Assembly (NCBI RefSeq): GCF_048403405.1
Contig: NZ_CP183129.1
Reading direction: 5' to 3' (one strand)
DNA length: 64,000 nt
Source: Escherichia coli
GTDB taxonomy: Bacteria > Pseudomonadota > Gammaproteobacteria > Enterobacterales > Enterobacteriaceae
Below are positions 1 through 64,000 of the stretch, piece by piece. Every line of letters starts with the position of its first letter. Within the stretch, counting starts at the first letter, position 1. The notes under the pieces were generated by a model, which did not search any database, was not told the DNA's origin, and worked only from the letters and a program-made list of their open reading frames with translations. The translations under genes were made by a program, and so were the position numbers.

Positions 1-11389: not shown

Positions 11390-11989
11390 TCAGAAACGGT
11401 ATCCGATACCAACAATAAATGCATCCGTTCGCCAGTCGCCACTACCGGAACCTTCATAAGCAAGGTCAATGGTTACGGATTCGGTCGGGTTAAACTGCAC
11501 GCCAGCCCCCCACGCCAGAGACGTGTTGCTGTGGCGACCGTCATCACTTCCGGTCAGCACATCGTGCGTTTTCCCCTTGTTGTCAGTTACGCGGAGATAA
11601 TCCCCGGAGAAAGTCGACACACGGCTGTAAGCCACACCCACCATCGCATACGCGCTGAACCATTCATTCACGCGTACAGACGGCCCCGCCATCACGCTGA
11701 ACCAGCGGTTACGCACGGAATCTTCATGCCAGCGGGTATCGCTGTAGTGCGTTTTTTGCTCATCCTCAGCATTGGCATAACTGAAGGACGTAATCAGCCC
11801 CAGCGCGTCCGTAAACTCATAACGGTATTTCACGTTAATCCCGTTCAGATTATCGCTGCCGGGAGCGTTCGTACGGGCATGAAGATACCCCGCGCTCAGT
11901 GTGGACTGATGTTCAGACGCCCATGCAGGCGCACCGGATACGGACAGACAGATGGCTGCGGACAAAATGGCTGCACAAACTTTACGCAT
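11390..11989 (-). CDS. lom: Lom outer membrane protein (Ail/Lom family)
   Basis: 199 aa with signal peptide, GINVKYRYEF and C-terminal ...YEGSGSGDWRTDAFIVGIGYRF beta-barrel signature. Confidence 0.85.
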   Translation of the reverse strand: MRKVCAAILSAAICLSVSGAPAWASEHQSTLSAGYLHARTNAPGSDNLNGINVKYRYEFTDALGLITSFSYANAEDEQKTHYSDTRWHEDSVRNRWFSVMAGPSVRVNEWFSAYAMVGVAYSRVSTFSGDYLRVTDNKGKTHDVLTGSDDGRHSNTSLAWGAGVQFNPTESVTIDLAYEGSGSGDWRTDAFIVGIGYRF

Positions 11990-12056
11990 AATTACCTCTC
12001 GCTTTTCTGCAATAAAAAAGGCGCCATTTCTGGCGCCCGTATATGGGTTATAAAAT

Positions 12057-15000
12057 TCAGCTGATACTGATGCCTGCGGTGGCTTTCTTCATCACCACAA
12101 CCAGCAAATCGCTGATACTTGCTGTGGGATACCAGTTATTCACCAGCCATGCTGACACCGAAAACTCCAGCGTCATGTGGCCGCGACCAGCTGGCATATC
12201 AATAACACCACTGTAAATCAGCGTATTATCCAGCGCGGTACGGTTATAAATTTCAGCACCGTTTTTCCGTACTATCAGGCGGCATGACGAATAAATATCG
12301 TTATTCTCCCGCTCATGTTTAGCGCCGCTGAATGCCACCGCCGGAATAACAATTTGCCTGTCAAAAGGCTGATCGTCATAAATCCTGACGGTAATGGTCC
12401 CTGATGGCCACCGCTCCGGTGCCCGGGAGTCCCGCGGAAAAGCCTTACCCACTGTTTTGACTATATCGCCTTCAATCTGGTTGGCTGACAGTTTCCCCTT
12501 AATCTGACAGTTCTCATTAATTGTGACATTGTTGAGCGTCCCGGCGTTCGCATTCACACTGCCACTGATATCTGCATTTTTAGCGGTCAGTTTTCCGTCC
12601 GGTGTCAGGGAAAATGCCGGAGGATTACCGCCGCTGGTAATGGTGGGAGCCGTCAGGCGTTTCAGGAACACGTCGTTCATGAATATCTGATCGCCCTGAC
12701 CAACAAACATCGGCTTTGTGTTGCCATTCGCAGGATTAATCATCGCAATCCTGTCTGCCGCCAGCAGCACCTGACTCTGCATTCCTGCTGGCGTATTCTC
12801 AATACCGGCACCGATACCCGCAATATAAAGGCGTCCGTCCTGCATCTGCTGCAGCTTCACAGCCCACATGCTGTTCAGATTATTATTTGTATCAACCTGA
12901 ACCTTCTGTATCTGCTGGATTGCCGCACTCTGATTTTCCAGTTTTTTATTGACGGTCTGCGTGATTTCATTGCTGACATCCGTAATGGACGTCCTGATTT
13001 CAGCCAGGTCAGGCGCAAGCTGACCGTTATCAATCTGCGTCCACAACTCCTGAGCCAGATGGGTTTTCCCTATCTCTCCTTTGAAAAAATTCAGATAGCC
13101 GGATGCATCATCACTCGGCTGGCCAACAGCCTCCACAAATGCCGATTTGCCAACGGTGTTCACACTGCGGATGTAAAAATAATAATCATGGCCCGGTTTG
13201 ATATTGATACTGGCAGCTATCCAGTACAGCGCCGAGCCAAGATAGCGGGCTGCGGTTTCAACCTGCCTGATATCCGCAATCCGCTTTTCCGAGAACCAGA
13301 ACTCAAACTGTACCGTCGGGTCATACACCGCAAGACGCGGGACCGCCGTTATCTGAAAATAGCCCGGCGTCAGCTCAATCCGCGACGGTGCTGCCGGTGC
13401 GGCAATCCGGAATGTGGTGGTGGCAGGTTCACCCTGCTGGCCATAGCTGTTTATCGCCCGCACCGTCAGGGTGTATTCCCCCAGCGGCAGGCCGCTGAAA
13501 CGGTGCTCCGTGTCTGCGGTGATGGCGGTGGTCACCAGTCTGGCATCCGTTCCCTTACCACTGGTCAGGCGCAGACTGAAGCGCACACCCTTCACCACCC
13601 GCGGCGTGTCCCATTTCGCCTGCGCCAGATACTGTCCGTCAGCTGCGCTCACCTCCACCGTCAGGTGCTGCACTGCCGGTGGGATGACGCTGTTCAGGGA
13701 ACCTGACTGCGGCTCAAAGCGGGCACCGTTATCCACGATGGCTTCTTTTTCCGGTACGTGCTGCACCGCCGTGATGGCAAAGGTGCCGTCCGTGTTTTCC
13801 CGGACGGAGACACAGCGGAACAGGCGACGGCGCAGTGACGGCAGGGAGAGTCCCCACACCCCGTATGTCTCCACACCATCAGGCAGGGTACTGACCTGTA
13901 TCCGGTCCGGCGCGGGGTGTTCGGTGATGTCCACACTCACCGGCTTACCGCTGCCGTTAATCAGGTTCACCGTGGCGGCACCGGTCTCCGGAAGTGTCAC
14001 TTCACGGTCCAGCGTCAGGGTGCGGGTGGCAGCATCAATGGACAGGACACGTCCGCCGGTCAGGGTCCCGGCATAGTCGTTATCACAGATTTCAATGATG
14101 TCACCGGGTGTGTGCCGCAGCCCCTGAGACCCGAGCGTGAAATCCACCGTCTGCGTTTCCAGCAGTTCGGTCTTTATCACCCACAGTCCGGCACGGTGGG
14201 CCTGACCGCGGCTGGTACAGCCGAACGCGTCCATCTTCAGCAGGTTGCGTCCGTAGCGCAGTATGGCTTCCGGGTCTTCCACCAGTTCCGTGGAGGTCTG
14301 CCAGCCGTTCTGCGGGTCGGTGTAATTCACCTCCACCGCCGTGTGCCGGTCCTTCAGGGCACTGAAGCTGTAGCGGAATCCCACGCCGTTATCATCCACC
14401 ACCACATCGCTGTTGGTGTACGGCCACACCACATCCGACGGGCGGTCCTGAACGAACGTCAGCGTCTGACCGTTCCATACCGGCATACAGCGCATCGCAG
14501 AGCAGAAATCACTGAGAACGTCCCACGCCTTACGCTGTTGTGCCAGGTACGCATTAAAGGTCATCCGCGGCTCGGTCCCCCCGAAACCATCCGGGACCGT
14601 CTGGTCGCAGTACTGCCCGATGGCATACAGCGCCCACTTGTCCACATCCGCCGCCCCCAGACGTTTTCCCATGCCGTAGCGCGGGTGAGTCAGCATGTCC
14701 CACAGGCACCAGGCCGGGTTGTTGCTGTATGCCGGTTTCAGACTGCCGTCCCAGATACCACTGTACGTGCGTTTTTCCGGGTCATAGTTTGACGGCACCT
14801 GGATGATGCGACCGCGGATATGGTAGTTCACCGTCATCTGCTGGCCGCCGAACTGCTCCGCATCCACCTGCAGCCCCACAATGGCCGTGTTCGGGTAGCA
14901 CTGTTTCACATCGATGATTTCGGTGTATGACGACCACAGCGTCTTATTCTGCAGCTGGTCCGTGGTGCTGTCCGCCGTCTCCCTGACCATCCGGATGTTA

Positions 15001-15530
15001 AAGGGCCGGGGAGGCAGATTATCCAGAATCACCGAGGCCAGGAACTGCGAGGTGGTCTTGCCGTTAATGGTGACATCCTTTTCCGTCACCCAGCGGCCAT
15101 TACGCTGTAACTGAATCAGAATCCGGACAGAGGAAGGATTACGGTCGCCCTTTGACGTGGTCTGCACCAGTGACTGCACCCCGAAGGTAACCCGCAGGCG
15201 GTCAATGTTCGCGGACGTAATGGTGCGCGTCACCGGTTTTGCCTTCGTCACTTCCACGCCCAGTCCGGTTTCAGCACCGGAGGACTCAAAGCCTTCCGGT
15301 GGTGTCTGCTCCTGCTCCCCGGCGCGCCAGACCGCCGTCACACCGTGTATCACGGGATTACCGTCCGTGTCCGTCAGCGGGGTTTTGTTCACCAGGATAC
15401 TCTGCAGTCCCTTCACCGGACCTTCTATCGGTCCCTCACCAATCGCATCAATCACGCTCATCATCTGCGTGGATTTGAGATTATCCTTCGCCTCACGAGG
15501 CGTGTGTGCCTTACCGCCACCTTTTCCCAT
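12057..15530 (-). CDS. J: Tail tip / host specificity protein J
   Basis: 1157 aa, lambda gpJ-like throughout ([22 protein letters not shown]...). Confidence 0.9.
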
Positions 15531-15636
15531 ACAGCCTTCCCCTGAATAAATTAACCGCCACTTGCCATTCCGTACAGAAGTCGGATATCCTTCGCCCGAA
15601 AAGCATGAAACACATTTCTGCCATGCTAAAGAGAAA

Positions 15637-15668
15637 CCCCGGTATCAGCAGATACCGGGGTTTTCTTT
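15637..15668. terminator. Symmetric hairpin (possible bidirectional terminator) in the I-J intergenic insertion
   Basis: ccccggtatc-agca-gataccgggg followed by TTTTCTTT on + and by TTTCTCTTT on the - strand. Confidence 0.5.
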
Positions 15669-15735
15669 CATGCCCACCGATAATCCTGTTGGTTAAAACC
15701 GGTAATGGCATAAAAATTCTGAATATCTTCACATT

Positions 15736-15763
15736 TTCACAAACTGACTGTGGCGCGTATAAT
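15736..15763 (+). promoter_or_regulatory. Sigma70-like promoter in the I-J gap
   Basis: -35 TTCACA, 16 bp spacer, perfect -10 TATAAT. Confidence 0.45.
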
Positions 15764-15769
15764 TTCTCT

Positions 15770-15866
15770 GCGTTAATTTTTTTGTCGTGATATAAGAATA
15801 ATTCCTTACACTTAATCTTCGTAACTCTCCCGCAGTTCCTGTCCGCGATCACTGCGGGATTTTTTT
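15770..15866 (+). ncRNA. Candidate small RNA (~100 nt) between promoter and intrinsic terminator, antisense to the tail operon
   Basis: No ORF with start codon; ends in hairpin cccgcag...ctgcggg + T7 at 15829-15867. Confidence 0.3.
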
Positions 15867-15873
15867 ATTCTTT

Positions 15874-16554
15874 TTACCCCTGCCGCCCGATAACCACGAC
15901 CTTTCCGCCCCCGCCTTCATCACGGGTGCTGATGTCCTGGGATATACGGCGGGAGCCAACCAGCATTTCCCCGTAAGGCACCGGCATCGGGTTCCCCTGG
16001 GCAATCATGTTATCCAGTGAGGAAAAGTACGTGTTCTGTCTGCCGTTATCCGTTGCGCGGTAATCCGGTGTTTTTGCCTTCGGGGCCAGCATCTGGGCCA
16101 CACCGCCCAGAATCATGCTGGCTCCAAGTGAAAACAGCATCGTGGTGGCAGAAAAACCACCGGCTGCCAGGGCTGAACCCCATAACGCCATTGATGCCCC
16201 GGCAGTGAAGAAAGAGCCCACGATGGCTGCCGCCCCCAGCACAATCTGCAGTCCACCCTTTCCGGCCCCGGCCAGTCGCGGCACAATGTGGATGACCGTT
16301 CCCTCACCCAGCTGTTCGTGAAGACGGGCGTACACCGCCTCCGGTGCCGTGTCATAACCGGCAATACGTATCTGGTACCAGCCTTCGTTCATCTGACGGC
16401 GAAAGCCCGGCATCTGCATCGACAGGGCGCGAATGGCTTCCGCTGCCGTGTTCACATACAGGCTGAGGCGGCGGCCAAATCGTTGTAAATCCCCGTGAAG
16501 GCAGATGCGTGCCAGTGGCGGTGACGCCAGACTGAATGCGTTCGTCGTTGCCAT
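15874..16554 (-). CDS. I: Tail assembly protein I
   Basis: 226 aa MATTNAFSLASPPLARICLHGDLQRFGRR..., lambda gpI-like. Confidence 0.9.
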   Translation of the reverse strand: MATTNAFSLASPPLARICLHGDLQRFGRRLSLYVNTAAEAIRALSMQMPGFRRQMNEGWYQIRIAGYDTAPEAVYARLHEQLGEGTVIHIVPRLAGAGKGGLQIVLGAAAIVGSFFTAGASMALWGSALAAGGFSATTMLFSLGASMILGGVAQMLAPKAKTPDYRATDNGRQNTYFSSLDNMIAQGNPMPVPYGEMLVGSRRISQDISTRDEGGGGKVVVIGRQG

Positions 16555-17185
16555 TTTTCGGAATACCTCTCCCGTTTACTCAGTTGTTCAGGCAGATGGT
16601 GAAGCAGCTCACCGTTGCCGCAGTAAATGGCGGCATGGTTCGGTACCAGCAGCACAGCAGAATATCGCCCGCCTGTGCAGAGGACAGGGGCACCCGGTAA
16701 AAGCCGGTGACCGCCATATTGTCCAGGTAAAGGTTCTGACCGTTGCGCCACCAGTCATCCTCGCGATGAAAATCCGGCATCTCAGTCCCCGCCAGATGAT
16801 AAGCATCCCGGAACAGCGTGTAACAGTCCGTCACCCCGTGCTCAAAGCGCCGTCCTGTCAGATGTGGCACACAGCGGAATTTGTGAATGTCACCCCGGCA
16901 GACCAGCCACCAGGGCAGTGCGCTTTTTATCTGCAGCCGCCGGTCAGCCTCGCTCAGCCAGGGCAGCCCACCGGGATGACTGTGGACCAGTGCCACAATC
17001 TCCCCCTGCATCTCTGCCCGCAGCCAGTCTTCCGGTGCGATACGAAAATACGCCTCCGGCTCTGCAGAAATATTCACACAAGGGATATACCACTCCCCCT
17101 CCGGCGTGCTTATCACGAAGCCGCACGACTCCGCAGGCGCACACCGCCGGGCATGCGCCAGAATCGCTGATTCAGTCTGTGTCAT
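16452..17185 (-). pseudogene. K: Tail assembly protein K (MPN/JAMM + NlpC/P60), frameshifted
   Basis: N-terminal part MTQTESAILAHARRCAPAESCGF...ALVHSHPGG... in one frame (track ORF 16580..17446), C-terminal part ...VPNHAAIYCGNGELLHHLPEQLSKRERY...IYNDLAAASACM in another frame (track ORF 16452..16751); junction near 16645 in a ctgctg repeat. Confidence 0.7.
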
Positions 17186-17195
17186 AAACCGGGAT

Positions 17196-17894
17196 TTACT
17201 GCGAAAGTTTATTAATGGAAAGGAAACCGCCAAAATTGCCGACATTCCTGCGCAGTTCACACCCGCGCATGCACTTGCTGCATCTGTCCTTACGGATATC
17301 CGTGGTGGGGTTGTCGAACTCATCCGCCACCGCAGGACCGTTATACCCACATTCATCTCCCCGGTAATCCCACATACAGGTGTTCGCCAGCATGATGCGA
17401 CCGGGAAACAGCGCCCCGTCCGTCTCGGTCGGTGTAGCCAGCACAAACGAGGCCGTCATGGCTGTCAGCTGCGACATCTGCTCCACCACCCAGCGGTCAC
17501 TCAGCTCCTGCTCCGGGTCCGCCTCCGGATTGCCCGCAACGAAATTCACCGCATCCAGAAAACGGGCATACACCCGGCGGCGGACCACCGTGGCCCCCAC
17601 CAGACTCTGCAGGTCTTCCGCCATCCCGGTGACCAGACCGAACAGATTGGACACCGTCAGCGACGGTCTGGCACTGCTGCCCCGGCCGTTCATCTCAAAG
17701 CCGCTGCCGTCAATCGGGTATGCCTCATACTTACGCCCCTGCCAGGTGACCGGCTCCCCTTTTTCATTCAGCTCATTACAGAAAAAATACCGCTCACCAC
17801 CCTGTACCGTCAGGTCGATTTCCCAGAGTACCACCCGCGGTGACTGCTCTGACTTAACCGACTCGTTCAGACTTTCTTCGCGAATATCCTGCAT
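17196..17894 (-). CDS. L: Tail tip assembly protein L
   Basis: 232 aa MQDIREESLNESVKSEQSPRVVLWEIDLT..., lambda gpL-like. Confidence 0.9.
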   Translation of the reverse strand: MQDIREESLNESVKSEQSPRVVLWEIDLTVQGGERYFFCNELNEKGEPVTWQGRKYEAYPIDGSGFEMNGRGSSARPSLTVSNLFGLVTGMAEDLQSLVGATVVRRRVYARFLDAVNFVAGNPEADPEQELSDRWVVEQMSQLTAMTASFVLATPTETDGALFPGRIMLANTCMWDYRGDECGYNGPAVADEFDNPTTDIRKDRCSKCMRGCELRRNVGNFGGFLSINKLSQ

Positions 17895-18223
17895 CAGTTC
17901 ACCACCTGCTTAAACTCCGCGCTGAACTCAACGCGCAACATCCCGACCCGTGCAGACCACCCGGCACAGGTCACCTTTATCTGCCGGTATGCATAGGGTG
18001 GCTTCCACAAAAATGCCTTCCAGCCACCGTGCTCTGCCAGGAACGCTTCCAGATGCCGGGCCTCCTCCCGGGTCACGGAAAGCGTCACCCTGTATGTTTT
18101 CAGGTCAGCATTCAGCCCTGCCGCCATACGCTGTGAGTACCCGTCACCAAAACGCACTTCACGCACCGATGGCTGCGAGTTCACCTCCATATCCGGCTTC
18201 ACTTTCCAGCGAAAGGTTTTCAT
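17894..18223 (-). CDS. M: Tail protein M
   Basis: 109 aa MKTFRWKVKPDMEVNSQPSVREVRFGDGYSQR..., lambda gpM-like. Confidence 0.9.
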   Translation of the reverse strand: MKTFRWKVKPDMEVNSQPSVREVRFGDGYSQRMAAGLNADLKTYRVTLSVTREEARHLEAFLAEHGGWKAFLWKPPYAYRQIKVTCAGWSARVGMLRVEFSAEFKQVVN

Positions 18224-20793
18224 CGACCGCTCCCTGATAACAGACCGCCATCACGCAACTGCAGCCGGAGTTCATCCTGTGCCCCCTTGCGGGCCATGTC
18301 ATACACCGCCTTCATCAGCTGCGACCCCGCCTGTCCGTTGATACCGTCGTTCTGAATCACCACGTGATTGTTCTGATTAAAATTAATACCTTCGGCCCGC
18401 CGCATCTGCGCCGGACTTCCGGCACCGCCGACATAACCACCTTCCGCATACCCGCGCATCAGACGATACAGGTTGCCGACACCAATCCGGCTGGTTGCCT
18501 CCTTCGTGAAGACAAATTCACCACGGTGAACAATCCCCGCTGGCTCATATTTGCCGCCGGTTCCCGTAAATCCTCCGGTCGCAAAATGGAAGTTCGCCGC
18601 CGCAGCCTGAATGGCTGTACCGCCTGACGCGGATGCGCCACCACCAACAGCCCCGCCAATGGCGCTGCCGATACTTCCGACAATCCCCACCATTGCCTGC
18701 TTCAGAAAAATCTCTGTCAGCATGGACAGCACAGAACGGGTGAAACCACGCCAGTTCTGCTCACTGCCGGTCAGCATCGCCGCCATATTCTGTGCAATAC
18801 CGTCAAAGGTCTGCGTGGCCGCGTTTTTAACCTGCGAAAAACTGTCCGTCGCACTTTCCGCCCACTCGCCCCAGCCGGACTTCATCCCGGCCATCCAGCT
18901 TCCACGAAGCTGCTCCTCCGCAGACCAGGTGTTCTTCAGTGCCGATGTGGCCTTCGCCAGCGCAGCCGGATTATCACCGTACACCTCACGAAGGCGCTGC
19001 TCTTCCGACTCCCGCTGCGCCTGACGGTCAGTGAGGCCGCGGGCTTTTGCGCTGATTGCCGCCTGCTTCGCGCTCTGCTGCTGTTCAAACCGCGCCGCCT
19101 GCTGTGCCAGCTCATTCAGCCGCTTCTGGTGTTCTATCTTGTCGCCCAGCTCAGCCAGCTGGCGTTTGTACTCCAGCGTTTCTTTCTCATGGGCCAGCAG
19201 GGATTTTTCCTGCTCAGATAACTGCCGTTTCGTGGCGGCCTCTTTCAGGATCACATACTGATTTTCCGCTTCCCATAAATCCCGGCGCTGCTGGCTGATT
19301 TTCTCATTCACACCGCTGTGTTTTTCCAGCGTCCTGAGCTCGGTTTCAAGCGCCAGCATGGCTGCATGCGCCCGGTCTTCCTGGCGCTCACCGGCAGACA
19401 CCTTCACACCTGACGGCTTTTTCAGCGTCGATTCATAATCCTTTTTTGCCGACGCCATCAGCGTGTTGTAATCCGCCTGCAGGATTTTTCCGTCTTTCAG
19501 GGCCTTATTCAGCTCTTTCTGACGGGCGGTATATTTATCCAGCGGCGTCTGCAGGCGCTCATACGCCTTCTGCGCCTCTCCGGTATACTTCAGCTGTGAC
19601 GCCTCACGCTCAGCCCGGTCCCTTGCCGCCAGTTCACCGGCTTTTTCCATATCCGACTGCAGCGTGGCCGCTGCCAGACCCAGACGGGCATTTTCCCGGT
19701 CATCCCATGCCCCCTGAAGGTTCGCACGAAAAGAGGAGGTCTTTCCCCGGCGCTGGCTCCGGCTCTGGTACCACTGCCATTTTTTATCCGCCTCATCAAA
19801 TGCCTTCTGCGCACTGGCGAGCATATCCGCTGAGGATTCAGGACGACCGATATCCAGAATGGCATCCCACATCGATTTGAATGCCTTCCCTGTTTTATCC
19901 GCCCAGGTCTCCAGTGTTCCCATGTTTTCTTTCAGGCGACGGGTCTGCTCATCAAAGCCTTTCGTGGCGATATCGTTCGCCGCCTGCAATGCCCCGGCCT
20001 CGTCTCCGGAACGCTGCAGCTGTGCAACATACGCAATCTGCTCTGCCGTCACGTTACGGAACTGGCGCGCCATCGCCATCAGTCCCGACGTCGGGTCAGT
20101 GGTCAGCTTCCCGAAGGCTTCAGCGACTTTATCCACCTCCACACCGGATGCAGACGCAAAACGCGCGACACTCTGGTTGATGGCATCAAACTGTTCACCA
20201 CCACGCACACCGGCATTCATCAGGGCTGCCAGTGACTCTCTCGCCTGGTTAAACGTCAGCCCTGCTGCCTGCCCGGCTCTTGAGAGAGTCAGCATACGAT
20301 CGGCAGTCAGTCCGGACTGATTACCGGAAAGAACCAGGGTTTTATTAAACGCTGAAAGCGTGGAATCTCCCTGGTACCAGGCGTACACCAGCGCACCTGT
20401 CGCCACCGCCAGCGAGGTGACCCCGACCATCGGCAGGGTGATCGCACCGGCGAGCCCCCTGAACATGGGGATCATCCCGCCGAAGGAGTCCTTCACCTGA
20501 CCGCCCTGTTGCAGCAGGATCAGCCAGGGATTCTGACCACCGGCAAGCTGCGTGGCGATATCCGTAAACTGTGCGGGCAGGGTTCGCATGGCCGCTTTAT
20601 ACTGCCCGACGGAAATCCCGGCTTTTTGTGCAGCCAGCGCCTGGCGGCTCAGGCCCTGTTCAACAGCACTGGCGGTTTTTCTGGCGTCGGTATCCAGACC
20701 TGAAAAATGACGCCTTACCCGGCTCATCTGCTCATCGAAACGGACAGCATCCAGACTCAGGTCAATAACAAGATCACCAACCGGCTGGGACAT
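18220..20793 (-). CDS. H: Tail tape measure protein H
   Basis: 857 aa, coiled-coil-rich, lambda gpH-like; position between M and G-T. Confidence 0.9.
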   Translation of the reverse strand: MSQPVGDLVIDLSLDAVRFDEQMSRVRRHFSGLDTDARKTASAVEQGLSRQALAAQKAGISVGQYKAAMRTLPAQFTDIATQLAGGQNPWLILLQQGGQVKDSFGGMIPMFRGLAGAITLPMVGVTSLAVATGALVYAWYQGDSTLSAFNKTLVLSGNQSGLTADRMLTLSRAGQAAGLTFNQARESLAALMNAGVRGGEQFDAINQSVARFASASGVEVDKVAEAFGKLTTDPTSGLMAMARQFRNVTAEQIAYVAQLQRSGDEAGALQAANDIATKGFDEQTRRLKENMGTLETWADKTGKAFKSMWDAILDIGRPESSADMLASAQKAFDEADKKWQWYQSRSQRRGKTSSFRANLQGAWDDRENARLGLAAATLQSDMEKAGELAARDRAEREASQLKYTGEAQKAYERLQTPLDKYTARQKELNKALKDGKILQADYNTLMASAKKDYESTLKKPSGVKVSAGERQEDRAHAAMLALETELRTLEKHSGVNEKISQQRRDLWEAENQYVILKEAATKRQLSEQEKSLLAHEKETLEYKRQLAELGDKIEHQKRLNELAQQAARFEQQQSAKQAAISAKARGLTDRQAQRESEEQRLREVYGDNPAALAKATSALKNTWSAEEQLRGSWMAGMKSGWGEWAESATDSFSQVKNAATQTFDGIAQNMAAMLTGSEQNWRGFTRSVLSMLTEIFLKQAMVGIVGSIGSAIGGAVGGGASASGGTAIQAAAANFHFATGGFTGTGGKYEPAGIVHRGEFVFTKEATSRIGVGNLYRLMRGYAEGGYVGGAGSPAQMRRAEGINFNQNNHVVIQNDGINGQAGSQLMKAVYDMARKGAQDELRLQLRDGGLLSGSGR

Positions 20794-21238
20794 ATCTCAC
20801 ACCTCCCGGAATCCCCGCTGAAGCCATCATTAATGCGGCATCATCCACCATGACATCCGCCACATCCGCAGACGATAAAATATCGCGCCCTCCGTCCCCA
20901 CCGAACCGGACGCCTCCGGCAAGTCCTGCCGCTTTCTGCATCAGCATTTTGTCCTCATCCGGCCTCTCCACCTGCTCTTCCTCATGCCGGGGGACAAGCA
21001 GACTGAAATCAGAGGGATGCATATCCGGATCGCAAAAAAACAGGCTGAGTACAGCGTACGTCAGCCCGGAAAAATGCATATCCAGCTGGGTATCCTGAAA
21101 ATAATGCGTGCGGTAAAAACGGTGCCAGTCGGCATATTCGGTGGATGTCATCCCGGCAAGCATGGCGCGCCAGTCGGGTCTCCCCATCTCACGCGCCAGT
21201 CTGAGGGCAAAGTTCAGCTCGCCGTCAAAGACTTTCCC
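20774..21238 (-). CDS. T: Tail assembly chaperone T domain, expressed as G-T fusion by programmed -1 frameshift
   Basis: ORF in the -1 frame relative to G, continuing from the slippery site to a stop at 20774. Confidence 0.75.
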   Translation of the reverse strand, partial: GKVFDGELNFALRLAREMGRPDWRAMLAGMTSTEYADWHRFYRTHYFQDTQLDMHFSGLTYAVLSLFFCDPDMHPSDFSLLVPRHEEEQVERPDEDKMLMQKAAGLAGGVRFGGDGGRDILSSADVADVMVDDAALMMASAGIPGGVRYVPAGW

Positions 21239-21645
21239 GCAGAAAAATCATCATCAGTCAGCGTGTTATTTTTCGCCACTTCAGTAATATCAGTATCCGG
21301 ACGAACAGCTTCGATCATCCCGGACAGGCACAACACCACGTCTTCCGCCCGGGCAATGGCATCGGCAGGCCAGGTGGTGAGCACTTCCTGCTCTATCTTC
21401 ATCACGGCCTCATTCATTGACGGTGACTGCGTTTTCTGTGGATGGTTATGCCACAGGGACATCGCCACCAGAAACGCGCCGGTTCTGACGAGATCTTCCA
21501 CGCTTACCTGCAGGTTGCCGCAGGATTCTGCCTGTTCTGCACGCCGTTTCAGGAGGGCAAGATGCTCGATACGCTGCAGCGCAGACAATTCGGAAAGCGT
21601 GACAGACACACCGTTATATTCAAATTGTTCTGTTTTCAGAAACAT
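21214..21645 (-). CDS. G: Tail assembly chaperone G
   Basis: 143 aa MFLKTEQFEYNGVSVTLSELSALQRIEHLALLKRRAEQ..., lambda gpG-like. Confidence 0.9.
   Translation of the reverse strand: MFLKTEQFEYNGVSVTLSELSALQRIEHLALLKRRAEQAESCGNLQVSVEDLVRTGAFLVAMSLWHNHPQKTQSPSMNEAVMKIEQEVLTTWPADAIARAEDVVLCLSGMIEAVRPDTDITEVAKNNTLTDDDFSAGKSLTAS
21232..21238 (-). promoter_or_regulatory. Programmed -1 ribosomal frameshift slippery heptamer GGGAAAG (G/G-T)
   Basis: gcg-gga-aag near the 3' end of G, same heptamer as lambda. Confidence 0.8.
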
Positions 21646-21658
21646 GTATTACCTCCGT

Positions 21659-22411
21659 TTACCCTGCAGCGCCCGCTTCAGTAACGGTGACTTCAGCCAC
21701 TGCGGCGAACTGACCATTTCCGCTCACCACAGGGATCTGCACCTTACCTGTCGCCACGCCGTTTACCGTAATTGTCATATCTTTCACACTAATGGTGGCT
21801 TTCGACGGATCGGCGGAAACCGCTCTGAACGTCTTGTCGGTTGCACTTTCCGGCTCAAAAGAAACCGTCAGGGTGGTTGTTTTCCCTTTTGCCACCGTAC
21901 CGGATGTCGGCGTCACCTTAATCGCACTGACCGGCGTAATTTTGCTGCGTTCTTCCGCTACAGAAGGTTTACCCACGTTAGTGACTTTCACCGTGCGGGT
22001 GATCACTTCTTTCGCCGTCACGGCCTTACCGATACTGCTGACCCAGCCACGAAACACATCCACCGTGCCATTCGGAAAACGGATTTTATAGGCCCGGACA
22101 TCGCCGCTTTCAAACCAGCCTATAAGCCCTTTCTGGCCTTCCTCTCCCGGTTTCCAGGCCAGCGTAAAACTGGTATCACCTGCAGATTTCTGCCCCTGCC
22201 CGGTCGCGGTCCAGTCCGCGTCTTCATCATCCAGGTAGTTATCATCGTAGGATTCTGCCGTCATCTCGCCCGGCGTCAGATCCTTCACCTTAGCCAGTCG
22301 CTGCCAGTCATCGTCTGACAACGGGTTTGCATAAGCATCACCCTTGCCGTTGTAAACCCACAGAGTGGTACCGGCACCTTTTACCGGCTCAAGGGGATTT
22401 GGTGTTGCCAT
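21659..22411 (-). CDS. V: Major tail protein V
   Basis: 250 aa [31 protein letters not shown]..., lambda gpV-like with C-terminal Ig-like region. Confidence 0.9.
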
Positions 22412-22418
22412 ATCGTCC

Positions 22419-22814
22419 TCACATCTCGTATGTAATGGAATAAGTCAGATCTGCAGAACTCCATAACGCCATATCGTCATCACGACGATACTCATAGCCC
22501 TGCGTAACCATCGTGGTAATCAGTCCTGCCAGTGCCGGGATCGCGGTCATCGCCGGGTAAATCCGGCTTTCCATCCACTGATCAAGCTCTGAATCCGGTA
22601 CCTGTGCCGGTAAAAACACCTCAATATGCAGCGTGGCCCGCCAGGTATCTGCATCCAGCTCTTCACCGGTATACTCTGCATCCGTCAGATAAACCGCGAT
22701 CGCAGGAAAATCCTCTTCGTCAAAAACAACGGGGCGACCATCAAACAGCGTCGCCCCGTGTTCATGCTGCTCGAGTGCATCCAGCACTGCGGCACGAATG
22801 TCAGTGTGTTTCAT
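22419..22814 (-). CDS. U: Tail terminator protein U
   Basis: 131 aa [28 protein letters not shown]... Confidence 0.9.
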
Positions 22815-23386
22815 CGTTTTATCGCAATCCTCAGTTGTTGTTTCAGCGCGTATGCCAGTTCTTTAGGCAGGCGTTCACGCCGGATACGGTCAACATTCTC
22901 ATCAAATGCCTGTTTCAGTGGGGCCGCCATCGGGATTTTCACCACCTGAATGGGAAGGCGATTACGCTTTTTCCTTCCCTTGTCGTCATTGCCCTCCTCA
23001 TATCTGGCCTGAGGAAGACGTTGCATAACATGCCAGCGCCCATTATTTAATCGCTGGATAAATGCCCGCTGATAACGATGCTGACCGGCTTTGAGTATGC
23101 TGTCCGGACGACGCCCCAGCATTCTGATCCCCAGCTTAATCACAGGGAGATCACCGCGGTTAACGATAATTCTGGCATTCGGATTTCTGACCGTCGCCCG
23201 TTTCAGTCTGGACCGTTCCTTAACCAGTTTCCGGCGAACCTTTGTCTCCCGGGCAACCTGTGATGAAGACTGATTAATCGCCGTTGTGGCCACGCGGTTA
23301 ATGGCCATTGCTGAAGCCGCCGGAATGGCGTTTTTACGAACCCGGCTCAGATTGTCAATCGCCTGATCAAGCCCTTTTATCGCCAT
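22811..23386 (-). CDS. Z: Tail completion protein Z
   Basis: 191 aa MAIKGLDQAIDNLSRVRKNAIPAASAMAINR... Confidence 0.85.
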   Translation of the reverse strand: MAIKGLDQAIDNLSRVRKNAIPAASAMAINRVATTAINQSSSQVARETKVRRKLVKERSRLKRATVRNPNARIIVNRGDLPVIKLGIRMLGRRPDSILKAGQHRYQRAFIQRLNNGRWHVMQRLPQARYEEGNDDKGRKKRNRLPIQVVKIPMAAPLKQAFDENVDRIRRERLPKELAYALKQQLRIAIKR

Positions 23387-23401
23387 AATTTCACCCTGCG
23401 T

Positions 23402-23755
23402 TTATCGTCGCCGGTTAACTGCGGGTGGTTGACCACGGTTGAGCCAGAGATAACAGCTGCCCCCGTCATCCGGAGAAACACGATCCACCCAGAATATCTC
23501 ACCATTAATGGTCAGCGTGTCACCACGCCGCACGGCACGCACCGTATCCGTCCGCACAAATAATGACGGGCTGCTTCCTTCAATACGGACCCCGCCACCG
23601 GCAAACCCCAGCGACTCCGGATCGTCAAAAACCCCCTGAACTTCGCTGCCACACTGTGCCCCCGAGGTGAACTGCGCACAGAGCCCCATCACTTCAACGA
23701 TCGTACTGTCTACCCCGGCGAGGGCAGCATCAAAGGCATTCTGAAAATCACGCAT
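23402..23755 (-). CDS. FII: Head-tail connector protein FII
   Basis: 117 aa MRDFQNAFDAALAGVDSTIVEVMGLCAQF... Confidence 0.85.
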   Translation of the reverse strand: MRDFQNAFDAALAGVDSTIVEVMGLCAQFTSGAQCGSEVQGVFDDPESLGFAGGGVRIEGSSPSLFVRTDTVRAVRRGDTLTINGEIFWVDRVSPDDGGSCYLWLNRGQPPAVNRRR

Positions 23756-24131
23756 ATTCAGCCGTTCCGTGCTGTATCATGGCCGTTGCCAGTGATGATG
23801 GCACCAGAACACGCATACCCCGTAACGCCAGCTCAACGGGACGACCTGTCTCCGGGCAATACCCCATTACTTGCAGGCACTTCCGTACCCGGACGGCTTT
23901 AACATCATCCGGAGCATCCGTGTTGTTCAACTGCTCACCATCGTCTGTGTGATTTTGATCAGCCCCGCTCTCATCAGAGTGCATAATGCCCTCCGGGGAA
24001 ACAGCAAGCTCCTCTTCCCACTCAGACACACGTTGAGCAATATCCGCAGCACTCCCCGACATATCCGCCTCGCGCCCCAGCAGGCCAGCCAGTTGACGAA
24101 GACGATTCAGATTTTCTTCTTTTGTTGCCAT
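23748..24131 (-). CDS. FI: DNA packaging protein FI (start chosen at internal M; track ORF extends to 24179)
   Basis: MATKEENLNRLRQLAGLLGREADMSG...; position between E and FII. Confidence 0.7.
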   Translation of the reverse strand: MATKEENLNRLRQLAGLLGREADMSGSAADIAQRVSEWEEELAVSPEGIMHSDESGADQNHTDDGEQLNNTDAPDDVKAVRVRKCLQVMGYCPETGRPVELALRGMRVLVPSSLATAMIQHGTAEYA

Positions 24132-24182
24132 CTCAGCCTCCTGTGAAAAAAGACACGGGGGCATTTCGCCCCCGCTCACGGA

Positions 24183-25211
24183 TTATTTCACCTGTACCAC
24201 CACAAACTCATCCGGATCCGGCAGCACCATCAGCGGAGCGGACTGCGTCATGGTGAATTCACAGGACGGATCGCCCACGGTCAGCCAGTGTTTCGGGTAA
24301 CGGGAAGAAGCCACCACTCCTTCAGACAACGCCTGTGCATCCTTAATGGCACCATAGCAACGAATCCCCTCTGCCGCCGTATTCCCCAGCACCAGCATGC
24401 CCTCCGGCAGATAACGTTTTTCGGTACCGTCCTCTGCCACATAAGACGTTTTCGCCACCACAATGGCCAGATCGCCGTAATACCCCTTGAAGGACACCAC
24501 CGCCCCCAGGTCTTTCACTGCCGTTTCGAGTTGTGAATTTGAGCCGCGACGGGTATCCAGTTTTTCGCGGAACAGCTTAAAGCCATTCAGCAGACGCCAG
24601 ACCGTACCGTCCATAATGGCGATATTCACAAGGCCGCTGGCCTGATCGCAGTAGAGGTCAATATCATGCGTCGGATCAAACGTATCACGGTCCTGCTCAG
24701 ACCATTTTTTACCGTCAGCCTGCTCAATGTTATTTCCTTCAGAGCGCCCAAAATCCACCTCGACAGTATCAAACTGATCCCCTTCCATGGTGTATTTGCC
24801 ATACAGCACGGCATTCACCGCCTGCATTTCTTCCACCTGGACAATGGCGTGCTCTTCCTGTTTGAGGTTATCGGTAATGATACGCAGACGACGGTAGGCC
24901 GGGTCGTTCAGCTGAGCCGGATCTTCACCAGGAAGGCGCTCAACCGCCTGCTGGTAATTAAATTCGTGTTTGGGCTTGACGTAGCCCGGACGTAACACGC
25001 GGGTTTCACCACCGCGATGGCGAAGCACTTTTCCTTCAACGATCGGGGAGACATAGGCCGCCACCGGCGTTTTTCCGGTAATTTTGTCCAGCATCACCTC
25101 TTCGGTGTGGAAATTCACCGTACGGCGGAAAAACAGCTCCAGAAACAGCGCACGGAATTTAACTTTTTGTTCGGTATAACCGAGTAACTGGCGGGTCGTA
25201 AACAATCCCAT
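24183..25211 (-). CDS. E: Major capsid protein E
   Basis: 342 aa; blocks VSPIV.G.V.R.RGG, PGYVKPKHE, QVEEMQAV, KLDTRRGSNS.LETAVKDLG, MTQSAPLMVLPDPDEFV match lambda gpE. Confidence 0.9.
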   Translation of the reverse strand: MGLFTTRQLLGYTEQKVKFRALFLELFFRRTVNFHTEEVMLDKITGKTPVAAYVSPIVEGKVLRHRGGETRVLRPGYVKPKHEFNYQQAVERLPGEDPAQLNDPAYRRLRIITDNLKQEEHAIVQVEEMQAVNAVLYGKYTMEGDQFDTVEVDFGRSEGNNIEQADGKKWSEQDRDTFDPTHDIDLYCDQASGLVNIAIMDGTVWRLLNGFKLFREKLDTRRGSNSQLETAVKDLGAVVSFKGYYGDLAIVVAKTSYVAEDGTEKRYLPEGMLVLGNTAAEGIRCYGAIKDAQALSEGVVASSRYPKHWLTVGDPSCEFTMTQSAPLMVLPDPDEFVVVQVK

Positions 25212-25268
25212 AAATCAGTTCCTTTCATTAAGAAATCAGTCAGGCCAACGCGGTGGCCTGATAACGTG

Positions 25269-25616
25269 TTACGGCAGCGCCGCGTGACTCAGGGCACTGC
25301 CGGTAAAGGCGTTGGCCTTTTTGTGTTCATCCACACTTTCAGGCCAGCGGATTGCCTCCGTCGCAAAGGTCCCCGACTTGTAATAGGTCAGCACCTCCTC
25401 TGTGCCTTCAAGCGGCAGTACCAGTATGCCAACCGCACTACCGGCTTTCTGTCCGTCCCAGACCACCAGTTTCCCGGTGGCCCCATCCAGCATCAGGGGT
25501 GTCAGTGCCGGTGTTGCCGAGGAAATCCCGCTGCTGCCTGTGGCGGTGTGAGCCGGATCATTACCGGCAAAAATACGTACTTCCGCACGCTGTTCAGTGA
25601 TGGTTTTCGTCACCAT
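25269..25616 (-). CDS. D: Head decoration protein D
   Basis: 115 aa MVTKTITEQRAEVRIFAGNDPAHTATGSSGISS... Confidence 0.85.
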   Translation of the reverse strand: MVTKTITEQRAEVRIFAGNDPAHTATGSSGISSATPALTPLMLDGATGKLVVWDGQKAGSAVGILVLPLEGTEEVLTYYKSGTFATEAIRWPESVDEHKKANAFTGSALSHAALP

Positions 25617-25652
25617 ATTGTTAAAACCTCGTATTGATGTTCAGCACTGACT

Positions 25653-27157
25653 TCATGGCATGGCCATGAGCATTTTCACGCCCGCATCACCGTCTTCTGA
25701 CGCCTGTGACACGCCCCCCTGGACCGCAGCCGGTGAATGGTTCGCCATGAAATGTTCAAACAGGGCGGTTGTGGATGCAGAGACCGGTTCTGCCTTACCT
25801 GATCCCGCAGCCAGCACAGCCCGGGCGCTCTCCACAGTCATTCCCGGGCAGGCAGCCAGCTGTTCAGCCTGCGCCTCAGCCCCTTTTGCCTCATCCAGTG
25901 CCATGATCTGATCACGGAGTGATGGTCCGGCATTCGCCTGCGGTGAAGCAGCCAGGATCGGGCGGGCTTTTTCCACCGTCATCTCCGGCATCGCCGCCAG
26001 CGTTGCCGCCAGTTGTTCACGACCGTTCGCTTCTTCACACGCCATAATGCGATCGGCTTCACTCTGTGCGGATGCCACCGGCTGCTGCGGTGCCGCCGCG
26101 GCCAGAATCGCCCGGGCCTGTTCAACGCTCATGCCCTGTTGCCCTGCCAGCATCGTGGCAAGCTGTTCACGTCCTTTCGCTTCCTGGCATGTCAGGATCC
26201 CCATCACTCGCTGGTTCTCCTGCACGGCGGCTTCCGTTGCAGTTAATTGCGGCATAGTGCCTCCTCTGACATTACTGTTCAGCGCCGTGGCCATCACACT
26301 GATGGCATCCGACGCATTGATTAATTCATCCGCCAGCCCGGCCTCAATGCCGGACTGACCTTCAAAAACGGCAGCCTCTGTTCCCGTGACCGCATCAACA
26401 GACAGACCGGTATACATCGCCACTTTTTCGGCAAACATCCGGCGCGCCACATCAATCCGCTGCTGCATGTCCTGGCGAACCTCTGCCGGCAACGCTTCAA
26501 ACTGATTGCCATCCACCTTGTGCGCTCCTGAGTAAATCAGCGTGATATCCACACCGGCCTGCGCCAGATGACCGGCATAGCTGACATGGCTCATCATCAC
26601 GCCAATGGAGCCGATACGGGATGTCTGGGTAACCAGCCGTCGGGAGCAGGCCGACGCCAGCAGCATGGCTGCAGAACAGGCCGTGTCATTACACAGTGCC
26701 CAGACCGGCTTCTGCTGCCGGAGGCGGTAAATCATGTCAGCGCAGTCAAACGCGCCGGCGGCCTGCCCGCCCGGACTGTCAATGTCCAGCAGTATGCCCC
26801 GCACCTGGCTATCTGCCATTGCCTGCTGAAGACAGGCGACAATGCCGTCATAGCCAGTCATTCCGGAAAATGGCCGCATCCCCCCAGCCGGTGCACCAGC
26901 GTGCCGGTCACCGGCAGTACCGCAATACCGTTCACCACCCGGTAAACACGGGCCGGTCGTTTACCTCCGGCCATGTACTCGTCCGTTTCAGCCAGCATCC
27001 CGGGAGCATCAAGCTGTACCTGCTGTTGCGGTACCGAAAGACTTGCTGCCCCCATCTCGCGCCCGAGCGCGCAAAAGAAAACCCGCGCATAGGCGGGCTC
27101 CAGAAGCAGCGGTTCATTGAATGCTGCGGCAATAATGTGTGAAAGATTACGTCTCAC
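25653..27157 (-). pseudogene. C: Prohead protease/scaffold C (with nested Nu3), frameshifted
   Basis: N-terminal 99 aa ORF (26858..27157) ...NEPLLLEPAYARVFFCAL...VNGIAVLPVTGTLVHRLGG then premature stop; rest in another frame (25653..26879) MRPFSGMTGYDGIVACLQQAMADSQVRGILLDIDSPGG...; the shift is at a C6 run at 26881-26886 (seven C would restore the frame). Confidence 0.75.
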
Positions 27158-28739
27158 GTGGTGTTGTCTCCTCTTCCGGCCTGCGACTCTCCGCTATCTG
27201 CTGCTGATACGCCTGCGCTATCCACACCGGACGTGAGAGTCCGGCTTTTTCCCGCTCTGCAGATTCCCTGACCTGCTGGCGGAAAATGTCCTGATAATCC
27301 TCGCCCATCAGCGCCAGCTCTTTCTCATACGTGCTCAGTCCGGCCTCAATGCGCATCACTGATTCCTGAACCTCCTTGAGCCCGTCAATGGCCATTCTTC
27401 CGGCTCCAATCCACTCAGCCCGTGACCAGGCTGATCGCGCCTGATAAAAATCAAAACGCGCCCGTGGCGGACGAATAATCCCCCGAAGAAGTGCCTCTTC
27501 CAGCCAGCAGGAAAACATCTGCGTGGCCAGCCGGGACGCAATAAATTTTCGCCGCCCCATAAAATAGCGCCACGACTCATTGGCGGATGCGCGGGCACTT
27601 GAATAACTGACCTTCGAGTAATCACGGGACAACTGTTCGTAGGAAACGCCAAGACCGGCGGCGATATACCGCAGCAGCGCCTGTTCAAGCGCCGAAAATC
27701 CATTGTCTGAATCCTGCGCGGTCTGAAGTTTCAGATCATCACCGGGGAAAAGGTGCGGAATTTTGACACCGCCCAGCGTCACGCTATTCGTGTCATACCA
27801 GGTGGAGAACTTCTCCAGAATATTAATAAGCGGATTATCCTTCTGCCCCTGCGGCGCACCGGCGATATATTCAAAGGCCTTTTCGGTATCAAGTTCACTT
27901 TCAATCGTCGCTGCATACATCGCCTTCACTATGGCCGACTGAAGCTGTGTTGCCTGCAGGGAATCGAGCATCTTCAGCCGTTCCATTACGCTGTAAAACT
28001 GATTGGCCCCACGGGTCTGCCCGTCCTCCACCGGCTCGAAAATATGCAGCATGGCCGGACGCCCGGTGGGAAGTTCACGCGGGATCCGTTCCCATCGTCC
28101 ACTCCCGGAGCGAGGAAAATCATCCTCACAGATATGGTACGCAACGGCACGACCATATCGATCGACCTCCACACCGGCCCGCAGAAAACGGTTCCCCATA
28201 CCGTGTCCTGGCGTGTCCACCCGTTTCGGACTCACGGCTTTAAAACGCGTACGAAACAGTTGCGTGCTCTCCGTATCCCAGACCGGCTGCACAAAGATTT
28301 CGCCGTTAAACGCATGAACGCCCACACCTTCACGGATAAATTCCGTGAACGTGCGTTTCCCTTCCATGTCGATCTCGCCAAACATCCCTTCGGCGTATTC
28401 CGACCAGGCCGCCTCCACCTCATCGACAAAACTTTTTGCCGCAGTCTCCCGCATCCCCAGCCAGCGCCAGTTCGGACGGTAGCTGATCAGAAACATATGC
28501 CCGACAATATGATCCTTATGCAGGGCCACCGCATTAGCCGCTATCCCGTTATTGCGCACCAGATCATCTGCCCGGGCATTCCCCAGACGCAACGCAGGCA
28601 GCAGGGCTGCATCGGCACTCTGCGCCGGTGGCAACCACTCCGCCATTTGCCCGCCAAATCCTGCGCCGCCCCCGTTGTAGCTGAGACTCTCACGAAGCGG
28701 AACGCCGTTCACATCAATCAGGACAGGCGTTCGTTTCAT
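27147..28739 (-). CDS. B: Portal protein B
   Basis: 530 aa MKRTPVLIDVNGVPLRESLSYNGGGAGFGGQMAEWLPP..., lambda gpB-like. Confidence 0.9.
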   Translation of the reverse strand: MKRTPVLIDVNGVPLRESLSYNGGGAGFGGQMAEWLPPAQSADAALLPALRLGNARADDLVRNNGIAANAVALHKDHIVGHMFLISYRPNWRWLGMRETAAKSFVDEVEAAWSEYAEGMFGEIDMEGKRTFTEFIREGVGVHAFNGEIFVQPVWDTESTQLFRTRFKAVSPKRVDTPGHGMGNRFLRAGVEVDRYGRAVAYHICEDDFPRSGSGRWERIPRELPTGRPAMLHIFEPVEDGQTRGANQFYSVMERLKMLDSLQATQLQSAIVKAMYAATIESELDTEKAFEYIAGAPQGQKDNPLINILEKFSTWYDTNSVTLGGVKIPHLFPGDDLKLQTAQDSDNGFSALEQALLRYIAAGLGVSYEQLSRDYSKVSYSSARASANESWRYFMGRRKFIASRLATQMFSCWLEEALLRGIIRPPRARFDFYQARSAWSRAEWIGAGRMAIDGLKEVQESVMRIEAGLSTYEKELALMGEDYQDIFRQQVRESAEREKAGLSRPVWIAQAYQQQIAESRRPEEETTPRET

Positions 28740-28942
28740 AACCTCACTCCCAGCGGACGACGGCGACGTCGGGTTGTCCCCAGTACCGACTCCGCATCAT
28801 TGATCGCCCGGTTAAGCTCATCCAGAGAAGCCGCCGTATATTCAATTCTGCGACCATCTTTCTGGACAGACACCACCCGTTTACCGGTTAATAAATCAAG
28901 GCGCGCCTGACGCAGCGCCTGCAGTTCAGCGACTGTAACCAT
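28736..28942 (-). CDS. W: Head-tail joining protein W
   Basis: 68 aa [51 protein letters not shown]... Confidence 0.85.
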   Translation of the reverse strand: MVTVAELQALRQARLDLLTGKRVVSVQKDGRRIEYTAASLDELNRAINDAESVLGTTRRRRRPLGVRL

Positions 28943-30854
28943 TCACTCCTCCGGACAGCTTCGCTGCCAGTTCTTTAAGGGTTGGCCGGGTCGTCTCTTC
29001 TTCCCGGGATTTTGCCAGTACAGCCAGATCAAGCTGCCAGCGTTGCACGGACACACGTAATGCCGCATAGGCATACACCAGGCAGTCCAGCGCTTCGTTA
29101 CGCCGCTTTTTGTTATCCCACAGCAGACGCATCTTTCCTTTTTCCCACTTCTCCACAAGCTCTTCCGCGACCAGTTGCTGCGCCTCTGTCTGCGAAAAAA
29201 TCTCCGGATCATCAGGAAAACGGATGGCATACGACGTGGCTTCATCCGCAGGAGTGGGATCGGCTTTCATACGGGCATAGAGAATTTCTTTTGCGGTGTC
29301 CGTCCCCACTTCACACAGATACACGCCCCGCTGATTGCGGGTTTTCGGCATGGTGATCACCGGCTTGCCATAGACAGATGCGCCTTTTACCGGCAGCACC
29401 CGGAAAACACCGTGTTTTTTTGACCTCTGATAGACAATTTCACCATCGATCCCCCCGGTGTCCCAGCAGACACGGGAAATGGTCATTTCGGTGCCATCTG
29501 CATGGCAGTATTTTTTGTTGATCGCCGCATCCACACGTAACAGCGTCTCTTCCTCATCGGGACGGCCCATAATGATGATTTTATCCACCAGAAAAGCTTC
29601 CTCTCCCGGTGCCCATCCCCAGACATACATCTCAAAACGGTTTCGCTGCGAGTCAATGCCCGCCGTCAGATAAACCACCCGGGCTGGCACCGCCGCCGTG
29701 TAATGCACGACCTTATCCATCAGTACCTGGTGATCGAGTTTTTCGCCCACGGCCTCTTCCCAGGTCTCGCCCAGCGTGGTGTTCACAAAGGTTTTCAGGC
29801 CGTTGGGATCTTTCAGTGCATCCAGCCAGTCATAGACTATCTGTACCCAGGTGGTGAACGGACTGTACGCCGTCCAGATATGGAACGTGATGGAGCGCGG
29901 CGGCGGAATTTCATTATCCGCGGCGCTGAAAAACGTCAGACCGTCACGGGTCCACATCCCCGTGTTTTCACAGATCCACCGCCCGTTGCTCTGGTCAAGC
30001 TCAGACTGATGGATCACGCAGCCATGATGTTCACAGAGGTAGAAAACGCTTTCGGGGCTGTCCTTCTCCCATTTAAGGCCAAAAGGCGTGGATTCATCGC
30101 CAAATTTCAGATACTGCTCCTCCCCACAGTGTGGGCAGGGCACATAAAAACGCATGAAATGCGCCGACTCGTTGGCCGCTTTTTCGATCTGGCAGGTGCC
30201 TTTGATTTTAGGCGTCGAGCCGCGAATGGATTTGGGCCATACAGAGCCCTCAATACGTTTATCCCCAAGCAGGGTTGGCGACCCCTCTTTTTCGACATCC
30301 GGTTCGAACGAGGAAAGTTCGTCATAGCAGACCACGTCCACGGATTTTTCACGGTAGTTTTTAGCGGCAGCCCCGCCCAGGCACCAGAAGCCCACGCCCG
30401 ATGAAAAACGTTTCAGCGTGAGGGTATTATCACGATGTTTACGCCCAAACCACGGTGCAAGATCGAGTAAAACCGGCACATCCCTGATCGTGGGTTCCAC
30501 ATGAGATTTCATAAAATCTTCAGCAGCAGAATCCGTGGGCTGGAAAAGAAGGCTGTTGCGTGATTTATGCTCAATAAAATAAGCCTCCACTCCCAGCAAC
30601 ATCTTTGTATAACCAACACGGGCAGATTTAATCAGATTAACAGTGCGGATCCGGTCATTCCCCATGCTGTTCATGATGGCAACCTGAAACGGCAGTGTTT
30701 CCCACCGCCCCGGGGTGTAAGATGACTCTTTCGGAAGGTAATAATGTCGATCTGCCCACTGAACTGTCGTCAGAGGGACAGGAATTTTTAGCGCAAGGAG
30801 GCCGGTTGCTATCGCTCCTGCAGAATTAGCCGCCCTCAGTTCGTCTGAAATCAT
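28926..30854 (-). CDS. A: Terminase large subunit A (start set at internal M near the Nu1 stop; track ORF extends to 30896)
   Basis: ...[58 protein letters not shown]... lambda gpA-like over the whole length. Confidence 0.9.
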
Positions 30855-31374
30855 CAATCCACCTGCGCACATTCTCACCGGCTTCAGAAGCCACATCGGA
30901 TGCTTTCGCGATTTCAGTTTTCACAGCATCAAGATGTACGGGTGATATATCAGGGTATTTACGCTGCAGTGTCTGAGGGACACGGACAAGGATCCCTGAT
31001 ATATTCTGTGCCACTCGCTGAAAGATGTAGGTAAATAACTCCGTCTCGAGGACAAGGCCTTCCTCACGAGCATTTTTCAGCTCCTGTGCATCGGCCTGTG
31101 CCTTCGTCAGTCGGTAACGTTCGTAATCAATGGTGCAGGGCTGAAGGTCTGATTCGCTGGCAGCCCTCAAATCCTCGATCTCTTTACGGAGTTTTTCGTT
31201 TTCAATATCAGCTTCCCTCTGCGCATACCACTGAATGGCAGCAGTTGTATCAAAAACTGATTCAGTCCCTTTCCCTCCACCAGAAACTAGTGGTAACCCC
31301 TGACTCTGCCAGGCGGTGATGGTCCTGACATCAACGCCAAAAATATCGGCCAGTTTTTTCTTATTGACGTTCAT
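30826..31374 (-). CDS. nu1: Terminase small subunit Nu1
   Basis: 182 aa [36 protein letters not shown]..., lambda Nu1-like winged HTH. Confidence 0.9.
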
Positions 31375-31543
31375 ACACTCCCCCGGGAACCAGAAAGGAT
31401 CTGAAAATGGCGTTTTCTAACAAAAACAGCCTTTGTCAGATCCTTTTATATTTTTAAAATTCTATTGATAATCAATCAGTTAAAAAGAAGAAGAACGGAT
31501 CTGATTTTTCCCTAAAAATTTTCATAAATAGCGAAAACCCGCG

Positions 31544-31555
31544 AGGTCGCCGCCC
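31544..31555 (-). promoter_or_regulatory. cosN cohesive-end site (GGGCGGCGACCT on the late strand)
   Basis: + strand aggtcgccgccc = reverse complement of the lambda 12-nt cohesive end, about 190 bp upstream of Nu1. Confidence 0.85.
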
Positions 31556-31761
31556 CGTAACCGGTCGGATCGCCGGAAAGGACCCACGAAATGATAATTA
31601 TTATCATCTATATAAGGTTTATCACAACATGTGTGTACGCCATCAAACCACGAGAAATAATCAATTATGACGCAGGTATCGTATTAATTGATCTGCGTCA
31701 AATTAACGTAAAAGCAACTTCAGATAATACAAATCAGCAACACTGAATATGGGGAAACATT

Positions 31762-31947
31762 ATGTCATCAAAGAACAGAACCCGCAGAACAACAACCCGC
31801 AACATCCGATTTCCAAACCAGATGATTGAACAAATTAACATCGCTCTTGATCTGAAAGGTTCAGGAAACTTTTCAGCGTGGGTTATTGAAGCCTGCAGAA
31901 GAAGGCTGTCAACAGAGAGTTCGGGTATGAATTACATAATTAAGTAA
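31762..31947 (+). CDS. Small DNA-binding-like protein (YlcI/YnfO, DUF3950-like)
   Basis: 61 aa MSSKNRTRRTTTRNIRFPNQMIEQINIALDLKGSGNFSAWVIEACRRRL...; family call from memory of prophage homologs. Confidence 0.5.
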   Translation: MSSKNRTRRTTTRNIRFPNQMIEQINIALDLKGSGNFSAWVIEACRRRLSTESSGMNYIIK

Positions 31948-32570
31948 CATGGTGTTCACAGAACACGCAGTTACCGGACACATCAGTTTTCCATTCGCTC
32001 CCTGGCAGTACAGGCTTCCCCTCTGACGGGATAGCCTGAAAAAATAACACAGAAAATTATTTGTTATAATTAATATAACTTACTCAAAAAAAAGCGACGA
32101 GAAAATCAGCATCAACGAACAATAAGCGCCAATACGTGATAACAAATGGCAGCCATATTTATCTGCAGTATAAGCAATGGACAGGATAACCACTCCAGAA
32201 ACCGTCAGCATAAAATCCATTTGAACTTCCCCGGACAAAATCGACTCATCTAAAGATTTACAGCTCTTTTTATTATCAATATGTTAAAAGTAAAATAAAC
32301 AGATGTTCAATAACACGAATACAAAAACGTGCTGAAATTCAATGAATCCATTTCTGTGTCATCAATTAATAGTGATAAACATCCGGCTTCTTCCACCATC
32401 GCACCGGACAGGCGACTATGAGGGGACAACGCCGCGCTCCGTTAACGCGGTAAACCCCGGTGTGTGTCGTTTTTGATTATCCCCGCACACTCGCGCAGAG
32501 GAGTCTCCCTGTCGGGCTGCGGTCTCTGTTAATGCGGGGATACGGCGACAATACCGCGCATCAGCAAAAC

Positions 32571-33044
32571 CTATTTCAGGCACTGAGTGCGGATATAGTC
32601 CTGCGCCCCTTCCAGCTGCTTCTGCATCAGCATCAACCGTTCTCTGAGAGTGAAATAATCCCGTTCAGCGGTGTCTGCCAGTTGGGGGCCGGTTGTATTA
32701 TCCACGCGGGCGGTGCCGGTGGCTTCACGCACGGGACCTGGACAGGTGGCGTTGATACGCAGGCGCTTACGACCAGCGGCAACGTCAGCGCGAAGAGTTT
32801 CATTTTCAGCTCTCGCATCGGCTAATTCCCTCGAGTATTTTGCATCGAGCGCAGCAACATCGCGCTGGCGCACCTGCATATCAGTAATGGTTGCGTTCGC
32901 CAGCTTCAGTTCACTGGCTTTGTTATCGCGCTGCGCTTTGTAGGTAATCGCGTTATCACGGTAATGGTCTGTTGCCATCCACAGCGCTCCACAGGCCACC
33001 AGCAGAATAACGATAAACGCGGAAAGCATTCGGTTTATGTTCAC
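32571..33044 (-). CDS. Rz: Spanin inner-membrane subunit Rz
   Basis: 157 aa; ...[45 protein letters not shown]...[15 protein letters not shown]... lambda Rz-like. Confidence 0.9.
32633..32818 (-). CDS. Rz1: Spanin outer-membrane lipoprotein Rz1 (nested in Rz, +1 frame)
   Basis: 61 aa [61 protein letters not shown]; lipobox LVVSAC, Pro-rich. Confidence 0.85.
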
Positions 33045-33172
33045 CCCAGCAGCCCCGACGAAGACAACATCATCCAGGCCATGGAAAGAAAAAGAGCAAC
33101 CAGCATTAGTGAAAATGAAATGCCGACAATTACACAGAGGATCTTCGCCAGCGTTATGAGTTTGTCTGACAT
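33041..33172 (-). CDS. Small membrane protein (43 aa) coupled to the Rz start
   Basis: [52 protein letters not shown]; single TM helix. Confidence 0.5.
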
Positions 33173-33186
33173 GCTTAATCCTCCCT

Positions 33187-33369
33187 TCACGATTTCAACG
33201 CAATGACCAGTTTTGCCAGCCCATACAGCATCGGGGACACAGCAACACCGACCGCCACCCACTTAATGGCAAAAGCCAGTGCTCTGCTGATGTCATCAGT
33301 TACAGGCGCTTTCAGTTCAAGGCCGTTTTTCATAGTCAACCTCAACAGAATTCGTTTATACTTTTCCAT
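33187..33369 (-). CDS. Small membrane protein (~60 aa)
   Basis: [70 protein letters not shown]-terminal TM helix. Confidence 0.5.
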
Positions 33370-33402
33370 GTTCTCCCTTGCCTTATCCAAGGTCAGAAAC
33401 AC

Positions 33403-33437
33403 AAAACCCCGCTTGCAGCCAACAAACGGGGTTTTTA
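33403..33437. terminator. Bidirectional-looking intrinsic terminator between endolysin and downstream small genes
   Basis: aaaaccccg...cggggttttt with flanking A and T runs. Confidence 0.55.
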
Positions 33438-33525
33438 CTTTTATTCACTTAGGTTTTGCCAGTTCTCAGGATTTCGTGTTATCCGTCCGCATTAGCCAAC
33501 GTCATTTTTCAACAAAATATTCTGC

Positions 33526-34059
33526 TTATTTGTCAATTCCCCAGCACGCCAGCGCGCTCTCCTGGTCACGCCGTGAGACCTGTCCATAGCAGTTATTTGA
33601 ACGAATACGGCAGTCTCTGCCACCGTCCTTAATCCACCAGCGAATCGCCTCACATGCTCCCCTGCGATCGCCAGCATTAATTCGTCTGTAAAACGTCGAC
33701 GGGAAACACTTACCGGGACCAATGTTGTACGGACAGAATGACGCGATCCCCGCTTTCTGGGGTTCGGTCAATGGCACTTTGATGTTTTTCTCCACCCATG
33801 CCAGCGCCTTATCACGCTCAATGGCGTTAACCCGGTCGCATTTTTCCTTCGACAACTTCATGCCCGGAACGACAGGTTTGCCATCCACCAGGATGGCACC
33901 GCGGCAGATGGTCCAGATACCCGCGCCATCACGGTATGCCGTGGTGTGGTTACCTTCCTTTTCATCCAGAAACTGGTCGAGAATGTCAGGCGCAGGCGCA
34001 CCAGCGGCAATCAGCGCCAGAACGGCAGCCGACAGGCCGTATCTGATTTTTGCGTTCAT
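33526..34059 (-). CDS. R: SAR endolysin (GH24 lysozyme, R)
   Basis: 177 aa; N-terminal signal-anchor YGLSAAVLALIAAGA, catalytic E-x8-D-x5-T (EGNHTTAYRDGAGIWT). Confidence 0.85.
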   Translation of the reverse strand: MNAKIRYGLSAAVLALIAAGAPAPDILDQFLDEKEGNHTTAYRDGAGIWTICRGAILVDGKPVVPGMKLSKEKCDRVNAIERDKALAWVEKNIKVPLTEPQKAGIASFCPYNIGPGKCFPSTFYRRINAGDRRGACEAIRWWIKDGGRDCRIRSNNCYGQVSRRDQESALACWGIDK

Positions 34060-34164
34060 GGATATTTATCAGGATTTATCGGTTTCTGAGCCCTGGATAT
34101 GTTTATCAGTTCCAGCCTGTTGCCTCAGGCTGCTAACAGGTCAATACAATCATGAGGATTATTT

Positions 34165-34437
34165 ATGGACAATAACACCATTTCTCTACAGGAGTTGCTC
34201 GACAGCATTTCCAGGCTTCGGGAAGACGTGAATACCCTTACCGTCGCCTTCTCATATCTGGCATTCTCAATTCCAAGGGAACAGATGCAATCAACGCTGG
34301 CATCAATCCAGTTTGAATCATGCAATCCCAAATGGTCTCAGGAACAACAAGACTCTTTCAGGCGGCTTGCTGTATTACTGGATGAAAAATATGCTGGTAA
34401 AATTACCATTTCGGCGGACTCTTCAGAGAACCCGTAA
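34165..34437 (+). CDS. Hypothetical protein, opposite strand inside the lysis cassette
   Basis: 90 aa ORF with GAGGA RBS 7 nt upstream of ATG; 3' end overlaps the convergent gene 34403..34747. Confidence 0.35.
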   Translation: MDNNTISLQELLDSISRLREDVNTLTVAFSYLAFSIPREQMQSTLASIQFESCNPKWSQEQQDSFRRLAVLLDEKYAGKITISADSSENP

Positions 34438-34747
34438 TTATTCCCGGTAGTTTTCCTCTGTAGGTTATCAACACATCCTGCGCCTCTAAAATTACGGGGC
34501 GCTTTTCCGGCGACTGCTCATCCCCTTCACATAACCCGGCAGCAACATCCAGGAAGACCTGTCTGATGCTCCTTCTGGCTGCTGCCTCATAAAACTCCAG
34601 CGCGGCACCTTCAACACGGTCCAGCGAGATGTCCAGGTCAAAAATTTCACCGTCAAAGCGTTTTTTGTCCCGTAACGCTAAAGTTACCGTAACTTTATTC
34701 TCAAAATTGCGGATCCCTTTCACAATCAGTTTATAGTTTTGAGTCAT
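34403..34747 (-). CDS. Uncharacterized lysis-cassette protein (YdfR-like position between holin and endolysin)
   Basis: 114 aa ORF; start 4 nt after the S stop with RBS inside the S 3' end. Confidence 0.6.
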   Translation of the reverse strand: MTQNYKLIVKGIRNFENKVTVTLALRDKKRFDGEIFDLDISLDRVEGAALEFYEAAARRSIRQVFLDVAAGLCEGDEQSPEKRPVILEAQDVLITYRGKLPGIITGSLKSPPKW

Positions 34748-34751
34748 TGAA

Positions 34752-34967
34752 TTACTCTCCCCGTGCAGCCTTACGACGGTCCTCTCTGATTTTGAAATAC
34801 AGGTTAGTCAGATATGTCAGCAGCCCAAACAGCAGACTCCCCAGCACGCCTATTGCCGCCCACTGAGACGGGGAAACCCTGTCCAGCAACTGCAGGAACC
34901 AGTAGCCCGTTCCCACCGCTGACGTGGTGTATGACACACCTGTTGTGATTTTTTCCATCTGGTACAT
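34752..34967 (-). CDS. S: Pinholin S (phage 21 S21-type, dual start)
   Basis: [71 protein letters not shown]; two TM helices, M1/M4 dual-start motif. Confidence 0.85.
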
Positions 34968-35117
34968 ACCCCGTCTCCCGTTATCCGGAAGCTGACAACA
35001 ATAAAAAAAGCCACCAGTTAAGTACTGATGGCTCTGATAACTCATGCAGGCATCTCAGACGACCCACTGACACTACCGGTGAGTTTAACGATACCTTCCA
35101 TTTGGCTGGCTCACTTT

Positions 35118-36971
35118 TTATGATGATGCCGGTGCATTTATCTCCAGCACCAGACTTTCTATCTCAACGCCATACGCTGCATTTTTGGTAATATCCGTCA
35201 GCGTCAGCGCATTCAGCCCCAGTGTCAGACTGTCTTTTATGACCTGGAATGCCGGGCCAGCCACTCCATTCAGTTTCGGAGTAACCGTGGCACTGCCGGC
35301 GGTGAACACCAGCTCCAGCGTCTGCCAGTCGTTACTGTAATTCCCGAACTCGCCCAACTTTGTGTTTCCTGCTTTCTTGTGATGCATCAGATTCAGTTTG
35401 CCGTCTGTGGTCTGGGTGAAGAACGACATCAGGAACGGGTTACCAGTCCCGGTCATCGCCACGACGTCAGGTAACGCTACATCGGTATACAGATAAATTC
35501 CCAGACCGAACTGATTGTTGGTCAGTGCGCCTGACAGTCGAAACTTACAGCTCAGTCTGCCACCCCGTGTCAGCAGGGAGACTGCGTCATCCACCGGGCG
35601 CGTCAGGGACCAGGCTTTATTGCTCTGCTTGGTGATCTTAAATACACCATCTGACAACTGAATTCCGCCATTCTTAATGCTCCAGCCCTGCGCAGCAGCG
35701 TCTCCGGCTGTCGGCAACAGGGAGATTGTGCGTATGGATGCATCTTCAGACGGCCCCGATGGCGTGTCGCCGCCGGGCGAGAGTTTGATTTCCGGTGCCT
35801 TACCACTAATGAAGGCTAAGGTGCGACCGGCTACGTTCAGAATAGCAGTTGCCATACGATCGGGAATAATGCCACGACGCGCCCATGAGCTGAAATGCGT
35901 CGGGCGATTTGATGATACCCAGTTTTTGTTCGTTCGGGATGCCGAACCGTAATAACCAGACCCGACAATATCAGGATCTTCTGACGGGTTGTTTGTCGGT
36001 GTATTAACTCCGCTACCATCGGTCATAAAGGGAACAAAATAAATCTGCTGGGATTCTTTACCTTTATATGCACCATATACCACTTCATATTGCGTACCGT
36101 GTTCTTGTTTCCACGCGTATGTCGTGTCGCCACAAATCCAGGGGACTGATGCCGGACTTCCACCGTGACACTGCGCTGCCAGCCCGGCAAGGTCAGCACG
36201 GAACTGCTGTACCATTGCAAGAAATGCTGCTGGCTGCTGGGCGTAACTGGCATTCGTCATATCGAATTCCCCCTGCATCCAGCATATCGCCAGCAAAACG
36301 TTTTTCGGGTTTTTCTGCAATGCTGCCTTCGTGCGGAAAAGCAGATCCTGATATAACGGCTTACCCACTCCCCAGCGAGCCGAATCCTGACTGGCTCCCG
36401 TGGACTCGCTGAATGTCCCCTCCGTGCCCTGGGTGAATGCCGAACCACCACGACAGCATGGTACCAGCAGGATCCCCGCATTATTAGGGATATACGGAAG
36501 CAGTTTTTTGGCAATATGTAAGCCCTGTCCGACACAGCCGTACTGCCCTTTGCTCAGGTCAGCCCGGGGATGGTTAATCGTACTCATATCCTGAACATCA
36601 TGCAGACAATGGTCAGCAGGAATGATGTCGTTAAATACGCATACTTCACCACCGGGAGTCACTGTGTTACGACGGGCCAGTTGCTTAATGCGCGGATGGG
36701 GCGCATCGTATGAATCCGGAAGCGGAAGCCCTTCACCGTAAGCCATGGCATTGGATTGCCCGGCCAGTACGATGACGTAGTACCACTCCGGCTCAGTTGC
36801 ACCACTGACGACCACATCACCTTCTGCTGCAATCGCCTGCATCAGGGTATAAGGGGTTATGGCCACCGGACTACCAAACGGCTGCCAGCCCTCCTTCAGT
36901 TTTTGTGTCAGTCGTTTCGCAAGGTCTGACGGCGATGCCGCCCTGACCACGTCATAGTGTTTAAATGCCAT
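35118..36971 (-). CDS. nanS: Prophage sialate O-acetylesterase NanS-p-like (SGNH hydrolase)
   Basis: 617 aa; SGNH block I VLAGQSNAMAYG; sits upstream of the lysis genes as in Stx-type phages. Confidence 0.75.
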   Translation of the reverse strand: MAFKHYDVVRAASPSDLAKRLTQKLKEGWQPFGSPVAITPYTLMQAIAAEGDVVVSGATEPEWYYVIVLAGQSNAMAYGEGLPLPDSYDAPHPRIKQLARRNTVTPGGEVCVFNDIIPADHCLHDVQDMSTINHPRADLSKGQYGCVGQGLHIAKKLLPYIPNNAGILLVPCCRGGSAFTQGTEGTFSESTGASQDSARWGVGKPLYQDLLFRTKAALQKNPKNVLLAICWMQGEFDMTNASYAQQPAAFLAMVQQFRADLAGLAAQCHGGSPASVPWICGDTTYAWKQEHGTQYEVVYGAYKGKESQQIYFVPFMTDGSGVNTPTNNPSEDPDIVGSGYYGSASRTNKNWVSSNRPTHFSSWARRGIIPDRMATAILNVAGRTLAFISGKAPEIKLSPGGDTPSGPSEDASIRTISLLPTAGDAAAQGWSIKNGGIQLSDGVFKITKQSNKAWSLTRPVDDAVSLLTRGGRLSCKFRLSGALTNNQFGLGIYLYTDVALPDVVAMTGTGNPFLMSFFTQTTDGKLNLMHHKKAGNTKLGEFGNYSNDWQTLELVFTAGSATVTPKLNGVAGPAFQVIKDSLTLGLNALTLTDITKNAAYGVEIESLVLEINAPASS

Positions 36972-37199
36972 GAATCCTCCCGGGCGGGATAATGTTGTGA
37001 GTCAGATAAGGAGCAGGCTGAAGTCCGGAAGTTACAGGACAATGGCAGAAGGGAGACTACAGCCCGCAATTCGAAAAAGACCGCGCAGTTGCGCAGAGTG
37101 ATTACTATGGGGTATTATTCGCCAGCTGAAATATTACTTCACGTTTTATTGTTTATTCCTTGCCGCCCGCGTCTCCCAGCGCGGGCTTTTTTTGTCCAT

Positions 37200-37440
37200 A
37201 AGAAAGCCCCTCCGGAGAGGGGCTAAAGCCGCGTATCTGTATCATCATGCACATGGTGCCGGGTGCCTCCCGGTGAGTTCAGCCCGGTGCCACTAAACCC
37301 GCGTCATTCTCGTTTTGATAATCAGAGATTATACCGTCACCAGTCGCCCCTCCGCTCAGGGGGATTCACCATGCGAAATTTTTTTAACAAATGCCCAGTC
37401 TGACAGGCAACTGTCAACTTACTGAATTGTGAGCAACATA
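37200..37440. repeat. Structured repeat copy 1 (~240 bp) in the tRNA-to-nanS spacer
   Basis: Shares blocks aaagcccctccggagaggggct, catggtgccgggtgcctcccggtga, gcccctccgc.cagggggattcaccatgc, ctgaattgtgag with copy 2. Confidence 0.75.
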
Positions 37441-37685
37441 GCATTTAACGGGGAACCTGTTTTCTGCAGTAAAAAGGCCCACCGGAGCGGATGGGCCTGG
37501 AAGGATAGCGGTCATGTGATGCCGGTTTCCCGGTAACTCAGCACCGGTATCTGAGTCAACGTTTTCTCTACTGGGTCATTTCCGATACGCCCTGCCTGCT
37601 GACAGGCTTTCATCACATCTGAAAATATAGCACCCTGACTGATACTGTAGTACCTAAGGTTCCAGAAACTGTGATGTATCCGGCA

Positions 37686-37905
37686 CAGAAAAGCCCCTCC
37701 GGAGAGGGGCTGGAGAGTGGCGCTATGTGCCATTGCATGGTGCCGGGTGCCTCCCGGTGAATTCAGTACCAGCACCTGAATCCGCGATTATCCCATATAC
37801 CTACTCGCTGATTGCCCCTCCGCACAGGGGGATTCACCATGCCAGTTTCTTTTAACAAACTCCCCGCAAACCAGACAACAGTCAACCGCCTGAATTGTGA
37901 GACAT
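37686..37905. repeat. Structured repeat copy 2 (~220 bp)
   Basis: Paralogous to 37200-37440 with the same conserved hairpins. Confidence 0.75.
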
Positions 37906-37946
37906 TTAAAAAAAAGCCCGCAAAAGCGAGCCAGGGAAAATAAGTG

Positions 37947-38023
37947 TGGCGCGTTGTACTGGATTCGAACCAGTGACCGATTGCTTAGAAGGCAATTGCT
38001 CTGTCCGGCTGAGCTAACAACGC
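37947..38023 (-). tRNA. argO: tRNA-Arg (anticodon TCT)
   Basis: Clean cloverleaf read by hand: acceptor gcgttgt/acaacgc, D-stem gctc/gagc, anticodon loop cttctaa, T-loop ttcgaat, 3' CCA encoded. Confidence 0.85.
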
Positions 38024-38036
38024 AGGATACAGATAA

Positions 38037-38113
38037 TGGACCGCCTTCGGGGACCCGAACTCCGCGCAACCAGCTTCGAAGGCTGGCGCTCTTTCCTGAT
38101 GAGCTAATGGCGG
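38037..38113 (-). tRNA. tRNA-like gene, possibly tRNA-Arg (anticodon TCG), imperfect stems
   Basis: Cloverleaf can be drawn (anticodon loop cttcgaa) but acceptor and T stems each have a mismatch and the T-loop lacks the usual A58. Confidence 0.5.
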
Positions 38114-38120
38114 TATGTGA

Positions 38121-38196
38121 TGGTGGCCCTTGCTGGATTTGAACCAGCGACCTGGCGATTATGAGTCGCTCGCTCTCACCACTGAGCTAAAGGGCC
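38121..38196 (-). tRNA. ileZ: tRNA-Ile2-type (anticodon CAT)
   Basis: ggccctttagctcagtggtgagagc...ctcataa...ggttcaaatccagcaagggccacca; closely resembles ileX-type tRNA. Confidence 0.85.
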
Positions 38197-38245
38197 GGAA
38201 GCAGAATAATAATGGTGCGTAATTAATTCTGCAATCTCATCCGTT

Positions 38246-38572
38246 TCAAACGATTAAATCCTGAACTTCCCTGACTGTCTGCTCAAAACGTCCGGTCTCC
38301 AGTTCAACGCCAATCGCACGACGCCCGAGCGCCAGTGCCGCTTTTACCGTTGAACCTGAGCCCATAAAAAAATCTGCAACCAGGTCTCCCGGACGACTGC
38401 TTGCGCTGATTATCTGCTGCAGCATTTCTGCCGGTTTTTCGCACGGATGTTTCCCGGGATAGAACTGCACCGGTTTATGCGTCCAGACATCGGTATACGG
38501 CACCTGCGCTGTCACGCCAAAATACCGCCGCAGTCGGCATTCACAACCACAAGCGTGTTTAACGTACTGCAC
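38246..38572 (-). pseudogene. 3' remnant of a beta-class N6/N4 DNA methyltransferase gene
   Basis: 108 aa ORF holds only the C-terminal SAM-binding motif (DLVADFFMGSGSTVKAA...IGVE); no DPPY-containing N-terminal part and no room for it upstream. Confidence 0.65.
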
Positions 38573-38682
38573 AGCTTTTCAGACATAAAAAGGCCGCCTG
38601 ATAGCAGCCTTTTCACATTAAAATTAAGTTTTTCTTTACTCTGTAGTATGGGAAATTAGCATTCCCTACTGGGTTTATACAA

Positions 38683-39426
38683 CTAATCTGACGTCACACG
38701 CACCATTATACTTACTAAAGAAAAGTCATCATCAGGTCCGGCTCTCTCTATACGACGCAAAATACCATTAGAAAACTTCTGACTATTACTCATAGTATTT
38801 GATGTAAATCTGGGGCGTTTTTCCCAAACGTTATGAACTCCATCAGACATGATACACAGATGATACAACCCGTTAATACCAGGCAAATCTTTCCACGGGA
38901 TAAAATCACAGTCGTATTCCATATCAACATTTGAGGCTATGGCAGTCGTTAAGATATTTTTTCCCGGTTTATTCTTCAAATCTCTGGGTTTAAAAATATT
39001 CTGATCAATTAACATCTGATGTCTGGTATCGTCCTTCGTCAATTGATATGCTTTCTTTTCTCCAATGCAATACAAGCGACAATCACCAATATGACCAATA
39101 ATAATTCCGCTATCACAAACATAACAAAAGGTAAGTGTAGTAGCAGCTTTATCGAACTCATCATTAACTTCAGCTAACGACATAACTTTTCGCTTAACTT
39201 CAGCAAATACATTCGGAACTGCATCAAAAGATAAACTTGTCAATGCTGAAAGTTCAGCGATTGCCATGGATGAAGCATAACTGGCACCAGAGTATGAACC
39301 TACACCATCAGCTACGGCAAATAAGATGCCGTCTCCTACAATTTTTGGAGGAAGCAATGAATCTTCGTTGACCCTACCTGGTTCTTTTGGATACGAGAAT
39401 GATGAAGTCGCTATCAGCTGAATCAT
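38683..39426 (-). CDS. PP2C-family (PPM) Ser/Thr protein phosphatase
   Basis: 247 aa; PPM motifs NEDS, AVADGVGS, GDCRLY, IMSDGVHNV, DDDFSLV; AAGGAG RBS; AT-rich. Confidence 0.8.
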   Translation of the reverse strand: MIQLIATSSFSYPKEPGRVNEDSLLPPKIVGDGILFAVADGVGSYSGASYASSMAIAELSALTSLSFDAVPNVFAEVKRKVMSLAEVNDEFDKAATTLTFCYVCDSGIIIGHIGDCRLYCIGEKKAYQLTKDDTRHQMLIDQNIFKPRDLKNKPGKNILTTAIASNVDMEYDCDFIPWKDLPGINGLYHLCIMSDGVHNVWEKRPRFTSNTMSNSQKFSNGILRRIERAGPDDDFSLVSIMVRVTSD

Positions 39427-39529
39427 GACTCACTCCTTAAAAAAGAATGCGCAAAATCAAACGCCACATCATCTATTGTCTGATATCTATCATCTTTATC
39501 CATCCTTGTGCACTTAGCTATGATAGGCT

Positions 39530-40186
39530 TTATTTTTTATCATCTAAATTTAAGTCTTCAATTAACCGTCCCACAGCATAAACATCAGTCTTAACTGAAT
39601 ACTCTGCATTATATAAAATCTCGGGAGCCATATATCTTGTACTTCCCATACGGGTACCGATCTCGGTCAATTTAGTGGTATCCCCTTCGGGATTCGTATC
39701 TTTTACCAGACCAAAATCAGACACCTTGTATGTTCCGTCGCTAAATCGCAAAACATTAAAGGGTTTTATATCTCTGTGTAAATAGCCTTTGGCATGGATG
39801 TAAGCTACACCATCTAATACCATTTTCACTATTGAAATTTTTTGATCTGTTGTAAGAAGGTTGTTCGTTATTTCGTGCTCAAGATCACATTCTGCTTTAT
39901 CCATAATGAACCATGGATTCTCAACAAACAAATCGCACAAATAAATAGGAACAATATTGCTATGTACGCAATGTGATTGATACACAACCTCCCTTTTAAA
40001 ACGCCTTCTAAACTGCTCTATTTGCGCCAAAAGCTCTGGTTTTTCGGGTGCTAAAACCTTTCTAGCATAATCCCCGCATTCACCTTTATTGAGGTTGTAA
40101 ACCTTAACGTGTTCAACAAAGCCAAATGCCCCTCTTCCAATCAACTGAATTCGTTTTATAAAGTAATTACCGTGCTGTTCTTCCAT
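39530..40186 (-). CDS. Hanks-type Ser/Thr protein kinase (compact, ~219 aa)
   Basis: G-loop GRGAFGFV, Lys in YARKVL, catalytic loop HRDIKPFN, SDFG, MAPE, TDVYAVG; start set at MEEQ with GGTGAG RBS (track ORF extends to 40261); AT-rich. Confidence 0.8.
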   Translation of the reverse strand: MEEQHGNYFIKRIQLIGRGAFGFVEHVKVYNLNKGECGDYARKVLAPEKPELLAQIEQFRRRFKREVVYQSHCVHSNIVPIYLCDLFVENPWFIMDKAECDLEHEITNNLLTTDQKISIVKMVLDGVAYIHAKGYLHRDIKPFNVLRFSDGTYKVSDFGLVKDTNPEGDTTKLTEIGTRMGSTRYMAPEILYNAEYSVKTDVYAVGRLIEDLNLDDKK

Positions 40187-40260
40187 TAAGCTCACCGACC
40201 TAAATTGTAACAATATCCATATATTACAACTACAGATAAAAAGGTCCACAGAGTTAAGCA

Positions 40261-40290
40261 AAAAACCCGCACATTTGAGCGGGTTTATAC
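40261..40290 (-). terminator. tR'-like intrinsic terminator downstream of the late promoter
   Basis: On the late strand cccgctcaaatgtgcggg followed by TTTTTT. Confidence 0.65.
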
Positions 40291-40321
40291 ACTTTACAGC
40301 AATATATCACATTTACATAAA

Positions 40322-40350
40322 ATATATGCTATCTAATTGACTTTTGCAAT
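40322..40350 (-). promoter_or_regulatory. Late promoter pR'-like
   Basis: Late strand -35 TTGCAA, 17 bp spacer, -10 TATATT, about 50 nt upstream of the terminator, overlapping the Q-like gene 3' end. Confidence 0.55.
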
Positions 40351-41028
40351 ATCTCGCTGCAAAAATGCCGCTTTTTGTTGAGATCTCCTTTTCACAGTGC
40401 AAATCAGAGATTCGGTATCGAGGTTCATAAAAATGTCGAGTATTTCACGCCAGTAGCTCACATAATTGTGGCTCCAGTTGTCAGGCTTAATCCCACACAG
40501 ACGGGCAAGCTCCTGTTGCTGGTAGATATCATGTCCTATAACCCATCTCCTGACATCCTGTGCAGCCAGCCAGATTAATTTTTTCAGGCGTTCCTGTGTC
40601 TTCCCTGCAATTTTCCTGGTACCAGAGTGAGTCTTAAATTCTGTCCATGCCCACTGCGTTATCGCGATCTGATACTCCCAGCAAGTATTTCCGCTGTAAC
40701 ACCACAACAACCAGGCTTTATGATGTTCTTCAAGAGACAAAACAGCCCGCCGCCATGATGATGTAGAAAAAGCAACCTGACTGACCAGAGGAATTGACGT
40801 CCCCTTCGCCAGCGATTGTTTTCCCGGGATTGGTGGATTATCCCGCGTTATCATTTTTCCGGTCACTTCATCGCGGTACCGGATTTTTTTACGCCTGTAA
40901 CGCCCTGTATCGAACATGGCATTCTCCTGCCAGGCTTCAAGCTGACCTTTTGTTGCCCCACTCAAATCAGCGGTGGCGATAATGAGCTGCTCACGCACAA
41001 ACTGTAAATACTGGTTATTCATGCGCAC
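40333..41028 (-). CDS. Putative late-gene antiterminator (Q-like by position)
   Basis: 231 aa ORF directly upstream of the pR'/tR' unit and downstream of rusA. Confidence 0.45.
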   Translation of the reverse strand: MRMNNQYLQFVREQLIIATADLSGATKGQLEAWQENAMFDTGRYRRKKIRYRDEVTGKMITRDNPPIPGKQSLAKGTSIPLVSQVAFSTSSWRRAVLSLEEHHKAWLLWCYSGNTCWEYQIAITQWAWTEFKTHSGTRKIAGKTQERLKKLIWLAAQDVRRWVIGHDIYQQQELARLCGIKPDNWSHNYVSYWREILDIFMNLDTESLICTVKRRSQQKAAFLQRDIAKVN

Positions 41029-41378
41029 TCCAGTTCTGTGATTTTTATCCCCAGCCGCCCACCAGGAACGAGCTGACCGCGCACAATATTGATTTCATCA
41101 AACTGCTCGTCGTCTATAAGTAGTCCGGCATGCGTCAGCGCATCCAGTGGTGCCTTCAGGATATTGTCCAGGTCGCGGCGGCGCTTATCCGGTGGCTCTG
41201 CAATCACCTTTATCGCCAGCCTTCCGGACAGGCTTAATTTCAGCCGCTGCTGGCGAACAATAAGCGCCACAGCCCGGCGATAACGCTTTCCCTCCTCCGA
41301 GATAAAATATGTGCTGCCACGGCGTCGCCAGTAAGTGTTCACCGTCGGCGGGTAAGGTAAAACCAAATCTATGAGCAT
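41019..41378 (-). CDS. rusA: Holliday junction resolvase RusA
   Basis: 119 aa; ...PPDKRRRDLDNILKAPLDALTHAGLLIDDEQ... RusA signature. Confidence 0.85.
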   Translation of the reverse strand: MLIDLVLPYPPTVNTYWRRRGSTYFISEEGKRYRRAVALIVRQQRLKLSLSGRLAIKVIAEPPDKRRRDLDNILKAPLDALTHAGLLIDDEQFDEINIVRGQLVPGGRLGIKITELECA

Positions 41379-41390
41379 CAGTCACCTCTT

Positions 41391-42437
41391 TTACCCAAGC
41401 ACGCCAGTTGCAAAGGCGTGATCAAGAAAACGAAAAATTAAATCAACCTGAGAACCATGCTTTTCTTCGAACGCCAGAGGATCCGCATGAAGCTCGTTGT
41501 GATGCTCCCGACACAGCGGTAGCGTGAAAATATCGTGAGATTTTGTCCCCATTCCGCCCTGACCATGACCAATCAGGTGATGGGGATCGTCGGCTGGCTT
41601 ACCACAACACGCACACGGCTGTGTCTTCACCCAGCGTGTGTATTTCTCGTTAACCCAGCGGCGACGTTTAGGTCGTTTCATGAAAGATTCCGGAGACTCA
41701 GGATCAACGGCAATGCTGACCACCGTCTCTTCCTGTGGCGGGTTTTGCTGGTGGGCGTGAGGCAGCGGCGCAAGATTTTTTGTGCGCTGCTTCAGTATGC
41801 TGGTGGCGGTCTGCTCTCCCGGTACGATGTCGCTTTCACGGTACATTGAGCGGATTTTTTCCGCACGCAACCCCAGCGAACGACGTAATACCGCTTCCGG
41901 TAGCGCGTCCGCCACCTGATTGCGGACCGCCCACCAGGATAATTCAGCCAGCGATAATTCCCGTTCCTGCGAGCCATTCATTGCATGGCGTATGACGTCA
42001 ATCATCCATGCAGACAGGTTTTGGTGAGCAAGTTGCCCGAGTGATTCGGAGGTCTGGTCGCGCAGCTGGTTGTCGCAGTGCCAGCACAACACCATTGCGC
42101 CGGTACCATAACGGTGAATGACGGTTTCACTGTGGTGATAATCGCCGTGTGGCCACTGGCAGGATTTAACATGGCGCAGTAACCAATCAGACAATGCGCC
42201 AGCGCCACCAGCAGCACGAATCACTCGTTCGTCGCTGAAAAATGGCAGTAATGATTTATCCTCCGCCAGCGGCTGGCGAACGGCAGGAACGACCCCGGAC
42301 GGCAGATTACGCATGCTTTTCGGTTCCGGCTCCACCAGTACCCGGGTATTGTGGAATACCGGCATGGATTCACGGCCCGGCTTAACGATCACCAGCCCGA
42401 GTTCCGGTACCAGAACAGGTCGAAGTAATACCCGCAC
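41391..42437 (-). CDS. DUF968/YdfU-like protein with C-terminal HNH-like zinc motif
   Basis: 348 aa; C-terminal CACCGKPADDPHHLIGHGQGGMGTKSHDIFTLPLCREHHNELH. Confidence 0.6.
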   Translation of the reverse strand: MRVLLRPVLVPELGLVIVKPGRESMPVFHNTRVLVEPEPKSMRNLPSGVVPAVRQPLAEDKSLLPFFSDERVIRAAGGAGALSDWLLRHVKSCQWPHGDYHHSETVIHRYGTGAMVLCWHCDNQLRDQTSESLGQLAHQNLSAWMIDVIRHAMNGSQERELSLAELSWWAVRNQVADALPEAVLRRSLGLRAEKIRSMYRESDIVPGEQTATSILKQRTKNLAPLPHAHQQNPPQEETVVSIAVDPESPESFMKRPKRRRWVNEKYTRWVKTQPCACCGKPADDPHHLIGHGQGGMGTKSHDIFTLPLCREHHNELHADPLAFEEKHGSQVDLIFRFLDHAFATGVLG

Positions 42438-42438
42438 G

Positions 42439-42723
42439 TTACCTCCAGATGCGTTGCTGGAATGTGCGGGACGGACGCGGTGGGCGTTCGGAATAAGGGA
42501 GTCTGACGTAGATTATCCAGTGACGATAATCGAGGGTGAGGGCTTTCCTAAACTCATATCCACGTCTGCGGTAGTTATGAATCAGCCATTCGGCCTGTTC
42601 TTCAGTACAGGGATCGTGCTGATACCAGTCATATTTGAATGCGTGAGAACGCCACCCGTGCCTGCTGGCAAAGGCAGAATCAGAATTGCGAAATTTGAAA
42701 TTATGCGCCATTGTCATCTCCAA
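42439..42723 (-). CDS. Hypothetical phage protein
   Basis: 94 aa ORF abutting the DUF968 gene. Confidence 0.4.
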   Translation of the reverse strand: MEMTMAHNFKFRNSDSAFASRHGWRSHAFKYDWYQHDPCTEEQAEWLIHNYRRRGYEFRKALTLDYRHWIIYVRLPYSERPPRPSRTFQQRIWR

Positions 42724-42770
42724 TGGCGCTGCAGGTTGCCAGTTGTTCAGGCTGGCTCACGTATTATAAC

Positions 42771-42992
42771 TTATTCCCGAACTACCTTGAAACCGAGTCT
42801 TTCCAAGTATTCAATGAATGCCTCAACAGATAACACTACATGATCATCAGGAATTAACGCTGTGTAGGTAATACCCCCATTCTCAACGCGCACAGCATAG
42901 AGGCCATCTTCACTAAAAATTTCACGTAATTCTTCGATTTTCATCAACAGAATCCTTCCAGATAAATAGCACTCCCCCTGTTCGGGGTCCAT
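42771..42992 (-). CDS. Hypothetical phage protein
   Basis: 73 aa ORF. Confidence 0.4.
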   Translation of the reverse strand: MDPEQGECYLSGRILLMKIEELREIFSEDGLYAVRVENGGITYTALIPDDHVVLSVEAFIEYLERLGFKVVRE

Positions 42993-43074
42993 CCCTCTTC
43001 TCCCTGCGCGCTACTTAAGTATTTTTGATTCTATTCTGGCACCGTCCAAAACTTCAAACACGTTGAAAATAAAA

Positions 43075-43096
43075 ACAAAAAACCCGCCGAAGCGGG
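43075..43096 (-). terminator. Intrinsic terminator after the XRE-peptidase gene
   Basis: Late strand cccgcttcggcggg followed by TTTTTTGTTTTT; same hairpin as at 44912-44936. Confidence 0.7.
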
Positions 43097-43101
43097 TATA
43101 C

Positions 43102-44208
43102 TCAAACAATCTGGAAAATATTTCTTGGATTTGTAATAGGTCTGTTGATGGAGAACAACTCACGAATTAAATCTTGGCTCAAGCCAGTTTTCATAAGAAT
43201 TCTTAGCCAGGTTGCATCATCCAGCATTTCAATCGCCTCGGCCAGCATGCCGGGTTCTTCAGGGCGCAAAAGTTCATCACCAGGTTCAACTCTCGTATAC
43301 CCTCTGGAATTAAGATGCATATAGCCAGTTCTTGCCTGTTCCTGGGTCAATAAGCCTAATGCGCTGGCTCGATAAATACACATTTTAAGGCTGATTTTCC
43401 ATCTAAGTTTAAATTCAACCAGAGCATTCCAGTCGAATTGCTTACCTCGTATTCGTGGAAATTCTTTAATGAAAGATAACCTGGGAACTAATAAGGCGCT
43501 CGAAAAGTGATCGGCTTGTGATTCCGTAAGTTTATCACCTGTCGTTATGCCCTCATGCATTACTAAATGCCCTAATTCATGACCTAAATCAGAGCGAAAT
43601 CTACATATGCTTTTTTTAACATTGTTCCTGATGATAACAGGCCTGTTATTGTGAACAGTAAAAGCATCAACACGATCATCGACTCCCGTAACATGCGCAA
43701 CGATTACCCCTAAACTCTCCGCCAATTTAACCATTGATGATATAGGGCCAAGACCTAAATTCCAGGCACGGCGACAATCTTCTGCCACTCGCTCAATATC
43801 ATTCGGAGTAAGTAATTCAGCCCCTGGGTGCTCCGGTATGTTAACGTCAGGAAATTCGATTTCACCTTCAACAGCAGAAATTATAATATTAAGAATCTCA
43901 GCCCTGGCCAATACACTATTAGTCAGCGTTTGAGTCCTGGACTTCTTACTCCGAAAATGGCAGACATCACTTTCCAGAGCGTATTTTCGTTCAGTAAAAA
44001 GAAAACTGGACTTAATCATAAGCGCTGAAGATATTAACTCAAGACATTGCTCCGATGGCCTGCACCCCTTCTCCAGTTTGCTAACGAATTGCTTTGTCTT
44101 GCCAATTTTTTCGGCTAACTCTTCACAAGAAAGCCCAACAGCCATTCTCGCTAGTTTGAGCTTATCACCCCGATACTCAGTGAAGTTATTCACCTGATGT
44201 TCCATCAC
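43102..44208 (-). CDS. XRE-family HTH regulator fused to ImmA/IrrE-type (COG2856) zinc metallopeptidase
   Basis: 368 aa; N-terminal HTH (LKLARMAVGLSCEELAEKIGKTKQFVSKLEKG), C-terminal HEXXH (HELGHLVMH); AT-rich. Confidence 0.75.
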   Translation of the reverse strand: MMEHQVNNFTEYRGDKLKLARMAVGLSCEELAEKIGKTKQFVSKLEKGCRPSEQCLELISSALMIKSSFLFTERKYALESDVCHFRSKKSRTQTLTNSVLARAEILNIIISAVEGEIEFPDVNIPEHPGAELLTPNDIERVAEDCRRAWNLGLGPISSMVKLAESLGVIVAHVTGVDDRVDAFTVHNNRPVIIRNNVKKSICRFRSDLGHELGHLVMHEGITTGDKLTESQADHFSSALLVPRLSFIKEFPRIRGKQFDWNALVEFKLRWKISLKMCIYRASALGLLTQEQARTGYMHLNSRGYTRVEPGDELLRPEEPGMLAEAIEMLDDATWLRILMKTGLSQDLIRELFSINRPITNPRNIFQIV

Positions 44209-44836
44209 TGCTCACATCCAAATCTTTATCCTTCGTACGCCGACGAAGAGGCACCTTATTAATCTCCGCTTCGTCAGGGAGTGTGTTATAATCAAGAGGC
44301 ATAAGCGGCATCGATGCTGTAGATTGATGAGAAACTATACTAATCTGAGCACCATAAGTATTAAATCCAACAAGAGCTACCTCCCAACGAGGCAGTGTGG
44401 ACTCTAATTCACCATCGCCCTCTTCGGATAAAAAAGGCTCAGCTATGACTCGCCATGTAATATCTTGCTCAGCCTCAACATCACCAAACAATGAGAGCTG
44501 CTCATACTCTACTTTATTTCGACGCAGACGATGTTTCTTTTTGGGGTTATTAATGCAATCTTTGGTAAATTGTAGCGGAACTTTATTTAAAGCAACTACA
44601 TAGTCCAACCCCTTGGAAATCATCTCAAGGCCAGGAATTGCATCTTCATTTTGAATAAGATGATTTCTGACCCAATCATAAGCCCTTACACCTTCAGACC
44701 AGTTGCTGTCTAATGCGTGCTTATGATAGTACAGCTGCTCAAGTACGTTAGCGATCTCCGCCAACAAGTGGCGAACATAGTTTTCAGCAAGATAAGGTTG
44801 AAATTCCCAACAAGGAGCTAACTGATTTTCATTCAT
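44186..44836 (-). CDS. Uncharacterized protein (216 aa), upstream partner of the XRE-peptidase gene
   Basis: ORF overlaps the downstream gene by 23 nt; TTGACA -35 element upstream; no recognisable motif. Confidence 0.55.
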   Translation of the reverse strand: MNENQLAPCWEFQPYLAENYVRHLLAEIANVLEQLYYHKHALDSNWSEGVRAYDWVRNHLIQNEDAIPGLEMISKGLDYVVALNKVPLQFTKDCINNPKKKHRLRRNKVEYEQLSLFGDVEAEQDITWRVIAEPFLSEEGDGELESTLPRWEVALVGFNTYGAQISIVSHQSTASMPLMPLDYNTLPDEAEINKVPLRRRTKDKDLDVSSDGTSGE

Positions 44837-44911
44837 TTCAAGTTTCGCTTTTTTTAGAATTCGTAAACCACATATTTTCGCATTTTTCTATTTTTGTCAA
44901 CCAGACTAATG

Positions 44912-44936
44912 CAAAAACCCGCCGAAGCGGGTTAAG
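44912..44936 (-). terminator. Intrinsic terminator after hok
   Basis: cccgcttcggcggg hairpin followed by T-run on the late strand. Confidence 0.7.
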
Positions 44937-45001
44937 TGCGGGTGCGTTGAGGATGCCTGGCACATCAGAGGTGGCGGGAGATTACTCCCCCGCCGGGTCT
45001 C

Positions 45002-45157
45002 TTACTCCTCAGGTTCGTAAGCTGTGAAGACAGCGACCTCCGTCTGGCCGGTTCGGATTCGTACCTCGCAGAGGTCTTTCCTCGTTACCAGTGCCGTCAC
45101 AATGACGGTTAAACAGATGACGATCAGGGCGATTAACATCGCCTTTTGCTGCTTCAT
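45002..45157 (-). CDS. hokD: Hok/Gef-family type I toxin (HokD/RelF-like, 51 aa)
   Basis: MKQQKAMLIALIVICLTVIVTALVTRKDLCEVRIRTGQTEVAVFTAYEPEE matches HokD; track ORF has an in-frame upstream extension. Confidence 0.85.
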   Translation of the reverse strand: MKQQKAMLIALIVICLTVIVTALVTRKDLCEVRIRTGQTEVAVFTAYEPEE

Positions 45158-45394
45158 AGCCTGCTTCCCCTTGCCTTTCGGCACGTAAGAGGCTAACCTA
45201 CATTTGTGAGACATAGATTGGGCCTCAGATTAATGTTAAGCGTCTTGCAGGACGCGAAATGTTAACTGGGGCTTTTCTCTATCTGCCTTTCAGTGTTCAT
45301 GCCTGAGACAGATAGCCTCAAGCACCCGCAGCCATTCTACTTAACTCACGTCACCTCGCCAATATGAAATCAATCAGAAAGGTGATCCATAAAA

Positions 45395-46081
45395 TCACTC
45401 CTTCTCTTCTTTTCCGTAGTGGAGTTGGCCAATTTTGATAAGAGGGCGTCCCTGAGATTTGCGGTGTAGATTGGTATCGCGCAGAGAATACACACAGCCA
45501 CAATATTCCTGCTGATAGAATTTTTCGCGCTTGCTGATTTCAATCATACGGGACGAGCCGCCCTGCTTGCGCCAGTTATAATCCCAGTACACCATACCCG
45601 GATAATGCGCAACAGCTCGCCGCCCACACTCGTTAACCTGCTGCATATTTTTCCAGCGTGAAATGCCCAGTGAACTGCTGATCACACTGAAACCATTTTC
45701 AGCAGCGTACAACGCTGTCCGCTCAAAACGCATGTCAAAACACATGGTACAACGGATCCCCCTCTCAGGCTCCCATTCCATTCCTTTGGCACGTTCAAAC
45801 CAGTTGTCGGTGTCGTAATCAGCATCGATAAACGGCACGCCGTGTTGTTCAGCAAAGCGAATATTTTCATCCTTACGAATTAAATACTCTTTCTGAGGAT
45901 GAATGTTCGGGTTGTAGAAAAAGATGGTGTAGTCGATTCCCGAGGCCTGAAGCGCCTCCATCACTTCACCGGAACATGGAGCACAGCAAGAGTGCAGTAG
46001 TAGTTTGTTTGCCCCGTTTGGGAGCTCCAATTTAGGCCGTTTGAAATCAGCAATAGTCATAAATATTTTTATTGGGGTCAT
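45395..46081 (-). CDS. QueH-like (DUF208) putative epoxyqueuosine reductase
   Basis: Conserved Cys motifs [12 protein letters not shown] and YCGCVYS; start ambiguous (M at 46081 or 46060); family call from memory. Confidence 0.55.
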
Positions 46082-46135
46082 GAAAATAGCACAGAGTGTA
46101 GCATCAGAGTGTACTGACCCCAAAAAGTTGGACAG

Positions 46136-46987
46136 TTAAACACGAGGCATATAGGTCTGATTCCGATATTCAATTGGAGTCAGACCTTTTAATTTCAGGC
46201 TAATTCTTCTGCTGTTGTAGTATTCAATATATTCCGTAACAGCATCCTTCAGTTCGCTTATATTACTGAACTCATCAAGATAAAAACACTCCGACTTTAA
46301 GGTTCCAAAGAAACACTCCACCACAGCATTATCCAGACAATTGCCTTTTCTGGACATGCTTTGTTTAATACCATGTTCTTTAAGGATATTTTGATATCTT
46401 CTCATACGATACTGCCATCCCTGGTCAGAGTGCAGAACAGGATGCTCGTGAGGATTAAGCTTTTTGAATGCCTGATCGAGCATATTCTCAACCATGTTCA
46501 TCACTGGTCTTTCCGAAAGGCTGTAAGAAATAACTTCGTTGTTGAAGAGATCTATTACTGGAGACAAATACAGCTTGCGCCCATTGACTGCAAATTCAGT
46601 AACATCGGTAACCCACTTCTCGTTTGGCCGCGTAGCCTTGAAATCTCTTTGGAGAACATTAGGGGCGGTTTGCCCTACCTCTCCTCTGTAAGAGCGGTAT
46701 CGCTTGACCTTAATCGCTGCTTTAAGTGAGAGGGTTCCCATCAGGCGCTGAACAGCTTTATGGTTAATCTGTTTCCCTTCTCGATGAAGAGACAGCGTTA
46801 CCCTACGGTATCCGTATCGGCCTCTATTCTCGTGATAAATCTCACTAATACGCTTTTTAACGTCCGCATACTTGTCAGGCTTGCTGAGAGCCTTTAGATG
46901 ATAATAAAACGTACTGCGCGGTATCTCCGCAGCCCTGAGAAGCTCATCAAGAGGATAAAACTGCCTTAGCTCGTTGAGTACTTTCAC
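46136..46987 (-). CDS. insK: IS150 transposase OrfB (DDE domain)
   Basis: 283 aa; ...[48 protein letters not shown]... Confidence 0.9.
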
Positions 46988-47505
46988 TTTTTCGTGGGAT
47001 GAGCTAAGGCTTTCAGCTTTTTTAGATACATAAGCCGCGTTTCAAGAAATCGAACTTGCCTTTCAAGATCCTCAATGCGTCGGTCTTTTGACAGCTCCAA
47101 TGCTGATGCCGCTTTTTCTGGATCAACTGATATTGCAATGTTTCTTTTGGTGCCAATCTTGAGCGCGCGTAAACCAGCTTCTCCGCGCTCTTCATAGACC
47201 TTCAGCCACCTGGCTACAGAACCACTACCAGCAAGCATAAAGTGAGCAGCAGCCTGATTAAGGGACATGTGCTGCTCGATCACAGCTTTCACGACCTTAA
47301 TACGCAACTCTGGATCAGCACTAACGCCTTTAGGTTTGGGAATTAAACCTTTTTCTCCATGTTTTTCATAGAGGGCAACCCATGTCCTGACCTGGGTTCG
47401 GGGGACACCAAAACGTGCCGAGATGATCCTGTAACCATCATCAGTTGTGAAGTAGTGATTCACGACTTCAAGGCGCTTTTCAAAAGGGTATTTTGGCTTT
47501 GACAT
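46984..47505 (-). CDS. insJ: IS150 transposase OrfA (HTH)
   Basis: 173 aa MSKPKYPFEKRLEVVNHYFTTDDGYRIISARFGVPRTQVRTWVALYEKHG...; 4 nt overlap with orfB. Confidence 0.9.
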   Translation of the reverse strand: MSKPKYPFEKRLEVVNHYFTTDDGYRIISARFGVPRTQVRTWVALYEKHGEKGLIPKPKGVSADPELRIKVVKAVIEQHMSLNQAAAHFMLAGSGSVARWLKVYEERGEAGLRALKIGTKRNIAISVDPEKAASALELSKDRRIEDLERQVRFLETRLMYLKKLKALAHPTKK

Positions 47506-47680
47506 ATTAGGGGCTATTCCATTTCATCGTCCAACAAAATGGGTGCAGTACAGAGCAGGGCTATCGGGAATATATGTCTAAATCTGGTAATATCTGGTTT
47601 TGACGCAAAGCGGACAACCACGCTGGCTCTACCCTGCGCCATGAAAATGTCAATTCACATCTGAACTAATGCTCTTTAAT

Positions 47681-48121
47681 CTAGTAACGTCTAAAATACC
47701 TAACATTTCCTTGATAAAATGCCAGTACACGCTGCATAGCTTCGCTCTTCCGGCACTCGCGACAGATTATATTCAGGCGCCTGTCGTAGCGGCGTATTTC
47801 GCCGTCTGGTAACGACCAGATAAGGTCCGGATCAACCACTGCAGGTTTCTTCACCTTTGCCCTTGAGAGTTTTTTGCGAGCATTTTGCCAGTCCTTACGC
47901 GCCTGTTCAGACGGGAATAACCCGTAACCAGAGTTGTATACATCGCCACTGGCAACCAGCTCTCTGGCGAGAACACTCATCAGATATCTTGTCGCACCTG
48001 TCTTGGCTTCCAGTTGCCGCAACGTCTCGCGACCGCTCAGACGTACAAGTTCAACAACCTGCCCTTTAATTTTTTCCCGCTCTTCTTGTGTAAATACTTT
48101 TGCCATAAGCGCCTCCGGCAA
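47681..48121 (-). CDS. Hypothetical phage protein
   Basis: 146 aa ORF; C-terminal Cys pair (CRECRK). Confidence 0.4.
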   Translation of the reverse strand: MPEALMAKVFTQEEREKIKGQVVELVRLSGRETLRQLEAKTGATRYLMSVLARELVASGDVYNSGYGLFPSEQARKDWQNARKKLSRAKVKKPAVVDPDLIWSLPDGEIRRYDRRLNIICRECRKSEAMQRVLAFYQGNVRYFRRY

Positions 48122-48910
48122 TCACTTTTCCGATACAACACGGCGGGAAGAATCAGTAATCTGTCGAACAATATCCCGGTGCTTGTTCAGCTCCCGCAGC
48201 GCGGCGCAGACTCGCTCCCACTTCTGAACATCACTTTTCGCCCTGCGCAGCGCCAGGTTTGCCCTGCGAAGGGACGGAAAAATCAGCTCATCTGCTTGCG
48301 TTTCGGTAAACGATGGCAACGGCTGCACAATGTCCGCCACAGTTTCTGTTTTAATTTCTTCCTGTGTTGCGGCTTCCCGGACTGGTAACGCAGCACCTGC
48401 TGGCTGAGGAAAGGCCTTACCATCACTTTCCGTTACCAGCGCGGCTTTCGGCTCTGCTGGTAAATTATCGCCCGGCATGCAGTAACGAAATTTACCGTTC
48501 TGATTAACGCGTGCCAGCCGCCCCGTTGCGGTTACCACCGCCAGCGTGGAAGCAACCTTGCGAGTACTGACACCGAACTTACCCGCCAGTTCCTCACACG
48601 TTTTAGCCCCATCCTGACCGATAAACTCAATCATCATGTCTGCGGTAACTTTTTGTTCGACCTCCCCGGTCAGCATATCCTGTGCTTCAGATTTTACTGG
48701 CCGCTCTTCGGTTACCCGGGATTCACCTTCGCCAGCCAGAAACCAGGTGTGACCAGTTTTATCAACGACGCCTTTTCTTTTGAGTTCCCACAGCTCGTTG
48801 AGAACCTCTTCACGACTGATATCAAGTCGCGCGGCCAGTTCTACCGATGTGGCTTTTCCCATTGCTTTCAGTGCGTCAAATACGGTTTCCATTAAAATTT
48901 CCTCCGACAA
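48122..48910 (-). CDS. Hypothetical phage protein with tandem winged-helix-like segments
   Basis: 262 aa ORF upstream of the replication genes. Confidence 0.45.
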
Positions 48911-48925
48911 AATCGTTTCTCAGAT

Positions 48926-49591
48926 TCAAATAAAACCAGCTGCCTTCCGGCGTTCGTATTCCTGTTTCAGCCGTTCAATTGGCGTTGGCCCTTGCGGGTG
49001 TTTCGCCCCTTCCAGTTGTCGTCGCACTGGCGGAACACTCATCCCGTTACCAACATGCTTTGCCCATTTCGTCAGTTGCCGTTCCGCAAGTCGTTTTAAC
49101 TCACCCTGCGTCATCTGGCGCTCAATCCCTCTGGTACGCATTTCGAGGCAGATGTGGTACAGCACAGGCTGAGGCCACGGATATTTGTCGCTTCCGTCAT
49201 ATCGCCAGGACTCATCACGCCAGCGGCGGTACTCCTCCATCACAGCATCCACCGTCAGGCCAAATGGATTGGCCCCGCTTTCTGAAATCAGCGCCACAAA
49301 CTCAGCCAGGTCCGGAGGCCATGTTTCACCCGCCCGGCAGCGGTCCATGCACTGGCGGCAGACCTGTCGGATTTGCTGCTCAGTCATCGCGCCAATCTGT
49401 GCAATCCAGAGCTTCGAAGGTGCGGCCCCGTTCTTCTGGGTCCAGCGGTTCGAATAAACCTCCCCCATGAGTTCCCACAGCTTCCAGACCGTTTCCGTCG
49501 CTGATAAATCCGTTTTCACGTTCCCACTGCTCACGTGCTGCCCGAATTTCCTGAACTGCCCGTGATGCGGTGCCACCTGGTGCTGCTGCAT
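48926..49591 (-). CDS. Replication protein P-like (helicase loader); start uncertain
   Basis: Blocks resembling lambda P (PPDLAEFVALI, YPWPQPVLYHICLEM, TQGELKRLAERQL); longest ORF overlaps the O-like gene by ~210 nt. Confidence 0.55.
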   Translation of the reverse strand: MQQHQVAPHHGQFRKFGQHVSSGNVKTDLSATETVWKLWELMGEVYSNRWTQKNGAAPSKLWIAQIGAMTEQQIRQVCRQCMDRCRAGETWPPDLAEFVALISESGANPFGLTVDAVMEEYRRWRDESWRYDGSDKYPWPQPVLYHICLEMRTRGIERQMTQGELKRLAERQLTKWAKHVGNGMSVPPVRRQLEGAKHPQGPTPIERLKQEYERRKAAGFI

Positions 49592-50426
49592 GGTTTACCC
49601 CCTTGCTGACTGGCTTAACCTGCGCCCTGACGTGATTTACGTGACGGGCGAATTTCTGCTCCCACTGAACCTGCGTGAAAACTTTCCCCTCCGCTGCCCA
49701 GTAGTCCCGGAAAGCGGCAAGTTCAGCAGGTGTAAATTCCGGCTCCGGCAAAGCCATCCCCCACAACGCAGCCCGTCGTCGAAAATCCGGCGACGGATGC
49801 CAGTCATCGACCATCGGAAATTTCCCGATGGGTTCGCTCAGTCCATCCAGGGATGCAGGTTCTGCTGCCTGCAACGGCGTACCACTCGACTCACTGGTCG
49901 GAGCACTCTCGCGCACGTGCGCGTTATGTGTGGGGTTTAATTCTTTATCTGTATCTTTATCTGTCGTGACTCGTCGTGACATGTCGTGACATATGCGTGA
50001 CTCGTCGTGACACCCCTCATTCTGTTTTCGTAATTTTTCCCTCTCGCGCTGCGCTCTCTTGCGCTCTGCCGGGGATTTCGCGGTTTGTGAAACGTTGCCA
50101 TTGTCCTCTTTCAGTACCTGGCGTTTTTCCCATCCGGTGATTAAATCTCCATCAAGTACCCGCCCCTGCATTGCCTGTAAAATTGAATCAATTACTTCTT
50201 CCGTCACATCAAGCGCACTTGCTAAATCTTCCGTCGTGACATCAATGTGACCACGTAGTGACACGCCGTGACATGTCGTGACATTTCGTGACGCGCTCAC
50301 CAGAAGGTGGATATACACTGCCATCACTGTTGCAATTGGCTGCCCTGACACCCTGGCAATTGTTCGCCACTTAGGGTCATTTGGCATGTCATGCCATAAT
50401 CTGAGCCAGGCGTTAGCCATACTCAC
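49380..50426 (-). CDS. Putative replication initiator (O-position) with internal origin iterons
   Basis: 348 aa ORF between ydaT-like and P-like genes; contains two GTCGTGAC-type repeat clusters. Confidence 0.5.
   Translation of the reverse strand: MSMANAWLRLWHDMPNDPKWRTIARVSGQPIATVMAVYIHLLVSASRNVTTCHGVSLRGHIDVTTEDLASALDVTEEVIDSILQAMQGRVLDGDLITGWEKRQVLKEDNGNVSQTAKSPAERKRAQREREKLRKQNEGCHDESRICHDMSRRVTTDKDTDKELNPTHNAHVRESAPTSESSGTPLQAAEPASLDGLSEPIGKFPMVDDWHPSPDFRRRAALWGMALPEPEFTPAELAAFRDYWAAEGKVFTQVQWEQKFARHVNHVRAQVKPVSKGVNHAAAPGGTASRAVQEIRAAREQWERENGFISDGNGLEAVGTHGGGLFEPLDPEERGRTFEALDCTDWRDD
49961..50011. repeat. Iteron cluster 1 (about five copies of tcgtcgtgac / tgtcgtgac)
   Basis: Direct repeats within the O-like gene, preceded by an AT-rich stretch. 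Confidence 0.7.
50233..50291. repeat. Iteron cluster 2 (cgtcgtgac / tgtcgtgac / tttcgtgac variants)
   Basis: Second cluster of the same repeat within the O-like gene. Confidence 0.65.
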
Positions 50427-50491
50427 CTCTTCTGATACCGAATCTTTTTACTCACAAATTGCCGGAAGTGATCCGGTATGAATATTGCGAG

Positions 50492-50917
50492 TCAATGCAC
50501 AGCCACAATATTTCCTGCAGGGCCACCACGATTCATCTGGTTGAAACCAGCGATCGCCACTGCGACAAAATCATCAGCGTCTCTCACCAGTCGTTCCCGC
50601 GTCTCCACCAGCTCCCGAAAATAAGCTGAACTGTGGCTGCGCATTCGGGCCACCAGCAGAGGCGGCATTGCTTTTTCGATCGCTGGTAACAACGCCTGAA
50701 TTTTTTTAACCGCATCAGGAGTGTCTTTCTCCACCCAGCGGAAAATTTTCTGGGTATTGCGAGCCAGGGCTTCCGGATGGCTGTCGTCATATAATTCCGG
50801 GAACGTCATACCAAGCTCAAAATAAGCCCGGGTTATTTCAGCTGCCGGAACTTTTTCACCGTCCGGATGCGCCCAGGCATTCATCGCCATGCGGATGTGC
50901 TCATGCCTGATTTTCAT
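50492..50917 (-). CDS. YdaT-like (CII-position) regulatory protein
   Basis: 141 aa ORF directly downstream of the cro-like gene. Confidence 0.5.
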   Translation of the reverse strand: MKIRHEHIRMAMNAWAHPDGEKVPAAEITRAYFELGMTFPELYDDSHPEALARNTQKIFRWVEKDTPDAVKKIQALLPAIEKAMPPLLVARMRSHSSAYFRELVETRERLVRDADDFVAVAIAGFNQMNRGGPAGNIVAVH

Positions 50918-51182
50918 GAATCAACTCCGATGCATTTGGTGTGTTAGCCTTGAATCCAACAGGTAAGCCGTCGGTTGGATTCGGGTAAATATCAGGCCGG
51001 AGTTCATGAGGTGTAACCTCGAAATTCGTTACTTCAGCAACACGTAATGCTTTTTCAGGGCTGAATCTTTCATAGCCCCCCAGCACTCGACTTACATGCA
51101 CCTGAGATAAACCCGTTAGCTTCCCAAACTGTAGCTGGGTGATATGTTTCTCTTTTAAATAGTCTCTTAAGTTCATAGCCAA
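50901..51182 (-). CDS. Cro-like HTH protein (YdaS/DicC position)
   Basis: 93 aa, divergent from the repressor gene; HTH QLQFGKLTGLSQVHVSRVLGG. Confidence 0.6.
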   Translation of the reverse strand: MAMNLRDYLKEKHITQLQFGKLTGLSQVHVSRVLGGYERFSPEKALRVAEVTNFEVTPHELRPDIYPNPTDGLPVGFKANTPNASELIHENQA

Positions 51183-51283
51183 CCTTCTACGTTATGCCTC
51201 GAGCAAATATTAGCCCCGCTAATTTTAAAGATCAATAGCCAGACTATCTTTGATAATATTGGTAAAACAAATAAACTCTATGT

Positions 51284-51745
51284 ATGAAAAAAACACGCGA
51301 AGTGATTGCAACTCCAGAAGCGAGCAAGAATTTAAAAGCCGCATGGAATGCAAGAAAAAAAGAGCTGAAGCTGACTCAAGAGCTGGCGGCTGAGTTGTTG
51401 GGATTCGAATCTCAAGGCACCGTTAGCCAGTATCTGAACGGCAAGATACCGGTAAATACCGACGCTGCGCTAAAATTTGCGGCTCTGTTAAAGGTAAAAC
51501 CAGAGGACATTCGAGAAGACCTTAAAGACTTAATGAATTATGTAAGATCATCAGATACTTATGATGATAACTTTTCAGGCAAAGGATGGAGGCTGGTCAA
51601 TGAAGAACAGGCAGAGTTACTTAACCTCTTCGAGATTCTACCTGCGTCAGAAAAAGCCAAACTCCTTAACCAGCTACGTGGACTAAACAAGCTCTACGAG
51701 GAAGCCTTCGAGAACATGCTGGCACTAAAGAAACGTAACCAGTAG
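51284..51745 (+). CDS. Prophage repressor (DicA/RacR-like XRE-family)
   Basis: 153 aa, divergent from cro-like; HTH LTQELAAELLGFESQGTVSQYLNG; C-terminal ELLNLFEILPASEKAKLLNQL resembles DicA. Confidence 0.7.
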   Translation: MKKTREVIATPEASKNLKAAWNARKKELKLTQELAAELLGFESQGTVSQYLNGKIPVNTDAALKFAALLKVKPEDIREDLKDLMNYVRSSDTYDDNFSGKGWRLVNEEQAELLNLFEILPASEKAKLLNQLRGLNKLYEEAFENMLALKKRNQ

Positions 51746-51772
51746 CCACCGCTCACTACCCCATCCACAACA

Positions 51773-51805
51773 AAAAAACCGACGTCTTAGTCGGTTTTTT
51801 TGTGC
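51773..51805. terminator. Intrinsic terminator after the repressor gene
   Basis: aaaaaaaccgacgtcttagtcggttttttt. Confidence 0.7.
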
Positions 51806-51898
51806 CATAACTTCTGCAAATCAGCTGTATAACTAATATTTTTCCCTTGAAAAAACATTTACATAGTTACCAAATCAAAAATATCATACGCCATACTG

Positions 51899-51927
51899 TT
51901 GACTTAAAATATCCGCGTTACTAATAT
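51899..51927 (+). promoter_or_regulatory. Early-left promoter (pL-position)
   Basis: -35 TTGACT, 17 bp spacer, -10 TAATAT upstream of ydfA. Confidence 0.5.
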
Positions 51928-51998
51928 TTCTATCAAGAACAGCACGGCGCTGTAGGTTTTAGTTCCGCCACCCGGCGTTAAGGGGAAATGAGGTCAGC

Positions 51999-52154
51999 AT
52001 GGATACTATCGAGCTTGGCAACAACGAATCTCTGGTGTACGGCGTGTTTCCCAACCAGGACGGCACATTCACCGCGATGACGTATACCAAAAGCAAAACG
52101 TTTAAAACCGAAAATGGTGCCCGTCGCTGGCTGGAAAGAAACTCAGGTGAGTGA
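51999..52154 (+). CDS. ydfA: YdfA-like small protein (51 aa)
   Basis: MDTIELGNNESLVYGVFPNQDGTFTAMTYTKSKTFKTENGARRWLERNSGE; GAGG RBS. Confidence 0.65.
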   Translation: MDTIELGNNESLVYGVFPNQDGTFTAMTYTKSKTFKTENGARRWLERNSGE

Positions 52155-52155
52155 T

Positions 52156-52284
52156 ATGGATTTCGACACAATCATGGAAAAGGCTTACGAAGAATACTTC
52201 GATGGTCTTGCCGAAGGCGAAGAAGCTCTCAGCTTCAGTGAATTTAAACAGGCGCTTTCCAGTTCGGGAAAATCTAACGGCTGA
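52156..52284 (+). CDS. ydfB: YdfB-like small protein (42 aa)
   Basis: MDFDTIMEKAYEEYFDGLAEGEEALSFSEFKQALSSSGKSNG; the 69 aa track ORF 52151..52360 in another frame is judged spurious. Confidence 0.55.
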   Translation: MDFDTIMEKAYEEYFDGLAEGEEALSFSEFKQALSSSGKSNG

Positions 52285-52313
52285 TAAGCGAAACAGCACC
52301 GCGAGGAATCAGT

Positions 52314-52532
52314 ATGCAGAAACGAGAACCCGTCATCATCGCGCCAGACTATACCGATGATGAACTTTATGAGTGGATGCGCCAGAAAATTAATGCAGTG
52401 CAGGATCTGAAATGGGCCAATGAAGCCAGGACTAAGCAGGCTGAAAATCTGTCCGCTCTGGAGCAGGATATCACCAGGCTGGAAAAAGCAGCGGCATTAA
52501 GCATTGCCAGAATGGTTACATACCCACGTTAA
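52314..52532 (+). CDS. ydfC: YdfC-like protein (72 aa)
   Basis: MQKREPVIIAPDYTDDELYEWMRQKINAVQDLKWANEARTKQAENLSALEQDITRLEKAAALSIARMVTYPR. Confidence 0.6.
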   Translation: MQKREPVIIAPDYTDDELYEWMRQKINAVQDLKWANEARTKQAENLSALEQDITRLEKAAALSIARMVTYPR

Positions 52533-52554
52533 TAGCTAACCAACGAGGCTAATA

Positions 52555-52956
52555 ATGGAATTTAAAGATTTACCAATGCCATTCCAGGAAATGGCAGCGA
52601 ATGTGGTTCGCTCTCAACTGGCGACTCTTGACCTGAGTACTGTAGAAAAGGAAACCATCGATACTATATCCGGTAACGTGCGTCGTGCCTTTATAGGTCT
52701 GTATGAAGAGAAGCGCCTATTCGGCGGACAGAATTCGCCTGAAAACAAGAATCAAGCAAATGATGAGAAGCTGAAACACATTATCGCCTTACTTTTGGAA
52801 GACGCAAAACGTCTACAGCAACTGGAACCAAATGCAGGCACAGAGGCCCGCATTTGGATTGCCATGAAATCACTCAAATGTGAAAGCAGTGATTATTTCA
52901 AAACAACAATTAAAACTACTCAACTTTCGGGAGAGCTACTGAAGAAATTGCCATAA
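52555..52956 (+). CDS. Hypothetical protein (133 aa) in the early-left operon
   Basis: ORF track; between ydfC-like and dicF. Confidence 0.45.
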   Translation: MEFKDLPMPFQEMAANVVRSQLATLDLSTVEKETIDTISGNVRRAFIGLYEEKRLFGGQNSPENKNQANDEKLKHIIALLLEDAKRLQQLEPNAGTEARIWIAMKSLKCESSDYFKTTIKTTQLSGELLKKLP

Positions 52957-53194
52957 GAGCATGGTCTTTCTCTTGTTCTGCAAGATGAGCATTAATACCT
53001 GGTATGGTTTTTTCAAATTTATCTATCTGTTGAATAACAACTTCGCGGTATACGTTTGTTTTTGTACCACCAAGCGCAGCCGTTAATGCAGAAAGCATAT
53101 TTAGTATCATATCAGTGCGATATGAAAGAATCCTGATAGCTTCATCTTGTTCTTCAATAATAGATTGCAGGGCCTCAATTTGCTTTTTATCCAT
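52916..53194 (-). CDS. Counter-oriented hypothetical coiled-coil protein (92 aa)
   Basis: MDKKQIEALQSIIEEQDEAIRILSYRTDMILNM... with perfect AGGAGG RBS; convergent with 52555..52956. Confidence 0.5.
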   Translation of the reverse strand: MDKKQIEALQSIIEEQDEAIRILSYRTDMILNMLSALTAALGGTKTNVYREVVIQQIDKFEKTIPGINAHLAEQEKDHALMAISSVALPKVE

Positions 53195-53529
53195 TTCACC
53201 CTCCTGAGGGTTGGTAATTAAGGAGTTCTCCACTGGTCAGGTGGAGTGCGTGCGCCGGACACGGGTGAGCATCCGGCACTGACAGTTTACTGAAAGGATA
53301 TGTCCCTGAAAAGTCAGGGCATAACGCGAAAGCGCACGGCGAAATTGGTCTCTCTGTACGGTGTCGTTAAATTTAGTTCGACCGTGCGCTTCCGGTTGTG
53401 GCACTCCGCGAAATGGCGCGGCGGTAAGTATGGCTGGGGTTTCCTCCATTGCTCCAGAAAATGCACCGGGTTGTCAGGTTGACCATACGCTTAAGTGACA
53501 ACCCCGCTACAACGCCCTCTGTTATCAAT

Positions 53530-53587
53530 TTTCTGGTGACATTTGGCGGTATCAGTTTTACTCCGTGACTGCTCTGCCGCCCTTTTT
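53530..53587 (+). ncRNA. dicF: DicF small RNA (cell-division inhibitor sRNA)
   Basis: tttctggtgacatttggcggtatcagttttactccgtgactgctctgccgccc + T-run matches the remembered DicF sequence; lies upstream of dicB. Confidence 0.7.
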
Positions 53588-53765
53588 AAAGTGAATTTTG
53601 TGATGCGGTGAATGCGGCTATGCGCACGCGGAACAGTTAAAGCAGTAAGGCGGTATTTTACGGGCGTAACGAGCATCAACTAACCCGGCGTTAATTGTTA
53701 ACTGGTTAACGTCACCTGGAGGCACCAGGCACTGCATCACAAAATTCATTGTTGAGGACGCGATA

Positions 53766-53954
53766 ATGGAAACGTTATTACCAAACGTTAATACGTCTGA
53801 AGGTTGTTTTGAAATTGGTGTCACTATCAGTAACCCTGTATTTACTGAAGATGCCATTAACAAGAGAAAACACGAACGGGAGTTATTAAATAAAATATGC
53901 ATTCTTTCAATGCTGGCCCGTTTACGTCCGATACAAAAAGGATGTGCACAATGA
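53766..53954 (+). CDS. dicB: Cell division inhibitor DicB
   Basis: 62 aa METLLPNVNTSEGCFEIGVTISNPVFTEDAINKRKHERELLNKICILSMLARLRPIQKGCAQ. Confidence 0.85.
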   Translation: METLLPNVNTSEGCFEIGVTISNPVFTEDAINKRKHERELLNKICILSMLARLRPIQKGCAQ

Positions 53955-54142
53955 ATACAGCATTTGCACTTGTTCTGACAGTTTTTCTTGTTTCCGGAGA
54001 GCCAGTTGATATTGCAGTCAGTGTTCACAGGACAATGCAGGAGTGTGTGACTGCAGCAACCGAACAGAAAATTCCCGGTAACTGTTACCCGGTCGATAAA
54101 GTTATTCACCAGGATAATAACGAAATCCCGGCAGGTCTTTAA
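53950..54142 (+). CDS. ydfD: YdfD-like small protein with signal-peptide-like N-terminus
   Basis: MNTAFALVLTVFLVSGEPVDIAVSVHRTMQECVTAATEQKIPGNCYPVDKVIHQDNNEIPAGL; ATGA overlap with dicB. Confidence 0.65.
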
Positions 54143-54234
54143 AACAGTTCCGTAATAAATATCCGGTTTCATTCTTATATGCCAGCAATGGCAGGGATTT
54201 GTTCACCCTTAAATCTGTAATGAGGTAAAACAAA

Positions 54235-56706
54235 ATGAGTAAAGTCTTTATTTGCGCCGCCATTCCGGACGAACAGGCAATAAAGGAAGAAGGTGCAGTC
54301 GCTGTAGCCACTGCCATTGAAGCCGGTGATGAACGTCGCGCCCGCGCAAAATTTCACTGGCAATTCCTGGAACATTATCCGGCTGCTCAGGACTGCGCTT
54401 ATAAATTTCTTGTCTGCGAGGATAAACCCGGTATACCCCGCCCTGCCCTAGATTCCTGGGATGCTGAATATATGCAGGAAAACCGCTGGGATGAGGCGTC
54501 TGCTTCCTTTGTCCCGGTTGAGACTGAATCAGATCCGATGAACGTCACTTTTGACAAGCTGGCCCCTGAAGTACAGAACGCTGTCATGGTTAAGTTCGAC
54601 ACATGTGAAAACATCACCGTTGATATGGTGATTAGCGCGCAGGAACTGTTGCAGGAAGACATGGCAACATTCGACGGACATATCGTTGAAGCGTTGATGA
54701 AAATGCCAGAAGTTAACGCCATGTATCCGGAGCTTAAGCTGCATGCCATCGGGTGGGTTAAGCATAAATGTAAGCCTGGTGCCAAATGGCCCGAAATTCA
54801 GGCAGAGATGCGCATCTGGAAAAAACGTCGCGAAGGTGAACGCAAGGAAGCCGGAAAATACACGTCTGTTGTTGATCTCGCCCGCGCCAGAGCCAATCAA
54901 CAGCACACTGAAAATTCAACAGGAAAAATCAACCCGGTCATTGCTGCCATTCATCGCGAATACAAGCAGACATGGAAAACACTGGATGACGAACTGGCCT
55001 ACGCTCTCTGGCCTGGTGATGTGGATGCCGGAAACATTGACGGCAGCATCCATCGCTGGGCAAAAAATGAAGTTATCGACAACGACCGCGAAGACTGGAA
55101 GCGTATCTCGGCATCAATGCGCAAACAGCCTGATGCCCTTCGCTACGACCGCCAGACTATTTTTGGCCTTGTCCGTGAACGTCCGATCGACATTCACAAA
55201 GACCCTGTGGCACTGAACAAATACATTACTGAATACCTGACTACAAAGGGCGTGTTTGAAGATGAAGGAACAAATCAGAGCGCAACTGATACTCTCTCGT
55301 CGCCAGTACCAGAAACTGATGCAGTGGAAACGGCAATTCCGGACAACGAAAAAACCGAATGCAAAGTGGAAGTCGAACCATCTGTAGAACGTGAGGGGCC
55401 GTTCTACTTCCTCTTCACCGACAAGGATGGCGAAAAATACGGTCGCGCAAACAAACTTTCTGGTCTGGATAAGGCGCTGTCTGCTGGGGCTACTGAAATC
55501 ACGAAAGAAGAATATTTCGCCCGCAAAAACGGTACATACTCAGGTTCACAACAAAATACTGGTGCATCTGACACGACCGCACAACCAGGGTCAGTAAAAG
55601 TTACCGCTGACGAAGTAAACAAAATTATGCAGGCAGCCAATATCAGCCAGCCTGACGCCGATGAACTGCTTGCAGTATCACGTGGTGAATTTGTTGAAGG
55701 GATTAGCGACCCGAATGATCCGAAATGGGTTAAGGGGAACCAGACCCGCGATTCTGTGAACCAGAACCAGCAAGAAACGGAACAGAACGACCAGAAAGCG
55801 GAACAAAACAGCCCAAATGCGTTACAAAACGAGCCAGAAACGAAACAGCCTGAATCAGTGGCGCAACAGGAAGTGGAAAAAGTCTGCACCGCCTGCGGTC
55901 AGACCGGCGGCGGCAACTGCCCTGATTGTGGCGCGGTAATGGGCGACGCAACATACCAGGAAACATTCGATGAAGAGTATCAGCCTGAAGTTCAGGAAGA
56001 TGATCCGGAGGAAATGGAAGGCGCTGAACATCCACACAAGGAGAACACTGGCGGCAATCAGCATCACGATAGCGATAATGAAACTGGCGAGACGGCAGAT
56101 CACTCAATTAAGGTGAACGGTCATCAAGAAATCACATCCACCAGCAGGACGTGTGACCATCTAATGATCGACCTTGAAACCATGGGAAAAAATCCTGATG
56201 CCCCGATCATCTCAATAGGTGCAATATTTTTCGATCCGCAAACCGGAGATATGGGACCGGAATTTAGTAAGACTATCGATCTGGAAACTGCTGGCGGAGT
56301 CATTGATCGGGACACCATTAAATGGTGGCTTAAGCAATCACGCGAAGCGCAATCTGCCATTATGACCGATGAAATCCCGTTAGATGATGCACTGTTACAA
56401 TTGCGGGAATTTATCGACGAAAACTCCGGTGAATTTTTTGTTCAGGTTTGGGGAAATGGAGCCAACTTCGACAACACGATTTTGCGCCGTTCATACGAAC
56501 GGCAGGGGATCCCCTGCCCGTGGCGTTACTACAACGATCGCGATGTACGCACAATCGTTGAGCTGGGGAAAGCCATAGACTTCGATGCCAGAACGGCTAT
56601 TCCATTCGAAGGTGAGCGCCATAATGCACTTGATGACGCCCGTTACCAGGCAAAATACGTTTCAGCTATCTGGCAAAACCTGATCCCAAATCAGGCTGAT
56701 TTTTAA
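54235..56706 (+). CDS. Large early-region exonuclease-like protein (central zinc ribbon, C-terminal DnaQ-like 3'-5' exonuclease domain)
   Basis: 823 aa; CxxC...CxxC (CTACGQTGGGNCPDCG); C-terminal DEDDh motifs MIDLETMG, NGANFD, HNALDDARYQA. Confidence 0.65.
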   Translation: MSKVFICAAIPDEQAIKEEGAVAVATAIEAGDERRARAKFHWQFLEHYPAAQDCAYKFLVCEDKPGIPRPALDSWDAEYMQENRWDEASASFVPVETESDPMNVTFDKLAPEVQNAVMVKFDTCENITVDMVISAQELLQEDMATFDGHIVEALMKMPEVNAMYPELKLHAIGWVKHKCKPGAKWPEIQAEMRIWKKRREGERKEAGKYTSVVDLARARANQQHTENSTGKINPVIAAIHREYKQTWKTLDDELAYALWPGDVDAGNIDGSIHRWAKNEVIDNDREDWKRISASMRKQPDALRYDRQTIFGLVRERPIDIHKDPVALNKYITEYLTTKGVFEDEGTNQSATDTLSSPVPETDAVETAIPDNEKTECKVEVEPSVEREGPFYFLFTDKDGEKYGRANKLSGLDKALSAGATEITKEEYFARKNGTYSGSQQNTGASDTTAQPGSVKVTADEVNKIMQAANISQPDADELLAVSRGEFVEGISDPNDPKWVKGNQTRDSVNQNQQETEQNDQKAEQNSPNALQNEPETKQPESVAQQEVEKVCTACGQTGGGNCPDCGAVMGDATYQETFDEEYQPEVQEDDPEEMEGAEHPHKENTGGNQHHDSDNETGETADHSIKVNGHQEITSTSRTCDHLMIDLETMGKNPDAPIISIGAIFFDPQTGDMGPEFSKTIDLETAGGVIDRDTIKWWLKQSREAQSAIMTDEIPLDDALLQLREFIDENSGEFFVQVWGNGANFDNTILRRSYERQGIPCPWRYYNDRDVRTIVELGKAIDFDARTAIPFEGERHNALDDARYQAKYVSAIWQNLIPNQADF

Positions 56707-56770
56707 TGTTCAACCCCGGTCGTTGCCCACCAGCTATAGTGGCGGCGACCATGATTAGCGAACGACGCTC

Positions 56771-57019
56771 ATGGCAAGACTTATTCTGCTCACTGAGTGG
56801 GCAAAAGAGGAATTCAGTGAACCGGTCCCTACTCCGAGTACGTTAAGTAAATACGCTAAAGCCGGAATGATATTTCCTCTCCCCAAAAAAGTTGGAAGAC
56901 GCTGGCGAGTGGATCCGCAAGCTCGCTTTGTCGGAATGGTAAACAAGCCGGAGGTGATCGCCACAGATCACCCTGCTTTGAAGAGGATACTGGAAGATGG
57001 CGCGCCCGCGAAAATATAA
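56771..57019 (+). CDS. xis: Excisionase (Xis-like)
   Basis: 82 aa, overlaps the int start; ...GMIFPLPKKVGRRWRVD... lambda Xis-like. Confidence 0.7.
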   Translation: MARLILLTEWAKEEFSEPVPTPSTLSKYAKAGMIFPLPKKVGRRWRVDPQARFVGMVNKPEVIATDHPALKRILEDGAPAKI

Positions 57020-58127
57020 AACCGATGTTCCGGGATTATCTCCGTATTTTGACAAAAGAAATAACAAAGTTTACTGGCGTTACAGGCATCCCATAACAGG
57101 CAAAAATCACGGTCTCGGCAGTATTGACCAGAAACTGGCAGAAACTATTGCAGCAGAAGCGAACAGCCGTCTTGCCCGGCAGCAAATGGAACAAATGCTC
57201 AGTCTGCAGGAGAAAATTATTAGTGATACCGGCGGTTCATCAACCGTTACCATTTTTCTGAATAATTACAGAAAAATTCAACAGGAAAGATATGAAAACG
57301 GCGAGATCAAACTCAACACGCTGAAACAGAAAGCGGCCCCTCTCAGGGTATTTGATGAACGTTTTGGCACCAGACCGTTAGATGCCATAACCGTAAAAGA
57401 TGTGGTATCAGTACTGGAAGAGTACAAGGCCAGAGGACATAACAGAATGGGACAAATTTTCAGGAAAGTACTGATCGATGTTTTCCGGGAAGCTCAGCAA
57501 ACGGGCGATGTCCCGCCAGGCTTTAACCCTGCAGAATCGGCAAAAAAACCGCAGGTGCGGATATCAAGACAGCGACTGACTTTTGATGAGTGGATGATGA
57601 TTTATAACGCAGCGGAAAAGAATGGTTACTTTTTACAGCGCGGTATGCTGCTGGCACTGATGACAGGCCAGCGCCTTTCAGATATTTGCAAAATGCAATT
57701 TTCGGATATCCGGGATGGTTATCTTCATGTCGAACAGCAAAAAACAGGAACCCGGATTGCCATCCCTCTGGCTCTGCGTTGCGATAAATTAAATCTCACC
57801 CTGGATGATGTAGTGTCATCCTGCCGCGATTGCGTTCTTAGTCCGTGGCTATTGCACCACCATCACGCGAAAGGGACAGCTAAGCGCGGCGGGATGGTTA
57901 AGCCAGCAACATTAACCGTTGCATTTAAAAAAGCCCGGGATTCTGTGGATTACAACTGGCGTGCTAATGGCACCCCACCCTCTTTCCATGAGCAGAGATC
58001 TTTATCAGAGCGATTGTTCAGAGAGCAGGGGGTTGATACCAAAATTTTGCTAGGCCATTCGAATCAAAAAATGACCGATATTTACAACGATGTACGCGGT
58101 AAGGAGTGGAAAAAACTGGTCATTTGA
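56997..58127 (+). CDS. int: Tyrosine site-specific integrase
   Basis: 376 aa; C-terminal catalytic region with R...HxxR...Y (FHEQRSLSERL, LLGHSNQKMTDIY); next to att. Confidence 0.9.
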   Translation: MARPRKYKTDVPGLSPYFDKRNNKVYWRYRHPITGKNHGLGSIDQKLAETIAAEANSRLARQQMEQMLSLQEKIISDTGGSSTVTIFLNNYRKIQQERYENGEIKLNTLKQKAAPLRVFDERFGTRPLDAITVKDVVSVLEEYKARGHNRMGQIFRKVLIDVFREAQQTGDVPPGFNPAESAKKPQVRISRQRLTFDEWMMIYNAAEKNGYFLQRGMLLALMTGQRLSDICKMQFSDIRDGYLHVEQQKTGTRIAIPLALRCDKLNLTLDDVVSSCRDCVLSPWLLHHHHAKGTAKRGGMVKPATLTVAFKKARDSVDYNWRANGTPPSFHEQRSLSERLFREQGVDTKILLGHSNQKMTDIYNDVRGKEWKKLVI

Positions 58128-58172
58128 TGACCAGTTTTGCAGAAGAGTTTTGCAGAGGTTTTGCAGAGAAAA

Positions 58173-58826
58173 TTAAAAACGATATCCTGCCGAGAACATA
58201 AACACCCACGGGTCAAGGCGTACATTGTCGCTATAACTGCCTTTAGCCAGTTTACGACCATCAGATTTATACTTCGCGGTGGTATCGATATCCATGTACC
58301 AGACTGACATGTTAACCAACCAGTCACGGTTAATCAGATAATCAACCCCCACCTGCCCGGCAGCTCCCCAGGAATCTTTCAGACTGAGATCGGAAAGCCC
58401 CGCCTCTTTGCCATGATCGTTAAATCCATTATCAAAGAAGGTGGTGTAGTTAATACCTGCCCCAACGTAAGGACGGAATTTGCTGCTGGCATCACCAAAA
58501 TACCACTGCGCCATCAGTGTTGGCGGCAGATGATGAACGGTTGCAATATCGCCGGTCGCCCGGGTGCCGATTTTATGGCGGAACGGCGTCGCTGCCAGCA
58601 ATTCCACACCAATGTTATCGGTCGCCATATAAGTAAACGTCAGGCCCAGTTGCGTGTTATTGGTCACGCTGAATCCACCCAGACTTCCTAACGTACCACC
58701 AGCACCTTCTGTTGGACGTACGGTTGCAGACCCTGCACGCATAAAAAATTCGCCTGCTTCATGCGCATAGGCACTGCCAGAGAGAAGAGTTGTTACTGCC
58801 AAAGCCGCCACTGTTAACTTTTTCAT
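58173..58826 (-). CDS. ompW: Outer membrane protein OmpW with phage-supplied variant C-terminal segment
   Basis: 217 aa; N-terminal 183 aa canonical OmpW; C-terminal ...TTAKYKSDGRKLAKGSYSDNVRLDPWVFMFSAGYRF differs from the chromosomal remnant at the left junction (...TTANYKLGGAQQHDSVRLDPW...). Confidence 0.9.
   Translation of the reverse strand: MKKLTVAALAVTTLLSGSAYAHEAGEFFMRAGSATVRPTEGAGGTLGSLGGFSVTNNTQLGLTFTYMATDNIGVELLAATPFRHKIGTRATGDIATVHHLPPTLMAQWYFGDASSKFRPYVGAGINYTTFFDNGFNDHGKEAGLSDLSLKDSWGAAGQVGVDYLINRDWLVNMSVWYMDIDTTAKYKSDGRKLAKGSYSDNVRLDPWVFMFSAGYRF
58277..58301. repeat. attR core region (shared with 5954-5978)
   Basis: cggtggtatcgatatccatgtacca repeated at both prophage ends. Confidence 0.6.
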
Positions 58827-59182
58827 ATCCGCTCCGTCGTTATGGTTATAAAAACGTGACGAATATACCTACATTGGAGTAACAAATGATCCTACATAGG
58901 TCACATTACATATGATAATTCACCATTTATTGATCTGGATTAATTTAGAAGTTGCATTGAGAATCCTGGTTAATGTGATTTAAATCAATTTTTAAATATT
59001 TTCGCTACGCAAATATTAACTCGACCGCCACTTGCCGCGATTTGCCCACGTCTGAAGGCCAGCAATTACCTCCGCTTTACAAAGATATGCTTTTCCATAC
59101 AAGACCTGATGCTGCCACCCGAGGCTTAACCAGGGTACAATTGCCCGCTAATTAACACCTGCATAAAACTCAAGGAGAGTGC

Positions 59183-59926
59183 ATGTCTATCACGGCGCAG
59201 TCCGTATACCGTGACACCGGAAATTTCTTCCGTAATCAATTTATGACCATTCTGTTGGTATCGTTGCTATGTGCGTTTATCACAGTGGTGTTAGGGCATG
59301 TTTTCTCACCCAGTGATGCACAGCTTGCGCAGCTCAATGACGGCGTGCCCGTTAGCGGCAGTAGTGGGTTGTTCGACCTGGTTCAGAATATGTCACCGGA
59401 ACAGCAACAAATTTTGCTGCAGGCTTCAGCGGCGTCCACTTTTTCAGGATTAATCGGTAACGCCATTCTCGCCGGAGGCGTAATATTAATTATCCAGCTG
59501 GTGTCTGCGGGTCAGAGAGTCAGTGCGCTGCGAGCTATTGGTGCCAGTGCGCCGATATTGCCAAAGTTATTTATTCTGATTTTTCTGACTACCCTTTTAG
59601 TACAGATTGGCATCATGCTGGTGGTCGTTCCGGGAATTATCATGGCCATTTTACTGGCCCTGGCACCGGTGATGTTGGTACAGGACAAAATGGGCGTTTT
59701 TGCCTCGATGCGTAGCAGTATGCGGCTGACTTGGGCGAATATGCGTCTGGTGGCACCCGCAGTACTGAGCTGGTTGCTGGCAAAAACACTGTTGCTGCTT
59801 TTTGCCTCTTCTTTTGCCGCATTAACCCCGGAAATTGGTGCCGTACTGGCGAACACCTTGAGCAACCTGATTTCAGCCGTACTGCTCATCTATCTGTTCC
59901 GCCTGTATATGTTGATTCGCCAATAA
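59183..59926 (+). CDS. yciC: Inner membrane protein YciC (UPF0259)
   Basis: 247 aa multi-TM ORF, conserved position after ompW. Confidence 0.85.
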
Positions 59927-59955
59927 CCTTAAGCATTTGATTACGGAATCGTAAA

Positions 59956-60495
59956 ATGAAGCAGTTTCTTGATTTTTTACCGCTGGTTGTCTTTTTCGCG
60001 TTTTACAAGATTTATGACATCTATGCGGCTACTGCGGCGCTGATCGTCGCCACGGCGATTGTGCTTATATATAGCTGGGTTCGCTTTCGTAAGGTTGAGA
60101 AGATGGCCCTGATCACTTTTGTTCTGGTGGTCGTCTTCGGTGGCTTGACCCTGTTCTTCCACAATGATGAGTTTATTAAATGGAAGGTTACTGTCATTTA
60201 TGCCCTGTTTGCGGGTGCCCTGTTAGTCAGCCAATGGGTGATGAAAAAGCCGCTAATTCAGCGGATGCTGGGTAAAGAACTCACGCTGCCGCAACCGGTA
60301 TGGTCGAAGCTGAATCTGGCCTGGGCTGTTTTCTTTATCCTTTGCGGTCTTGCAAACATCTACATCGCATTCTGGCTGCCGCAAAATATTTGGGTCAACT
60401 TTAAAGTCTTTGGCCTGACCGCCCTTACCTTAATCTTCACATTGTTAAGCGGTATCTATATCTACCGCCACATGCCGCAGGAAGATAAATCCTAA
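59956..60495 (+). CDS. yciB: Intracellular septation protein A (YciB)
   Basis: 179 aa multi-[36 protein letters not shown]... Confidence 0.85.
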
Positions 60496-60599
60496 CCAGA
60501 CTGCCAGTCCTTCGGGGCTGGCGCTGTATCTCCTCTGTTCTCCTCAGGAAAATCATAGTAGCATCGCGCCTGTGATTTTCCTTTTAAGTCGGTTTTACC

Positions 60600-60998
60600 A
60601 TGTCTACAACACATAACGTCCCTCAGGGCGATCTTGTTTTACGTACTTTAGCCATGCCCGCCGATACCAATGCCAATGGTGACATCTTTGGTGGTTGGTT
60701 AATGTCACAAATGGATATTGGCGGCGCTATTCTGGCGAAAGAAATTGCCCACGGTCGCGTAGTGACTGTGCGGGTTGAAGGAATGACTTTCTTACGGCCG
60801 GTTGCGGTCGGCGATGTGGTGTGCTGCTATGCACGCTGTGTCCAGAAAGGGACGACATCGGTCAGCATTAATATTGAAGTGTGGGTGAAAAAAGTAGCGT
60901 CTGAACCCATCGGGCAACGCTATAAAGCGACAGAAGCATTATTTAAGTATGTCGCGGTTGATCCTGAAGGAAAACCTCGCGCCTTACCTGTTGAGTAA
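60600..60998 (+). CDS. yciA: Acyl-CoA thioester hydrolase YciA (hotdog fold)
   Basis: 132 aa MSTTHNVPQGDLVLRTLAMPADTNANGDIFGGWLMSQMD... Confidence 0.85.
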   Translation: MSTTHNVPQGDLVLRTLAMPADTNANGDIFGGWLMSQMDIGGAILAKEIAHGRVVTVRVEGMTFLRPVAVGDVVCCYARCVQKGTTSVSINIEVWVKKVASEPIGQRYKATEALFKYVAVDPEGKPRALPVE

Positions 60999-61037
60999 TA
61001 ATCAAAAGCCTCCGGTCGGAGGCTTTTGACTTTCTGC

Positions 61038-61757
61038 TTACTGAATTTCGGTGGTGCCGTTAATTTTAAACAGGATATTCACCACAATCCCACTGCCTGG
61101 CTTACCCGGCTCATAACGCCATCTGCGCATCGCATTTTTCACCTCACGCTCAAACATATTCGCAGGCTTGGCTGAGAGGATTTGTACGTTATCCACGCGA
61201 CCATCCGGCGTGACGTCAAATTTAACTTTAACCTGCCCTTCAATGCGCAATGCCTGTGCTCGTGCCGGATACTGCGGCTGATTACGGCTTAATGCGCGTG
61301 GTCCTGAAGCCACACTGGTAACCGGCTTGCTGGTTGCAGCCGTCGCCGTACTTGATGTCGGGCGTGCCGGTGCCGTATTTTCAAACGGTGATGCCGGACG
61401 CGACTCTACGGGTTTGACATCGCGTTTTGGCTGTTCCTGTACCTTTTTCACCGGCTTCGGTTTTGGCTTAGGTTTCGGCTTCGGCTTTTCAATGACCACC
61501 GGTGCTTCTTTTGGCGGTTCGGGGATCGGCTCAGGTTCCGGTTCTGGCTCTACCACCGGCTCCGGTGGCGGCTGAACGGCTTGTGGCGGTTCGAGATCCG
61601 CAGGCGCAACCATCGTGACAGAAATTGGCTGCGCAGGCGCAGGTAGTTCAATAACCTGATGTACCGAGGTATAGAGCAGACCCGCCACAACAGCACCATG
61701 AATGCAGACCGAAAGTAACGTCGGCCAGGGGAAGCGGCGAGGTAAATCAAGGGTCAT
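61038..61757 (-). CDS. tonB: TonB energy transducer
   Basis: [29 protein letters not shown]..., Pro-rich (EP)n/(KP)n spacer, C-terminal domain; start set at MTLDL (track ORF extends to 61808). Confidence 0.9.
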
Positions 61758-61980
61758 TGAAGTCATAATCATTTCAGTAGAAAAACCAGGCCTCGATTTT
61801 AAATGCAAATAGCAATCATATTCAATAAGGCAAGACGATCAGGATCAGTGAAAATGTCATTTTTGGCGTAATTGACCTTACTTTATGCATGGTCTTAACA
61901 AAGACATCATCTTTCCGTTGCAGATCTTCGCCCTTTCAAATAACGTACTTTACAACTTTCCCGAACAAGGAGTTGTGCCC

Positions 61981-62277
61981 GTGTTGTATGTTATTTACGC
62001 TCAAGACAAAGCTGATAGCCTCGAAAAACGCCTTTCCGTTCGTCCGGCACATTTAGCACGTTTACAGTTACTGCATGATGAAGGTCGTTTGTTGACAGCT
62101 GGTCCAATGCCAGCGGTAGACAGTAACGATCCAGGGGCTGCGGGATTTACTGGCTCAACCGTTATTGCTGAATTTGAATCGCTGGAAGCAGCTCAGGCCT
62201 GGGCCGATGCTGACCCGTACGTAGCGGCAGGAGTCTATGAACACGTTTCAGTGAAACCATTTAAGAAAGTGTTCTGA
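61981..62277 (+). CDS. yciI: YciI-like protein (98 aa, likely GTG start)
   Basis: (V)[41 protein letters not shown]...; track ORF extends upstream to 61885. Confidence 0.7.
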
Positions 62278-62577
62278 ATAGAGATTCAATATTTAAGGGC
62301 ACGGTTTTTGCAACCGTGTTCTTGTTTGGCCTTTCCTTATAGGTCGGTCAGTGCATTCCCCCCCACAAGCAGATAATAACTTTATCTGTATTTCTTTATA
62401 TGATGTGAGCATATTCAGGAAAAATGCCCTTTCCTGACGCAGAGTTGCTCACTCAAAACCTTTGATTACTGCGGATAAAGTCATCTACTATTGTTTAACA
62501 CATTCACGCGCTGCATGTATGTTCAGAAAATGTGCACGCTAAGATAATTAAACAAAATTGTGGTTACAGAGGTATCA

Positions 62578-63831
62578 GTGAGTCACTGGGCTACATTCAA
62601 ACAAACAGCAACTAATTTATGGGTGACCCTACGGCACGACATTCTCGCGCTGGCCGTCTTTTTAAATGGATTGCTTATTTTTAAAACAATCTATGGTATG
62701 TCGGTCAATTTGCTAGATATTTTCCATATCAAAGCATTTTCAGAGTTGGATCTCTCATTGCTGGCAAACGCCCCACTCTTTATGCTCGGCGTCTTTCTTG
62801 TCCTGAACTCCATTGGCTTACTGTTCCGGGCAAAGCTCGCATGGGCAATCAGTATCATTTTGTTGTTGATAGCGCTAATTTACACCCTGCATTTTTATCC
62901 CTGGCTGAAATTTAGTATTGGATTTTGCATTTTTACGCTGGTGTTTTTGCTGATACTGCGCAAAGACTTCTCCCACAGTAGCGCCGCAGCCGGGACAATT
63001 TTCGCATTTATTAGTTTCACGACGTTACTGTTTTACTCCACCTACGGTGCGCTTTATTTAAGCGAAGGTTTTAATCCGCGAATAGAAAGTTTGATGACCG
63101 CGTTCTATTTTTCGATAGAAACCATGTCAACCGTCGGCTATGGCGATATTGTCCCTGTTTCTGAATCAGCACGATTGTTCACTATTTCGGTCATTATTTC
63201 CGGCATTACCGTTTTTGCCACCTCCATGACTTCAATTTTTGGTCCGCTTATCCGCGGGGGATTCAACAAACTTGTAAAAGGAAACAATCATACAATGCAT
63301 CGTAAAGATCATTTTATTGTTTGCGGACATTCGATTCTCGCCATCAATACGATTCTGCAACTGAATCAACGCGGACAAAACGTAACGGTTATCAGCAATT
63401 TGCCTGAAGATGATATCAAGCAACTTGAGCAACGCTTAGGTGATAACGCTGATGTTATCCCCGGTGACAGTAATGACAGTTCAGTATTAAAGAAAGCAGG
63501 AATCGATCGATGCCGGGCCATTCTGGCGCTGAGTGATAACGATGCAGATAACGCGTTTGTTGTACTCTCGGCAAAAGATATGAGCAGTGATGTCAAAACA
63601 GTTCTCGCCGTCAGTGATAGCAAAAACCTGAATAAGATTAAGATGGTACATCCGGATATCATTCTCTCACCGCAACTGTTTGGCAGCGAAATTCTGGCGC
63701 GAGTTTTAAATGGTGAAGAGATTAATAATGATATGCTCGTTTCAATGTTGTTGAACTCCGGTCATGGTATTTTCAGCGATAACGATGAACAAAAAACGAA
63801 AGCTGACAATAAAGAATTGGCGCAAAAATAG
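62578..63831 (+). CDS. kch: Voltage-gated potassium channel Kch (likely GTG start)
   Basis: Selectivity filter TVGYGD, six TM helices, C-terminal RCK/TrkA-like domain; track ORF starts at 62560. Confidence 0.85.
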   Translation: MSHWATFKQTATNLWVTLRHDILALAVFLNGLLIFKTIYGMSVNLLDIFHIKAFSELDLSLLANAPLFMLGVFLVLNSIGLLFRAKLAWAISIILLLIALIYTLHFYPWLKFSIGFCIFTLVFLLILRKDFSHSSAAAGTIFAFISFTTLLFYSTYGALYLSEGFNPRIESLMTAFYFSIETMSTVGYGDIVPVSESARLFTISVIISGITVFATSMTSIFGPLIRGGFNKLVKGNNHTMHRKDHFIVCGHSILAINTILQLNQRGQNVTVISNLPEDDIKQLEQRLGDNADVIPGDSNDSSVLKKAGIDRCRAILALSDNDADNAFVVLSAKDMSSDVKTVLAVSDSKNLNKIKMVHPDIILSPQLFGSEILARVLNGEEINNDMLVSMLLNSGHGIFSDNDEQKTKADNKELAQK

Positions 63832-64000
63832 ACTTTAAAGACGGAAGAGTAAACTTATTGGGCACCGCAATGGTGCCCAGTACATTTAGATATTGTAGAT
63901 CGCAAACAATAACGAGTTACGCTGTTTGTTTAGAATGCACTTCCTGATGCTGTGGATACGCATATTTCGGCGCGACTGCCCCTCAAGCCAACGCGATTTA

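Follow-up and report, generated by a model that had tools for sequence, protein, structure and literature searches.

The window, a 64,000-nucleotide stretch of Escherichia coli DNA, carries the phage tail genes I and J on its minus strand, separated by 343 bp (positions 15531-15873). PHROG matches confirm the identity of both genes, and the RefSeq annotation of the identical locus in E. coli ATCC 25922 agrees on I and J:

12057-15530, minus strand: tail tip/host specificity protein J (central tail fibre J), 1157 aa, PHROG match with an E-value of 0
15874-16554, minus strand: tail assembly protein I, 226 aa, PHROG match with E-values of 1e-79 to 1e-87

A preliminary description of this DNA had pointed to the size of the gap, noting that I and J are nearly contiguous in lambda. 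This is a fair statement, as the lambda gap measures only 60 bp (I ends at 15444 and J starts at 15505), and every sequence feature reported in that description is present in the window where it had been placed. It had treated the 343 bp as one insertion; we found instead that the gap is composed of two modules with independent distributions, a right-hand part of 165 bp, which holds a predicted small RNA (sRNA) unit, and a separate left-hand part of 178 bp. Nothing is annotated in the gap by RefSeq/PGAP. The features that we recognized in it are:

15531-15709, no strand assigned: left module, an unannotated and monomorphic filler that separates the J start codon from the sRNA module
15562-15591, plus strand: weak promoter-like site TTGCCA-18-TATCCT, 9 of 12 consensus matches, where about 1.6 such sites are expected by chance per 2.5 kb
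15634-15668, both strands: bidirectional terminator-like hairpin with a stem of 10-13 bp, the loop AGCA and U-rich tracts on both strands
15710-15736, plus strand: invariant block ATAAAA-N-TTCTGA-N6-TTCACATTT, at about –60 to –34, upstream of the –35 hexamer
15736-15763, plus strand: sigma-70 promoter, TTCACA (–35), 16 nt, TATAAT (–10), 11 of 12 consensus matches
15770-15866, plus strand: predicted sRNA without an open reading frame, a divergent allele of the PasB/EcOnc22-24 family by full-length profile match
15798-15823, plus strand: conserved central motif AAUAAUUCCUUACACUUAAUCUUCGU, from per-column conservation in 13 alleles
15829-15866, plus strand: Rho-independent terminator with the stem CCCGCAG/CTGCGGG followed by A and U7, from folding and a pattern scan

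The promoter on the strand opposite to the tail genes, previously described as near-consensus, was borne out by its 11 matches, with the –10 hexamer at 15758-15763, and both of its hexamers are those found upstream of PasB, an sRNA that is expressed in E. coli E2348/69. When 16 distinct upstream regions were compared, the –10 hexamer was kept in all 16, and the –35 hexamer was variable. The upstream block was unchanged across the same 16 regions except for its 6-nt spacer, which varies. The combination of an invariant bipartite block with a non-conserved –35 hexamer is a hint of activator dependence, and the block could be an UP element or an activator-binding site; recombination, and not function, could also be part of the cause of its conservation. 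At the other end of the unit, the strong intrinsic terminator of the preliminary description proved equally sound. Its arms lie at 15829-15835 and 15852-15858 and the T7 tract at 15860-15866, the hairpin folds with –15.7 kcal/mol (z –4.1), and the terminator pattern occurs once in the 64 kb, where shuffled sequences predict 0 occurrences.

The earlier observation of about 100 nt devoid of a start codon holds for the interval enclosed by these signals, since there is no ATG between 15770 and 15866 and the GTG or TTG frames run for 2 codons at most. Counted from the promoter-derived +1, the G of a conserved GCGUUA at 15770, the predicted transcript is 97 nt long; it would be about 84 nt long if its 5' end matches the published 5' end of PasB (about 15783). 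The 5' end is uncertain because PasB is reported to start 15 nt downstream of the position that corresponds to the promoter-predicted +1, a shift that processing at the U-run or low read coverage could explain. Within the transcript, the core UUAAUCUUC of the central motif (15812-15820) is conserved in at least 84% of the 13 aligned alleles at each position. In the folds predicted for several alleles, most of the central motif is left single-stranded, and it is a candidate seed or Hfq-contact region. The core is preceded by an A-R-N-rich stretch at 15794-15802, and runs of three to five ARN triplets are found at the same position in most alleles, at a level marginally above chance in individual alleles (p ~0.03 in the window). 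The terminator stem was invariant in the 13 alleles and was the sole consensus structure recovered from their alignment. Given this invariance, and with 0 compensatory pairs in the alignment, structure adds no independent support for the family.

A covariance search, suggested as a check in the preliminary description, gave no Rfam match over 15000-16400, even at E-values up to 1; at this permissive threshold it returned noise alone (sR32, PK-repZ and sR28), all far below the gathering score. The PasB/EcOnc22-24 family has no Rfam model, and the relatives of the window unit were recognized by their position and sequence. PasB (pathogenicity-associated sRNA B) was found by RIL-seq in prophage PP6 of the enteropathogenic (EPEC) strain E2348/69 and validated by Northern blotting as an RNA of 83 nt (Pearl Mizrahi et al. 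2021, PMC8550237). Table S6 of PMC8550237 gives its position as NC_011601.1 1466343 to 1466261, minus strand; the flanking tail genes of that genome are on the plus strand, the tail assembly gene ending at 1466255 and gpJ beginning at 1466496. PasB is thus encoded antisense within the I-J gap, and its 3' end is 6 nt away from the stop codon of I. The window unit occupies the same slot in the same orientation, and the corresponding distance is 7 nt. The two loci are nearly identical from about –60 to +8, including both promoter hexamers, their terminator stems and U7 tails are identical, and both RNAs have the 5' GCGUUA and a central UCCUU...AUCUUC motif in common. The PasB Northern probe, taken as its reverse complement, has a site with 3 mismatches at 15839-15861, in the window terminator; 0 such sites are expected by chance. 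In contrast, the transcripts as a whole are only 69% identical and differ in the 5' third and in the terminator loop, and the left part of the E2348/69 gap is an unrelated module of 75 bp. The expression, Hfq dependence and partners of PasB are known from experiment. In an hfq deletion, PasB showed log2 fold changes of –6.8 and –2.4, and 37 RIL-seq interactions joined it to core and accessory transcripts (PMC8550237 tables S2, S5 and S6). It was classed by sRNA-type features in RIL-seq, and its partners were mostly CDS or 5'UTR (PMC8550237). Seed motifs have been published for PasA and PasD; the RIL-seq data yielded none for PasB, for which a seed is only predicted from conservation.

The same slot houses three RNAs of the enterohaemorrhagic (EHEC) strain Sakai. 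EcOnc22, EcOnc23 and EcOnc24 were reported as Hfq-CRAC peaks on the plus strand in the prophages Sp15 (the Stx1 phage), Sp14 and Sp11 (Tree et al. 2014, PMC4104026 table S2), and EcOnc22 gave a Northern signal of about 85 nt that was destabilised in an hfq deletion (PMC4104026); a review of 2021 enters EcOnc22 without known targets (PMC7873438). All three coordinates fall in I-J gaps with the tail genes on the minus strand. The published EcOnc22 peaks refer to NC_002695.1 and, if read as they stand on NC_002695.2, miss the unit by about 122 nt on its left side. As peak coordinates from the older record version are misleading, we placed the units by mapping the Northern probe, whose reverse complement has a full match (23 of 23 nt) within each of the three Sakai units; that of EcOnc22 is at NC_002695.2 2902836-2902926. 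Slot, orientation, promoter block, UUAAUCUUC core and terminator stem are homologous to those of the window. The differences are an identity of about 65% to the window RNA, a 5' GCAUUA instead of GCGUUA, weaker variants of the –35 and –10 hexamers (TCCGGC and AATAAT) and an alternative left module. EcOnc10/11/12 were also considered as family members and rejected; EcOnc10 maps beside the lysis genes in Sp12.

The link between PasB and EcOnc22-24 is absent from the sources in which we looked for it: the note on homologues in EHEC is blank in table S6 of PMC8550237, and 'EcOnc' appears nowhere in the 2026 survey of PasB by Zhu, Shabalina and Storz (bioRxiv 10.64898/2026.05.13.724894). As judged from synteny and sequence, PasB, EcOnc22-24 and the window allele are one family. 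Its features were taken to be a discrete transcript of about 83-91 nt in vivo (83 nt for PasB, about 85 nt for EcOnc22), a location in the I-J slot on the opposite strand with the 3' end beside the I stop codon, a homologous promoter region (the –60 to –34 block and the –10 hexamer), homology of the transcribed sequence outside the terminator, a terminator of the form CCCGCAG-loop-CTGCGGG followed by at least six U, and Hfq binding with Hfq-dependent stability (as in PasB and EcOnc22). The slot, strand and 3' end are as stated in the window, in E2348/69, in Sakai and in 16 other loci, and the window has both the promoter region and the terminator. Consistent with this, an nhmmer profile built from nine sequences of other allele groups, with the group of the window left out, matched 15770-15866 end to end with an E-value of 5e-16 and matched nowhere else in the 64 kb; a profile from which the terminator was removed still matched the window sRNA (E 2.2e-7).

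The window allele is nevertheless remote from PasB by the settings of the 2026 survey, which used blastn with the 83-nt E2348/69 query, a word size of 28 and a coverage above 75%. It was not retrieved at a word size of 28, the longest exact word in common with PasB being 25 nt, and at a word size of 11 only a 25-nt stretch of the terminator aligned at the real locus. The failure of these settings marks the window unit as a divergent allele of the family and not PasB in the strict sense. In the literature that we searched beyond the papers cited here, we found neither the sequence of the window allele nor further sRNAs between I and J; it is apparently a divergent, unnamed and undescribed member.

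We compared 19 units from 18 I-J gaps, namely the window and 17 loci from E. coli prophages and from phage records (Stx1a, Stx2a, Stx2c, PPompW, PhiR and ASU11). At least six allele groups can be told apart among them, in addition to hybrids. All 19 have in common the 5' GCGUUA (GCAUUA in EcOnc22), a U-run, an A-rich stretch, the central UCC(U)UA...UUAAUCUUC motif and the CCCGCAG/CTGCGGG-U7 terminator. Recombination inside the unit has produced three hybrid alleles (loci L003, L005 and L013); a gap of 471 bp holds two tandem units of different alleles (L009), and two units are remnants that have lost their promoter (L023 and L025). Among 5,426 complete E. coli genomes, 1,847 carry the promoter-sRNA-terminator module, with as many as nine places in one genome. 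In 632 records the best match has an identity of at least 99% to the window allele, and in 869 records it falls in the 80-90% identity band, where all of the matches listed are at 81-82%, the level of PasB proper. ATCC 25922 carries the identical 343 bp (NZ_CP009072.1 3960539-3960881, with the sRNA on the plus strand of that record), and the closest alleles among phage records are those of PhiR5_1 and of Stx2c and Stx1a converting phages. Beyond E. coli, 100,044 species representatives were scanned with an exact, strict pattern that divergent alleles would escape. The only true copies came from Escherichia albertii and from three short contigs in non-enteric assemblies. The latter are probably contamination, as their units and flanks match E. 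coli prophage alleles and one of them (L028) is identical to the window over the stretch shown; the other eight matches were rejected as chance matches to the terminator. PasB has been reported as restricted to Escherichia and Shigella, and our scan agrees with this.

The left module has a history of its own. It holds the ribosome-binding region of J (about 15531-15545, minus strand). Of 1,450 E. coli records with this module, 1,440 have it at an identity of at least 99%, and it lies in the I-J slot every time; it was also found in 13 phage records. It is missing from E2348/69, from Sakai and from Stx1a and Stx2c phages, where a different module of about 75-85 bp takes its place, and it is joined either to the window allele or to PasB proper (L006 and L017). 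No divergent homologues and no other context of the left module were found, its open reading frames have no PHROG match, and it has no Rfam match. A simple terminator scan missed its 10-13 bp hairpin, which folding reveals with z-scores of –7.6 on the plus and –6.0 on the minus strand. The perfect 10-bp stem is formed by CCCCGGTATC (15637-15646) and GATACCGGGG (15651-15660) and reaches 13 bp with the adjoining AAA/TTT. The preliminary description was thus right about a perfect stem with U-tracts on both strands; its assignment of this hairpin to the sRNA unit did not stand. In lambda, in the alternative left module and in the window module, a strong hairpin followed by a U-rich tract stands shortly before the ribosome-binding site of J on the strand of the tail genes. 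As it is common to all three J-proximal types, the hairpin is best read as an ancestral feature of the I-J junction, and the sRNA module sits between it and the I stop codon. In the window it is terminator-like on both strands. Occupying the place of the sense-strand I-J hairpin of lambda, it would probably terminate or insulate transcription, with Q-modified polymerase reading through it. More speculatively, the weak promoter-like site at 15562-15591 and the hairpin could define a second transcript of about 70 nt.

These results suggest, with good confidence, that 15710-15873 is an autonomous, moron-type sRNA gene that lies antisense between I and J, is an allele of the PasB/EcOnc22-24 family and yields an Hfq-dependent, trans-acting RNA. 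The proposal of an independently transcribed sRNA antisense in the tail operon is supported by homologues with the same slot, orientation, promoter and terminator, which are discrete, Hfq-dependent sRNAs. A moron is an autonomous promoter-gene-terminator unit that separates two genes which are neighbours in related phages (Juhala et al. 2000, cited in PMC4104026). The window unit resembles lambdoid morons in having its own promoter and terminator within a gap of 343 bp as against 60 bp in lambda; it differs from them in that its cargo is a non-coding RNA and not a protein gene, and in that it lies antisense to the surrounding operon.

Other readings of the same DNA have to be set against this one. 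An RNA made from this unit would match the late mRNA between I and J with full complementarity, so that it might serve as a cis-antisense regulator of the tail operon, by RNase III cleavage, by setting the I:J ratio or by silencing leaky J expression in lysogens, and the divergence of alleles would then make such regulation prophage-specific. The unit is convergent with I in all loci examined, its slot is directly upstream of the host-range gene J, and several different alleles can occur within one genome, in L009 even in one gap. Yet no effect on tail genes has been published, late transcripts are essentially absent in the lysogenic conditions in which the sRNAs were detected, and a conserved centre between variable flanks is unexpected for a pure antisense RNA, because any sequence would be complementary to its own opposite strand. 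We consider this role unlikely, though it may coexist with a function in trans. Alternatively, the conserved blocks might be homologous linkers for the exchange of J modules, and the whole an inert mosaic joint with incidental transcription. Mosaicism around and within the unit fits such an account, given one left module joined to alleles that differ by 30%, as do the hybrids, the tandem pair and the promoter-less remnants described above. It is very unlikely, since homologues are discrete, abundant, Hfq-stabilised RNAs in two pathotypes, and since the –10 hexamer, the U7 tail and the 9-nt core are kept despite differing flanks, a pattern for which linkers have no need. The preliminary description had set a common, non-expressed scar against an sRNA; the module is indeed very common, but its homologues are expressed. 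We count its maintenance, in about a third of the complete genomes and at several places in some, in support of an sRNA gene.

A further known design is that of AgvB and AsxR (RF02702 and RF02703), which are likewise prophage-encoded, Hfq-binding and short, with their own promoter and terminator, a conserved 3' part and a variable 5' part. These RNAs are sponges of GcvB and FnrS, and by analogy the variable 5' region of the window RNA might mimic an mRNA target and titrate a core sRNA; one RIL-seq chimera, which joins PasB to an RNA region beside pasA, would fit. AgvB and AsxR, however, lie at a different slot, the PR' moron site that separates Q from the lysis genes, and measure 51-60 nt as against about 85-97 nt. 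With this location, no match to either Rfam model at E-values up to 1 and no sequence similarity, identity with AgvB/AsxR was rejected, and with the RIL-seq partners of PasB being mostly CDS or 5'UTR, a sponge of this type has a remote likelihood. Lastly, a small protein-coding gene in the gap is scarcely credible. 'Hypothetical proteins' are annotated on the tail-gene strand in the phages ASU11 (66 aa) and PhiR12_1 (32 aa), and the window has open reading frames of 113 aa (15511-15852, minus strand), of 94 aa (15506-15790, plus strand) and of 61 aa from an ATG at 15605 (plus strand). These frames cross the hairpin and overlap the J start, belong to no PHROG family, are annotated by neither RefSeq nor PGAP and are not maintained from one allele to the next, the indels between alleles having lengths that are not divisible by three; the body of the sRNA has no ATG. 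Protein-coding readings of the gap were rejected on the lack of a PHROG family and of conservation.

For the sRNA gene that we favour, the promoter and the expression of homologues in uninduced lysogens suggest that host sigma-70 RNA polymerase would transcribe the unit in the lysogen, independently of the Q-dependent late operon; the homologues are discrete RNAs of about 83-85 nt in uninduced cultures, with strong Hfq dependence. Hfq, which binds and stabilises the homologues, would be expected to do the same here through the terminator hairpin, the U7 tail and the upstream A-R-N-rich stretch. The conserved single-stranded centre, UCCUUA...UUAAUCUUC, may base-pair in trans with host and accessory mRNAs; UCCUU within it is partly anti-Shine-Dalgarno-like. 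The divergent 5' part may give each allele its own set of targets. An extension of this model, to which we assign a slim chance, is that the I-J slot is a swappable sRNA cassette, in which co-resident alleles act both in trans and as cis, allele-specific antisense RNAs on the matching I-J junction. If this were true, the frame of the cassette would consist of the activator-type promoter block, GCGUUA, the UUAAUCUUC core and the terminator, the 5' and loop segments would be interchangeable, and synthesis of J would be tuned or blocked for 'self' and not for 'non-self' prophages.

The kind of element described here is already known and experimentally validated, and the window allele extends a known class of prophage sRNAs. 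What appears to be new is the window allele itself, the unity of PasB with EcOnc22-24 and the bipartite promoter block, each as seen in sequence comparison. Roughly one complete E. coli genome in three carries the family, which has neither an Rfam model nor a RefSeq annotation, and uniting PasB of EPEC, EcOnc22-24 of EHEC and the window allele would give it a common name and an annotation model. As alleles like that of the window escape the survey settings, the published counts of PasB may understate the family. The natural allelic series combines a conserved frame with a variable 5' part and could serve for mapping both the seed and the targets of these RNAs.

Just upstream of tail gene J, a strong hairpin with a U-tract on the tail-gene strand is common to the lambda gap, to the alternative left module (the different J-proximal segment of E2348/69, Sakai and the Stx phages) and to the left module of the window.

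Hairpins between I and J
J02459 15445-15504 (locus L034), tail-gene strand: lambda, 60-bp gap
L004 (a comparison locus) 440-500, tail-gene strand: alternative left module
Window 15634-15668, tail-gene strand: window left module

The three appear to be one conserved element of the I-J junction that serves as a terminator or stabiliser on the sense strand. The perfect hairpin with U-tracts that the preliminary description had placed in this gap was borne out, in that window 15637-15660 is very stable and clear on folding, with T-rich tracts after the hairpin. Despite these tracts, it was absent from the output of the consensus terminator scan on both strands. About 45 nt upstream of this bidirectional hairpin lies a weak promoter-like site.

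Window 15562-15668, plus strand: region with the site TTGCCA-18-TATCCT (9/12)

This site and the hairpin could together give a second small transcript of ~70 nt from the same strand as the sRNA; the left module that holds both is monomorphic.

Two phage records have 'hypothetical proteins' of 66 and 32 aa annotated within the I-J gap, encoded by the same strand as the tail genes.

Phage ASU11 gp9c (L017 481-681; window 15511-15711), tail-gene strand: 66-aa ORF, spanning the hairpin
PhiR12_1 (L013 523-621), tail-gene strand: 32-aa ORF, over the sRNA unit

In a scan that covered the 66-aa ORF of this pair, it had no PHROG family. Each of the two annotations is probably an over-annotation.

Different arrangements of the unit were found at other loci. 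In E. coli JNE170426 (L009, NZ_AP027217.1, 183-653), a single 471-bp I-J gap has two tandem units, each complete with promoter, sRNA and terminator; they are different alleles, one EcOnc22-like and the other like that of locus L007. At L023 (E. albertii NBRC 107761) and L025 (143-300; 'Clostridiales' MAG contig SFGJ01000116.1), the sRNA body and terminator are kept, adjoining the I 3' end, and unrelated sequence with another strong hairpin takes the place of the promoter and left module; no J-sized ORF follows the unit in L025. These look like promoter-less remnants within rearranged prophages. L025, L028 (a Collinsella MAG) and L029 (Parendozoicomonas haliclonae, a 460-bp contig) are short contigs from non-enteric assemblies, with units and flanks that match E. 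coli prophage alleles; in the stretch shown, promoter included, L028 does not differ from the window. Contamination or mis-binning in these public assemblies is the probable source of all three.

The published peak coordinates of EcOnc22/23/24 refer to NC_002695.1; read on the current version of the record, they fall ~122 nt to the left of the units, and without correction the peaks would be wrongly placed in the left module.

EcOnc22/23/24 units (L018-L020), Sakai NC_002695.2
2902836-2902926
2676767-2676857
2166817-2166907

Other known RNA genes of the window prophage that score above the Rfam gathering cut-offs are IS009, two copies of STnc100, three tRNAs, sok and DicF.

Window intervals of these RNA genes
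7671-7869, minus strand
37194-37403, minus strand
37681-37871, minus strand
37950-38196, minus strand
45152-45327, minus strand
53531-53582, plus strand

The presence of IS009 near PasB is consistent with the flank survey of Zhu, Shabalina and Storz (2026; bioRxiv 10.64898/2026.05.13.724894).

Upstream of the sRNA promoter lies a block that showed no variation among 16 distinct upstream regions of sRNA units.

Window 15710-15741, about -60 to -34: ATAAAA-N-TTCTGA-N6-TTCACATTT

The 6-nt spacer inside the block and the -35 hexamer are variable among the same 16 regions. Within the block, TCTGA-N6-TCACA matches the CRP core at 9/10 positions, but its centre lies near -44.5 and not at the canonical -41.5. 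PasB is more abundant in LB than in glucose-rich DMEM (PMC8550237). The promoter of the sRNA unit may be activator-dependent.

What the first reader, a model, noticed from the sequence alone, without database searches (positions are those of the whole stretch)
16640..16660. Tail assembly gene K split between two frames
The N-terminal (MPN/JAMM, HSHP) and C-terminal (NlpC/P60-like) parts of K are in different frames with the junction in a ctgctgtgctgctgg repeat, consistent with a 3n+1 bp deletion by slippage. Together with C this argues the prophage is cryptic, unless both are sequence errors.
Basis: seen in the sequence. Interest (0 to 1): 0.4.

Follow-up and report, generated by a model that had tools for sequence, protein, structure and literature searches.

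The report
Ten-base deletion breaks prophage gene K
A lambda-like prophage sitting in the E. coli ompW gene has lost ten bases from its tail-assembly gene K, which truncates the protein and probably stops the prophage making working tails; this is ordinary prophage decay.

Summary
Gene K (minus strand, 17185-16452) is read in two frames, and the junction lies between window bases 16648 and 16647. Alignment to intact K genes shows one clean 10-bp deletion (TTGGTGCTTC on the gene strand). Putting those bases back gives exactly the 247-aa K protein of the nearest relative. The product is now 179 native residues plus 22 aberrant ones.

The break is not between the two domains. It lies inside the NlpC/P60 domain (Pfam residues 111-224), just before the conserved His motif. 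The JAB/MPN domain stays intact.

I found no direct repeat that would explain slippage. One end of the deletion lies in a short quasi-palindrome.

This allele was found nowhere else: not in 4,472 K copies from 5,426 complete E. coli genomes, GTDB representatives, metagenomes or IMG/VR.

Apart from this deletion, a 1-bp deletion in head protease gene C (a C7 run shortened to C6) and an IS150 insertion, the ~50-kb prophage has no substitution of its own against prophages in unrelated strains. Assemblies of the same host lineage have an empty ompW site. The prophage is therefore a recent arrival that became defective recently.

The deletion is probably real (about 0.8), but an assembly error cannot be excluded. 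Interest is low.

The parts
16649..17185 (-). K codons 1-179 in the native frame. They hold the whole Prok-JAB/MPN domain (HSHPGGLPWLSEAD motif) and the first ~70 residues of the NlpC/P60 domain, including the presumed catalytic Cys (VTDCYTLF).
   Evidence: Identical to K of strain 2D over this stretch.
16647..16648 (-). Deletion junction. Ten bases (TTGGTGCTTC on the gene strand, GAAGCACCAA on the + strand) that are present in all relatives are missing between these two bases.
   Evidence: Alignments A1 and A3; pairwise comparisons; restoration test.
16580..16648 (-). Out-of-frame tail of the truncated K product (WYRTMPPFTAATVSCFTICLNN, 22 codons) and its TAA stop at 16582-16580, 25 nt upstream of the ATG of I.
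16452..16646 (-). Remnant of the K 3' end (residues 184-247 plus the stop codon), now in a different frame and lacking its own start. It holds the conserved His motif PNHAAIY and LLHH of the NlpC/P60 domain.
15874..16554 (-). Tail assembly gene I (226 aa). It overlaps the old K 3' end by 103 nt as in lambda, has its own Shine-Dalgarno sequence (GGAGAGG), and is not altered.
   Evidence: phrog_32 and phrog_4244.
17196..17894 (-). Tail gene L, immediately upstream of K. Intact.
25653..27157 (-). Head protease/scaffold gene C (S49 peptidase; 501 aa in relatives). It is frameshifted by loss of one base from a C7 run, now C6 at 26880-26885 on the + strand.
46110..47552 (-). IS150 copy of 1443 bp (orfA 173 aa, orfB 283 aa) with a GAG target duplication. 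It is inserted in the early-right operon, upstream of Q, and is absent from the otherwise identical prophage of strain MSB1_7C. This is the third lesion of the prophage.

Best explanation
This is a real, lineage-private 10-bp deletion in tail-tip assembly gene K of a lambda-like prophage integrated in ompW. The deletion shifts the frame at codon 180. The product keeps the JAB/MPN domain but loses the last 68 residues, replaced by 22 aberrant ones. The lost part carries the strands of the NlpC/P60 fold that hold the conserved His residues. In lambda, gpK is required for tail assembly although it is not found in the virion. The prophage on its own should therefore be unable to make functional tails, and the C frameshift should also block head maturation. 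Shown here: the deletion, its size and position, the truncated reading frames, the domain positions, and the absence of the allele elsewhere. Inferred: that the lesion abolishes K function, that it arose after lysogenisation, and that it is not an assembly error.
For: The 10-bp gap is the only difference in K against strain 2D, and restoring it reproduces the intact protein. The conserved His motif downstream of the break aligns to the His motif of solved NlpC/P60 enzymes. Synteny H-M-L-K-I-J matches lambda and annotated relatives. Papers state that gpK is required for tail assembly and is absent from virions (PMC12617516; PMC10721106). The sequence quality of the window looks good. Bases 1-5983 are 100% identical to two independent assemblies of the same host lineage, including two 1-bp deletions in yciF. 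Of 72 homopolymer runs of 6 nt or more in the prophage, 71 agree with relatives. A 10-bp loss outside any homopolymer is not a typical read or polishing error (my own knowledge). Recent origin is supported by three results: the window has no substitution of its own over ~50 kb against the strain 2D and MSB1_7C prophages, those strains have different chromosomal flanks, and same-lineage assemblies have an empty ompW site.
Against: The allele appears in no other sequence searched, so no independent assembly confirms it. Two frameshift indels with zero substitutions in 50 kb is an unusual ratio for neutral mutation, and it is what errors would also produce. The companion lesion in C sits in the longest G/C homopolymer of the prophage, a classic error site. 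No experiment shows that the NlpC/P60 part of K is essential.
Confidence: 0.78

Rival explanations
1. Assembly or consensus error. The true genome has an intact 744-nt K, and perhaps an intact C, and the prophage is fully functional.
For: No other genome, metagenome or viral contig carries the junction, and the truncated product is not on record. The prophage has no substitutions against relatives yet two frameshifts. There is a precedent: the 199-aa K of the lambda reference sequence results from one base that is present in most other lambda and lambda-derived records, including re-sequenced ones. The C lesion is a C7-to-C6 homopolymer change, also seen in 10 other assemblies.
Against: Ten bases lost outside any homopolymer is atypical for read or polishing errors (my own knowledge). 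The flanks match independent assemblies perfectly over 6 kb, including short-homopolymer frameshifts. All other homopolymer runs in 50 kb agree with relatives.
Confidence: 0.17
2. The deletion is real but not inactivating. Either the truncated K (JAB domain plus a partial NlpC/P60 domain) still supports tail assembly, or K is supplied in trans by another lambdoid prophage of the same genome, so infectious particles are still produced.
For: K is highly conserved, and E. coli genomes that have it carry a median of 2 copies and up to 10. Defective prophages are known to be rescued by recombination with related phages (title and abstract of PMC3945230). The biochemical role of the K domains is unknown.
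Against: The truncation removes about 40% of the NlpC/P60 domain, including the conserved His motif, so the domain cannot fold as a papain-like peptidase. All 4,472 K copies compared keep the single frame at this site, which points to purifying selection on the full length. No second K copy lies in this window, and the rest of the genome is unseen. Gene C is also broken.
Confidence: 0.05
3. A programmed frameshift or a deliberate two-gene arrangement of K.
For: None beyond the existence of two frames. Lambda tail genes G/GT do use programmed frameshifting (my own knowledge).
Against: Every relative has one ORF at this site. After the shift the frame stops after 22 codons, and this is the third frame, neither that of the K C-terminus nor that of I. 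The downstream fragment has no start codon in context.
Confidence: 0.005

Closest known systems
Bacteriophage lambda gpK (tail tip assembly protein K, 'TAPK'; JAB/MPN + NlpC/P60)
   Same: Same position in the H-M-L-K-I-J tail-tip cluster, about 92% mean column identity in the DNA alignment, the same two Pfam domains in the intact relative, and the same 103-nt overlap with I. This architecture was described by Iyer et al. 2006 (PMC1779556).
   Different: Here the gene is interrupted at codon 180 by a 10-bp deletion, so only the JAB domain and part of the NlpC/P60 domain can be made.
Intact K (WP_000194723.1, annotated 'C40 family peptidase') of the ompW-integrated prophages of E. coli strains 2D and MSB1_7C, and the related PPompW-type phages
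   Same: The E. coli 2D and MSB1_7C K genes are identical in DNA apart from the 10 bp, and the surrounding ~50-kb prophage has no substitution private to the window. The PPompW-type phage K genes are 98.4% identical with the gap counted.
   Different: Those copies are single 744-nt ORFs. They also have an intact C gene, and MSB1_7C, the one compared across that site, has no IS150.
Lesions in defective lambdoid prophages and lab phages (prophage decay in E. coli; the stf frameshift of lab lambda)
   Same: A small frameshifting lesion in a late morphogenesis gene of an otherwise complete lambdoid genome. The stf frameshift of lab lambda is mentioned in PMC10721106.
   Different: The stf lesion is tolerated because side fibres are dispensable. 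K is reported to be required for tail assembly.
The 199-aa K of the lambda reference sequence (J02459 / NC_001416)
   Same: K also appears split between two frames there. The first 45 codons are upstream in another frame.
   Different: That split is a single missing base near codon 46. Most other lambda and lambda-derived records, including re-sequenced ones, carry the base, so it is most likely a historical sequencing error. The lesion here is a 10-bp deletion at codon 180.

Membership tests
Lambda gpK / TAPK tail-tip assembly protein | Gene located between L and I in the H-M-L-K-I-J tail-tip cluster | tested here: met
   ORF map; annotated relatives; lambda itself.
Lambda gpK / TAPK tail-tip assembly protein | N-terminal JAB/MPN domain with the HxHx7Sx2D motif | tested here: met
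   Prok-JAB PF14464 at residues 3-105, E = 7e-15, on the intact relative. The window keeps these residues unchanged, including HSHPGGLPWLSEAD. There is a weak match to the solved MPN protein 2kks.
Lambda gpK / TAPK tail-tip assembly protein | Complete C-terminal NlpC/P60 (C40) peptidase domain in the same polypeptide | tested here: not met
   NLPC_P60 PF00877 covers residues 111-224 of intact K. The window's frame breaks at residue 180, and the His motif lies in another frame. The locus is therefore a K pseudogene, not a functional family member.
Lambda gpK / TAPK tail-tip assembly protein | Requirement for tail assembly without incorporation into the virion | not testable with these tools
   Taken from papers on lambda.
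Defective (cryptic) prophage | Inactivating lesion in at least one gene essential for particle formation | tested here: met
   K 10-bp deletion and C 1-bp deletion. That these genes are essential is taken from lambda genetics (and my own knowledge).
Defective (cryptic) prophage | Failure to yield plaque-forming phage on induction | not testable with these tools
   Needs induction and plaque assays.
Programmed ribosomal frameshift gene pair (as lambda G/GT) | Two-frame arrangement conserved in relatives, with the second frame continuing into a functional extension | tested here: not met
   Relatives have one ORF. The shifted frame stops after 22 codons.
Replication-slippage deletion between direct repeats | Deleted block flanked by, or including one copy of, a direct repeat (terminal microhomology) | tested here: not met
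   The gap has a unique placement with 0-nt terminal homology. No direct repeat of 6 nt or more lies within 120 nt, only the quasi-palindrome TGGTTCGGT/ACCGAAGCA that overlaps one end of the deletion.

The most novel reading that the evidence does not exclude
The prophage shows three disruptive events (a 10-bp deletion in K, a 1-bp deletion in C, and an IS150 upstream of Q) and not one substitution of its own across ~50 kb, in a host lineage whose relatives still have an empty attachment site. If all three are real, this could reflect rapid, non-neutral inactivation of a newly acquired prophage. That might be selection acting on the lysogen, or an indel/IS-biased mutational regime, instead of slow neutral decay.
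Probability: 0.1. Interest if true: 0.4.

Novelty: already known. Interest (0 to 1): 0.1.

Why it matters
The practical value is for annotation and strain characterisation. K should be annotated as a frameshifted pseudogene, and the ompW prophage should be scored as defective for autonomous particle production despite looking complete. The locus also serves as a caution. The same gene appears split in the lambda reference sequence because of one missing base, so a frameshift in K is not in itself proof of decay. Nothing here changes what is known about tail assembly or prophage biology.

Tried and rejected
1. I looked for the deletion allele elsewhere to confirm it independently. A 101-nt junction query against 5,426 complete E. 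coli genomes gave only gapped matches to the junction (top-ranked matches 91%; one partial match in the 95-99% band not examined; none at 100%). Exact junction patterns found nothing in GTDB representative genomes, JGI metagenomes or IMG/VR. Exact-product look-ups for the truncated K and the truncated C found nothing. I ran no positive-control scan with the intact junction in those three contig collections.

2. One phage record (ON470597) spanned 14 nt more than expected and looked like a second indel in K. It turned out to be a run of N.

3. PHROG phrog_24556 seemed to match the aberrant tail. On inspection it matches intact K better (E = 1e-45 against 3e-40), so it gives no evidence of a shared frameshift.

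4. Slippage between direct repeats was rejected for lack of any repeat or microhomology.

5. I considered a link to the adjacent GGTACC (KpnI) site, such as an engineered deletion. The site is intact and nothing else suggests engineering, so I dropped the idea. This is inference only.

6. Programmed frameshifting was rejected.

7. I did not predict a structure or run large protein searches, because the domain assignment was already clear.

8. The source genome could not be identified. It is not among the RefSeq complete E. coli genomes searched.

Full report
**What is at the coordinates**

The region carries a lambda-type tail-tip cluster on the minus strand:
- H, the tape measure gene, at 18220-20793
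- M at 17894-18223
- L at 17196-17894
- K at 16452-17185
- I at 15874-16554
- J at 12057-15530

Reading K from its ATG at 17185 gives MTQTES...HSHPGGLPWLSEAD...GDILLCC. The frame then runs into 22 unrelated residues and stops at 16582-16580. The normal K C-terminus (VPNHAAIYCGNGELLHH...AAASACM*) is readable in a different frame down to 16452. The third frame is closed.

**Size and nature of the lesion**

Megablast of the 735-nt K region against phage records gave full-length matches that all span 745 nt. Aligning the window with two annotated intact K genes (744 nt, 247 aa) shows one gap of exactly 10 nt: window ...CTGCTGTGCTGCT|GGTACCG... against ...CTGCTGTGCTGCT TTGGTGCTTC GGTACCG....

Against the ompW prophage of E. 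coli strain 2D this deletion is the only difference in K. Re-inserting the ten bases in silico reproduces that strain's K protein exactly. The break falls after gene nucleotide 538, so the product has 179 native residues plus 22 aberrant ones (201 aa). Residues 184-247 survive only as an untranslated remnant at 16646-16455.

**Where the break lies in the protein**

Alignments with solved NlpC/P60 enzymes (LytE and Tn916-type hydrolases) pair K's GDILLCCFGASVPNHAAIYCGNGELLHH with their GD...SHMGIYIGNN..IHA block. The conserved His motif is therefore just downstream of the deletion and is lost. Assigning the Cys in VTDCYTLF as the nucleophile is my inference from the family's usual DCSG pattern. 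The pairwise alignment is weak in that part.

Gene I keeps its own Shine-Dalgarno sequence and its ATG at 16554. The premature K stop lies 25 nt upstream of that ATG, in a frame that is neither the K C-terminal frame nor the I frame. I should be unaffected (inference).

**Mechanism of the deletion**

The gap has a single possible placement and no terminal microhomology. No direct repeat of 6 nt or more occurs within 120 nt of it. One end of the deletion lies in an 18-nt quasi-palindrome, TGGTTCGGT/ACCGAAGCA, centred on GGTACC. Simple slippage between repeats is therefore not supported. How the deletion arose remains open.

**Context: a recently acquired prophage with three lesions**

The window runs from trpD to yciE, then a ~52-kb prophage, then ompW-yciCBA-tonB-kch.

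Compared with the prophages of strains 2D and MSB1_7C, the window's prophage has no substitution of its own. The single SNP against MSB1_7C, at 11758, is derived in MSB1_7C, where lom is annotated with an internal stop; strain 2D agrees with the window there. The window differs by three events:
- the K deletion
- a 1-bp deletion that turns a C7 run into C6 at 26880-26885, in the S49 protease gene C
- a 1443-bp IS150-like insertion at 46110-47552 with a GAG target duplication

The chromosomal flanks differ from those strains: 96 SNPs in the trp side and 34 on the ompW side.

Window 1-5983 is 100% identical to two independent assemblies (GCA_014486155.1 and ENA ERZ27237676). That identity includes two 1-bp deletions in yciF. 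Both assemblies have an uninterrupted ompW and no prophage. Together this means the host lineage acquired the phage recently, and the three lesions most likely arose after that. It also shows that the window's sequence is of good quality.

**Real lesion or error?**

For a real lesion:
- A 10-bp loss outside any homopolymer is not a usual consensus error (my own knowledge).
- The flanks are perfect against independent assemblies.
- Of the 72 homopolymer runs of 6 nt or more in the prophage, 71 agree with relatives.

Against a real lesion:
- The junction was not found among 4,472 K copies in 1,582 of 5,426 complete E. coli genomes.
- It was not found in GTDB representative genomes, metagenomes or IMG/VR.
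- The truncated product is not on record, so there is no independent confirmation.
- Two indels with zero substitutions in 50 kb is not what the usual mutation spectrum predicts. From memory, substitutions outnumber small indels roughly ten to one in E. coli mutation-accumulation studies.

The C lesion is more ambiguous. It sits in the only G/C run of 7 nt or more in the relatives' prophage. The same C6 allele occurs in 10 other complete genomes of unrelated strains. That fits either a recurrent slippage hot spot or a recurrent homopolymer miscall.

I rate the K deletion as real at about 0.8.

**Consequence**

According to papers on lambda, gpK is required for tail assembly, and it was not detected or resolved in virions. 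Its JAB + NlpC/P60 architecture and its linkage to the ubiquitin-like gpI were described in 2006 (PMC1779556). The biochemical role of these domains is unknown.

A product that lacks the conserved His-bearing part of the NlpC/P60 fold is very likely non-functional for that domain (inference). If lambda genetics applies, the prophage cannot make tails by itself. If the C lesion is real, it cannot mature heads either. IS150 sits between the replication genes and Q, so it may also reduce late transcription (inference).

'Cryptic' is fair in the sense of defective for autonomous particle production. All other genes are intact, so the prophage could still excise, replicate and lyse. Rescue by a co-resident lambdoid prophage is also possible: E. 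coli genomes that carry this gene have a median of two K copies, and recombinational rescue of defective prophages is documented (PMC3945230).

**Comparison with what is known, and novelty**

This is a K pseudogene in a lambdoid prophage, a familiar kind of lesion. There is no new gene, no new mechanism and no unusual arrangement.

One precedent is worth noting. In the lambda reference sequence K is annotated as 199 aa because one base is missing near codon 46, and the first 45 codons lie upstream in another frame. Most other lambda and lambda-derived records, including re-sequenced ones, carry the extra base. The best-known 'split K' is therefore almost certainly a sequencing artefact, which is why the error caveat should stay attached to this finding.

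**Verdict**

Novelty: already known. Interest: about 0.1.

The only mildly unusual feature is the ratio of three disruptive events to zero substitutions. I rate a selective or mechanistic explanation for that ratio at about 0.1.

Noticed in passing
window 26880-26885 (gene C, 25653-27157, minus strand): The head protease/scaffold gene C (S49 peptidase) is frameshifted by a C7-to-C6 change. This run is the only G/C homopolymer of 7 nt or more in the relatives' prophage. The same C6 allele occurs in 10 other complete RefSeq E. coli genomes of unrelated strains, so it is either a recurrent slippage hot spot or a recurrent homopolymer miscall.
   Followed up: partly
window 46110-47552: A 1443-bp IS150-like element (orfA 173 aa, orfB 283 aa; ends TGTACTG...CAGTACA; GAG target duplication) is inserted between the DUF977 gene and the queH-like gene of the early-right operon, upstream of Q. 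It is absent from the otherwise identical prophage of MSB1_7C and may be polar on late gene expression.
   Followed up: partly
L007 (lambda NC_001416) 3634-3830, i.e. lambda 14133-14330: The lambda reference annotates K as 199 aa starting at MSPEDW. The 45 codons homologous to the N-terminus of the 247-aa K lie upstream in another frame because one base is missing (GGAGGC-TATTT). Most other lambda and lambda-derived records (KT232076, LC730321, PV340536, DE3, the imm21/imm434 hybrids, HK629/630) have the extra base, so the 199-aa K is probably an artefact of the 1982 sequence.
   Followed up: yes
window 4781 and 5110 (yciF, about 4755-5255, plus strand): yciF carries two 1-bp deletions (TTT to TT, TT to T) compared with other E. 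coli. Both are shared at 100% identity with independent assemblies GCA_014486155.1 and ERZ27237676, so yciF is a real lineage-specific pseudogene.
   Followed up: yes
window 1-5983 and 58171-64000; L008 and L009: Assemblies of the same chromosomal lineage have an uninterrupted ompW and no prophage, while the prophage is identical to those in strains with diverged flanks. This points to very recent acquisition. The trp-yciE flank is at most 98.6% identical to any of 5,426 complete RefSeq E. coli genomes, so the source lineage has no close match for this flank there.
   Followed up: partly
whole prophage, about 6000-58170: There are no window-specific substitutions against the strain 2D and MSB1_7C prophages, but two frameshift indels and one IS insertion. 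The only change on the MSB1_7C side coincides with an annotated internal stop in lom (window position 11758). The excess of disruptive events over substitutions is unexplained.
   Followed up: partly
window 15531-15873 (spacer between I and J): This 343-bp AT-rich spacer (38-40% GC) is also present in relatives, whereas lambda has 60 bp there. On the + strand, antisense to the tail operon, it holds a near-consensus promoter-like site (TTCACA-16-TATAAT, 15736-15763) and a terminator-like hairpin with a T run (15842-15858). This could be a small RNA or moron. No Rfam family matches.
   Followed up: partly
PHROG profiles matched by K and I: Some PHROG families join neighbouring tail genes. phrog_28576 covers K residues 37-240 followed by I residues 15-214 in a single 399-position profile. 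phrog_30 (544 positions) matches K only in its second half. Other PHROGs cover only the N- or C-terminal half of K. K-region genes therefore appear often to be fused or split in deposited phage annotations.
   Followed up: no
window 7671-7869, 37194-37403, 37681-37871, 45152-45327, 53531-53582, 37947-38196: Rfam matches above gathering score inside the prophage: IS009 RNA, two STnc100 copies, sok antitoxin RNA (next to hokD in the relative), DicF, and three tRNAs. ARAGORN calls the tRNAs Arg-tct, Arg-tcg and a CAT-anticodon tRNA that RefSeq annotates as tRNA-Ile.
   Followed up: no

What the first reader, a model, noticed from the sequence alone, without database searches (positions are those of the whole stretch)
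26871..26886. Head protease/scaffold gene C frameshifted in a homopolymer
The C coding sequence switches frame at a C6 run (late strand G6); one extra base would restore a continuous lambda-like C protein. Either the prophage is defective for head maturation or this is a homopolymer sequencing error.
Basis: seen in the sequence. Interest (0 to 1): 0.4.

Follow-up and report, generated by a model that had tools for sequence, protein, structure and literature searches.

The report
Frameshifted prophage head-protease gene (G7→G6)
A lambda-like prophage in this E. coli window has its head-maturation protease gene broken by the loss of one G from a run of seven, an ordinary inactivating lesion (or possibly a base-calling error) seen and annotated as "frameshifted" in other genomes, and the same prophage also has a second broken tail gene.

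Summary
On the − strand, the lambda C / phage 21 gene 5 homologue (27157→25653) changes frame at a G6 run (window 26880-26885). Adding one G gives a 501-aa S49 protease–scaffold protein identical to an intact RefSeq protein.

- **Allele counts.** Among complete E. coli genomes with identical flanks, 434 have G7, 10 have G6 (the two I fetched are annotated "frameshifted") and 2 have G8. All 17 close phage matches are frameshift-free at this site. Phage 21 encodes the same Gly-Gly as GGT GGT, so the run is a synonymous indel hotspot and not a conserved recoding site.
- **Effect.** The break falls at residue 93/94, just after the first β-strand of the protease fold. It separates a conserved N-terminus from the catalytic Ser162/Lys214. 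The nested Nu3-like scaffold gene is untouched.
- **Real or error.** This cannot be settled without reads. I favour a real mutation (~0.6), because the window is base-perfect against independent assemblies in its host flank and all other long homopolymers in the prophage agree with the reference.
- **Other lesions.** The prophage also has a private 10-bp deletion in its K-like tail gene and an IS3-family insertion, so as sequenced it cannot make virions on its own in any case.

Ordinary finding, low interest.

The parts
26880..26885 (-). G6 homopolymer (C6 on + strand). This is the frameshift site; intact relatives have G7 (CTG GGG GGG ATG = Leu-Gly-Gly-Met).
25653..27157 (-). Whole C-like gene (phage 21 gene 5 / lambda C homologue, S49 prohead protease plus scaffold domain). 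It is 1505 nt where intact copies are 1506 nt, so it is a pseudogene as sequenced.
26858..27157 (-). N-terminal fragment ORF: GTG start, 93 native residues plus 6 out-of-frame residues (CGHFPE), TGA stop. It contains the conserved N-terminus and β1 of the protease fold. The TGA overlaps an in-frame ATG of the downstream frame (ATGA at 26858-26861).
25653..26879 (-). Downstream ORF in the −1 frame (408 aa from ATG 26879; gene callers also pick 402 aa from ATG 26861). It holds the rest of the S49 domain, including the putative catalytic Ser162 and Lys214 (501-aa numbering), and the scaffold-like C-terminus.
25653..26255 (-). Nested Nu3-like scaffolding ORF (200 aa, ATG 26255, GAGGAGG Shine-Dalgarno 5 nt upstream). 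It is in the surviving frame and 3' of the lesion, so it is unaffected.
   Evidence: position taken from the phage 21 annotation OL657228.1
27147..28739 (-). Portal gene (lambda B-like), intact, overlapping the start of the C-like gene by 11 nt.
24183..25616 (-). Head decoration (25269-25616) and major capsid (24183-25211) genes. Both are intact and identical to the reference copy.
16580..17185 (-). Second lesion in the same prophage: the K-like tail gene (JAB + NlpC/P60) with a private 10-bp deletion at ~16647/16648. The product is frameshifted and truncated (201 aa against 247 aa).
46110..47550 (-). IS3-family element (ORFs of 173 and 283 aa; looks like IS150) inserted in the early region. 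The otherwise identical reference prophage lacks it.

Best explanation
A genuine one-base deletion by replication slippage in a G7 tract (G7→G6) has frameshifted the head-maturation protease/scaffold gene (lambda C, phage 21 gene 5 type) of a recently acquired ~50-kb lambdoid prophage inserted at ompW. Translation from the native GTG ends after 99 residues. The catalytic part of the S49 protease is cut off from its conserved N-terminus and from the first β-strand of its fold, so no functional protease is expected (inferred). The portal, nested Nu3-like scaffold, decoration and capsid genes are intact. By analogy with lambda C mutants, proheads could still assemble but would not mature (inferred). 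With the 10-bp deletion in the K-like tail gene, the prophage as sequenced cannot make infectious virions unaided. The G7 tract is a synonymous indel hotspot in this gene family, not a functional element.
For: Shown:
- The frame break and its restoration by one G.
- G7 in the 20 complete genomes whose 601 bp are otherwise identical.
- Allele tally with identical flanks: G6 10, G7 434, G8 2.
- The two G6 copies I fetched (C25, CRE287) are annotated 'frameshifted' in RefSeq.
- The 99-aa fragment diagnostic of G6 is indexed in 183 blocks of public assemblies, most of them contigs shorter than 10 kb.
- A G8 contig is identical to the reference prophage over 9,995 bp.

Accuracy of the window:
- Window 1-5983 is 100% identical, with no gaps, to an independent assembly and to six complete genomes. 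This includes two odd −1 deletions in yciF, which are therefore real.
- In the ~49 kb of prophage otherwise identical to ECO_2_R, all 20 A/T runs of ≥7 and all 5 other G/C runs of 6 agree with it.
- 72 of 75 reference genes are intact.

Relaxed selection on the prophage:
- A private 10-bp non-homopolymer deletion in the K-like gene and an IS insertion.

Functional reading:
- S49 domain at residues 146-293.
- SppA homology starts at residue 77, with Ser162 and Lys214 downstream of the break at 93/94.
- C and K are both essential in lambda (PMC10695390).
Against: A −1 error in a G/C homopolymer is the classic residual error of long-read and flow-based assemblies. This is the longest G/C run in the prophage, so a clean record on the other runs does not exclude it. 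No independent assembly or read set of this strain could be found, so G6 is unverified in this strain. Three disruptive lesions with zero substitutions across ~49 kb is more than simple neutral expectation (my own reasoning, not computed), which raises the possibility of local assembly problems. Loss of protease function is inferred from domain architecture, not tested.
Confidence: 0.62

Rival explanations
1. Sequencing or assembly error. The strain really has G7 and an intact gene, and one G was lost in consensus calling at the longest G/C homopolymer of the prophage.
For: The nearest relatives differ at this locus only by having G7. Several other assemblies with G6 are visibly noisy, with terminase, tape-measure and other genes split into pieces (L010, L013, L014, L016, L017). 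'Phage 204576' has another indel a few bases away. The window's genome is not among the RefSeq complete genomes or the protein collection searched, so its quality is undocumented.
Against: The window has no other homopolymer discrepancy in ~49 kb. It matches independent assemblies exactly over 5,983 bp of host flank. G6 also occurs in loci where no other gene looks broken in the gene lists (L012, L015, L018), and its diagnostic fragment is indexed in many short contigs, whose sequencing technology is not known to me. The neighbouring 10-bp deletion is not a homopolymer-type error.
Confidence: 0.3
2. The G6 allele is still expressed by recoding. The zero-frame sequence G GGG GGA is formally an X XXY YYZ slippery heptamer, and a −1 ribosomal slip there would give exactly the wild-type Leu-Gly-Gly-Met junction. 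Alternatively, termination-reinitiation at the ATGA overlap yields an N-terminally truncated protease. Since only a few gpC copies per prohead are thought to be needed (from my own knowledge of lambda), low-level rescue might suffice.
For: The heptamer and the ATGA overlap are in the sequence. The −1 frame is the one that restores the protein.
Against: Relatives overwhelmingly have the unshifted G7 gene (434 against 10). All close phages are frameshift-free at this site, and phage 21 lacks the run altogether. The downstream RNA fold is no better than shuffled sequence (z = −1.0). There is no suitably spaced Shine-Dalgarno sequence for the ATG at 26879. A reinitiated product would lack β1 of the protease fold and the conserved N-terminus.
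Confidence: 0.04

Closest known systems
Phage 21 gene 5 product (capsid protease/scaffolding protein, OL657228.1 / M81255.1)
   Same: 98% nucleotide identity over the 601-bp test region. The gene is the same length (1506 nt when restored). It sits in the same position between the portal and decoration genes and has the same nested scaffold ORF.
   Different: Phage 21 encodes Gly-Gly as GGT GGT, so it has no homopolymer and no frameshift. The window's copy is broken.
Lambda gpC (S49 prohead protease) with nested gpNu3 scaffold
   Same: Homologous along the N-terminus, the S49 domain and the Nu3-like C-terminus. Gene order is the same: B-C/Nu3-D-E. C is essential in lambda (PMC10695390), and C, Nu3 and B form the head initiator (PMC3224144).
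   Different: Lambda C is 439 aa against 501 aa. Lambda lacks extra repeats present in the scaffold region here and has no G-run at the equivalent site.
RefSeq 'S49 family peptidase, frameshifted' pseudogenes in E. coli C25 and CRE287 (two of the 10 complete genomes with the G6 82-mer)
   Same: Exactly the same G7→G6 lesion at the same codon.
   Different: They lie on slightly different backbones (3 SNPs in 601 bp for C25 and CRE287). The window's backbone is otherwise seen only with G7 or G8.
Defective lambdoid prophages of E. coli O157 Sakai (Sp series)
   Same: Lambdoid prophages disabled by frameshifts, deletions and IS insertions in morphogenesis genes (PMC2669165).
   Different: In Sakai, head defects were shown experimentally to be complemented by co-resident prophages. 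Nothing is known here about other prophages in the strain.

Membership tests
Lambda gpC / phage 21 gp5 prohead protease-scaffold (MEROPS/Pfam S49) | Peptidase_S49 domain | tested here: met
   PF01343, E = 1.9e-34, residues 146-293 of the restored protein. Homology to SppA structures 3RST/4KWB covers residues 77-290.
Lambda gpC / phage 21 gp5 prohead protease-scaffold (MEROPS/Pfam S49) | Catalytic Ser/Lys dyad conserved | tested here: met
   Ser162 (TACSAA) aligns with the SppA active-site Ser. Lys214 (SGAHKVDG) aligns with the position that is Ala in 3RST; that this is the K199A mutant is from my memory. Both residues are conserved in lambda C.
Lambda gpC / phage 21 gp5 prohead protease-scaffold (MEROPS/Pfam S49) | Position between the portal and decoration/major capsid genes of a lambda-type head module | tested here: met
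   Order terL-W-portal-C-D-E-FI-FII.
Lambda gpC / phage 21 gp5 prohead protease-scaffold (MEROPS/Pfam S49) | Nested in-frame scaffold (Nu3-like) ORF with its own ribosome-binding site | tested here: met
   ATG 26255 preceded by GAGGAGG, 200 aa, collinear with the annotated phage 21 scaffold CDS. Expression was not tested.
Lambda gpC / phage 21 gp5 prohead protease-scaffold (MEROPS/Pfam S49) | Single continuous reading frame | tested here: not met
   The frame breaks at G6. The gene is 1505 nt with 16 stops when read through. It is a pseudogene of this family as sequenced.
Lambda gpC / phage 21 gp5 prohead protease-scaffold (MEROPS/Pfam S49) | Proteolytic processing of portal and scaffold during prohead maturation | not testable with these tools
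   Needs biochemistry or induction experiments.
Programmed −1 ribosomal frameshift site | Slippery heptamer X XXY YYZ in the zero frame | tested here: met
   G GGG GGA in the frame of the N-terminal ORF. Meeting the pattern is formal only.
Programmed −1 ribosomal frameshift site | Downstream stimulatory RNA structure | tested here: not met
   The 89 nt downstream fold at −32.4 kcal/mol, z = −1.02, and 33 of 200 shuffles fold as well.
Programmed −1 ribosomal frameshift site | Shifted two-ORF arrangement conserved among relatives | tested here: not met
   G7 (one ORF) in 434 records against G6 in 10. All close phages are frameshift-free at this site, and phage 21 has GGT GGT.
Homopolymer contingency (phase-variable) locus | Tract-length polymorphism among otherwise identical sequences | tested here: met
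   G6 (window), G7 (ECO_2_R and others) and G8 (L019) on a backbone with no SNPs. G8 also occurs in 2 complete genomes.
Homopolymer contingency (phase-variable) locus | Tract maintained by selection against synonymous interruption | tested here: inconclusive
   Phage 21 interrupts the tract with no change in protein. The frequency of interrupted alleles could not be counted.
Homopolymer contingency (phase-variable) locus | Reversible switching within a clonal population | not testable with these tools
   Needs deep read data or fluctuation assays.

The most novel reading that the evidence does not exclude
The G7 tract in the head-protease gene of this widespread phage-21-type head module could act as a hypermutable on/off switch for virion production. 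G6, G7 and G8 are all seen on an identical backbone. The off state might be partly leaky through −1 slippage on G GGG GGA. That would be a contingency locus in a prophage morphogenesis gene, not just decay or error.
Probability: 0.05. Interest if true: 0.5.

Novelty: already known. Interest (0 to 1): 0.15.

Why it matters
It matters little beyond annotation. The gene should be annotated as a frameshifted pseudogene of an S49 prohead protease, and the prophage as defective, since the K-like tail gene is also broken. Two points are practically useful. First, this G7 tract is a recurrent indel site in a head module present in about a third of complete E. coli genomes, so G6 or G8 calls there should be checked against reads before a prophage is scored as intact or defective. 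Second, a prophage with no SNPs relative to copies in unrelated hosts, yet carrying three disruptive lesions, illustrates how quickly lambdoid prophages are disabled after lysogenisation, provided the lesions are real.

Tried and rejected
1. Looked for an independent assembly of the same strain.
   - The K Δ10 junction is in none of 5,426 complete genomes.
   - The truncated K product and the 408-aa product are not on record.
   - The 402-aa product is on record only in a G8 Logan contig.
   - So G6 could not be verified or refuted for this strain.
2. Used the host flank as a quality gauge. The full 7.6-kb query gave only 98.8% matches because it spans the prophage junction. Restricting it to 1-5983 gave six 100% matches.
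3. Suspected the two −1 deletions in yciF were evidence of a noisy assembly. Rejected: they are shared by independent assemblies and annotated as frameshifted in MS 69-1.
4. Tried to score the noisiness of other G6-bearing loci by counting indels against ECO_2_R. The ~4% divergence produced paired alignment gaps, so those counts are not usable. I relied on the split-gene patterns instead.
5. Tested for a frameshift-stimulating structure and found none.
6. Tried to read Medina et al. 2010 (gpC is the viral protease). It is not held, so the catalytic residues were placed by alignment to SppA structures.
7. Tried to count phage-21-type GGTGGT alleles with the window's flanks. There were no exact matches because phage 21 has a nearby SNP, so the frequency of interrupted alleles remains unknown.

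Full report
**Observation.** The + strand carries C6 at window 26880-26885. On the − strand, an ORF begins at GTG 27157, overlapping the end of the portal gene (28739→27147). It reads ...NGIAVLPVTGTLVHRLGG, then six out-of-frame residues (CGHFPE), and stops at TGA 26858-26860 (99 aa). The −1 frame opens with ATG 26879, immediately 3' of the run, and continues 408 aa to 25653. Adding one G gives a 501-aa protein. It is identical to the intact 'S49 family peptidase' of strain 118UI (annotated as WP_109866648.1), nearly identical to phage 21 gp5, and collinear with lambda gpC.

**What the gene is.** The restored protein has a Peptidase_S49 domain at residues 146-293 (E = 2e-34). It aligns to the catalytic domain of B. 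subtilis SppA (3RST/4KWB) from residue 77 to 290. The first β-strand, GIAVLPVTGTL, lies just before the break at residue 93/94. The putative catalytic Ser162 and Lys214 lie after it. The gene sits in a lambda-type head module: terS-terL-W-portal-C-D-E-FI-FII, followed by the tail genes.

The closest characterised relative is phage 21, at 98% nucleotide identity. Its annotation shows a 1506-nt 'capsid protease/scaffolding protein' with a nested scaffold CDS. The equivalent nested start in the window is ATG 26255, with a GAGGAGG Shine-Dalgarno sequence. It lies 3' of the lesion and in the surviving frame, so the Nu3-like scaffold is untouched. In lambda, C is the essential head protease that joins portal B and scaffold Nu3 in the head initiator (PMC3224144; PMC10695390 Table 1, EOP < 2e-7).

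**How relatives look at this site.**
- A 601-bp query finds the module in 2,027 of 5,426 complete E. coli genomes. The 20 best hits are identical except for one extra base, and that base is a seventh G.
- With 82-84-mers centred on the run, so that a single gap drops identity below 99%, records with identical flanks split as G6 = 10, G7 = 434, G8 = 2.
- The two G6 copies I fetched, in C25 and CRE287, are annotated as 'frameshifted' pseudogenes. They sit on a backbone differing from the window at three positions, so the same deletion occurs on more than one backbone.
- All 17 close phage records span 602 bases, meaning they have no frameshift at this site. The exception is the unannotated record 'phage 204576', which has G7 but another indel nearby.
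- Phage 21 encodes the same Leu-Gly-Gly-Met as CTG GGT GGT ATG. The homopolymer is therefore a synonymous variant, not a conserved element.
- In the wider public collection, the 99-aa fragment diagnostic of G6 is indexed in 183 blocks. Some of the loci shown have many other split genes (L010, L013, L014, L016, L017). In others no other gene looks broken (L012, L015, L018).
- The exact intact 501-aa protein is indexed in 332 blocks.
- A Logan read-set contig (SRR28002182, L019) is identical to the reference prophage over 9,995 bp except that it has G8.
- So G6, G7 and G8 all occur on one backbone with no SNPs. The tract is an indel hotspot, biological or technical or both.

**Context of the window.** The window holds a ~50-kb lambdoid prophage inserted at ompW, between trp-yciGFE and yciC-tonB-kch. 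Compared with the copy in ECO_2_R (also ECO_1_S and MSB1_7C), the prophage has no substitutions at all. It has three differences:
- the G-run;
- a 10-bp deletion at ~16647/16648 in the K-like tail gene (JAB + NlpC/P60), which truncates it to 201 aa;
- a 1.44-kb IS3-family insertion at 46110-47550.

The Δ10 junction is found in no complete genome. K is essential for lambda tail assembly. The host flanks differ by ~1% from ECO_2_R. They are 100% identical to six other complete genomes. One of these, MS 69-1, has an empty ompW site. The prophage therefore arrived recently, presumably as a working phage, and the lesions are younger than that (inference).

**Real mutation or error?** No reads and no second assembly of this strain could be found.

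Points favouring a real mutation:
- Window 1-5983 matches independent assemblies exactly. This includes two odd −1 deletions in yciF, which looked like errors but are lineage-wide and annotated as a frameshifted pseudogene.
- In the ~49 kb of prophage shared with ECO_2_R, all 20 A/T runs of ≥7 and all 5 other G/C runs of 6 agree with it.
- 72 of 75 reference genes are intact.
- The neighbouring Δ10 and IS insertion are not homopolymer artefacts, and they show a prophage no longer under selection for virion production.

Points favouring an error:
- This is the single longest G/C run in the prophage, and a −1 call there is the typical residual error of several platforms (my background knowledge).
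- Many other G6 assemblies are visibly noisy.
- Three disruptive lesions with zero SNPs is an unusual ratio (my own reasoning, not computed).

I put a real mutation at about 0.6 and an error at about 0.3.

**Consequence.** If real, translation from the native start yields a 99-aa fragment. A 402- or 408-aa product could arise only by internal initiation. The TGA stop overlaps an in-frame ATG (ATGA), so termination-reinitiation is conceivable. Such a product would lack β1 and the conserved N-terminus. I infer loss of protease function and, by analogy with lambda C mutants, assembly of proheads that cannot mature. Co-resident lambdoid prophages can complement head defects (PMC2669165), and many E. 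coli carry several copies of this module (up to 6 places per genome). Whether this strain does is unknown.

**Recoding considered.** In the G6 allele, the zero frame reads G GGG GGA, formally an X XXY YYZ heptamer. A −1 slip there would recreate the wild-type junction. Three things argue against it. The shifted arrangement is rare and not conserved. The downstream RNA is no more structured than shuffled sequence (z = −1.0). Phage 21 dispenses with the run. I give this about 0.04.

**Verdict.** The finding is correct and its interpretation is supported. It is an ordinary frameshifted pseudogene, or possibly a homopolymer miscall, in a known gene family, and the same lesion is already annotated as 'frameshifted' in other genomes. 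The prophage is defective as sequenced in any case, because its K-like tail gene is also broken. Novelty: already known. Interest: low.

Noticed in passing
window 16580-17185 (− strand), deletion junction ~16647/16648: The lambda K-like tail gene (JAB + NlpC/P60 domains) has a 10-bp deletion relative to otherwise identical prophage copies. It frameshifts and truncates the protein to 201 aa (intact: 247 aa). The junction is absent from all 5,426 complete E. coli genomes, and the product is not on record in the public protein collection.
   Followed up: yes
window ~46110-47550: A 1.44-kb IS3-family insertion sequence (ORFs of 173 and 283 aa; resembles IS150) sits between the QueH-like and DUF977 genes of the prophage early region. 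The ECO_2_R copy lacks it, and about 5 bp of target sequence is repeated at the ends.
   Followed up: partly
window 4755-5253 (+ strand), host gene yciF: yciF carries two separate one-base deletions and reads in three successive frames, yet each segment is almost perfectly conserved. The same sequence is present in an independent draft assembly and six complete genomes, and the gene is annotated as frameshifted in MS 69-1. It is a true, recent, lineage-wide pseudogene.
   Followed up: yes
window ~7500-58100 (whole prophage) against the flanks 1-5983 and 58100-64000: The prophage has zero substitutions relative to copies in ECO_2_R, ECO_1_S and MSB1_7C, whose host flanks differ by ~1%. A complete genome with the window's exact host flank (MS 69-1) has an empty ompW site. 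This points to very recent lysogenisation, followed by three disruptive lesions and no SNPs.
   Followed up: partly
L019 (Logan assembly of SRR28002182), position ~4555-4585: A 9,995-bp contig is identical to the reference prophage except that it has G8 at the same tract. This gives a 103-aa N-terminal fragment plus the same 402-aa downstream product. G8 is also present in two complete genomes (ST648, E17).
   Followed up: partly
window 6905-7573 (+ strand): There is an intact 222-aa class I SAM-dependent methyltransferase ORF at the prophage end. The corresponding gene in ECO_2_R is annotated as frameshifted and differs from the window by four small indels (at window 6856, 6926-6927, 7423 and 7499-7500).
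   Followed up: partly
window 26858-26861 (− strand): The TGA that ends the 99-aa N-terminal fragment overlaps an in-frame ATG of the downstream ORF (ATGA). This is the arrangement typical of translational coupling, and some gene callers start the downstream product there (402 aa).
   Followed up: partly
window 37947-38196 (− strand) and 38683-40186: Prophage cargo includes three tRNA genes: Arg-tct, Arg-tcg, and a cat-anticodon tRNA that ARAGORN calls Met and RefSeq calls Ile. Next to them is a Ser/Thr kinase and PP2C phosphatase gene pair. SASA esterase, Lom, hokD, dicB and QueH-like genes are also present elsewhere in the prophage.
   Followed up: no

Follow-up and report, generated by a model that had tools for sequence, protein, structure and literature searches.

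Does the short hydrophobic reading frame that lies between the lysis genes and the cohesive-end site of an Escherichia coli lambdoid prophage encode a protein, or is it an accident of T-rich DNA? The prophage in question is lambda-like, with its late genes on the minus strand, and lies in a stretch of 64,000 nucleotides of E. coli DNA that was analysed as a whole and is referred to here as the window. Its lysis cassette is headed by a gene annotated in RefSeq as a class II holin of 71 aa (34752-35045, minus strand). A YdfR-family gene lies between the holin and the lysozyme gene (33526-34059), both on the minus strand, and the cassette ends with the i-spanin gene Rz (32571-33044, minus strand; Pfam Phage_lysis, E=1.9e-49), within which Rz1 is embedded (32633-32818, minus strand). 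Directly after Rz comes a sharply bounded, GC-rich element of about 175 nt (32378-32555, minus strand), and Rz with this element lies upstream of the ORF of interest. On the far side of the ORF, and convergent with it, is a ylcI/ynfO-family gene (31762-31947, plus strand) for a 61-aa, RHH-like DUF3950 protein, followed by a cosN site identical to the lambda 12-nt cohesive end (GGGCGGCGACCT; 31544-31555, minus strand), a Nu1-like gene for the small terminase subunit (30826-31374, minus strand) and the gene for the large terminase (28926-30896, minus strand).

Several other small genes of this neighbourhood deserve mention. Two ORFs on the minus strand between lysozyme and Rz, one of 43 aa with a single hydrophobic helix (33041-33172, WP_001280932.1) and one of 60 aa with a hydrophobic C-terminus (33187-33369, WP_021566721.1), are both annotated as hypothetical, and because of them the lysis cassette can be said to carry several hypothetical small membrane proteins. 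A third hypothetical ORF of 90 aa (34165-34437, plus strand, WP_000369850.1) covers part of the YdfR-family gene, at its 3′ end, in antisense orientation and may be an overlapping gene or an over-prediction. The YlcI/YnfO product has a sequence suggestive of a DNA-binding ribbon-helix-helix fold and a weak PHROG match to HicB-like antitoxins (E=0.012).

The ORF itself (32080-32220, minus strand) extends from an ATG at 32220 to a TAA stop at 32082-32080 and comprises 46 codons plus the stop; its product is MDFMLTVSGVVILSIAYTADKYGCHLLSRIGAYCSLMLIFSSLFFE. A Shine-Dalgarno-like GGGGAAG (32226-32232, minus strand) ends 5 nt before the ATG, and a TTG further upstream in the same stop-to-stop frame, at 32238, would give a product of 52 aa if used. 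Coordinates, product and Shine-Dalgarno-like sequence agree with the preliminary description, which was mistaken, however, in regarding the ORF as unannotated. RefSeq catalogues it as hypothetical protein WP_000347013.1, with exactly these coordinates in 100%-identical genomes; PGAP annotates it so in E. coli 118UI, which is identical to the window over 1191 bp, and the same accession is annotated in O157:H7. The product also has a UniRef entry, A0A066T8Z3, seen on at least 1000 contigs. The ORF is thus not new to annotation, and PGAP's independent call of the same frame counts in favour of a genuine gene. GenBank records of phages that carry the ORF leave it unannotated.

Comparison with 434 and DLP12 indicates how the ORF came to lie at this site. 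Two blocks are common to 434, DLP12 and the window, namely the GC-rich element (32375-32560) and the N-terminus of ylcI together with cos (31896-31470), and the gap between them measures about 56 bp in 434 and DLP12 versus about 480 bp here. BLAST block boundaries and base composition delimit a mosaic insert of about 480 bp at 31897-32374, of low GC content (0.31-0.39), which includes the ORF; the fraction of GC is 0.31-0.39 across 32050-32424 compared to 0.51-0.62 in the region of Rz and the GC-rich element. The insert replaces the C-terminal end of ylcI, and since its boundary falls inside that gene, the C-terminus of the encoded protein is unlike that of the 434/DLP12 version. The ORF segment is therefore inserted between genes that are adjacent in relatives and deviates in base composition, two characteristics by which morons are recognized. 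The bor/iss gene, found upstream of the GC-rich element in 434 and DLP12, is absent from the interval between Rz and cos in the window.

The surroundings of the ORF are constant on one side and variable on the other. The GC-rich element, where complete, is located 340 nt upstream of the ORF start codon in every ORF-bearing locus, and in most of these loci ylcI is found in convergent orientation, about 458 nt downstream of the ORF. The terminase genes beyond ylcI vary, being either of the Nu1/cos type or an HNH gene with a P27-like TerS gene, and one variant of the cassette (lineage B, see below) is also found in loci that lack ylcI (L086 and L087), where packaging genes in the same orientation follow it directly. 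On its 3′ side the GC-rich element ends in a mosaic junction, beyond which at least 19 different downstream flanks were found; they include a gene for a lipoprotein of about 110 aa, a reverse-strand gene of 150 aa, ylcI directly and cos directly. In Sakai prophage Sp14 (L292, 10474-10788), the interval from Rz to the terminase genes holds the virulence regulator gene pchC. Such alternative cargo shares its insertion point and low GC content with the ORF; the encoded proteins are nevertheless unrelated to the ORF product and of different size and class, PchC being a cytoplasmic transcription regulator. On the evidence of these sequence comparisons, the interval of the window from Rz and the GC-rich element to the packaging genes (31500-32570) is a cargo hot spot, and because at least 19 flanks, pchC among them, occupy the slot, the ORF segment is one of many alternative cargo modules. 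The lipoprotein of about 110 aa has a TonB-C-like sequence; loci L097, L093 and L170 of IMG/VR are examples with alternative cargo, and the post-Rz slot of VT1-Sakai holds nothing.

The GC-rich element that precedes the slot is a more unusual object than the ORF. Of 5426 complete E. coli genomes, 4144 contain it, some with as many as 11 copies; 398 phage records have it too, among them Stx1 and Stx2 phages, 434 and Salmonella phage ES18, and copies from Stx2 phages and ES18 include some of 60-80% identity. It is mostly unannotated. RNAalifold predicted 37 base pairs from 74 distinct copies. Variation consists mainly of C to U changes opposite G, and 99% of the cells are paired on the late-gene strand versus 78% on the other strand, a comparison biased by the fact that the structure was predicted on the late-gene strand. 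At one pair, GC is replaced by AU in 15 sequences. The element may be a structured RNA, or one that acts in cis, within the late transcript; it is an independent and very widespread unit, a neighbour rather than a proven part of the ORF cassette. The Pas sRNAs (Zhu, Shabalina & Storz 2026 preprint) were considered for the post-Rz site and dismissed, as they lie near Q and the holin gene, not after Rz. A search of Rfam at E≤1 over 30800-33600 gave no match for either the ORF or the GC-rich element, nor any family of antitoxin RNAs. RNAs detected elsewhere in the window at Rfam gathering scores are a sok antitoxin, two copies of STnc100, IS009, DicF and three tRNAs; they are located on the minus strand at 45152-45327 (sok), 37194-37403, 37681-37871, 7671-7869 and 37950-38196, and on the plus strand at 53531-53582. 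The sok gene implies a hok/sok type I module in the window.

How much can be concluded from the size and hydrophobicity of the predicted product? The ORF is contained in a segment of 428 nt with 36% GC, and in 5000 dinucleotide shuffles of this segment the longest ORF starting with ATG measured 45±16 codons, so that 46 codons or more are expected with P=0.43. The coding strand of the ORF is 43% T, and the second codon position 45% T. Hydrophobicity of the product (GRAVY 1.09) is also what stop-free shuffles of the ORF yield (1.02±0.35, P=0.42), and the arrangement in two hydrophobic segments is only marginally unusual against such shuffles (P=0.076). Length and hydrophobicity consequently carry no weight, because the composition of T-rich, low-GC DNA produces both by chance. 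Calls of a “small hydrophobic ORF” in T-rich spacers are worthless on their own, and it is only the comparative signal that sets this ORF apart. The resemblance to toxins put forward in the preliminary description came down to this same hydrophobicity, for which base composition accounts, and families of toxins and antitoxin RNAs gave no match; the suggestion is not supported.

The comparative signal was obtained from three lineages: A, the type found in the window; B, represented by P0015; and C, represented by SHP24 (WP_000523825.1). The product of lineage B has 4 amino-acid differences, and the ORF of lineage C is 81.5% identical to that of lineage A at the nucleotide level and 71% at the amino-acid level. 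The preliminary description had named the absence of a conserved frame in relatives as grounds for rejection; on inspection the frame is kept, and each of the three lineages has an ATG, a GGGGAA core and 45-46 uninterrupted codons. The GGGGAA core is retained even though adjacent bases differ. Between lineages A and C, identity is 0.82 with one gap in the ORF, 0.82 in the ylcI CDS, 0.77 in the upstream spacer, and 0.63 with three gap openings in the downstream spacer of 135 nt. The sole indel of the ORF among the three lineages affects a terminal run of eight or nine T, where the overlapping stop codons TGAGTAA absorb it.

Substitutions between lineages A and C (12 synonymous and 13 non-synonymous) give a dN/dS of 0.28 in the frame of the ORF by the Nei-Gojobori method, the lowest value of the six frames; the other five range from 0.59 to 1.86. 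A gene on the reverse strand in place of the ORF was rejected on this basis, the reverse frames having dN/dS of 0.6-1.9. When the 25 A-C changes were placed at random, a premature stop arose in 36% of trials and the frame remained open in 64%. The amino-acid replacements are conservative, since an equally good BLOSUM score was reached in 3.8% of random trials (P=0.038) and an equally small change in hydropathy in 2.8% (P=0.028); taken simply as a number, the amino-acid differences between A and C fall short of significance (P=0.17). The 81 full-length copies of lineage A represent 18 alleles with six variable sites in the ORF, of which four are synonymous, one is T18I and one changes the ATG to GTG, a codon that can also serve as a start. 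No other variant of the start codon was encountered. With branches pooled, 19 of about 38 substitutions are synonymous, compared to about 31% expected at the observed share of transitions (P about 0.012). None of 88 ORF copies surveyed contains an internal stop or a frameshift, and a few database variants (P0008, P0010) are frameshifted. Underlying these tests are about 38 substitutions and, in essence, a single comparison of some depth, almost all copies being at least 95% identical, so that the evidence for purifying selection on the peptide, as read from sequence, is moderate and limited by shallow divergence.

The best-conserved stretch of the cassette is not the ORF but a non-coding, AT-rich block at 32265-32300, which is identical across the three lineages except for one C/G difference in lineage B, in surroundings that are 77% identical. 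A GATAAT hexamer resembling a -10 box was read by eye on the minus strand of this block, about 44 nt before the ATG and below the threshold of the scanner, and a promoter-like TTTACA-17-TATGTT on the plus strand (32257-32285; a consensus match only) overlaps it. These features suggest the block, 45-80 nt upstream of the ORF, as a candidate promoter or operator of the cassette. Scans for consensus sequences revealed no promoter or terminator for the ORF on the minus strand, no terminator-like site between Rz and the ORF on that strand, and none behind ylcI on the plus strand. As the ORF has the orientation of the late operon and no intrinsic terminator was found ahead of it, Q-antiterminated late transcripts should read through it, and late read-through is thus the default expectation. 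The mRNA region of the ORF folds slightly better than shuffled sequences (z=-1.9).

AlphaFold2 run on an alignment of four sequences predicted a helical hairpin for the product, with helices at residues 2-21 and 25-44 and a mean pLDDT of 89.5, a result to be read in the light of the tendency of AlphaFold2 to turn any hydrophobic peptide into helices. The hairpin turns tightly at Y22-G23-C24, and the loop includes K21-Y-G-C and R29. Invariant residues cluster in the loop and the second helix (ADKYG, LLSRIGAYC and LIFSSLFF). By the positive-inside rule, with K21 and R29 flanking the loop and D2 and E46 at the ends, the model would place the basic loop (K21, H25, R29) in the cytoplasm and the acidic ends (D2, E46) in the periplasm.

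A segment of 261 bp containing the ORF is present in 733 of 5426 complete E. coli genomes (about 13.5%), in 1-3 copies each and about 786 copies in all, nearly all of them at least 95% identical. Strains 118UI, VR50, ML35 and BEN2908 are among those whose cassette matches that of the window at 100% identity. Searches with tblastn retrieved the ORF from 2 of 50,697 phage records and from no plasmid, and 94-95 loci in IMG/VR contain it; a second scan of IMG/VR, based on the conserved C-terminal part of the peptide, led back to the same loci and to no divergent relatives. Among species representatives of GTDB, scanned with peptide patterns from the less conserved N-terminus, one contig with 100% identity was found. 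This is a contig of 7.7 kb from a genome labelled “MAG: Collinsella sp.” (Actinobacteria; L005, JAIJJM010000092.1), in which the ORF and its flanks are 100% identical to E. coli prophage DNA, and it is most likely a binning contaminant in the GTDB representative genome. When 1.84 billion protein representatives were searched exhaustively with a profile, no relatives emerged outside the E. coli family of the ORF, and this search, together with a word-indexed protein search, recovered only that family, its fragments and frameshift variants. The product matched nothing in Pfam, PHROG, NCBIfam or PADLOC at E≤1, and Foldseek against viral structures gave only non-significant, generic hairpins (best E=0.57). 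Neither the peptide sequence nor its accession was found in the literature searched. The sequence likewise does not appear in the supplements of Hücker 2017 (Sakai Ribo-seq), of the EDL933 TSS study and of the “Cryptic microproteome” study of Enterobacteriaceae smORFs, for whose strains carriage of the ORF is not established; Sakai prophages Sp10 and Sp14 are without it. As far as sequence searches reach, the ORF is an orphan that only lambdoid prophages of E. coli and E. coli phages carry.

Among known systems, the lambda morons bor and lom are closest. They too are accessory cargo of the lambdoid late region, and the ORF segment likewise is an insert relative to close relatives, of deviant composition, dispensable and patchy in distribution; dispensability of the ORF follows from its absence in most related phages. 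The preliminary description had placed the ORF where lambda carries bor, and as to the slot this is correct, since bor/iss lies in the Rz-to-cos interval in lambda, 434 and DLP12. Equivalence to bor did not hold up. Bor is a lipoprotein of about 97 aa with a lipobox, transcribed against the late operon, whereas the product of the ORF has 46 aa, lacks a lipobox (L-x-x-C) or signal peptidase II site and a match to Pfam Lambda_Bor, and is encoded in the direction of the late operon. A bor homologue was accordingly rejected for wrong strand, wrong size and the absence of both lipobox and domain. By analogy, the ORF is closest to a lambda-type moron in position and anatomy, its autonomous expression being putative.

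A holin was also considered. Like class II holins and pinholins (S21, 434 holin), the product has two predicted TM helices, and its gene adjoins the lysis cassette in the same orientation. It is, however, much shorter than the 71-aa holin of the cassette itself, ends in SSLFFE with no charged or basic C-terminal tail and no dual-start motif, and is encoded downstream of the spanins rather than upstream of the endolysin. The missing tail, the position, the lack of a family match in Pfam and PHROG and the class II holin already present at 34752-35045 led to rejection. AcrZ, MgrB, MgtS and SgrT are small inner-membrane regulators of E. coli of 30-50 aa, chromosomally encoded, mostly single-helix and with known partners. 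From general knowledge, the ORF product compares with them in size class, hydrophobicity and lack of an enzymatic domain, and differs in being prophage-borne and a predicted hairpin.

We assign a probability of roughly 0.6 to the reading that the ORF is a real gene for a small inner-membrane hairpin protein, located on a moron cassette and transcribed at least by late read-through. The main rival reading is that the ORF arose by chance in a T-rich, low-GC spacer, looks conserved because the cassette is young, and is called by gene finders ab initio. Several findings fit this account: 46 codons is the expected longest ORF in the segment, its hydrophobicity equals the compositional expectation, and random mutation to the extent of the A-C divergence would leave the frame open in nearly two thirds of cases. 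An orphan with no family and no relatives beyond E. coli prophages, missing from the supplements of three small-ORF, Ribo-seq and TSS studies (with the reservation on strain carriage given above), is also what such an accident would look like. It is the pattern of substitution that makes a chance ORF less likely. The frame of the ORF is the only one of six with a synonymous excess (pooled P about 0.01), amino acids tend to be replaced by similar ones (P about 0.03-0.04), the Shine-Dalgarno core and start codon are kept while neighbouring bases change, with GTG as the sole variant of the start, and indels pile up in the downstream spacer instead of the ORF.

Codon-phased substitutions inside the ORF are equally not expected if the functional unit were RNA or DNA, such as an sRNA, a leader, a prolongation of the post-Rz element at its 3′ side, or a spacer that regulates ylcI or late transcription, with the ORF incidental. 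The better conservation of the AT-rich non-coding block than of the ORF, the exact distance of 340 nt to the GC-rich element, the pairing of that element on the strand of the ORF (99% versus 78% of cells, with C to U opposite G in about 10 pairs) and the somewhat better folding of the region than shuffles (z=-1.9) speak for such a unit. Yet the element, found in 4144 genomes, is usually not accompanied by the ORF segment and ends abruptly ahead of it on the 3′ side, and Rfam returned no family; this is the most improbable of the readings considered. Hardly more probable is a module akin to type I toxin-antitoxin systems, in which antisense RNA would hold down translation of a membrane-depolarising peptide in lysogens. 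The antisense RNA could stem from read-through of ylcI or from a plus-strand transcript starting at 32257-32285 and pairing with a long 5′ leader. Like Hok/Gef, Ldr, TisB, Ibs, ShoB and ZorO, the ORF product is small (46 aa), hydrophobic (GRAVY 1.1), membrane-directed and prophage-encoded; on the plus strand, nothing resembling a terminator follows the convergent ylcI, and the promoter-like sequence overlaps the conserved AT-rich block. Moreover, the bona fide sok RNA at 45152-45327 in the same window indicates that type I modules travel on this prophage. Hok, Ldr, TisB and Ibs are single-helix peptides; the ORF product differs from type I toxins in its two predicted hydrophobic helices without a charged tail and shares no sequence similarity with Hok/Gef or other toxin families, nor does it match PADLOC. 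Further points against a type I module are the lack of an antitoxin RNA family at E≤1 in 30800-33600, the existence of the cassette without ylcI (L086/L087), and a folding z-score of merely -1.9 for the mRNA region. A more elaborate version, to which we attach very little probability, has the hairpin peptide act as effector in a prophage membrane-toxin or exclusion module of a new kind. Antisense RNA from ylcI or from a divergent promoter in the AT-rich block would keep it silent in lysogens, and late read-through behind the structured post-Rz RNA element would release it. If true, lambdoid prophages of E. coli would have a new family of type I-like toxins or abortive-infection proteins all of their own.

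To return to the preferred reading, a genuine orphan gene for a small membrane protein is moderately supported by the comparative evidence. Of the earlier proposal of a small membrane or toxin peptide, the membrane part thus stands, in that a small hydrophobic protein gene is probable from the frame, start codon and Shine-Dalgarno core kept in three lineages, the synonymous excess and the predicted hairpin; the toxin part is not supported. A low-GC moron cassette of about 480 bp would have been inserted in the recombination-prone slot between the post-Rz element and ylcI/cos. Late transcripts, antiterminated by Q, would run through the ORF, to which the AT-rich block possibly adds an autonomous promoter or operator, and the 46-residue product would form an inner-membrane hairpin of two hydrophobic helices. 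As a guess by analogy, its role may be that of a non-essential accessory at the level of the membrane, for example in superinfection exclusion or in modulation of membrane proteins of host or phage.

Such an ORF is ordinary for a lambdoid prophage and has no bearing on any long-standing open question. If real, it would represent one more small membrane protein among the accessory genes carried by lambdoid prophages of E. coli, those of O157:H7, O55:H7, O103 and UPEC/APEC strains included. Proteins of this type are frequently responsible for excluding superinfecting phages, for timing lysis or for modulating membrane proteins of the host.

Follow-up and report, generated by a model that had tools for sequence, protein, structure and literature searches.

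The window analysed here, a 64,000-nucleotide stretch of the Escherichia coli contig NZ_CP183129.1, contains a complete late-operon lysis cassette of a stx-negative, Stx-phage-like lambdoid prophage. The prophage surroundings comprise Q, a Stk kinase, a PP2C phosphatase, three tRNAs and a NanS-p esterase; stx and bor were not found in the prophage context of this window. On the minus strand, the cassette runs from an S21-type class II holin (S) through ydfR, the endolysin (R), a hairpin, orf60 and orf43 to Rz/Rz1, and orf90 lies on the plus strand. A preliminary description of this DNA had listed these features, and each was recovered from the sequence in that orientation. The features are as follows.

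35007..35035, minus strand: hairpin resembling an intrinsic terminator, separating the SASA/NanS-p esterase gene from the holin gene
34752-34967, minus strand: class II (S21-type) holin, 71 aa
34403-34747, minus strand: ydfR (DUF1327), 114 aa, soluble
34165-34437, plus strand: orf90, 90 aa, acidic, soluble, convergent with ydfR
34113..34132, no strand assigned: perfect 7-bp inverted repeat in the orf90/R divergent intergenic region
33526-34059, minus strand: SAR-type endolysin (T4-lysozyme-like muramidase), 177 aa
33403..33435, minus strand: intrinsic-terminator-like hairpin between the endolysin gene and orf60
33187-33369, minus strand: orf60, 60 aa, predicted tail-anchored inner-membrane mini-protein
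33041-33172, minus strand: orf43, 43 aa, single-pass, very hydrophobic
32571-33044 (GTG start, MNINRMLS...) or 32571-33029 (ATG start, the RefSeq choice), minus strand: Rz i-spanin
32633-32818, minus strand: Rz1 o-spanin, 61 aa, embedded in Rz

The holin gene is preceded by the Shine–Dalgarno (SD) sequence GGGAGACGGGG and encodes a protein starting MYQMEK, with a 68-aa form from Met4. The product matches phrog_9876 (E=2.4e-40) and phrog_20 (E=4.5e-34), carries the RefSeq name 'class II holin family protein', exhibits dN/dS of 0.07-0.10 and is 79-82% identical to the phage-21-like MKSMDK alleles (Qin EssQ and the EssD-type holin of the related cassette L005). Membership of the S21 family is accompanied by two transmembrane domains (TMDs), of which only the segment at residues 36-56 is above the hydropathy threshold, that at residues 8-28 being weakly hydrophobic. 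TMD2 carries the motif W36..G40..S44..G48, a glycine-zipper face whose four positions are all invariant in the alignment, and is followed by a charged C-terminal tail. The protein is presumably a pinholin. The preliminary description had called it an S21-type holin with a dual start; the class II family and the two Met codons of MYQM stand, and the longer product gains no Lys or Arg. Relatives vary at the first Met codon and at the two positions after it (MYQ, MDQ, MNQ and IHQ), the first Met being absent from the IHQM forms. As it adds no positive charge and varies among relatives, MYQM is not supported as a phage-21-like antiholin motif. Just beyond position 34967, the upstream hairpin brackets the S–R unit; its 12-bp stem, followed by UUUUUUUAUU, folds with −17.0 kcal/mol (z=−5.0), and 0 of 200 shuffles were equally stable.

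The endolysin matches phrog_7 (E=6.4e-62), exhibits dN/dS of 0.05-0.08 and contains the muramidase catalytic motif E35-x8-D44-x5-T50. Its N-terminus, MNAKIRYG-LSAAVLALIAAGAPAP, includes an Ala/Gly-rich segment, YGLSAAVLALIAAGAPAP, and reaches a 19-residue hydropathy of 1.74. The lysozyme motif, the family match and this weakly hydrophobic N-terminus are consistent with the SAR endolysin proposed in the preliminary description. With R of the 933W-like Stx2 phage Min27 the protein shares 94% identity; a clone of 933W R appears among the SAR endolysins listed in PMC9239132, the sequence compared here being that of Min27 R. No SD sequence was found for the endolysin gene, and its leader, ...ATAAATATCCATG, is conserved.

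Rz matches phrog_13 (E=1.7e-73), is annotated in RefSeq as 'lysis protein', places its TMD at residues 1-23 and is not preceded by a good SD sequence. The ancestral Rz ATG of the relatives reads ATA here. Rz1, which matches phrog_3198 (E=6.3e-29) and carries the lipobox LVVSAC, is embedded in the +1 frame of Rz, and the pair forms an embedded two-component spanin.

The remaining four genes (ydfR, orf90, orf60 and orf43), hereafter the extras, are coding genes under selection. Each belongs to a PHROG family, dN/dS falls below 1 solely in the proposed frame for all four, and the ORFs are uninterrupted in diverged relatives, which upholds the earlier reading of the extras as genuine genes. Their GC content is 44-47.5%, versus 53-55% for S, R and Rz. 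NCBIfam returned no match for orf60, orf43 or orf90, whose PHROG matches all carry the label 'unknown function', and Pfam gave nothing significant for the three (the best, for orf43, was a weak DUF3930 match, E=0.095). Related cassettes were surveyed in 80 IMG/VR loci in which R is 95-100% identical to that of the window, that is, its 80 closest R relatives, with counts that ignore shared ancestry.

The preliminary description had suggested that the 114-aa gene might be YdfR/DUF1327 as in Qin. A match to PF07041 (DUF1327) across residues 1-111 (E=4.9e-42) confirmed this, and the position between S and R is syntenic with Qin. The 4-nt gap claimed between S and this gene was also seen: the ydfR ATG lies 4 nt past the stop of the holin gene (gagTAAttcaATG), and its SD, GGAG, falls within the final holin codons. 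This junction, GGAGAGTAAnnnnATG, is kept in 54 of 55 survey loci, the remaining locus having a 3-nt gap; 4-nt coupling at 54 of 55 junctions counts against viewing ydfR as a passenger. The constraint ratio in the proposed frame is 0.28-0.47. Hydropathy analysis of YdfR revealed no hydrophobic or transmembrane segment, and in the AlphaFold model residues 5-77 form a three-strand sheet and a long helix, the tail (residues 78-114) being a separate, swappable module. The product would be cytoplasmic and soluble and made by translational coupling to the holin. Residues 1-72 are 81% identical to those of K-12 YdfR, which binds RNase E's N-terminal catalytic domain through residues 1-72, with RNA co-purifying, and whose overproduction causes no strong growth defect (PMC13232886). 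By analogy with this orthologue, the allele in the window may act on RNase E or RNA rather than on the envelope.

The convergent 90-aa plus-strand ORF with a ribosome-binding site was found as described, with tGAGGAttatttATG upstream of its start, and overlaps the 3′ end of ydfR by 35 nt. It matches phrog_2411 (E=1.1e-58), exhibits dN/dS of 0.21-0.34 and a GC content of 44% (versus 53-55% for the core genes), and has intact homologues in Escherichia, Shigella and Citrobacter; a three-helix bundle is predicted (model pLDDT 71.5). Alignment with O157/BP-4795 cassettes that lack orf90 placed the gene on an insertion of ~330 nt, which takes the place of the two terminal ydfR codons and whose other edge lies ~45 nt upstream of R. 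Between orf90 and R, the inverted repeat (cagcctg-ttgcct-caggctg), read from the sequence, folds with −14.9 / −12.9 kcal/mol and overlaps a weak promoter-like pair for orf90, TTGCCT-19nt-TACAAT, whose hexamers are kept in the cassettes L005 and L006. A sigma-70 scan called no site upstream of orf90, this pair included. The gene would be a separate, reverse-oriented insertion, probably with its own transcription, independent of the late operon.

The hairpin downstream of R lies ~90 nt past the endolysin stop, and 33 nt separate it from orf60. For the 14-bp stem, the fold energy is −21.6 kcal/mol (z=−4.5) in the minus-strand orientation and −14.3 kcal/mol in the plus-strand one, a difference that arises because G-U pairs form in the minus-strand RNA only. 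The tail is UUUUGUGUUUCUG, of which the first four U also pair within the stem. The structure is kept in E. coli relatives, with changes mostly in the loop, and in Salmonella carries two compensatory changes in the stem and a single broken pair. The stable GC-rich stem, the U-tract and this conservation agree with the intrinsic terminator proposed earlier. Such a hairpin would stop unmodified RNA polymerase and be read through by Q-modified polymerase; alternatively, it may serve as an mRNA 3′ stabiliser.

Orf60 matches phrog_1115 (E=6.5e-47) and is preceded by the SD aaGGGAGaac. A second in-frame start, M13 (ATG 33333), has its own GAGG, and the resulting 48-aa form occurs in many database homologues. 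The protein combines a basic N-terminus with a TMD placed by hydropathy at about residues 30-58; residues 27-60 are almost invariant from E. coli to Salmonella, and the proposed frame gives dN/dS of 0.08-0.20 at dS of 0.6-1.2 (core, 0.08-0.13). In Salmonella, orf60 keeps its position between endolysin and spanin even beside a different class II holin, which counts against its being a passenger. The family is also found outside lysis cassettes, as a stand-alone gene downstream of tail-fibre genes in Salmonella. A weak likeness between its TMD and pinholin TMD2 (W-x-A-[IV]-G-V-x-x-S; shuffle p ~0.02, hhalign probability 6%) also counts against the passenger view, as does the result of the sigma-70 scan, in which no promoter was called upstream of orf60 or orf43. 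Without a promoter of their own, orf60 and orf43 are not classical self-contained morons and, given their location behind a terminator-like hairpin, they are expected to be silent in the lysogen.

Orf43, which is preceded by the SD aAGGGAGGattaagc, matches phrog_4906 (E=2.1e-23) and has homologous ORFs in 276 phage records, mostly of Stx phages and mostly unannotated. It lies between R and Rz in every cassette inspected, usually directly upstream of Rz; the exceptions are the cassette L009 and 24 survey loci, and in those 24 another small ORF comes next. Its location directly upstream of Rz in most inspected cassettes, whatever else fills the slot, counts against a passenger. Depending on the start chosen for Rz, the GGGGTGA stop either adjoins that start or overlaps it. 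The claim of two small transmembrane proteins with strong ribosome-binding sites, the second overlapping Rz, thus stands for the single-pass character and the SD sequences of both, and for the overlap only with the GTG start at 33044. Ending where Rz begins, orf43 probably also hands ribosomes to Rz.

The preliminary description regarded the cassette as unusually expanded, which proved not to be the case. Many E. coli chromosomes contain the 2.6-kb stretch with 100% identity, and of 5426 complete E. coli genomes, 1090 cover at least 80% of it; an arrangement found in about one in five is common, not exceptional. Among these complete genomes, the orf60+orf43 module occurs in 1036 and orf90 in 1039. 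In the survey of 80 loci, the slot between S and R (S|R) fell into 21 length classes (398-1445 nt) and that between R and Rz (R|Rz) into 17 (26-1206 nt), the latter being empty in two loci. Cargo, with small transmembrane ORFs, was present between R and Rz in 74 of 76 contigs with a 95-100% identical endolysin, and a YdfR-family gene lay between S and R in about 70 of 74 surveyed cassettes. The S|R slot of relatives also holds alternative reverse-strand ORFs of 91-150 aa. The extras assort independently of one another and of the core. Counts of orf90 against orf60+orf43 in the survey loci (7/7/31/16) show no association; L005 and L006 contain orf90 and lack orf60 and orf43, O157 prophages contain the hairpin, orf60 and orf43 and lack orf90, and BP-4795 and Min27 carry ant together with an orf43 homologue, Min27 being without ydfR. 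In L005 and K-12 Qin, R overlaps Rz. The statement that canonical cassettes have none of the extras holds in so far as some are missing from L005, K-12 Qin and Min27; phage 21, the experimentally functional example, is likewise not known to carry the extra genes, its S, R and Rz being contiguous with no cargo.

We consider it likely that the locus represents an already known type of cassette carrying moron-like accessory genes, consisting of a core and two cargo slots. The S|R and R|Rz junctions would be recombination-prone slots into which different phages load different small accessory genes. As in morons, the extras are present or absent between the same flanks (clean edges of the orf90 indel, alternative contents of R|Rz) and deviate in base composition. 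As regards a promoter and terminator of their own, no sigma-70 site was called, the weak orf90 pair being the only candidate, and the hairpin lies upstream, not downstream, of orf60 and orf43. We infer that the extras are dispensable accessories or modulators rather than a new integrated lysis mechanism. Orf60 and orf43 would be SD-driven single-pass inner-membrane mini-proteins made alongside the lysis proteins, for which a lysis-tuning role is possible. The near-universal YdfR-family gene (about 70 of 74) and small transmembrane ORFs in R|Rz (74 of 76), within a sample made up of the 80 closest R relatives, suggest selection for their presence, beyond mere passengers.

A stronger version would make orf60, orf43 and perhaps YdfR dedicated lysis regulators (antipinholin, co-holin or releasin-like) that contact the pinholin or the SAR domain through their helices, in a functionally extended system. 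We regard this as unlikely. The strong SDs of orf60 and orf43 and their location within the late lysis operon, the small transmembrane ORFs in the R|Rz slot of 74 of 76 related cassettes, the position of orf60 beside a different holin in Salmonella, and its almost invariant TMD, with small-xxx-small motifs and a weak likeness to pinholin TMD2, all argue for it. Moreover, the upstream Met of the Stx-type holin adds no Lys, which makes a cis antiholin doubtful, and SAR-endolysin systems offer precedents in the accessory membrane proteins LydC/LydD of P1 (PMC9025707) and gp25, the releasin of Mu (PMC9239132). However, the Lys-bearing MKSMDK holin co-occurs with orf60 and orf43, which are therefore no substitute for a lost cis antiholin. 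Related cassettes exist without orf60 and orf43 (L005, K-12 Qin and the two survey loci whose R|Rz slot is empty), and phage 21 is not known to carry them; the modules assort independently, and orf60 occurs outside lysis cassettes too. The extras have no homology to known holin, antiholin or releasin families, and searches of orf60, orf43 and orf90 against antiholin/releasin families of the lambda S107, T4 RI, P1 LydB and Mu gp25 (DUF2730) types gave no match. The orf43–holin resemblance is not significant, with 912 of 1000 shuffles scoring as high, and orf60 has a topology and charge opposite to those of Mu gp25. YdfR, for its part, has no transmembrane segment, and its K-12 orthologue is overproduced without a strong growth defect.

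Similarly improbable is that one or more of orf60, orf43 and orf90 are morons for lysogenic conversion or for superinfection exclusion/defence, which would help the host or keep out incoming phages and be unrelated to lysis, their location reflecting only permissive insertion sites. Exclusion factors are typically small inner-membrane proteins. Presence/absence polymorphism, lower GC and independent assortment fit such a role, and orf90 is transcribed against the late operon, like lambda bor, in a slot occupied in relatives by other reverse-strand ORFs; the stand-alone orf60 after tail-fibre genes sits at a classical moron site. By contrast, a PADLOC search with S, YdfR, orf90, orf60 and orf43 returned no defence-model match at E<=1, orf60 and orf43 run in the same direction as the late operon, behind the hairpin and without a detectable promoter, and orf90 is soluble rather than a membrane protein and has a weak promoter candidate with a 19-nt spacer.

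It is very unlikely that orf43 (still less orf60 or orf90) is a leader ORF that restores translational coupling of Rz after cargo split it from R, with a largely irrelevant peptide: the constraint on orf43 is moderate (pooled pN/pS 0.44; C-terminal half 0.3-0.9), its stop abuts the start of an Rz that has no good SD (GGGGTGA...ATG), R itself overlaps the Rz start where cargo is absent and unrelated mini-ORFs (...IRWW*) end at the same place in L006 and L009, but its N-terminal 24 residues are well conserved, hydrophobicity is maintained throughout despite sequence change, the other two sense frames give pN/pS of ~1.0-1.15, another small ORF rather than Rz follows in 24 survey loci, and purifying selection on orf60 and orf90 is clear.

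The reading as a core cassette with two cargo slots can be set against known systems. P1 LydB/LydC/LydD and the Mu gp25 releasin (DUF2730) are likewise small membrane proteins encoded beside a SAR endolysin, whose release they can modulate (PMC9025707, PMC9239132), and this analogy was the basis of the preliminary description's proposal of lysis-timing or antiholin-like functions. They differ in having no sequence similarity to the extras, and Pfam finds no DUF2730 here; the TMD of Mu gp25 is N-terminal and its cytoplasmic domain anionic, whereas orf60 is predicted from its sequence to place its TMD at the C-terminus, with a basic head in the cytoplasm. Lambdoid morons (lambda bor and lom; those of HK97/HK022) resemble the extras as small insertions between conserved collinear genes with polymorphic presence and deviant composition, bor being reverse-oriented like orf90. 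Classical morons, however, have their own promoter and terminator, whereas orf60 and orf43 have no detectable promoter and orf90 a weak candidate.

With the S21-R21-Rz/Rz1 cassette of phage 21, the window shares the class II holin family, the weakly hydrophobic endolysin N-terminal domain and the embedded Rz/Rz1; in phage 21, S71 adds Lys2, whereas MYQM adds no charge, and the endolysin here is of the 933W/RrrQ type. K-12 Qin (essQ-ydfR-rrrQ-rzpQ/rzoQ) shares the S-ydfR-R order, with 81% identity in YdfR residues 1-72 and 89% in the endolysin, but has a different YdfR C-terminal tail and no reverse-strand gene, hairpin or mini-proteins, its ydfR overlapping rrrQ and rrrQ overlapping rzpQ. The Stx-phage cassettes (H-19B, BP-4795, Min27/933W-like and O157 Sakai-type prophages) share the MYQMEK holin allele and an endolysin of 94-96% identity. 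Many of them carry an antirepressor-like ant gene in the R|Rz slot where the window has the hairpin and orf60, and most are without orf90; H-19B and BP-4795 carry ydfR, as here.

The lysis genes outlined in the preliminary description were found as described on the minus strand, with one convergent gene on the plus strand:

35035-35007, minus strand: strong terminator-like hairpin (12-bp stem, then seven U) separating the holin gene from the NanS-p esterase gene
34967-34752, minus strand: holin gene S (71 aa, N-terminus MYQMEK)
34747-34403, minus strand: ydfR (114 aa)
34165-34437, plus strand, convergent: orf90 (90 aa)
34059-33526, minus strand: endolysin gene R
33435-33403, minus strand: hairpin after R (14 bp)
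33369-33187, minus strand: orf60
33172-33041, minus strand: orf43
GTG 33044 or ATG 33029 to 32571, minus strand: Rz
32818-32633, minus strand: Rz1, embedded in Rz

By sequence tests, the core genes encode a holin of class II, an endolysin of the SAR type and an embedded spanin; of the features tested, only the charge-adding dual start of the holin is lacking. The proposed MYQM dual start does offer two methionines, but no positive charge is gained and the first codons vary among relatives. As reported, ydfR starts 4 nt after the end of S, with a Shine–Dalgarno sequence inside the last S codons, and orf90 (GAGGA), orf60 (GGGAG) and orf43 (AGGGAGG) have the good Shine–Dalgarno sequences ascribed to them. 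As had been guessed, the 114-aa gene belongs to YdfR/DUF1327 (Pfam E = 4.9e-42).

The 2.6-kb segment 32500-35120 is 100% identical in many E. coli chromosomes. Its host element is an E. coli lambdoid prophage with Stx-phage architecture and no stx, the late region of which runs from antiterminator Q through a Stk-like kinase and a PP2C phosphatase, three tRNAs (37947-38196) and a SASA/NanS-p esterase (35118-36971) to the lysis genes and terminase. At 36972-44000 (minus strand), compared with L010, this Stx-phage late layout also includes a methylase fragment, tRNA-Ile/Met(CAT), two tRNA-Arg genes and nanS-p. In strain 118UI, which is otherwise identical, an IS3 element lies between the tRNAs and nanS-p; judged by spacing, it is absent from the window. 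The Rfam sRNA family STnc100 is represented by two full copies (37194-37403, 165 bits; 37681-37871, 136 bits; minus strand) and a weak third one (37469-37642, 30 bits), all in the interval from the tRNA cluster to the esterase gene, where Stx phages carry stx. Inside the cassette, the Rfam scan returned no known RNA family.

All four extra genes are annotated by RefSeq and fall in PHROG families (YdfR, phrog_406 and others; orf90, phrog_2411; orf60, phrog_1115; orf43, phrog_4906). Nei–Gojobori dN/dS, calculated in the proposed frame against diverged copies, was 0.05-0.10 for S and R, 0.28-0.47 for ydfR, 0.21-0.34 for orf90 and 0.20 for the whole of orf60, falling to 0.08-0.13 for the orf60 core in Salmonella copies (dS about 0.9-1.2). 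For orf43, eight pooled alleles gave pN/pS of 0.44, versus 1.0-1.15 in the other two sense frames. The extras have a GC content of 44-47.5%, compared with 53-55% for S, R and Rz. The products of orf90, orf60 and orf43 had no significant match in Pfam, none in NCBIfam or PADLOC, and only families of 'unknown function' in PHROGs. A search of 5.8 billion proteins returned only the names 'hypothetical protein' and 'ybl58' and confined the three families to Escherichia, Shigella, Salmonella and Citrobacter. In sequence tests, none of the extras matched antiholin, releasin (DUF2730) or defence families. No mention of the RefSeq accessions or of 'ybl58' was found in the literature, and in comparative Stx-phage papers the cassette consists of S, R and Rz/Rz1, with no discussion of the additional ORFs.

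The cassette had been described as unusually expanded. This view does not hold: of 5426 complete E. coli genomes, 1090 contain at least 80% of the full stretch, and the arrangement has been sequenced and annotated many times. The module of hairpin, orf60 and orf43 occurs in 1036 of these genomes and orf90 in 1039, and every combination of extras was seen among relatives. The K-12 cryptic prophage Qin has essQ-ydfR-rrrQ-rzpQ only; two relatives (L005 and L006) have orf90 and lack orf60 and orf43; O157 prophages have the hairpin-orf60-orf43 module and lack orf90. The Stx phage BP-4795 carries ydfR, then ant and an orf43 homologue ahead of Rz, and in Min27-type Stx2 phages S directly precedes R, after which come ant, a homologue of orf43, Rz and bor in reverse orientation.

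We tabulated both internal junctions, S|R and R|Rz, in 80 IMG/VR contigs with an endolysin 95-100% identical to that of the window. The S|R spacer took 21 lengths (398-1445 nt) and the R|Rz spacer 17 (26-1206 nt). Cargo was present at R|Rz in 74 of 76 loci: a 44-45-aa transmembrane family beginning MIDFSKLIRELRLM (48 loci), orf43 (45), orf60 (42), ant (5) and a 50-aa orf60 paralogue with the C-terminus ...AIRWW (2). At S|R, a YdfR-family gene followed S in about 70 of 74 loci, and orf90 was present in 13, with other reverse-strand ORFs of 91-150 aa elsewhere instead. The occurrence of orf90 was not associated with that of orf60 plus orf43 (both, 7 loci; orf90 alone, 7; orf60 and orf43 alone, 31; neither, 16). 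The variable spacers and assorted contents therefore identify both junctions as cargo slots, of which the window shows one frequent filling, and the cassette is best explained as a standard one whose two hypervariable slots hold moron-like cargo.

Annotation often misses small membrane ORFs of the R|Rz slot (L006, 1165-1300, minus; L009, 1904-2500, minus; L016, 2486-2640, plus). The L006 case, a 45-aa ORF (MFDFSKLIREIRVMAEKLSTWKFILIWLVFVIMASGYFIGQIRWW), is missing from the RefSeq annotation of NZ_CP070045, and the orf43 homologue of Min27 is unannotated in that phage's RefSeq record. In L009, four mini-ORFs follow one another, among them a truncated orf60 and an orf60-like remnant of 28 aa.

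In alignments of the ydfR/R junction, orf90 is a clean insertion of ~330 nt that replaces the last two ydfR codons and ends ~45 nt before R; PhiR12_1 has a different reverse-strand gene at this site. Full-length homologues with 58-85% identity occur in Escherichia, Shigella and Citrobacter. A sigma-70 consensus scan upstream of orf90 and of orf60/orf43 called no promoter; a weak candidate for orf90 (TTGCCT-19nt-TACAAT) is conserved in L005 and L006. The modelled protein is an acidic three-helix fold (pLDDT 71.5) with no PDB match at E ≤ 0.001, and PDB sequences yielded nothing in a profile search. The gene behaves like a bor-type moron.

The orf60 product, one of the two small transmembrane proteins of the preliminary description, has a basic head and, by hydropathy, a single, tail-anchored transmembrane domain (TMD). 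Residues 27-60, comprising this domain, hardly differ between E. coli and Salmonella, and the N-terminus is variable; Met13 is a second possible start, and many homologues in databases have the 48-aa form. Plaque-forming PhiR phages carry identical orf60 and orf43 genes. In Salmonella, where the class II holin is a different one, orf60 still sits between endolysin and spanin. Stand-alone copies downstream of tail-fibre genes are also found, which argues against an obligatory link to lysis. One such gene (66 aa; L013, Salmonella contig ABIOES010000031, 2900-3201, plus) encodes an acidic N-terminus and the same TMD, and is preceded by a terminator hairpin and its own Shine–Dalgarno sequence, the same layout as in the lysis cassette but at another site for morons.

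The orf43 product also has one TMD by hydropathy; its first 24 residues are conserved, and the remainder changes while staying hydrophobic. An ORF of this type is present in 276 phage records, mostly of Stx phages, usually directly upstream of Rz and in most cases unannotated. Lacking a promoter of their own, orf60 and orf43 are expected to be expressed together with the late lysis genes. The orf43 stop abuts an Rz start poorly equipped with a Shine–Dalgarno sequence, which suggests a role in coupling to Rz translation besides any peptide role. The Rz start codon of relatives (ATG AAC CGT, MNR...) is ATA in the window (33027-33044, minus), which leaves the upstream GTG (33044) or the downstream ATG (33029) as the start of Rz. 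The reported orf43/Rz overlap stands if the GTG is used, but not with the ATG, which is the RefSeq choice. Only the GTG start retains a positively charged residue before the TMD.

YdfR is soluble, and hydropathy gave no TMD in it or in orf90; its model comprises a three-strand sheet and a long helix (residues 5-77, pLDDT 73-91) followed by a disordered tail that is a swappable module, and the family is narrow (62 clusters at 50% identity). In 54 of 55 survey loci the junction of S and ydfR, GGAGAGTAAnnnnATG, is kept, which indicates that synthesis of YdfR is coupled to that of the holin. Over residues 1-72, identity to K-12 YdfR is 81%, for which two-hybrid and co-purification experiments published in 2026 showed binding to the N-terminal catalytic half of RNase E; residues 1-72 sufficed and RNA co-purified, overproduction changed the transcriptome little and caused no strong growth defect, and an envelope-integrity screen hit is also cited (PMC13232886). 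We therefore favour a late role for YdfR that would be directed at RNA or RNase E over a role in lysis. If so, YdfR would join the few phage modulators of host RNA decay, such as T7 gp0.7, T4 Srd and phiKZ Dip. Separately, six stretches of a 3128-aa repeat protein (P0345, from a 1.8-billion-protein library) match YdfR residues 9-75 (32% identity, E = 4.9e-9; residues about 384-452 and five further repeats, for example FELDLSQAEIVGSELEFFTNAA versus FDLDISLDRVEGAALEFYEAAA). The DUF1327 core could be a wider repeat domain, or the matches could be a compositional artefact.

The intrinsic terminator proposed after R was recovered as a hairpin of -21.6 kcal/mol (z = -4.5) in minus-strand RNA, compared with -14.3 in plus-strand RNA, with two G-U pairs. 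It is conserved, with variation in the loop, wherever the downstream mini-genes occur; in Salmonella, two stem pairs show compensatory changes and one is broken. This hairpin and the terminator-like one upstream of S bracket an S-ydfR-R unit. Read-through of terminators by Q-modified polymerase is established lambda biology, and such a polymerase should read through both hairpins. The hairpin at 35007-35035 could protect the lysis genes from read-through transcription by polymerase without the Q modification. Between the R stop and the hairpin after R, a motif (GGATAACACGAAATCC, minus, 33469-33484) has been kept between E. coli and Salmonella (GGATAACACAAAATCC) despite a diverged spacer around it. 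R itself has no Shine–Dalgarno sequence (34060-34090, minus); an A/T-rich leader ending ...ATAAATATCCATG precedes it in all 80 related loci, whatever lies upstream, and in K-12 Qin these bases are the 3′ end of ydfR.

Against the reading of the extras as moron-like cargo, near-universal slot occupancy, near-invariant S-ydfR coupling and the position of orf43 beside Rz leave room for a modulatory role in lysis, which we regard as unlikely. A bolder proposal, which we consider improbable, is that the R|Rz junction of E. coli and Salmonella class II-holin cassettes is a dedicated, fast-evolving locus for membrane mini-proteins that act in trans, namely orf60, orf43 and the MIDFSKLIRE... family. 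These would tune the formation of pinholes or SAR-endolysin release, and with them the timing of lysis and toxin release in Stx phages. Here, orf60 would mimic pinholin TMD2 in the heptameric pinhole through a shared face (W-x-A-[IV]-G-V-x-x-S), co-assembling with or poisoning the pinhole, and YdfR, co-translated with the holin, would shape late mRNA decay through RNase E. The resemblance of the orf60 TMD to pinholin TMD2 is marginal (19 of 1000 shuffles, p about 0.02; hhalign probability 6%), a lead and not evidence, and the TMDs of orf43 and the 45-aa family have no significant similarity to it. Compensation by trans-acting mini-proteins for MYQM holins that lack a lysine dual start seemed plausible from 10 loci and was ruled out by the 80-locus survey, in which MKSMDK-type holins co-occur with orf60/orf43 and the 45-aa family.

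The practical value of these results lies mainly in the annotation of unannotated R|Rz mini-ORFs; were membrane mini-proteins to modulate lysis by pinholins and SAR endolysins, they would represent new regulators of when Stx phages lyse the host, a step that controls the release of toxin. Among known systems, the Qin and Stx-phage cassettes are the closest described, with genes and slots in common with the window, and lambdoid morons are the same kind of insertion as its extras. The accessory membrane proteins of the P1 and Mu SAR endolysins (PMC9025707, PMC9239132) offer a functional analogy only.

Follow-up and report, generated by a model that had tools for sequence, protein, structure and literature searches.

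The window, a stretch of 64,000 nucleotides of Escherichia coli DNA that is 100% identical to the chromosome of E. coli ML35, contains the late region of an enterobacterial lambdoid prophage. Q, the tRNAs, nanS-p, holin and lysozyme genes flank an array of repeats and are all encoded on the same strand, the minus strand, which also carries both of the repeats that a preliminary description had reported. That description had recognized the layout of an Stx phage lacking stx genes, a reading that was correct according to gene order and comparison with Sp5 of the Sakai strain. Terminator-like sites were frequent, with ten in 1.35 kb compared to 1.5 expected from shuffled sequences, and the terminator scan placed five minus-strand terminators and one plus-strand terminator in the array region. 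The features of the locus, with helices designated P1 to P4, are as follows:

38196-37947, minus strand: ileZ/argN/argO-like tRNA cluster, the upstream boundary of the array
37909-37932, minus strand: intrinsic terminator closing the tRNA cluster (stem 37932-37915, then a T-run), from the terminator scan
37843-37901, minus strand: putative promoter region of the upstream STnc100 copy, with TTGACT (37885-37880) and an extended -10-like box TGTTAAAA (37857-37850)
37685-37842, minus strand: upstream STnc100 sRNA (copy 2), from the RF02076 match and minimum-energy fold, with P1 (37842-37835 with 37742-37735), P2 (37831-37815), a pseudoknot (37812-37806 with 37774-37768), P3 (37783-37776 with 37766-37759), P4 (37757-37743) and a terminator (37710-37693)
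37470-37632 (about 37642-37469 overall), minus strand: diverged third paralogue between the two copies, a sub-threshold RF02076 match, with an extended -10 box TGCTATATT (37632-37624), the RNA (about 37617-37470), a P4-like CCGG-GAAA-CCGG (37533-37522) and a terminator (37498-37475)
37375-37433, minus strand: putative promoter region of the downstream STnc100 copy, with TTGACA (37417-37412) and an extended -10-like box TGTTAAAA (37389-37382)
37197-37374, minus strand: downstream STnc100 sRNA (copy 1), positional orthologue of EcOnc27/sRNA103, from the RF02076 match and fold, with P1 (37374-37367 with 37258-37251), P2 (37363-37347), a pseudoknot (37343-37338 with 37289-37284), P3 (37300-37292 with 37283-37275), P4 (37273-37259) and a terminator (37223-37206; 37224-37205 in the scan)
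37126-37193, plus strand: convergent short sRNA candidate and dyad partner, from the terminator scan and a fold z-score of -3.0, with a weak promoter-like TTGCGC-18-TATTAT (37089-37118) and a terminator (37165-37186) followed by seven T
37075-37096, minus strand: conserved terminator-like hairpin CTGCGCAACTGCGCGG (37096-37081) with a T-run, before the nanS-p leader, from the terminator scan
35118-36971, minus strand: nanS-p, encoding a SASA-family sialate O-acetylesterase, the downstream boundary gene, from the ORF list and the RefSeq annotation of the identical ML35 locus

The two repeat units span 37433-37194 and 37901-37681 and are 70.6% identical over 235 nt, which puts them where the preliminary description had located its two elements (37200-37440 and 37686-37905). 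An Rfam scan, one of the checks proposed there, matched both to RF02076 (STnc100) far above the curated gathering threshold of 47 bits, with 165.4 bits at 37403-37194 for the downstream copy (E = 6e-38) and 136.3 bits at 37871-37681 for the upstream copy (E = 2e-30), each covering model positions 1-206. Both repeats belong to an already named family of small regulatory RNAs of E. coli and Salmonella prophages, STnc100, whose function is still poorly defined. The common elements reported earlier were recovered in both copies, including the hairpin gcccctctccggaggggc (37223-37206 and 37710-37693), the ccggg-aggca-cccgg hairpin (37273-37259 and 37757-37743), the cccct...agggg hairpin, which corresponds to a CCCCC...GGGGG hairpin after GCATGGTGAAT, and the TTGACA-like box, which reads TTGACA in the downstream unit (37417-37412) and TTGACT in the upstream one (37885-37880). 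Copy 2 is 99.6% identical to the single copy in the stx-less prophage of O157:H7, and the published STnc_100 PCR primers match it exactly. An ORF of 87 aa at 37512-37775 (minus strand) was discarded as a candidate, as it spans the copy 2 terminator and the post-terminator sequence differs in the O157 stx-less prophage.

Comparison with known EHEC prophage sRNAs, likewise proposed in the preliminary description, identified the downstream copy as the positional orthologue of EcOnc27/sRNA103, the names given to STnc100 beside Shiga toxin genes, where the Sp5 copy lies about 75 nt after stx2B. The promoter region of copy 1 is nearly identical to the stretch upstream of STnc100/EcOnc27 in Sakai Sp5, the copy 1 segment aligns with Sp5 and is 92% identical to the stx2B-nanS-p stretch of a Stx2a phage, and the hairpin CTGCGCAACTGCGCGG before nanS-p is also kept in both. 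The earlier claim that the repeats occupy the stx slot applies to the upstream and middle copies but not to the downstream copy, since Sp5 also has a copy downstream of stx2B. The downstream copy is a constant neighbour of the stx slot, and the place of stx2AB in Sp5 is filled here by the upstream and middle copies alone. Relative to EcOnc27/sRNA103 of the Stx2 phages Sp5 and 933W, the array shares the same helices with full-length model matches, the same place in the late region, preceded by Q, the tRNAs and the stx slot and followed by nanS-p and the lysis genes, and, for the downstream copy, flanks in common with the Sp5 copy. It differs in having three tandem units instead of one, the middle unit being below the family threshold, as well as in the J2/3 segment and the pre-terminator linker, which are unlike those of the Sp5 copy.

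The earlier picture of a two-element array was right about these two elements, while it missed the third paralogue, the convergent plus-strand element and the hairpin at 37096-37081. The third paralogue scored 30.1 bits against RF02076, below the 47-bit threshold, and a manual drawing of its sequence accommodates P1 to P4 as well as the pseudoknot. Full-length versions occurred in 670 of 5426 genomes of E. coli, as two alleles that are about 85% alike, with the differences concentrated in P2, where a hairpin is still kept. At least 80% of the 975-bp arrangement was carried by 352 of the 5426 complete E. coli genomes, and the array also recurs in a second prophage context; ML35, ATCC 11775 and S88 are among the lysogens that have it. 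The tandem layout may reflect cassette insertion via inter-prophage recombination rather than local duplication.

The plus-strand candidate sits where AsxR lies in Sp5, and it matches an EPEC sRNA candidate from RIL-seq at 49 of 52 nt. Its terminator and that of copy 1 (minus strand) face each other, 3' end to 3' end, with flanks that are conserved with Sp5. Judged by its sequence layout, the pair formed by copy 1 and the putative plus-strand RNA is the published lambdoid "sRNA dyad" arrangement. Like the dyads AsxR/EcOnc27 and AgvB/EcOnc06 (Tree 2014; Sy and Tree 2021), it combines a long STnc100-type sRNA and a short one converging between the late promoter and the lysis genes. In contrast to these, the short partner is neither AsxR nor AgvB according to the Rfam models, and two more STnc100-type units lie upstream of the dyad. 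The AsxR (RF02703) and AgvB (RF02702) models gave no match in 36960-37960 even at E values up to 10, which rules out either identity for the plus-strand element; the AsxR model scored 88 bits on Sp5.

Each unit consists of an extended -10 box, a structured 5' domain of about 125 nt, a variable linker and an intrinsic terminator. Minimum-energy folds of copies 1 and 2 gave P1-P4 and the terminator, with P1 as the long-range closing helix around hairpins P2, P3 and P4 followed by the terminator hairpin, in agreement with the STnc100 consensus. The fold z-scores of the two copies were modest (-1.5 and -2.0), and thermodynamic stability was set aside as evidence; since values in this range are not decisive, covariation was used instead. 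Among 26 relatives, P1 and P3 were each 88.5% paired, with both-side changes at five of eight pairs in P1 and seven of eight in P3, and the covariation score of 0.296, compared to 0.140 for shuffles, was reached by none of 500 shuffles. P4 was invariant among the relatives. A pseudoknot pairs the segment right after P2 (J2/3) with the P3 loop. On a MAFFT alignment its pairs were formed in just 38.5% of cells, owing to a shift of the strand by 1-4 nt from member to member, and this count was replaced by a register-free comparison of own versus foreign partners. In that comparison 49 of 55 distinct types formed at least 6 bp with their own partner, versus 18% with foreign partners, and the observed mean was reached by none of 5000 partner permutations. 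GGUGAAU, the P2 loop, GCG and the P4 sequence CCGGGAGGCACCCGG were nearly invariant across relatives. Between copies 1 and 2 the helices are 97-100% identical, while J2/3 and the pre-terminator linker are 17-18% identical. This architecture of the 5' domain, a four-way junction that a covarying pseudoknot holds in place, is possibly new.

These data bear on the possibility that the repeats are left over from a deleted coding sequence or are GC-rich hairpins that arose by chance. The RefSeq pseudogene fragment ("hypothetical protein") antisense to copy 2 would fit such an origin, but the covariance-model E-values of 6e-38 and 2e-30, the covariation of P1, P3 and the pseudoknot, the conservation of whole STnc100 units across thousands of prophages and the documented transcripts of orthologues (literature) speak against it. 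With a negligible probability left to it, this origin is effectively refuted by the model matches and the covariation. The preliminary description had favoured structured RNAs over junk and had named covariation as a check; the covariance-model scores, the folds in both copies and the covarying P1, P3 and pseudoknot of the relatives agree with that view.

The helices also account for the tiny ORFs that had been reported in both copies. MVNPPERRGDW (11 codons) is right for the downstream copy, whereas the upstream ORF has 25 codons and not 13. That the units are small-protein genes encoding MVNPPERRGDW and MVNPPVRRGNQRV... draws on an ATG that opens an ORF in both copies, on the nearly leaderless position that the AUG would have, just 2 nt from the transcript's 5' terminus, if transcription starts at the G of GCAUGG, and on ribosome footprints on some EDL933 copies with ribosome-coverage values of up to 3.2 (PMC5331693). 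Other EDL933 copies, however, have almost no footprints (PMC5331693), the AUG lies inside helix P1 with no Shine-Dalgarno sequence, and the ORF length differs between the copies (11 vs 25 codons). Moreover, when the search was anchored at the opposite (3') side of the core, the ATG proved not to be conserved, with GCAT in 113 of 143 units and GT, GC, CA and others in the rest, and coding by the mini-ORF was rejected. Compensating swaps in P2 (CCCCC/GGGGG, GCGGC/GCACGC and CCUUUC/GAAAGG) rewrite the peptide. Across the family the helices covary but the ORF is not kept, which makes a coding role very unlikely. The ORF appears to be an accident of the RNA helices, and small-protein genes are an extremely improbable explanation of the units.

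An array of independent STnc100-type sRNA genes on the late strand, together with a convergent sRNA candidate, is very likely the best explanation of the locus. Each unit looks like a self-contained sRNA gene and ends in its own intrinsic terminator, and every E. coli-type unit opens with a conserved promoter-like block. Transcription of each unit would start at an extended -10 promoter (TGtTAAAA) with the G of GCAUGGUG as +1, a position chosen because of the RNA-seq 5' end of the relative PasD2; the Rfam model begins about 30 nt upstream of this proposed +1, which counts against the assignment. No canonical minus-strand promoter came out of a simple sigma-70 scan, and a canonical -35/-10 promoter based on the TTGACA box was rejected for its wrong spacing (24 nt to TTAAAA), an extended -10 being the better fit, as we infer. 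In the lysogen, host RNA polymerase would transcribe each unit without Q and stop at the unit's terminator, yielding stable RNAs of a predicted 150-180 nt, approximately. During lytic growth, Q-modified polymerase would read through the array into nanS-p and the lysis genes.

By analogy with published EcOnc27 and PasD, the predicted RNAs would bind Hfq, and they could act in trans via the variable single-stranded linker; with this linker as seed, the paralogues would have different targets. The terminators of copies 1 and 2 are preceded by mostly unpaired linkers of 24-28 nt (37251-37224 and 37734-37711, respectively), and the U-tracts after the terminators are interrupted (UUUCUU, UUUUCUGU) and not ideal for Hfq. 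EcOnc27 has been documented by Hfq crosslinking and Northern blots (PMC4104026, PMC7873438; Hfq-CRAC and Northern blot in PMC7873438), and in EDL933 transcriptome reads were obtained for all 11 copies, one of which was verified by Northern blot (PMC5331693). For STnc100 members, reported effects on targets are limited to those of overexpression on fimZ and espA.

The five minus-strand terminator-like hairpins within about 860 bp between the tRNAs and nanS-p could also be read as an insulator, in which consecutive terminators prevent a lysogen from expressing nanS-p and the lysis genes as long as Q is absent and the RNAs are by-products. The site within a Q-dependent late operon and the conservation of the last hairpin with Sp5 are in line with this. 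Nevertheless, neither the covarying helices, pseudoknot and invariant loops of the 125-nt core nor the conserved promoter-like boxes before each unit are needed for insulation, and the core occurs elsewhere without terminators, making this a decidedly unlikely account.

Such occurrences of the core without a terminator, directly before ORFs with Shine-Dalgarno sites (tciA/TerB-like, small membrane and lipoprotein genes) in other phages and upstream of tciA in the ban operon of phage P1, are in line with a cis-acting, riboswitch-like leader. The 5' domain would then sense a ligand or protein with the terminator as expression platform, and in this locus the array would control whether transcription begun at the sRNA promoters, or unmodified transcription from pR', proceeds into nanS-p and the lysis genes. 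A conserved pseudoknotted core with a variable 3' part is typical of riboswitches, and copy 1 is capable of an alternative pairing, present in the ensemble centroid, between the 3' strand of P2 (GGAGGGGC) and the terminator's 5' half. This cross-pairing is not general, though, as copy 2 has no alternative fold and relatives with unrelated terminators retain the same P2. The 5' domain has the covarying helices and invariant junction and loop nucleotides of a riboswitch but lacks conserved, mutually exclusive aptamer and platform structures. In addition, the domain is not known to bind any ligand or protein, orthologues are described in the literature as discrete RNAs that accumulate bound to Hfq, and Q-modified polymerase would ignore the terminators in lytic growth. 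We therefore consider a cis-acting leader unlikely. The motifs GGUGAA.UCC and CCGGGAGGCACC of the 5' domain presumably resemble cobalamin, FMN or SAM riboswitch motifs; this resemblance was dropped, as no such Rfam family was among the matches and no Rfam riboswitch model matched the array region.

An sRNA that acts simply by seed pairing would not usually have so large and invariant a 5' domain with a pseudoknot. Since the same domain is found without a terminator before ORFs and tRNA genes, the trans-acting seed model preferred above may be incomplete. There is some, albeit small, chance that the domain of about 125 nt is an autonomous RNA module that binds a ligand or protein or serves as a tRNA-like processing or decoy element. 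Its topology is that of a cloverleaf: three hairpins are enclosed by P1, and the 3' strand of P4 continues directly into that of P1, much like the T arm and acceptor stem of tRNA. The module occurred as a terminated sRNA in lambdoid prophages, as the tciA leader in the phage P1 ban operon, before small membrane-protein and lipoprotein genes and fused 5-6 nt upstream of tRNA genes. If it is indeed autonomous, the tandem copies would represent three sensors or decoys with different specificity loops. Of 255 cores, 125 have a tRNA gene on the same strand no more than 1 kb upstream. This association is genuine yet incomplete, and an obligate link to tRNA genes was rejected, since most of these cases reflect the synteny that lambdoid phages have in common and the retrieved loci of many diverged types contain no tRNA.

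Several known systems share individual aspects of the array. In SreA/SreB of Listeria and EutX/Rli55, an aptamer-like 5' domain and a terminator give rise to a stable terminated RNA that can act in trans. STnc100 units similarly have a conserved complex 5' domain followed by a terminator; unlike these RNAs, they are not known to bind a ligand, and the family members do not have the switching structure in common. OmrA/OmrB, PrrF1/PrrF2 and the Qrr set are, like the units described here, neighbouring duplicated sRNA genes with a common scaffold and a short variable region, and their duplication is thought to widen or split the target set. Those RNAs, however, are about 80-110 nt long with simple hairpins and conserved seeds, whereas in the array a large pseudoknotted domain is conserved and the presumed seeds differ.

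PasD1/PasD2 of EPEC E2348/69 (EcOnc13 in EHEC) are distant relatives, as also reported for PasD and STnc100 (bioRxiv 10.64898/2026.05.13.724894). PasD2 scored 41 bits against the STnc100 model, the genes occupy the same position right upstream of the sialate esterase gene, and the 5' sequence GCAUGGUGAAUCC is common to PasD and the STnc100 units of this locus. On the other hand, PasD has its own P4 and 3' tail with the seed UGUGAG and the terminator GGCUGCGC. The PasD probe sequence was not found in the window, and given the different P4 and tail the units are not PasD. PasD copies have been described as dispersed and not tandem (bioRxiv 10.64898/2026.05.13.724894), and PasD1/2 were detected by Northern blot with Hfq-bound targets from RIL-seq (PMC8550237).

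The sRNA slot adjacent to stx matters clinically. In a machine-learning study, the genomic features that best predicted haemolytic uraemic syndrome were two variants, one SNP and one single-base deletion, which overlap the orthologous STnc100/EcOnc27 downstream of stx2a (PMC12711010), and STnc100/EcOnc27 RNA has been detected in STEC outer-membrane vesicles (PMC12370729). The slot can hold stacked paralogues with a common scaffold and two short differing segments, which constitute a natural set of specificity variants for target mapping. The pseudoknot and the presence of the same domain in phage P1 and beside tRNA genes provide concrete things to test. With regard to annotation, the units should carry ncRNA gene labels; RefSeq has a pseudogene fragment antisense to one of them, copy 2.

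The two repeats between the tRNA cluster and nanS-p (sialate O-acetylesterase gene) are real, structured RNA of a family that is already known. On the minus strand both gave full-model matches to Rfam RF02076 (STnc100; score threshold 47 bits), with 165.4 bits for the downstream repeat (37403-37194) and 136.3 bits for the upstream repeat (37871-37681), which bears out the preliminary description of structured RNA instead of junk. The paralogous elements that it had placed at 37200-37440 and 37686-37905 were recovered with 70.6% identity across 235 nt, together with their common hairpins and TTGACA-like boxes. A third match of 30.1 bits, below the threshold, was located between both repeats (37642-37469, the middle unit), and terminator-like sites were strongly enriched (10 observed vs 1.5 expected).

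STnc100, a name originating from Salmonella, is called EcOnc27 in EHEC (Hfq crosslinking and Northern blot; PMC4104026, PMC7873438) and sRNA103 in EDL933, where transcriptome reads were reported for 11/11 copies and Northern blot confirmation for one (PMC5331693). One copy is located 75 nt 3' of stx2B (PMC12370729); the STnc_100 PCR primers of that study match the upstream copy exactly. Variants overlapping the stx2B-adjacent STnc100/EcOnc27 sRNA predicted HUS (PMC12711010). PasD1/2 of EPEC are distant relatives adjoining the same esterase gene (PMC8550237; bioRxiv 10.64898/2026.05.13.724894); in our own search PasD2 scored 41 bits against the STnc100 model.

Conservation along a unit, whose core comprises helices P1-P4 and joining segments (J), was distributed unevenly.

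Identity between upstream and downstream copies, by segment
Promoter block: 71%
P1 5' strand, J1/2 and P2: 97%
J2/3: 17%
P3: 64%, changes compensated
P4 and P1 3' strand: 100%
Linker before the terminator: 18%
Terminator: 88%

P1-P4 and the terminator were present in the minimum-energy folds of both canonical copies. The invariant TTTGTTAAAA block reads as a putative extended -10 (TGtTAAAA), and by analogy we infer +1 of the downstream and upstream copies at 37374 and 37842, because the RNA-seq 5' end of PasD2 falls on the G of GCAUGGUG; the Rfam model begins some 30 nt 5' of the proposed +1. An inverted repeat (TGACAG-ttgc-CTGTCA, 37417-37400, minus strand) overlaps the TTGACA box 5' of the downstream copy and occurs in Sp5 (the Stx2 prophage of EHEC Sakai) too; the upstream copy has not retained it. 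It may serve as an operator or, should transcription begin further upstream, contribute to a hairpin in the 5' leader.

The tiny ORF, which had been proposed as a further shared feature, is very unlikely to be coding. Its conservation is accounted for by RNA pairing instead, because the ATG is often replaced by GTG, TGC, CAG and others (3'-anchored core search), compensating swaps in P2 rewrite the peptide sequence, and the ORFs of the window copies differ in length (11 and 25 codons).

The wider family was collected by scanning viral contigs with a 5'-anchored and a 3'-anchored core pattern, which together yielded 247 loci; the 3'-anchored scan gave 166 unique units, 101 unique cores and 42 sequence types. 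With 26 types aligned, P1 and P3 were paired at 88.5% each, with two-sided changes at 5/8 and 7/8 pairs, respectively, and a covariation score of 0.296 vs 0.140 for shuffled data (0/500 reached the observed value) and at most 0.13 with partners slid. P4 was almost invariant (identical in 63/74 units, with the search anchored on the opposite side of the core). A segment 1-4 nt 3' of P2 complements the loop of P3, with covariation between the two (AUCAGCA/UGCUGAU, CUGGUG/CACCGG, AAGGUUG/CAACCUU, ACCAGUUA/UAACUGGU and CUAGAC/GUCUAG). The longest pairing of this pseudoknot reached at least 6 bp with its own partner in 49 of 55 distinct combinations, compared to 18% with foreign partners, and 0/5000 permutations attained the observed mean. 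The pseudoknot appears neither in the structure line printed by Rfam for RF02076 nor in the RNAalifold consensus of a 2026 preprint (bioRxiv 10.64898/2026.05.13.724894). Many diverged cores were recognised as STnc100 by Rfam, often only over model positions 31-147; the tciA-leader subtype was not recognised at threshold.

Full-length versions of the middle unit occurred in 670 E. coli genomes, where two alleles about 85% alike were distinguished. We read it as a functional, diverged paralogue and not as decay, because both alleles, with helices drawn by hand on the sequence, keep the extended -10 box TGCTATATT, P1 (8 bp in the window allele, one C-A mismatch in the other), P3, a P4-like hairpin (CCGG-GAAA-CCGG) and the terminator despite their differences. 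These differences are concentrated in P2, where both alleles still form a 5-bp hairpin, with its register shifted, and the lone P3-loop change (G/A) preserves pairing with the segment after P2.

The expected Stx-phage late layout without stx was confirmed: Q, tRNAs, nanS-p and lysis genes are present, a stx gene is absent, and all late genes lie on the minus strand.

Late region of the window prophage
41028-40333, minus: Q, first in late order
39530-40261, minus: Ser/Thr protein kinase, between Q and tRNAs
38683-39426, minus: PP2C phosphatase, between Q and tRNAs
About 38246-38572, minus: methyltransferase fragment, N-terminus lost, after the kinase/phosphatase pair
38196-37947, minus: tRNA-Ile2(cat), tRNA-Arg(tcg) and tRNA-Arg(tct), directly before the interval
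Between tRNA cluster and nanS-p: 975-bp sRNA interval
37126-37193, plus: convergent short sRNA candidate, in the slot of AsxR in Sp5
37075-37096, minus: terminator-like hairpin CTGCGCAACTGCGCGG and T-run, just 5' of the nanS-p leader
36971-35118, minus: nanS-p, then holin, lysozyme and Rz

The identical locus in E. coli ML35 carries the same RefSeq annotation, with only a pseudogene fragment marked inside the interval. This "hypothetical protein" fragment (RefSeq/PGAP; window 37727-37852, plus strand; 4095-4220 in fetched locus L001) is antisense to the upstream copy, ncRNA annotation being absent, and probably reflects a spurious ORF family seeded by the conserved RNA.

In Sp5 the order is tRNAs, stx2A, stx2B, STnc100 (207.7 bits), AsxR (opposite strand), a conserved hairpin and nanS-p. 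The downstream copy is the positional orthologue of EcOnc27, because the window aligns with Sp5 from the downstream-unit start to nanS-p, except at the AsxR position, where the window has another short plus-strand element instead. The claim that the repeats occupy the stx slot therefore stands only for the upstream and middle units, which fill the interval held by stx2AB in Sp5, and fails for the downstream copy, whose orthologue sits 3' of stx2B. The downstream copy shares 92% identity with the equivalent stretch in an Stx2a phage, the upstream copy 99.6% with the sole copy in an O157:H7 stx-less prophage. The plus-strand candidate has a weak promoter-like TTGCGC-18-TATTAT (37089-37118), was not assigned to AsxR or AgvB by Rfam models, and matches the EPEC RIL-seq candidate E2348C_1409.E2348C_1408.IGR at 49/52 nt. 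The hairpin at 37075-37096 is conserved in Sp5 and an Stx2a phage and could gate nanS-p expression in lysogens.

Of 5426 complete E. coli genomes, 352 had the whole arrangement at >=80% coverage; phage PhiR5_2 had it too, with 76-78% identity. The three-unit order recurs in another prophage context, followed by iraM, and the first 120 viral-contig loci retrieved included 11 adjacent unit pairs 467-483 bp apart.

A terminator lay 11-68 nt 3' of P4 in 82 of 116 distinct 3' tails. At some loci a core without terminator precedes ORFs bearing Shine-Dalgarno sites, which encode a TerB-like protein (141-144 aa), small membrane proteins (41-43 aa) or a lipoprotein. Viral contig locus L136 (340-1510, plus strand) carries several same-strand cores, two of which end 5-6 nt 5' of tRNA genes (Arg-tct, Ile2-cat) with no terminator between and one about 60 nt 5' of a 41-aa hydrophobic ORF. 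Phage P1 has a core with one P4 mismatch and a different P2 (AF234172 70080-70199; L247 1881-2000, plus strand), unannotated in its record, within the ban operon under C1 control, where it separates tRNA-Thr from tciA and lies immediately 5' of the latter. Since the pseudoknotted core is invariant and used as leader and beside tRNA genes, there is a modest probability that it has a different or additional function.

The interval is best read as several autonomous sRNA genes from an established family, arrayed in tandem and joined by a convergent partner. Their common scaffold, hypervariable at two segments, suggests that the paralogues differ in specificity; by published data on orthologues, they would act through Hfq and a linker seed. 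According to Sy and Tree, at least eight Sakai prophages carry convergent Hfq-binding sRNA "dyads" between the late promoter and the lysis genes. Little is added to what was known: three units in tandem, a middle paralogue below threshold, and the pseudoknot. Further above-threshold Rfam matches in the window were IS009 (7671-7869, minus, 225 bits), sok antitoxin RNA (45152-45327, minus, 120 bits) and DicF (53531-53582, plus, 77 bits).
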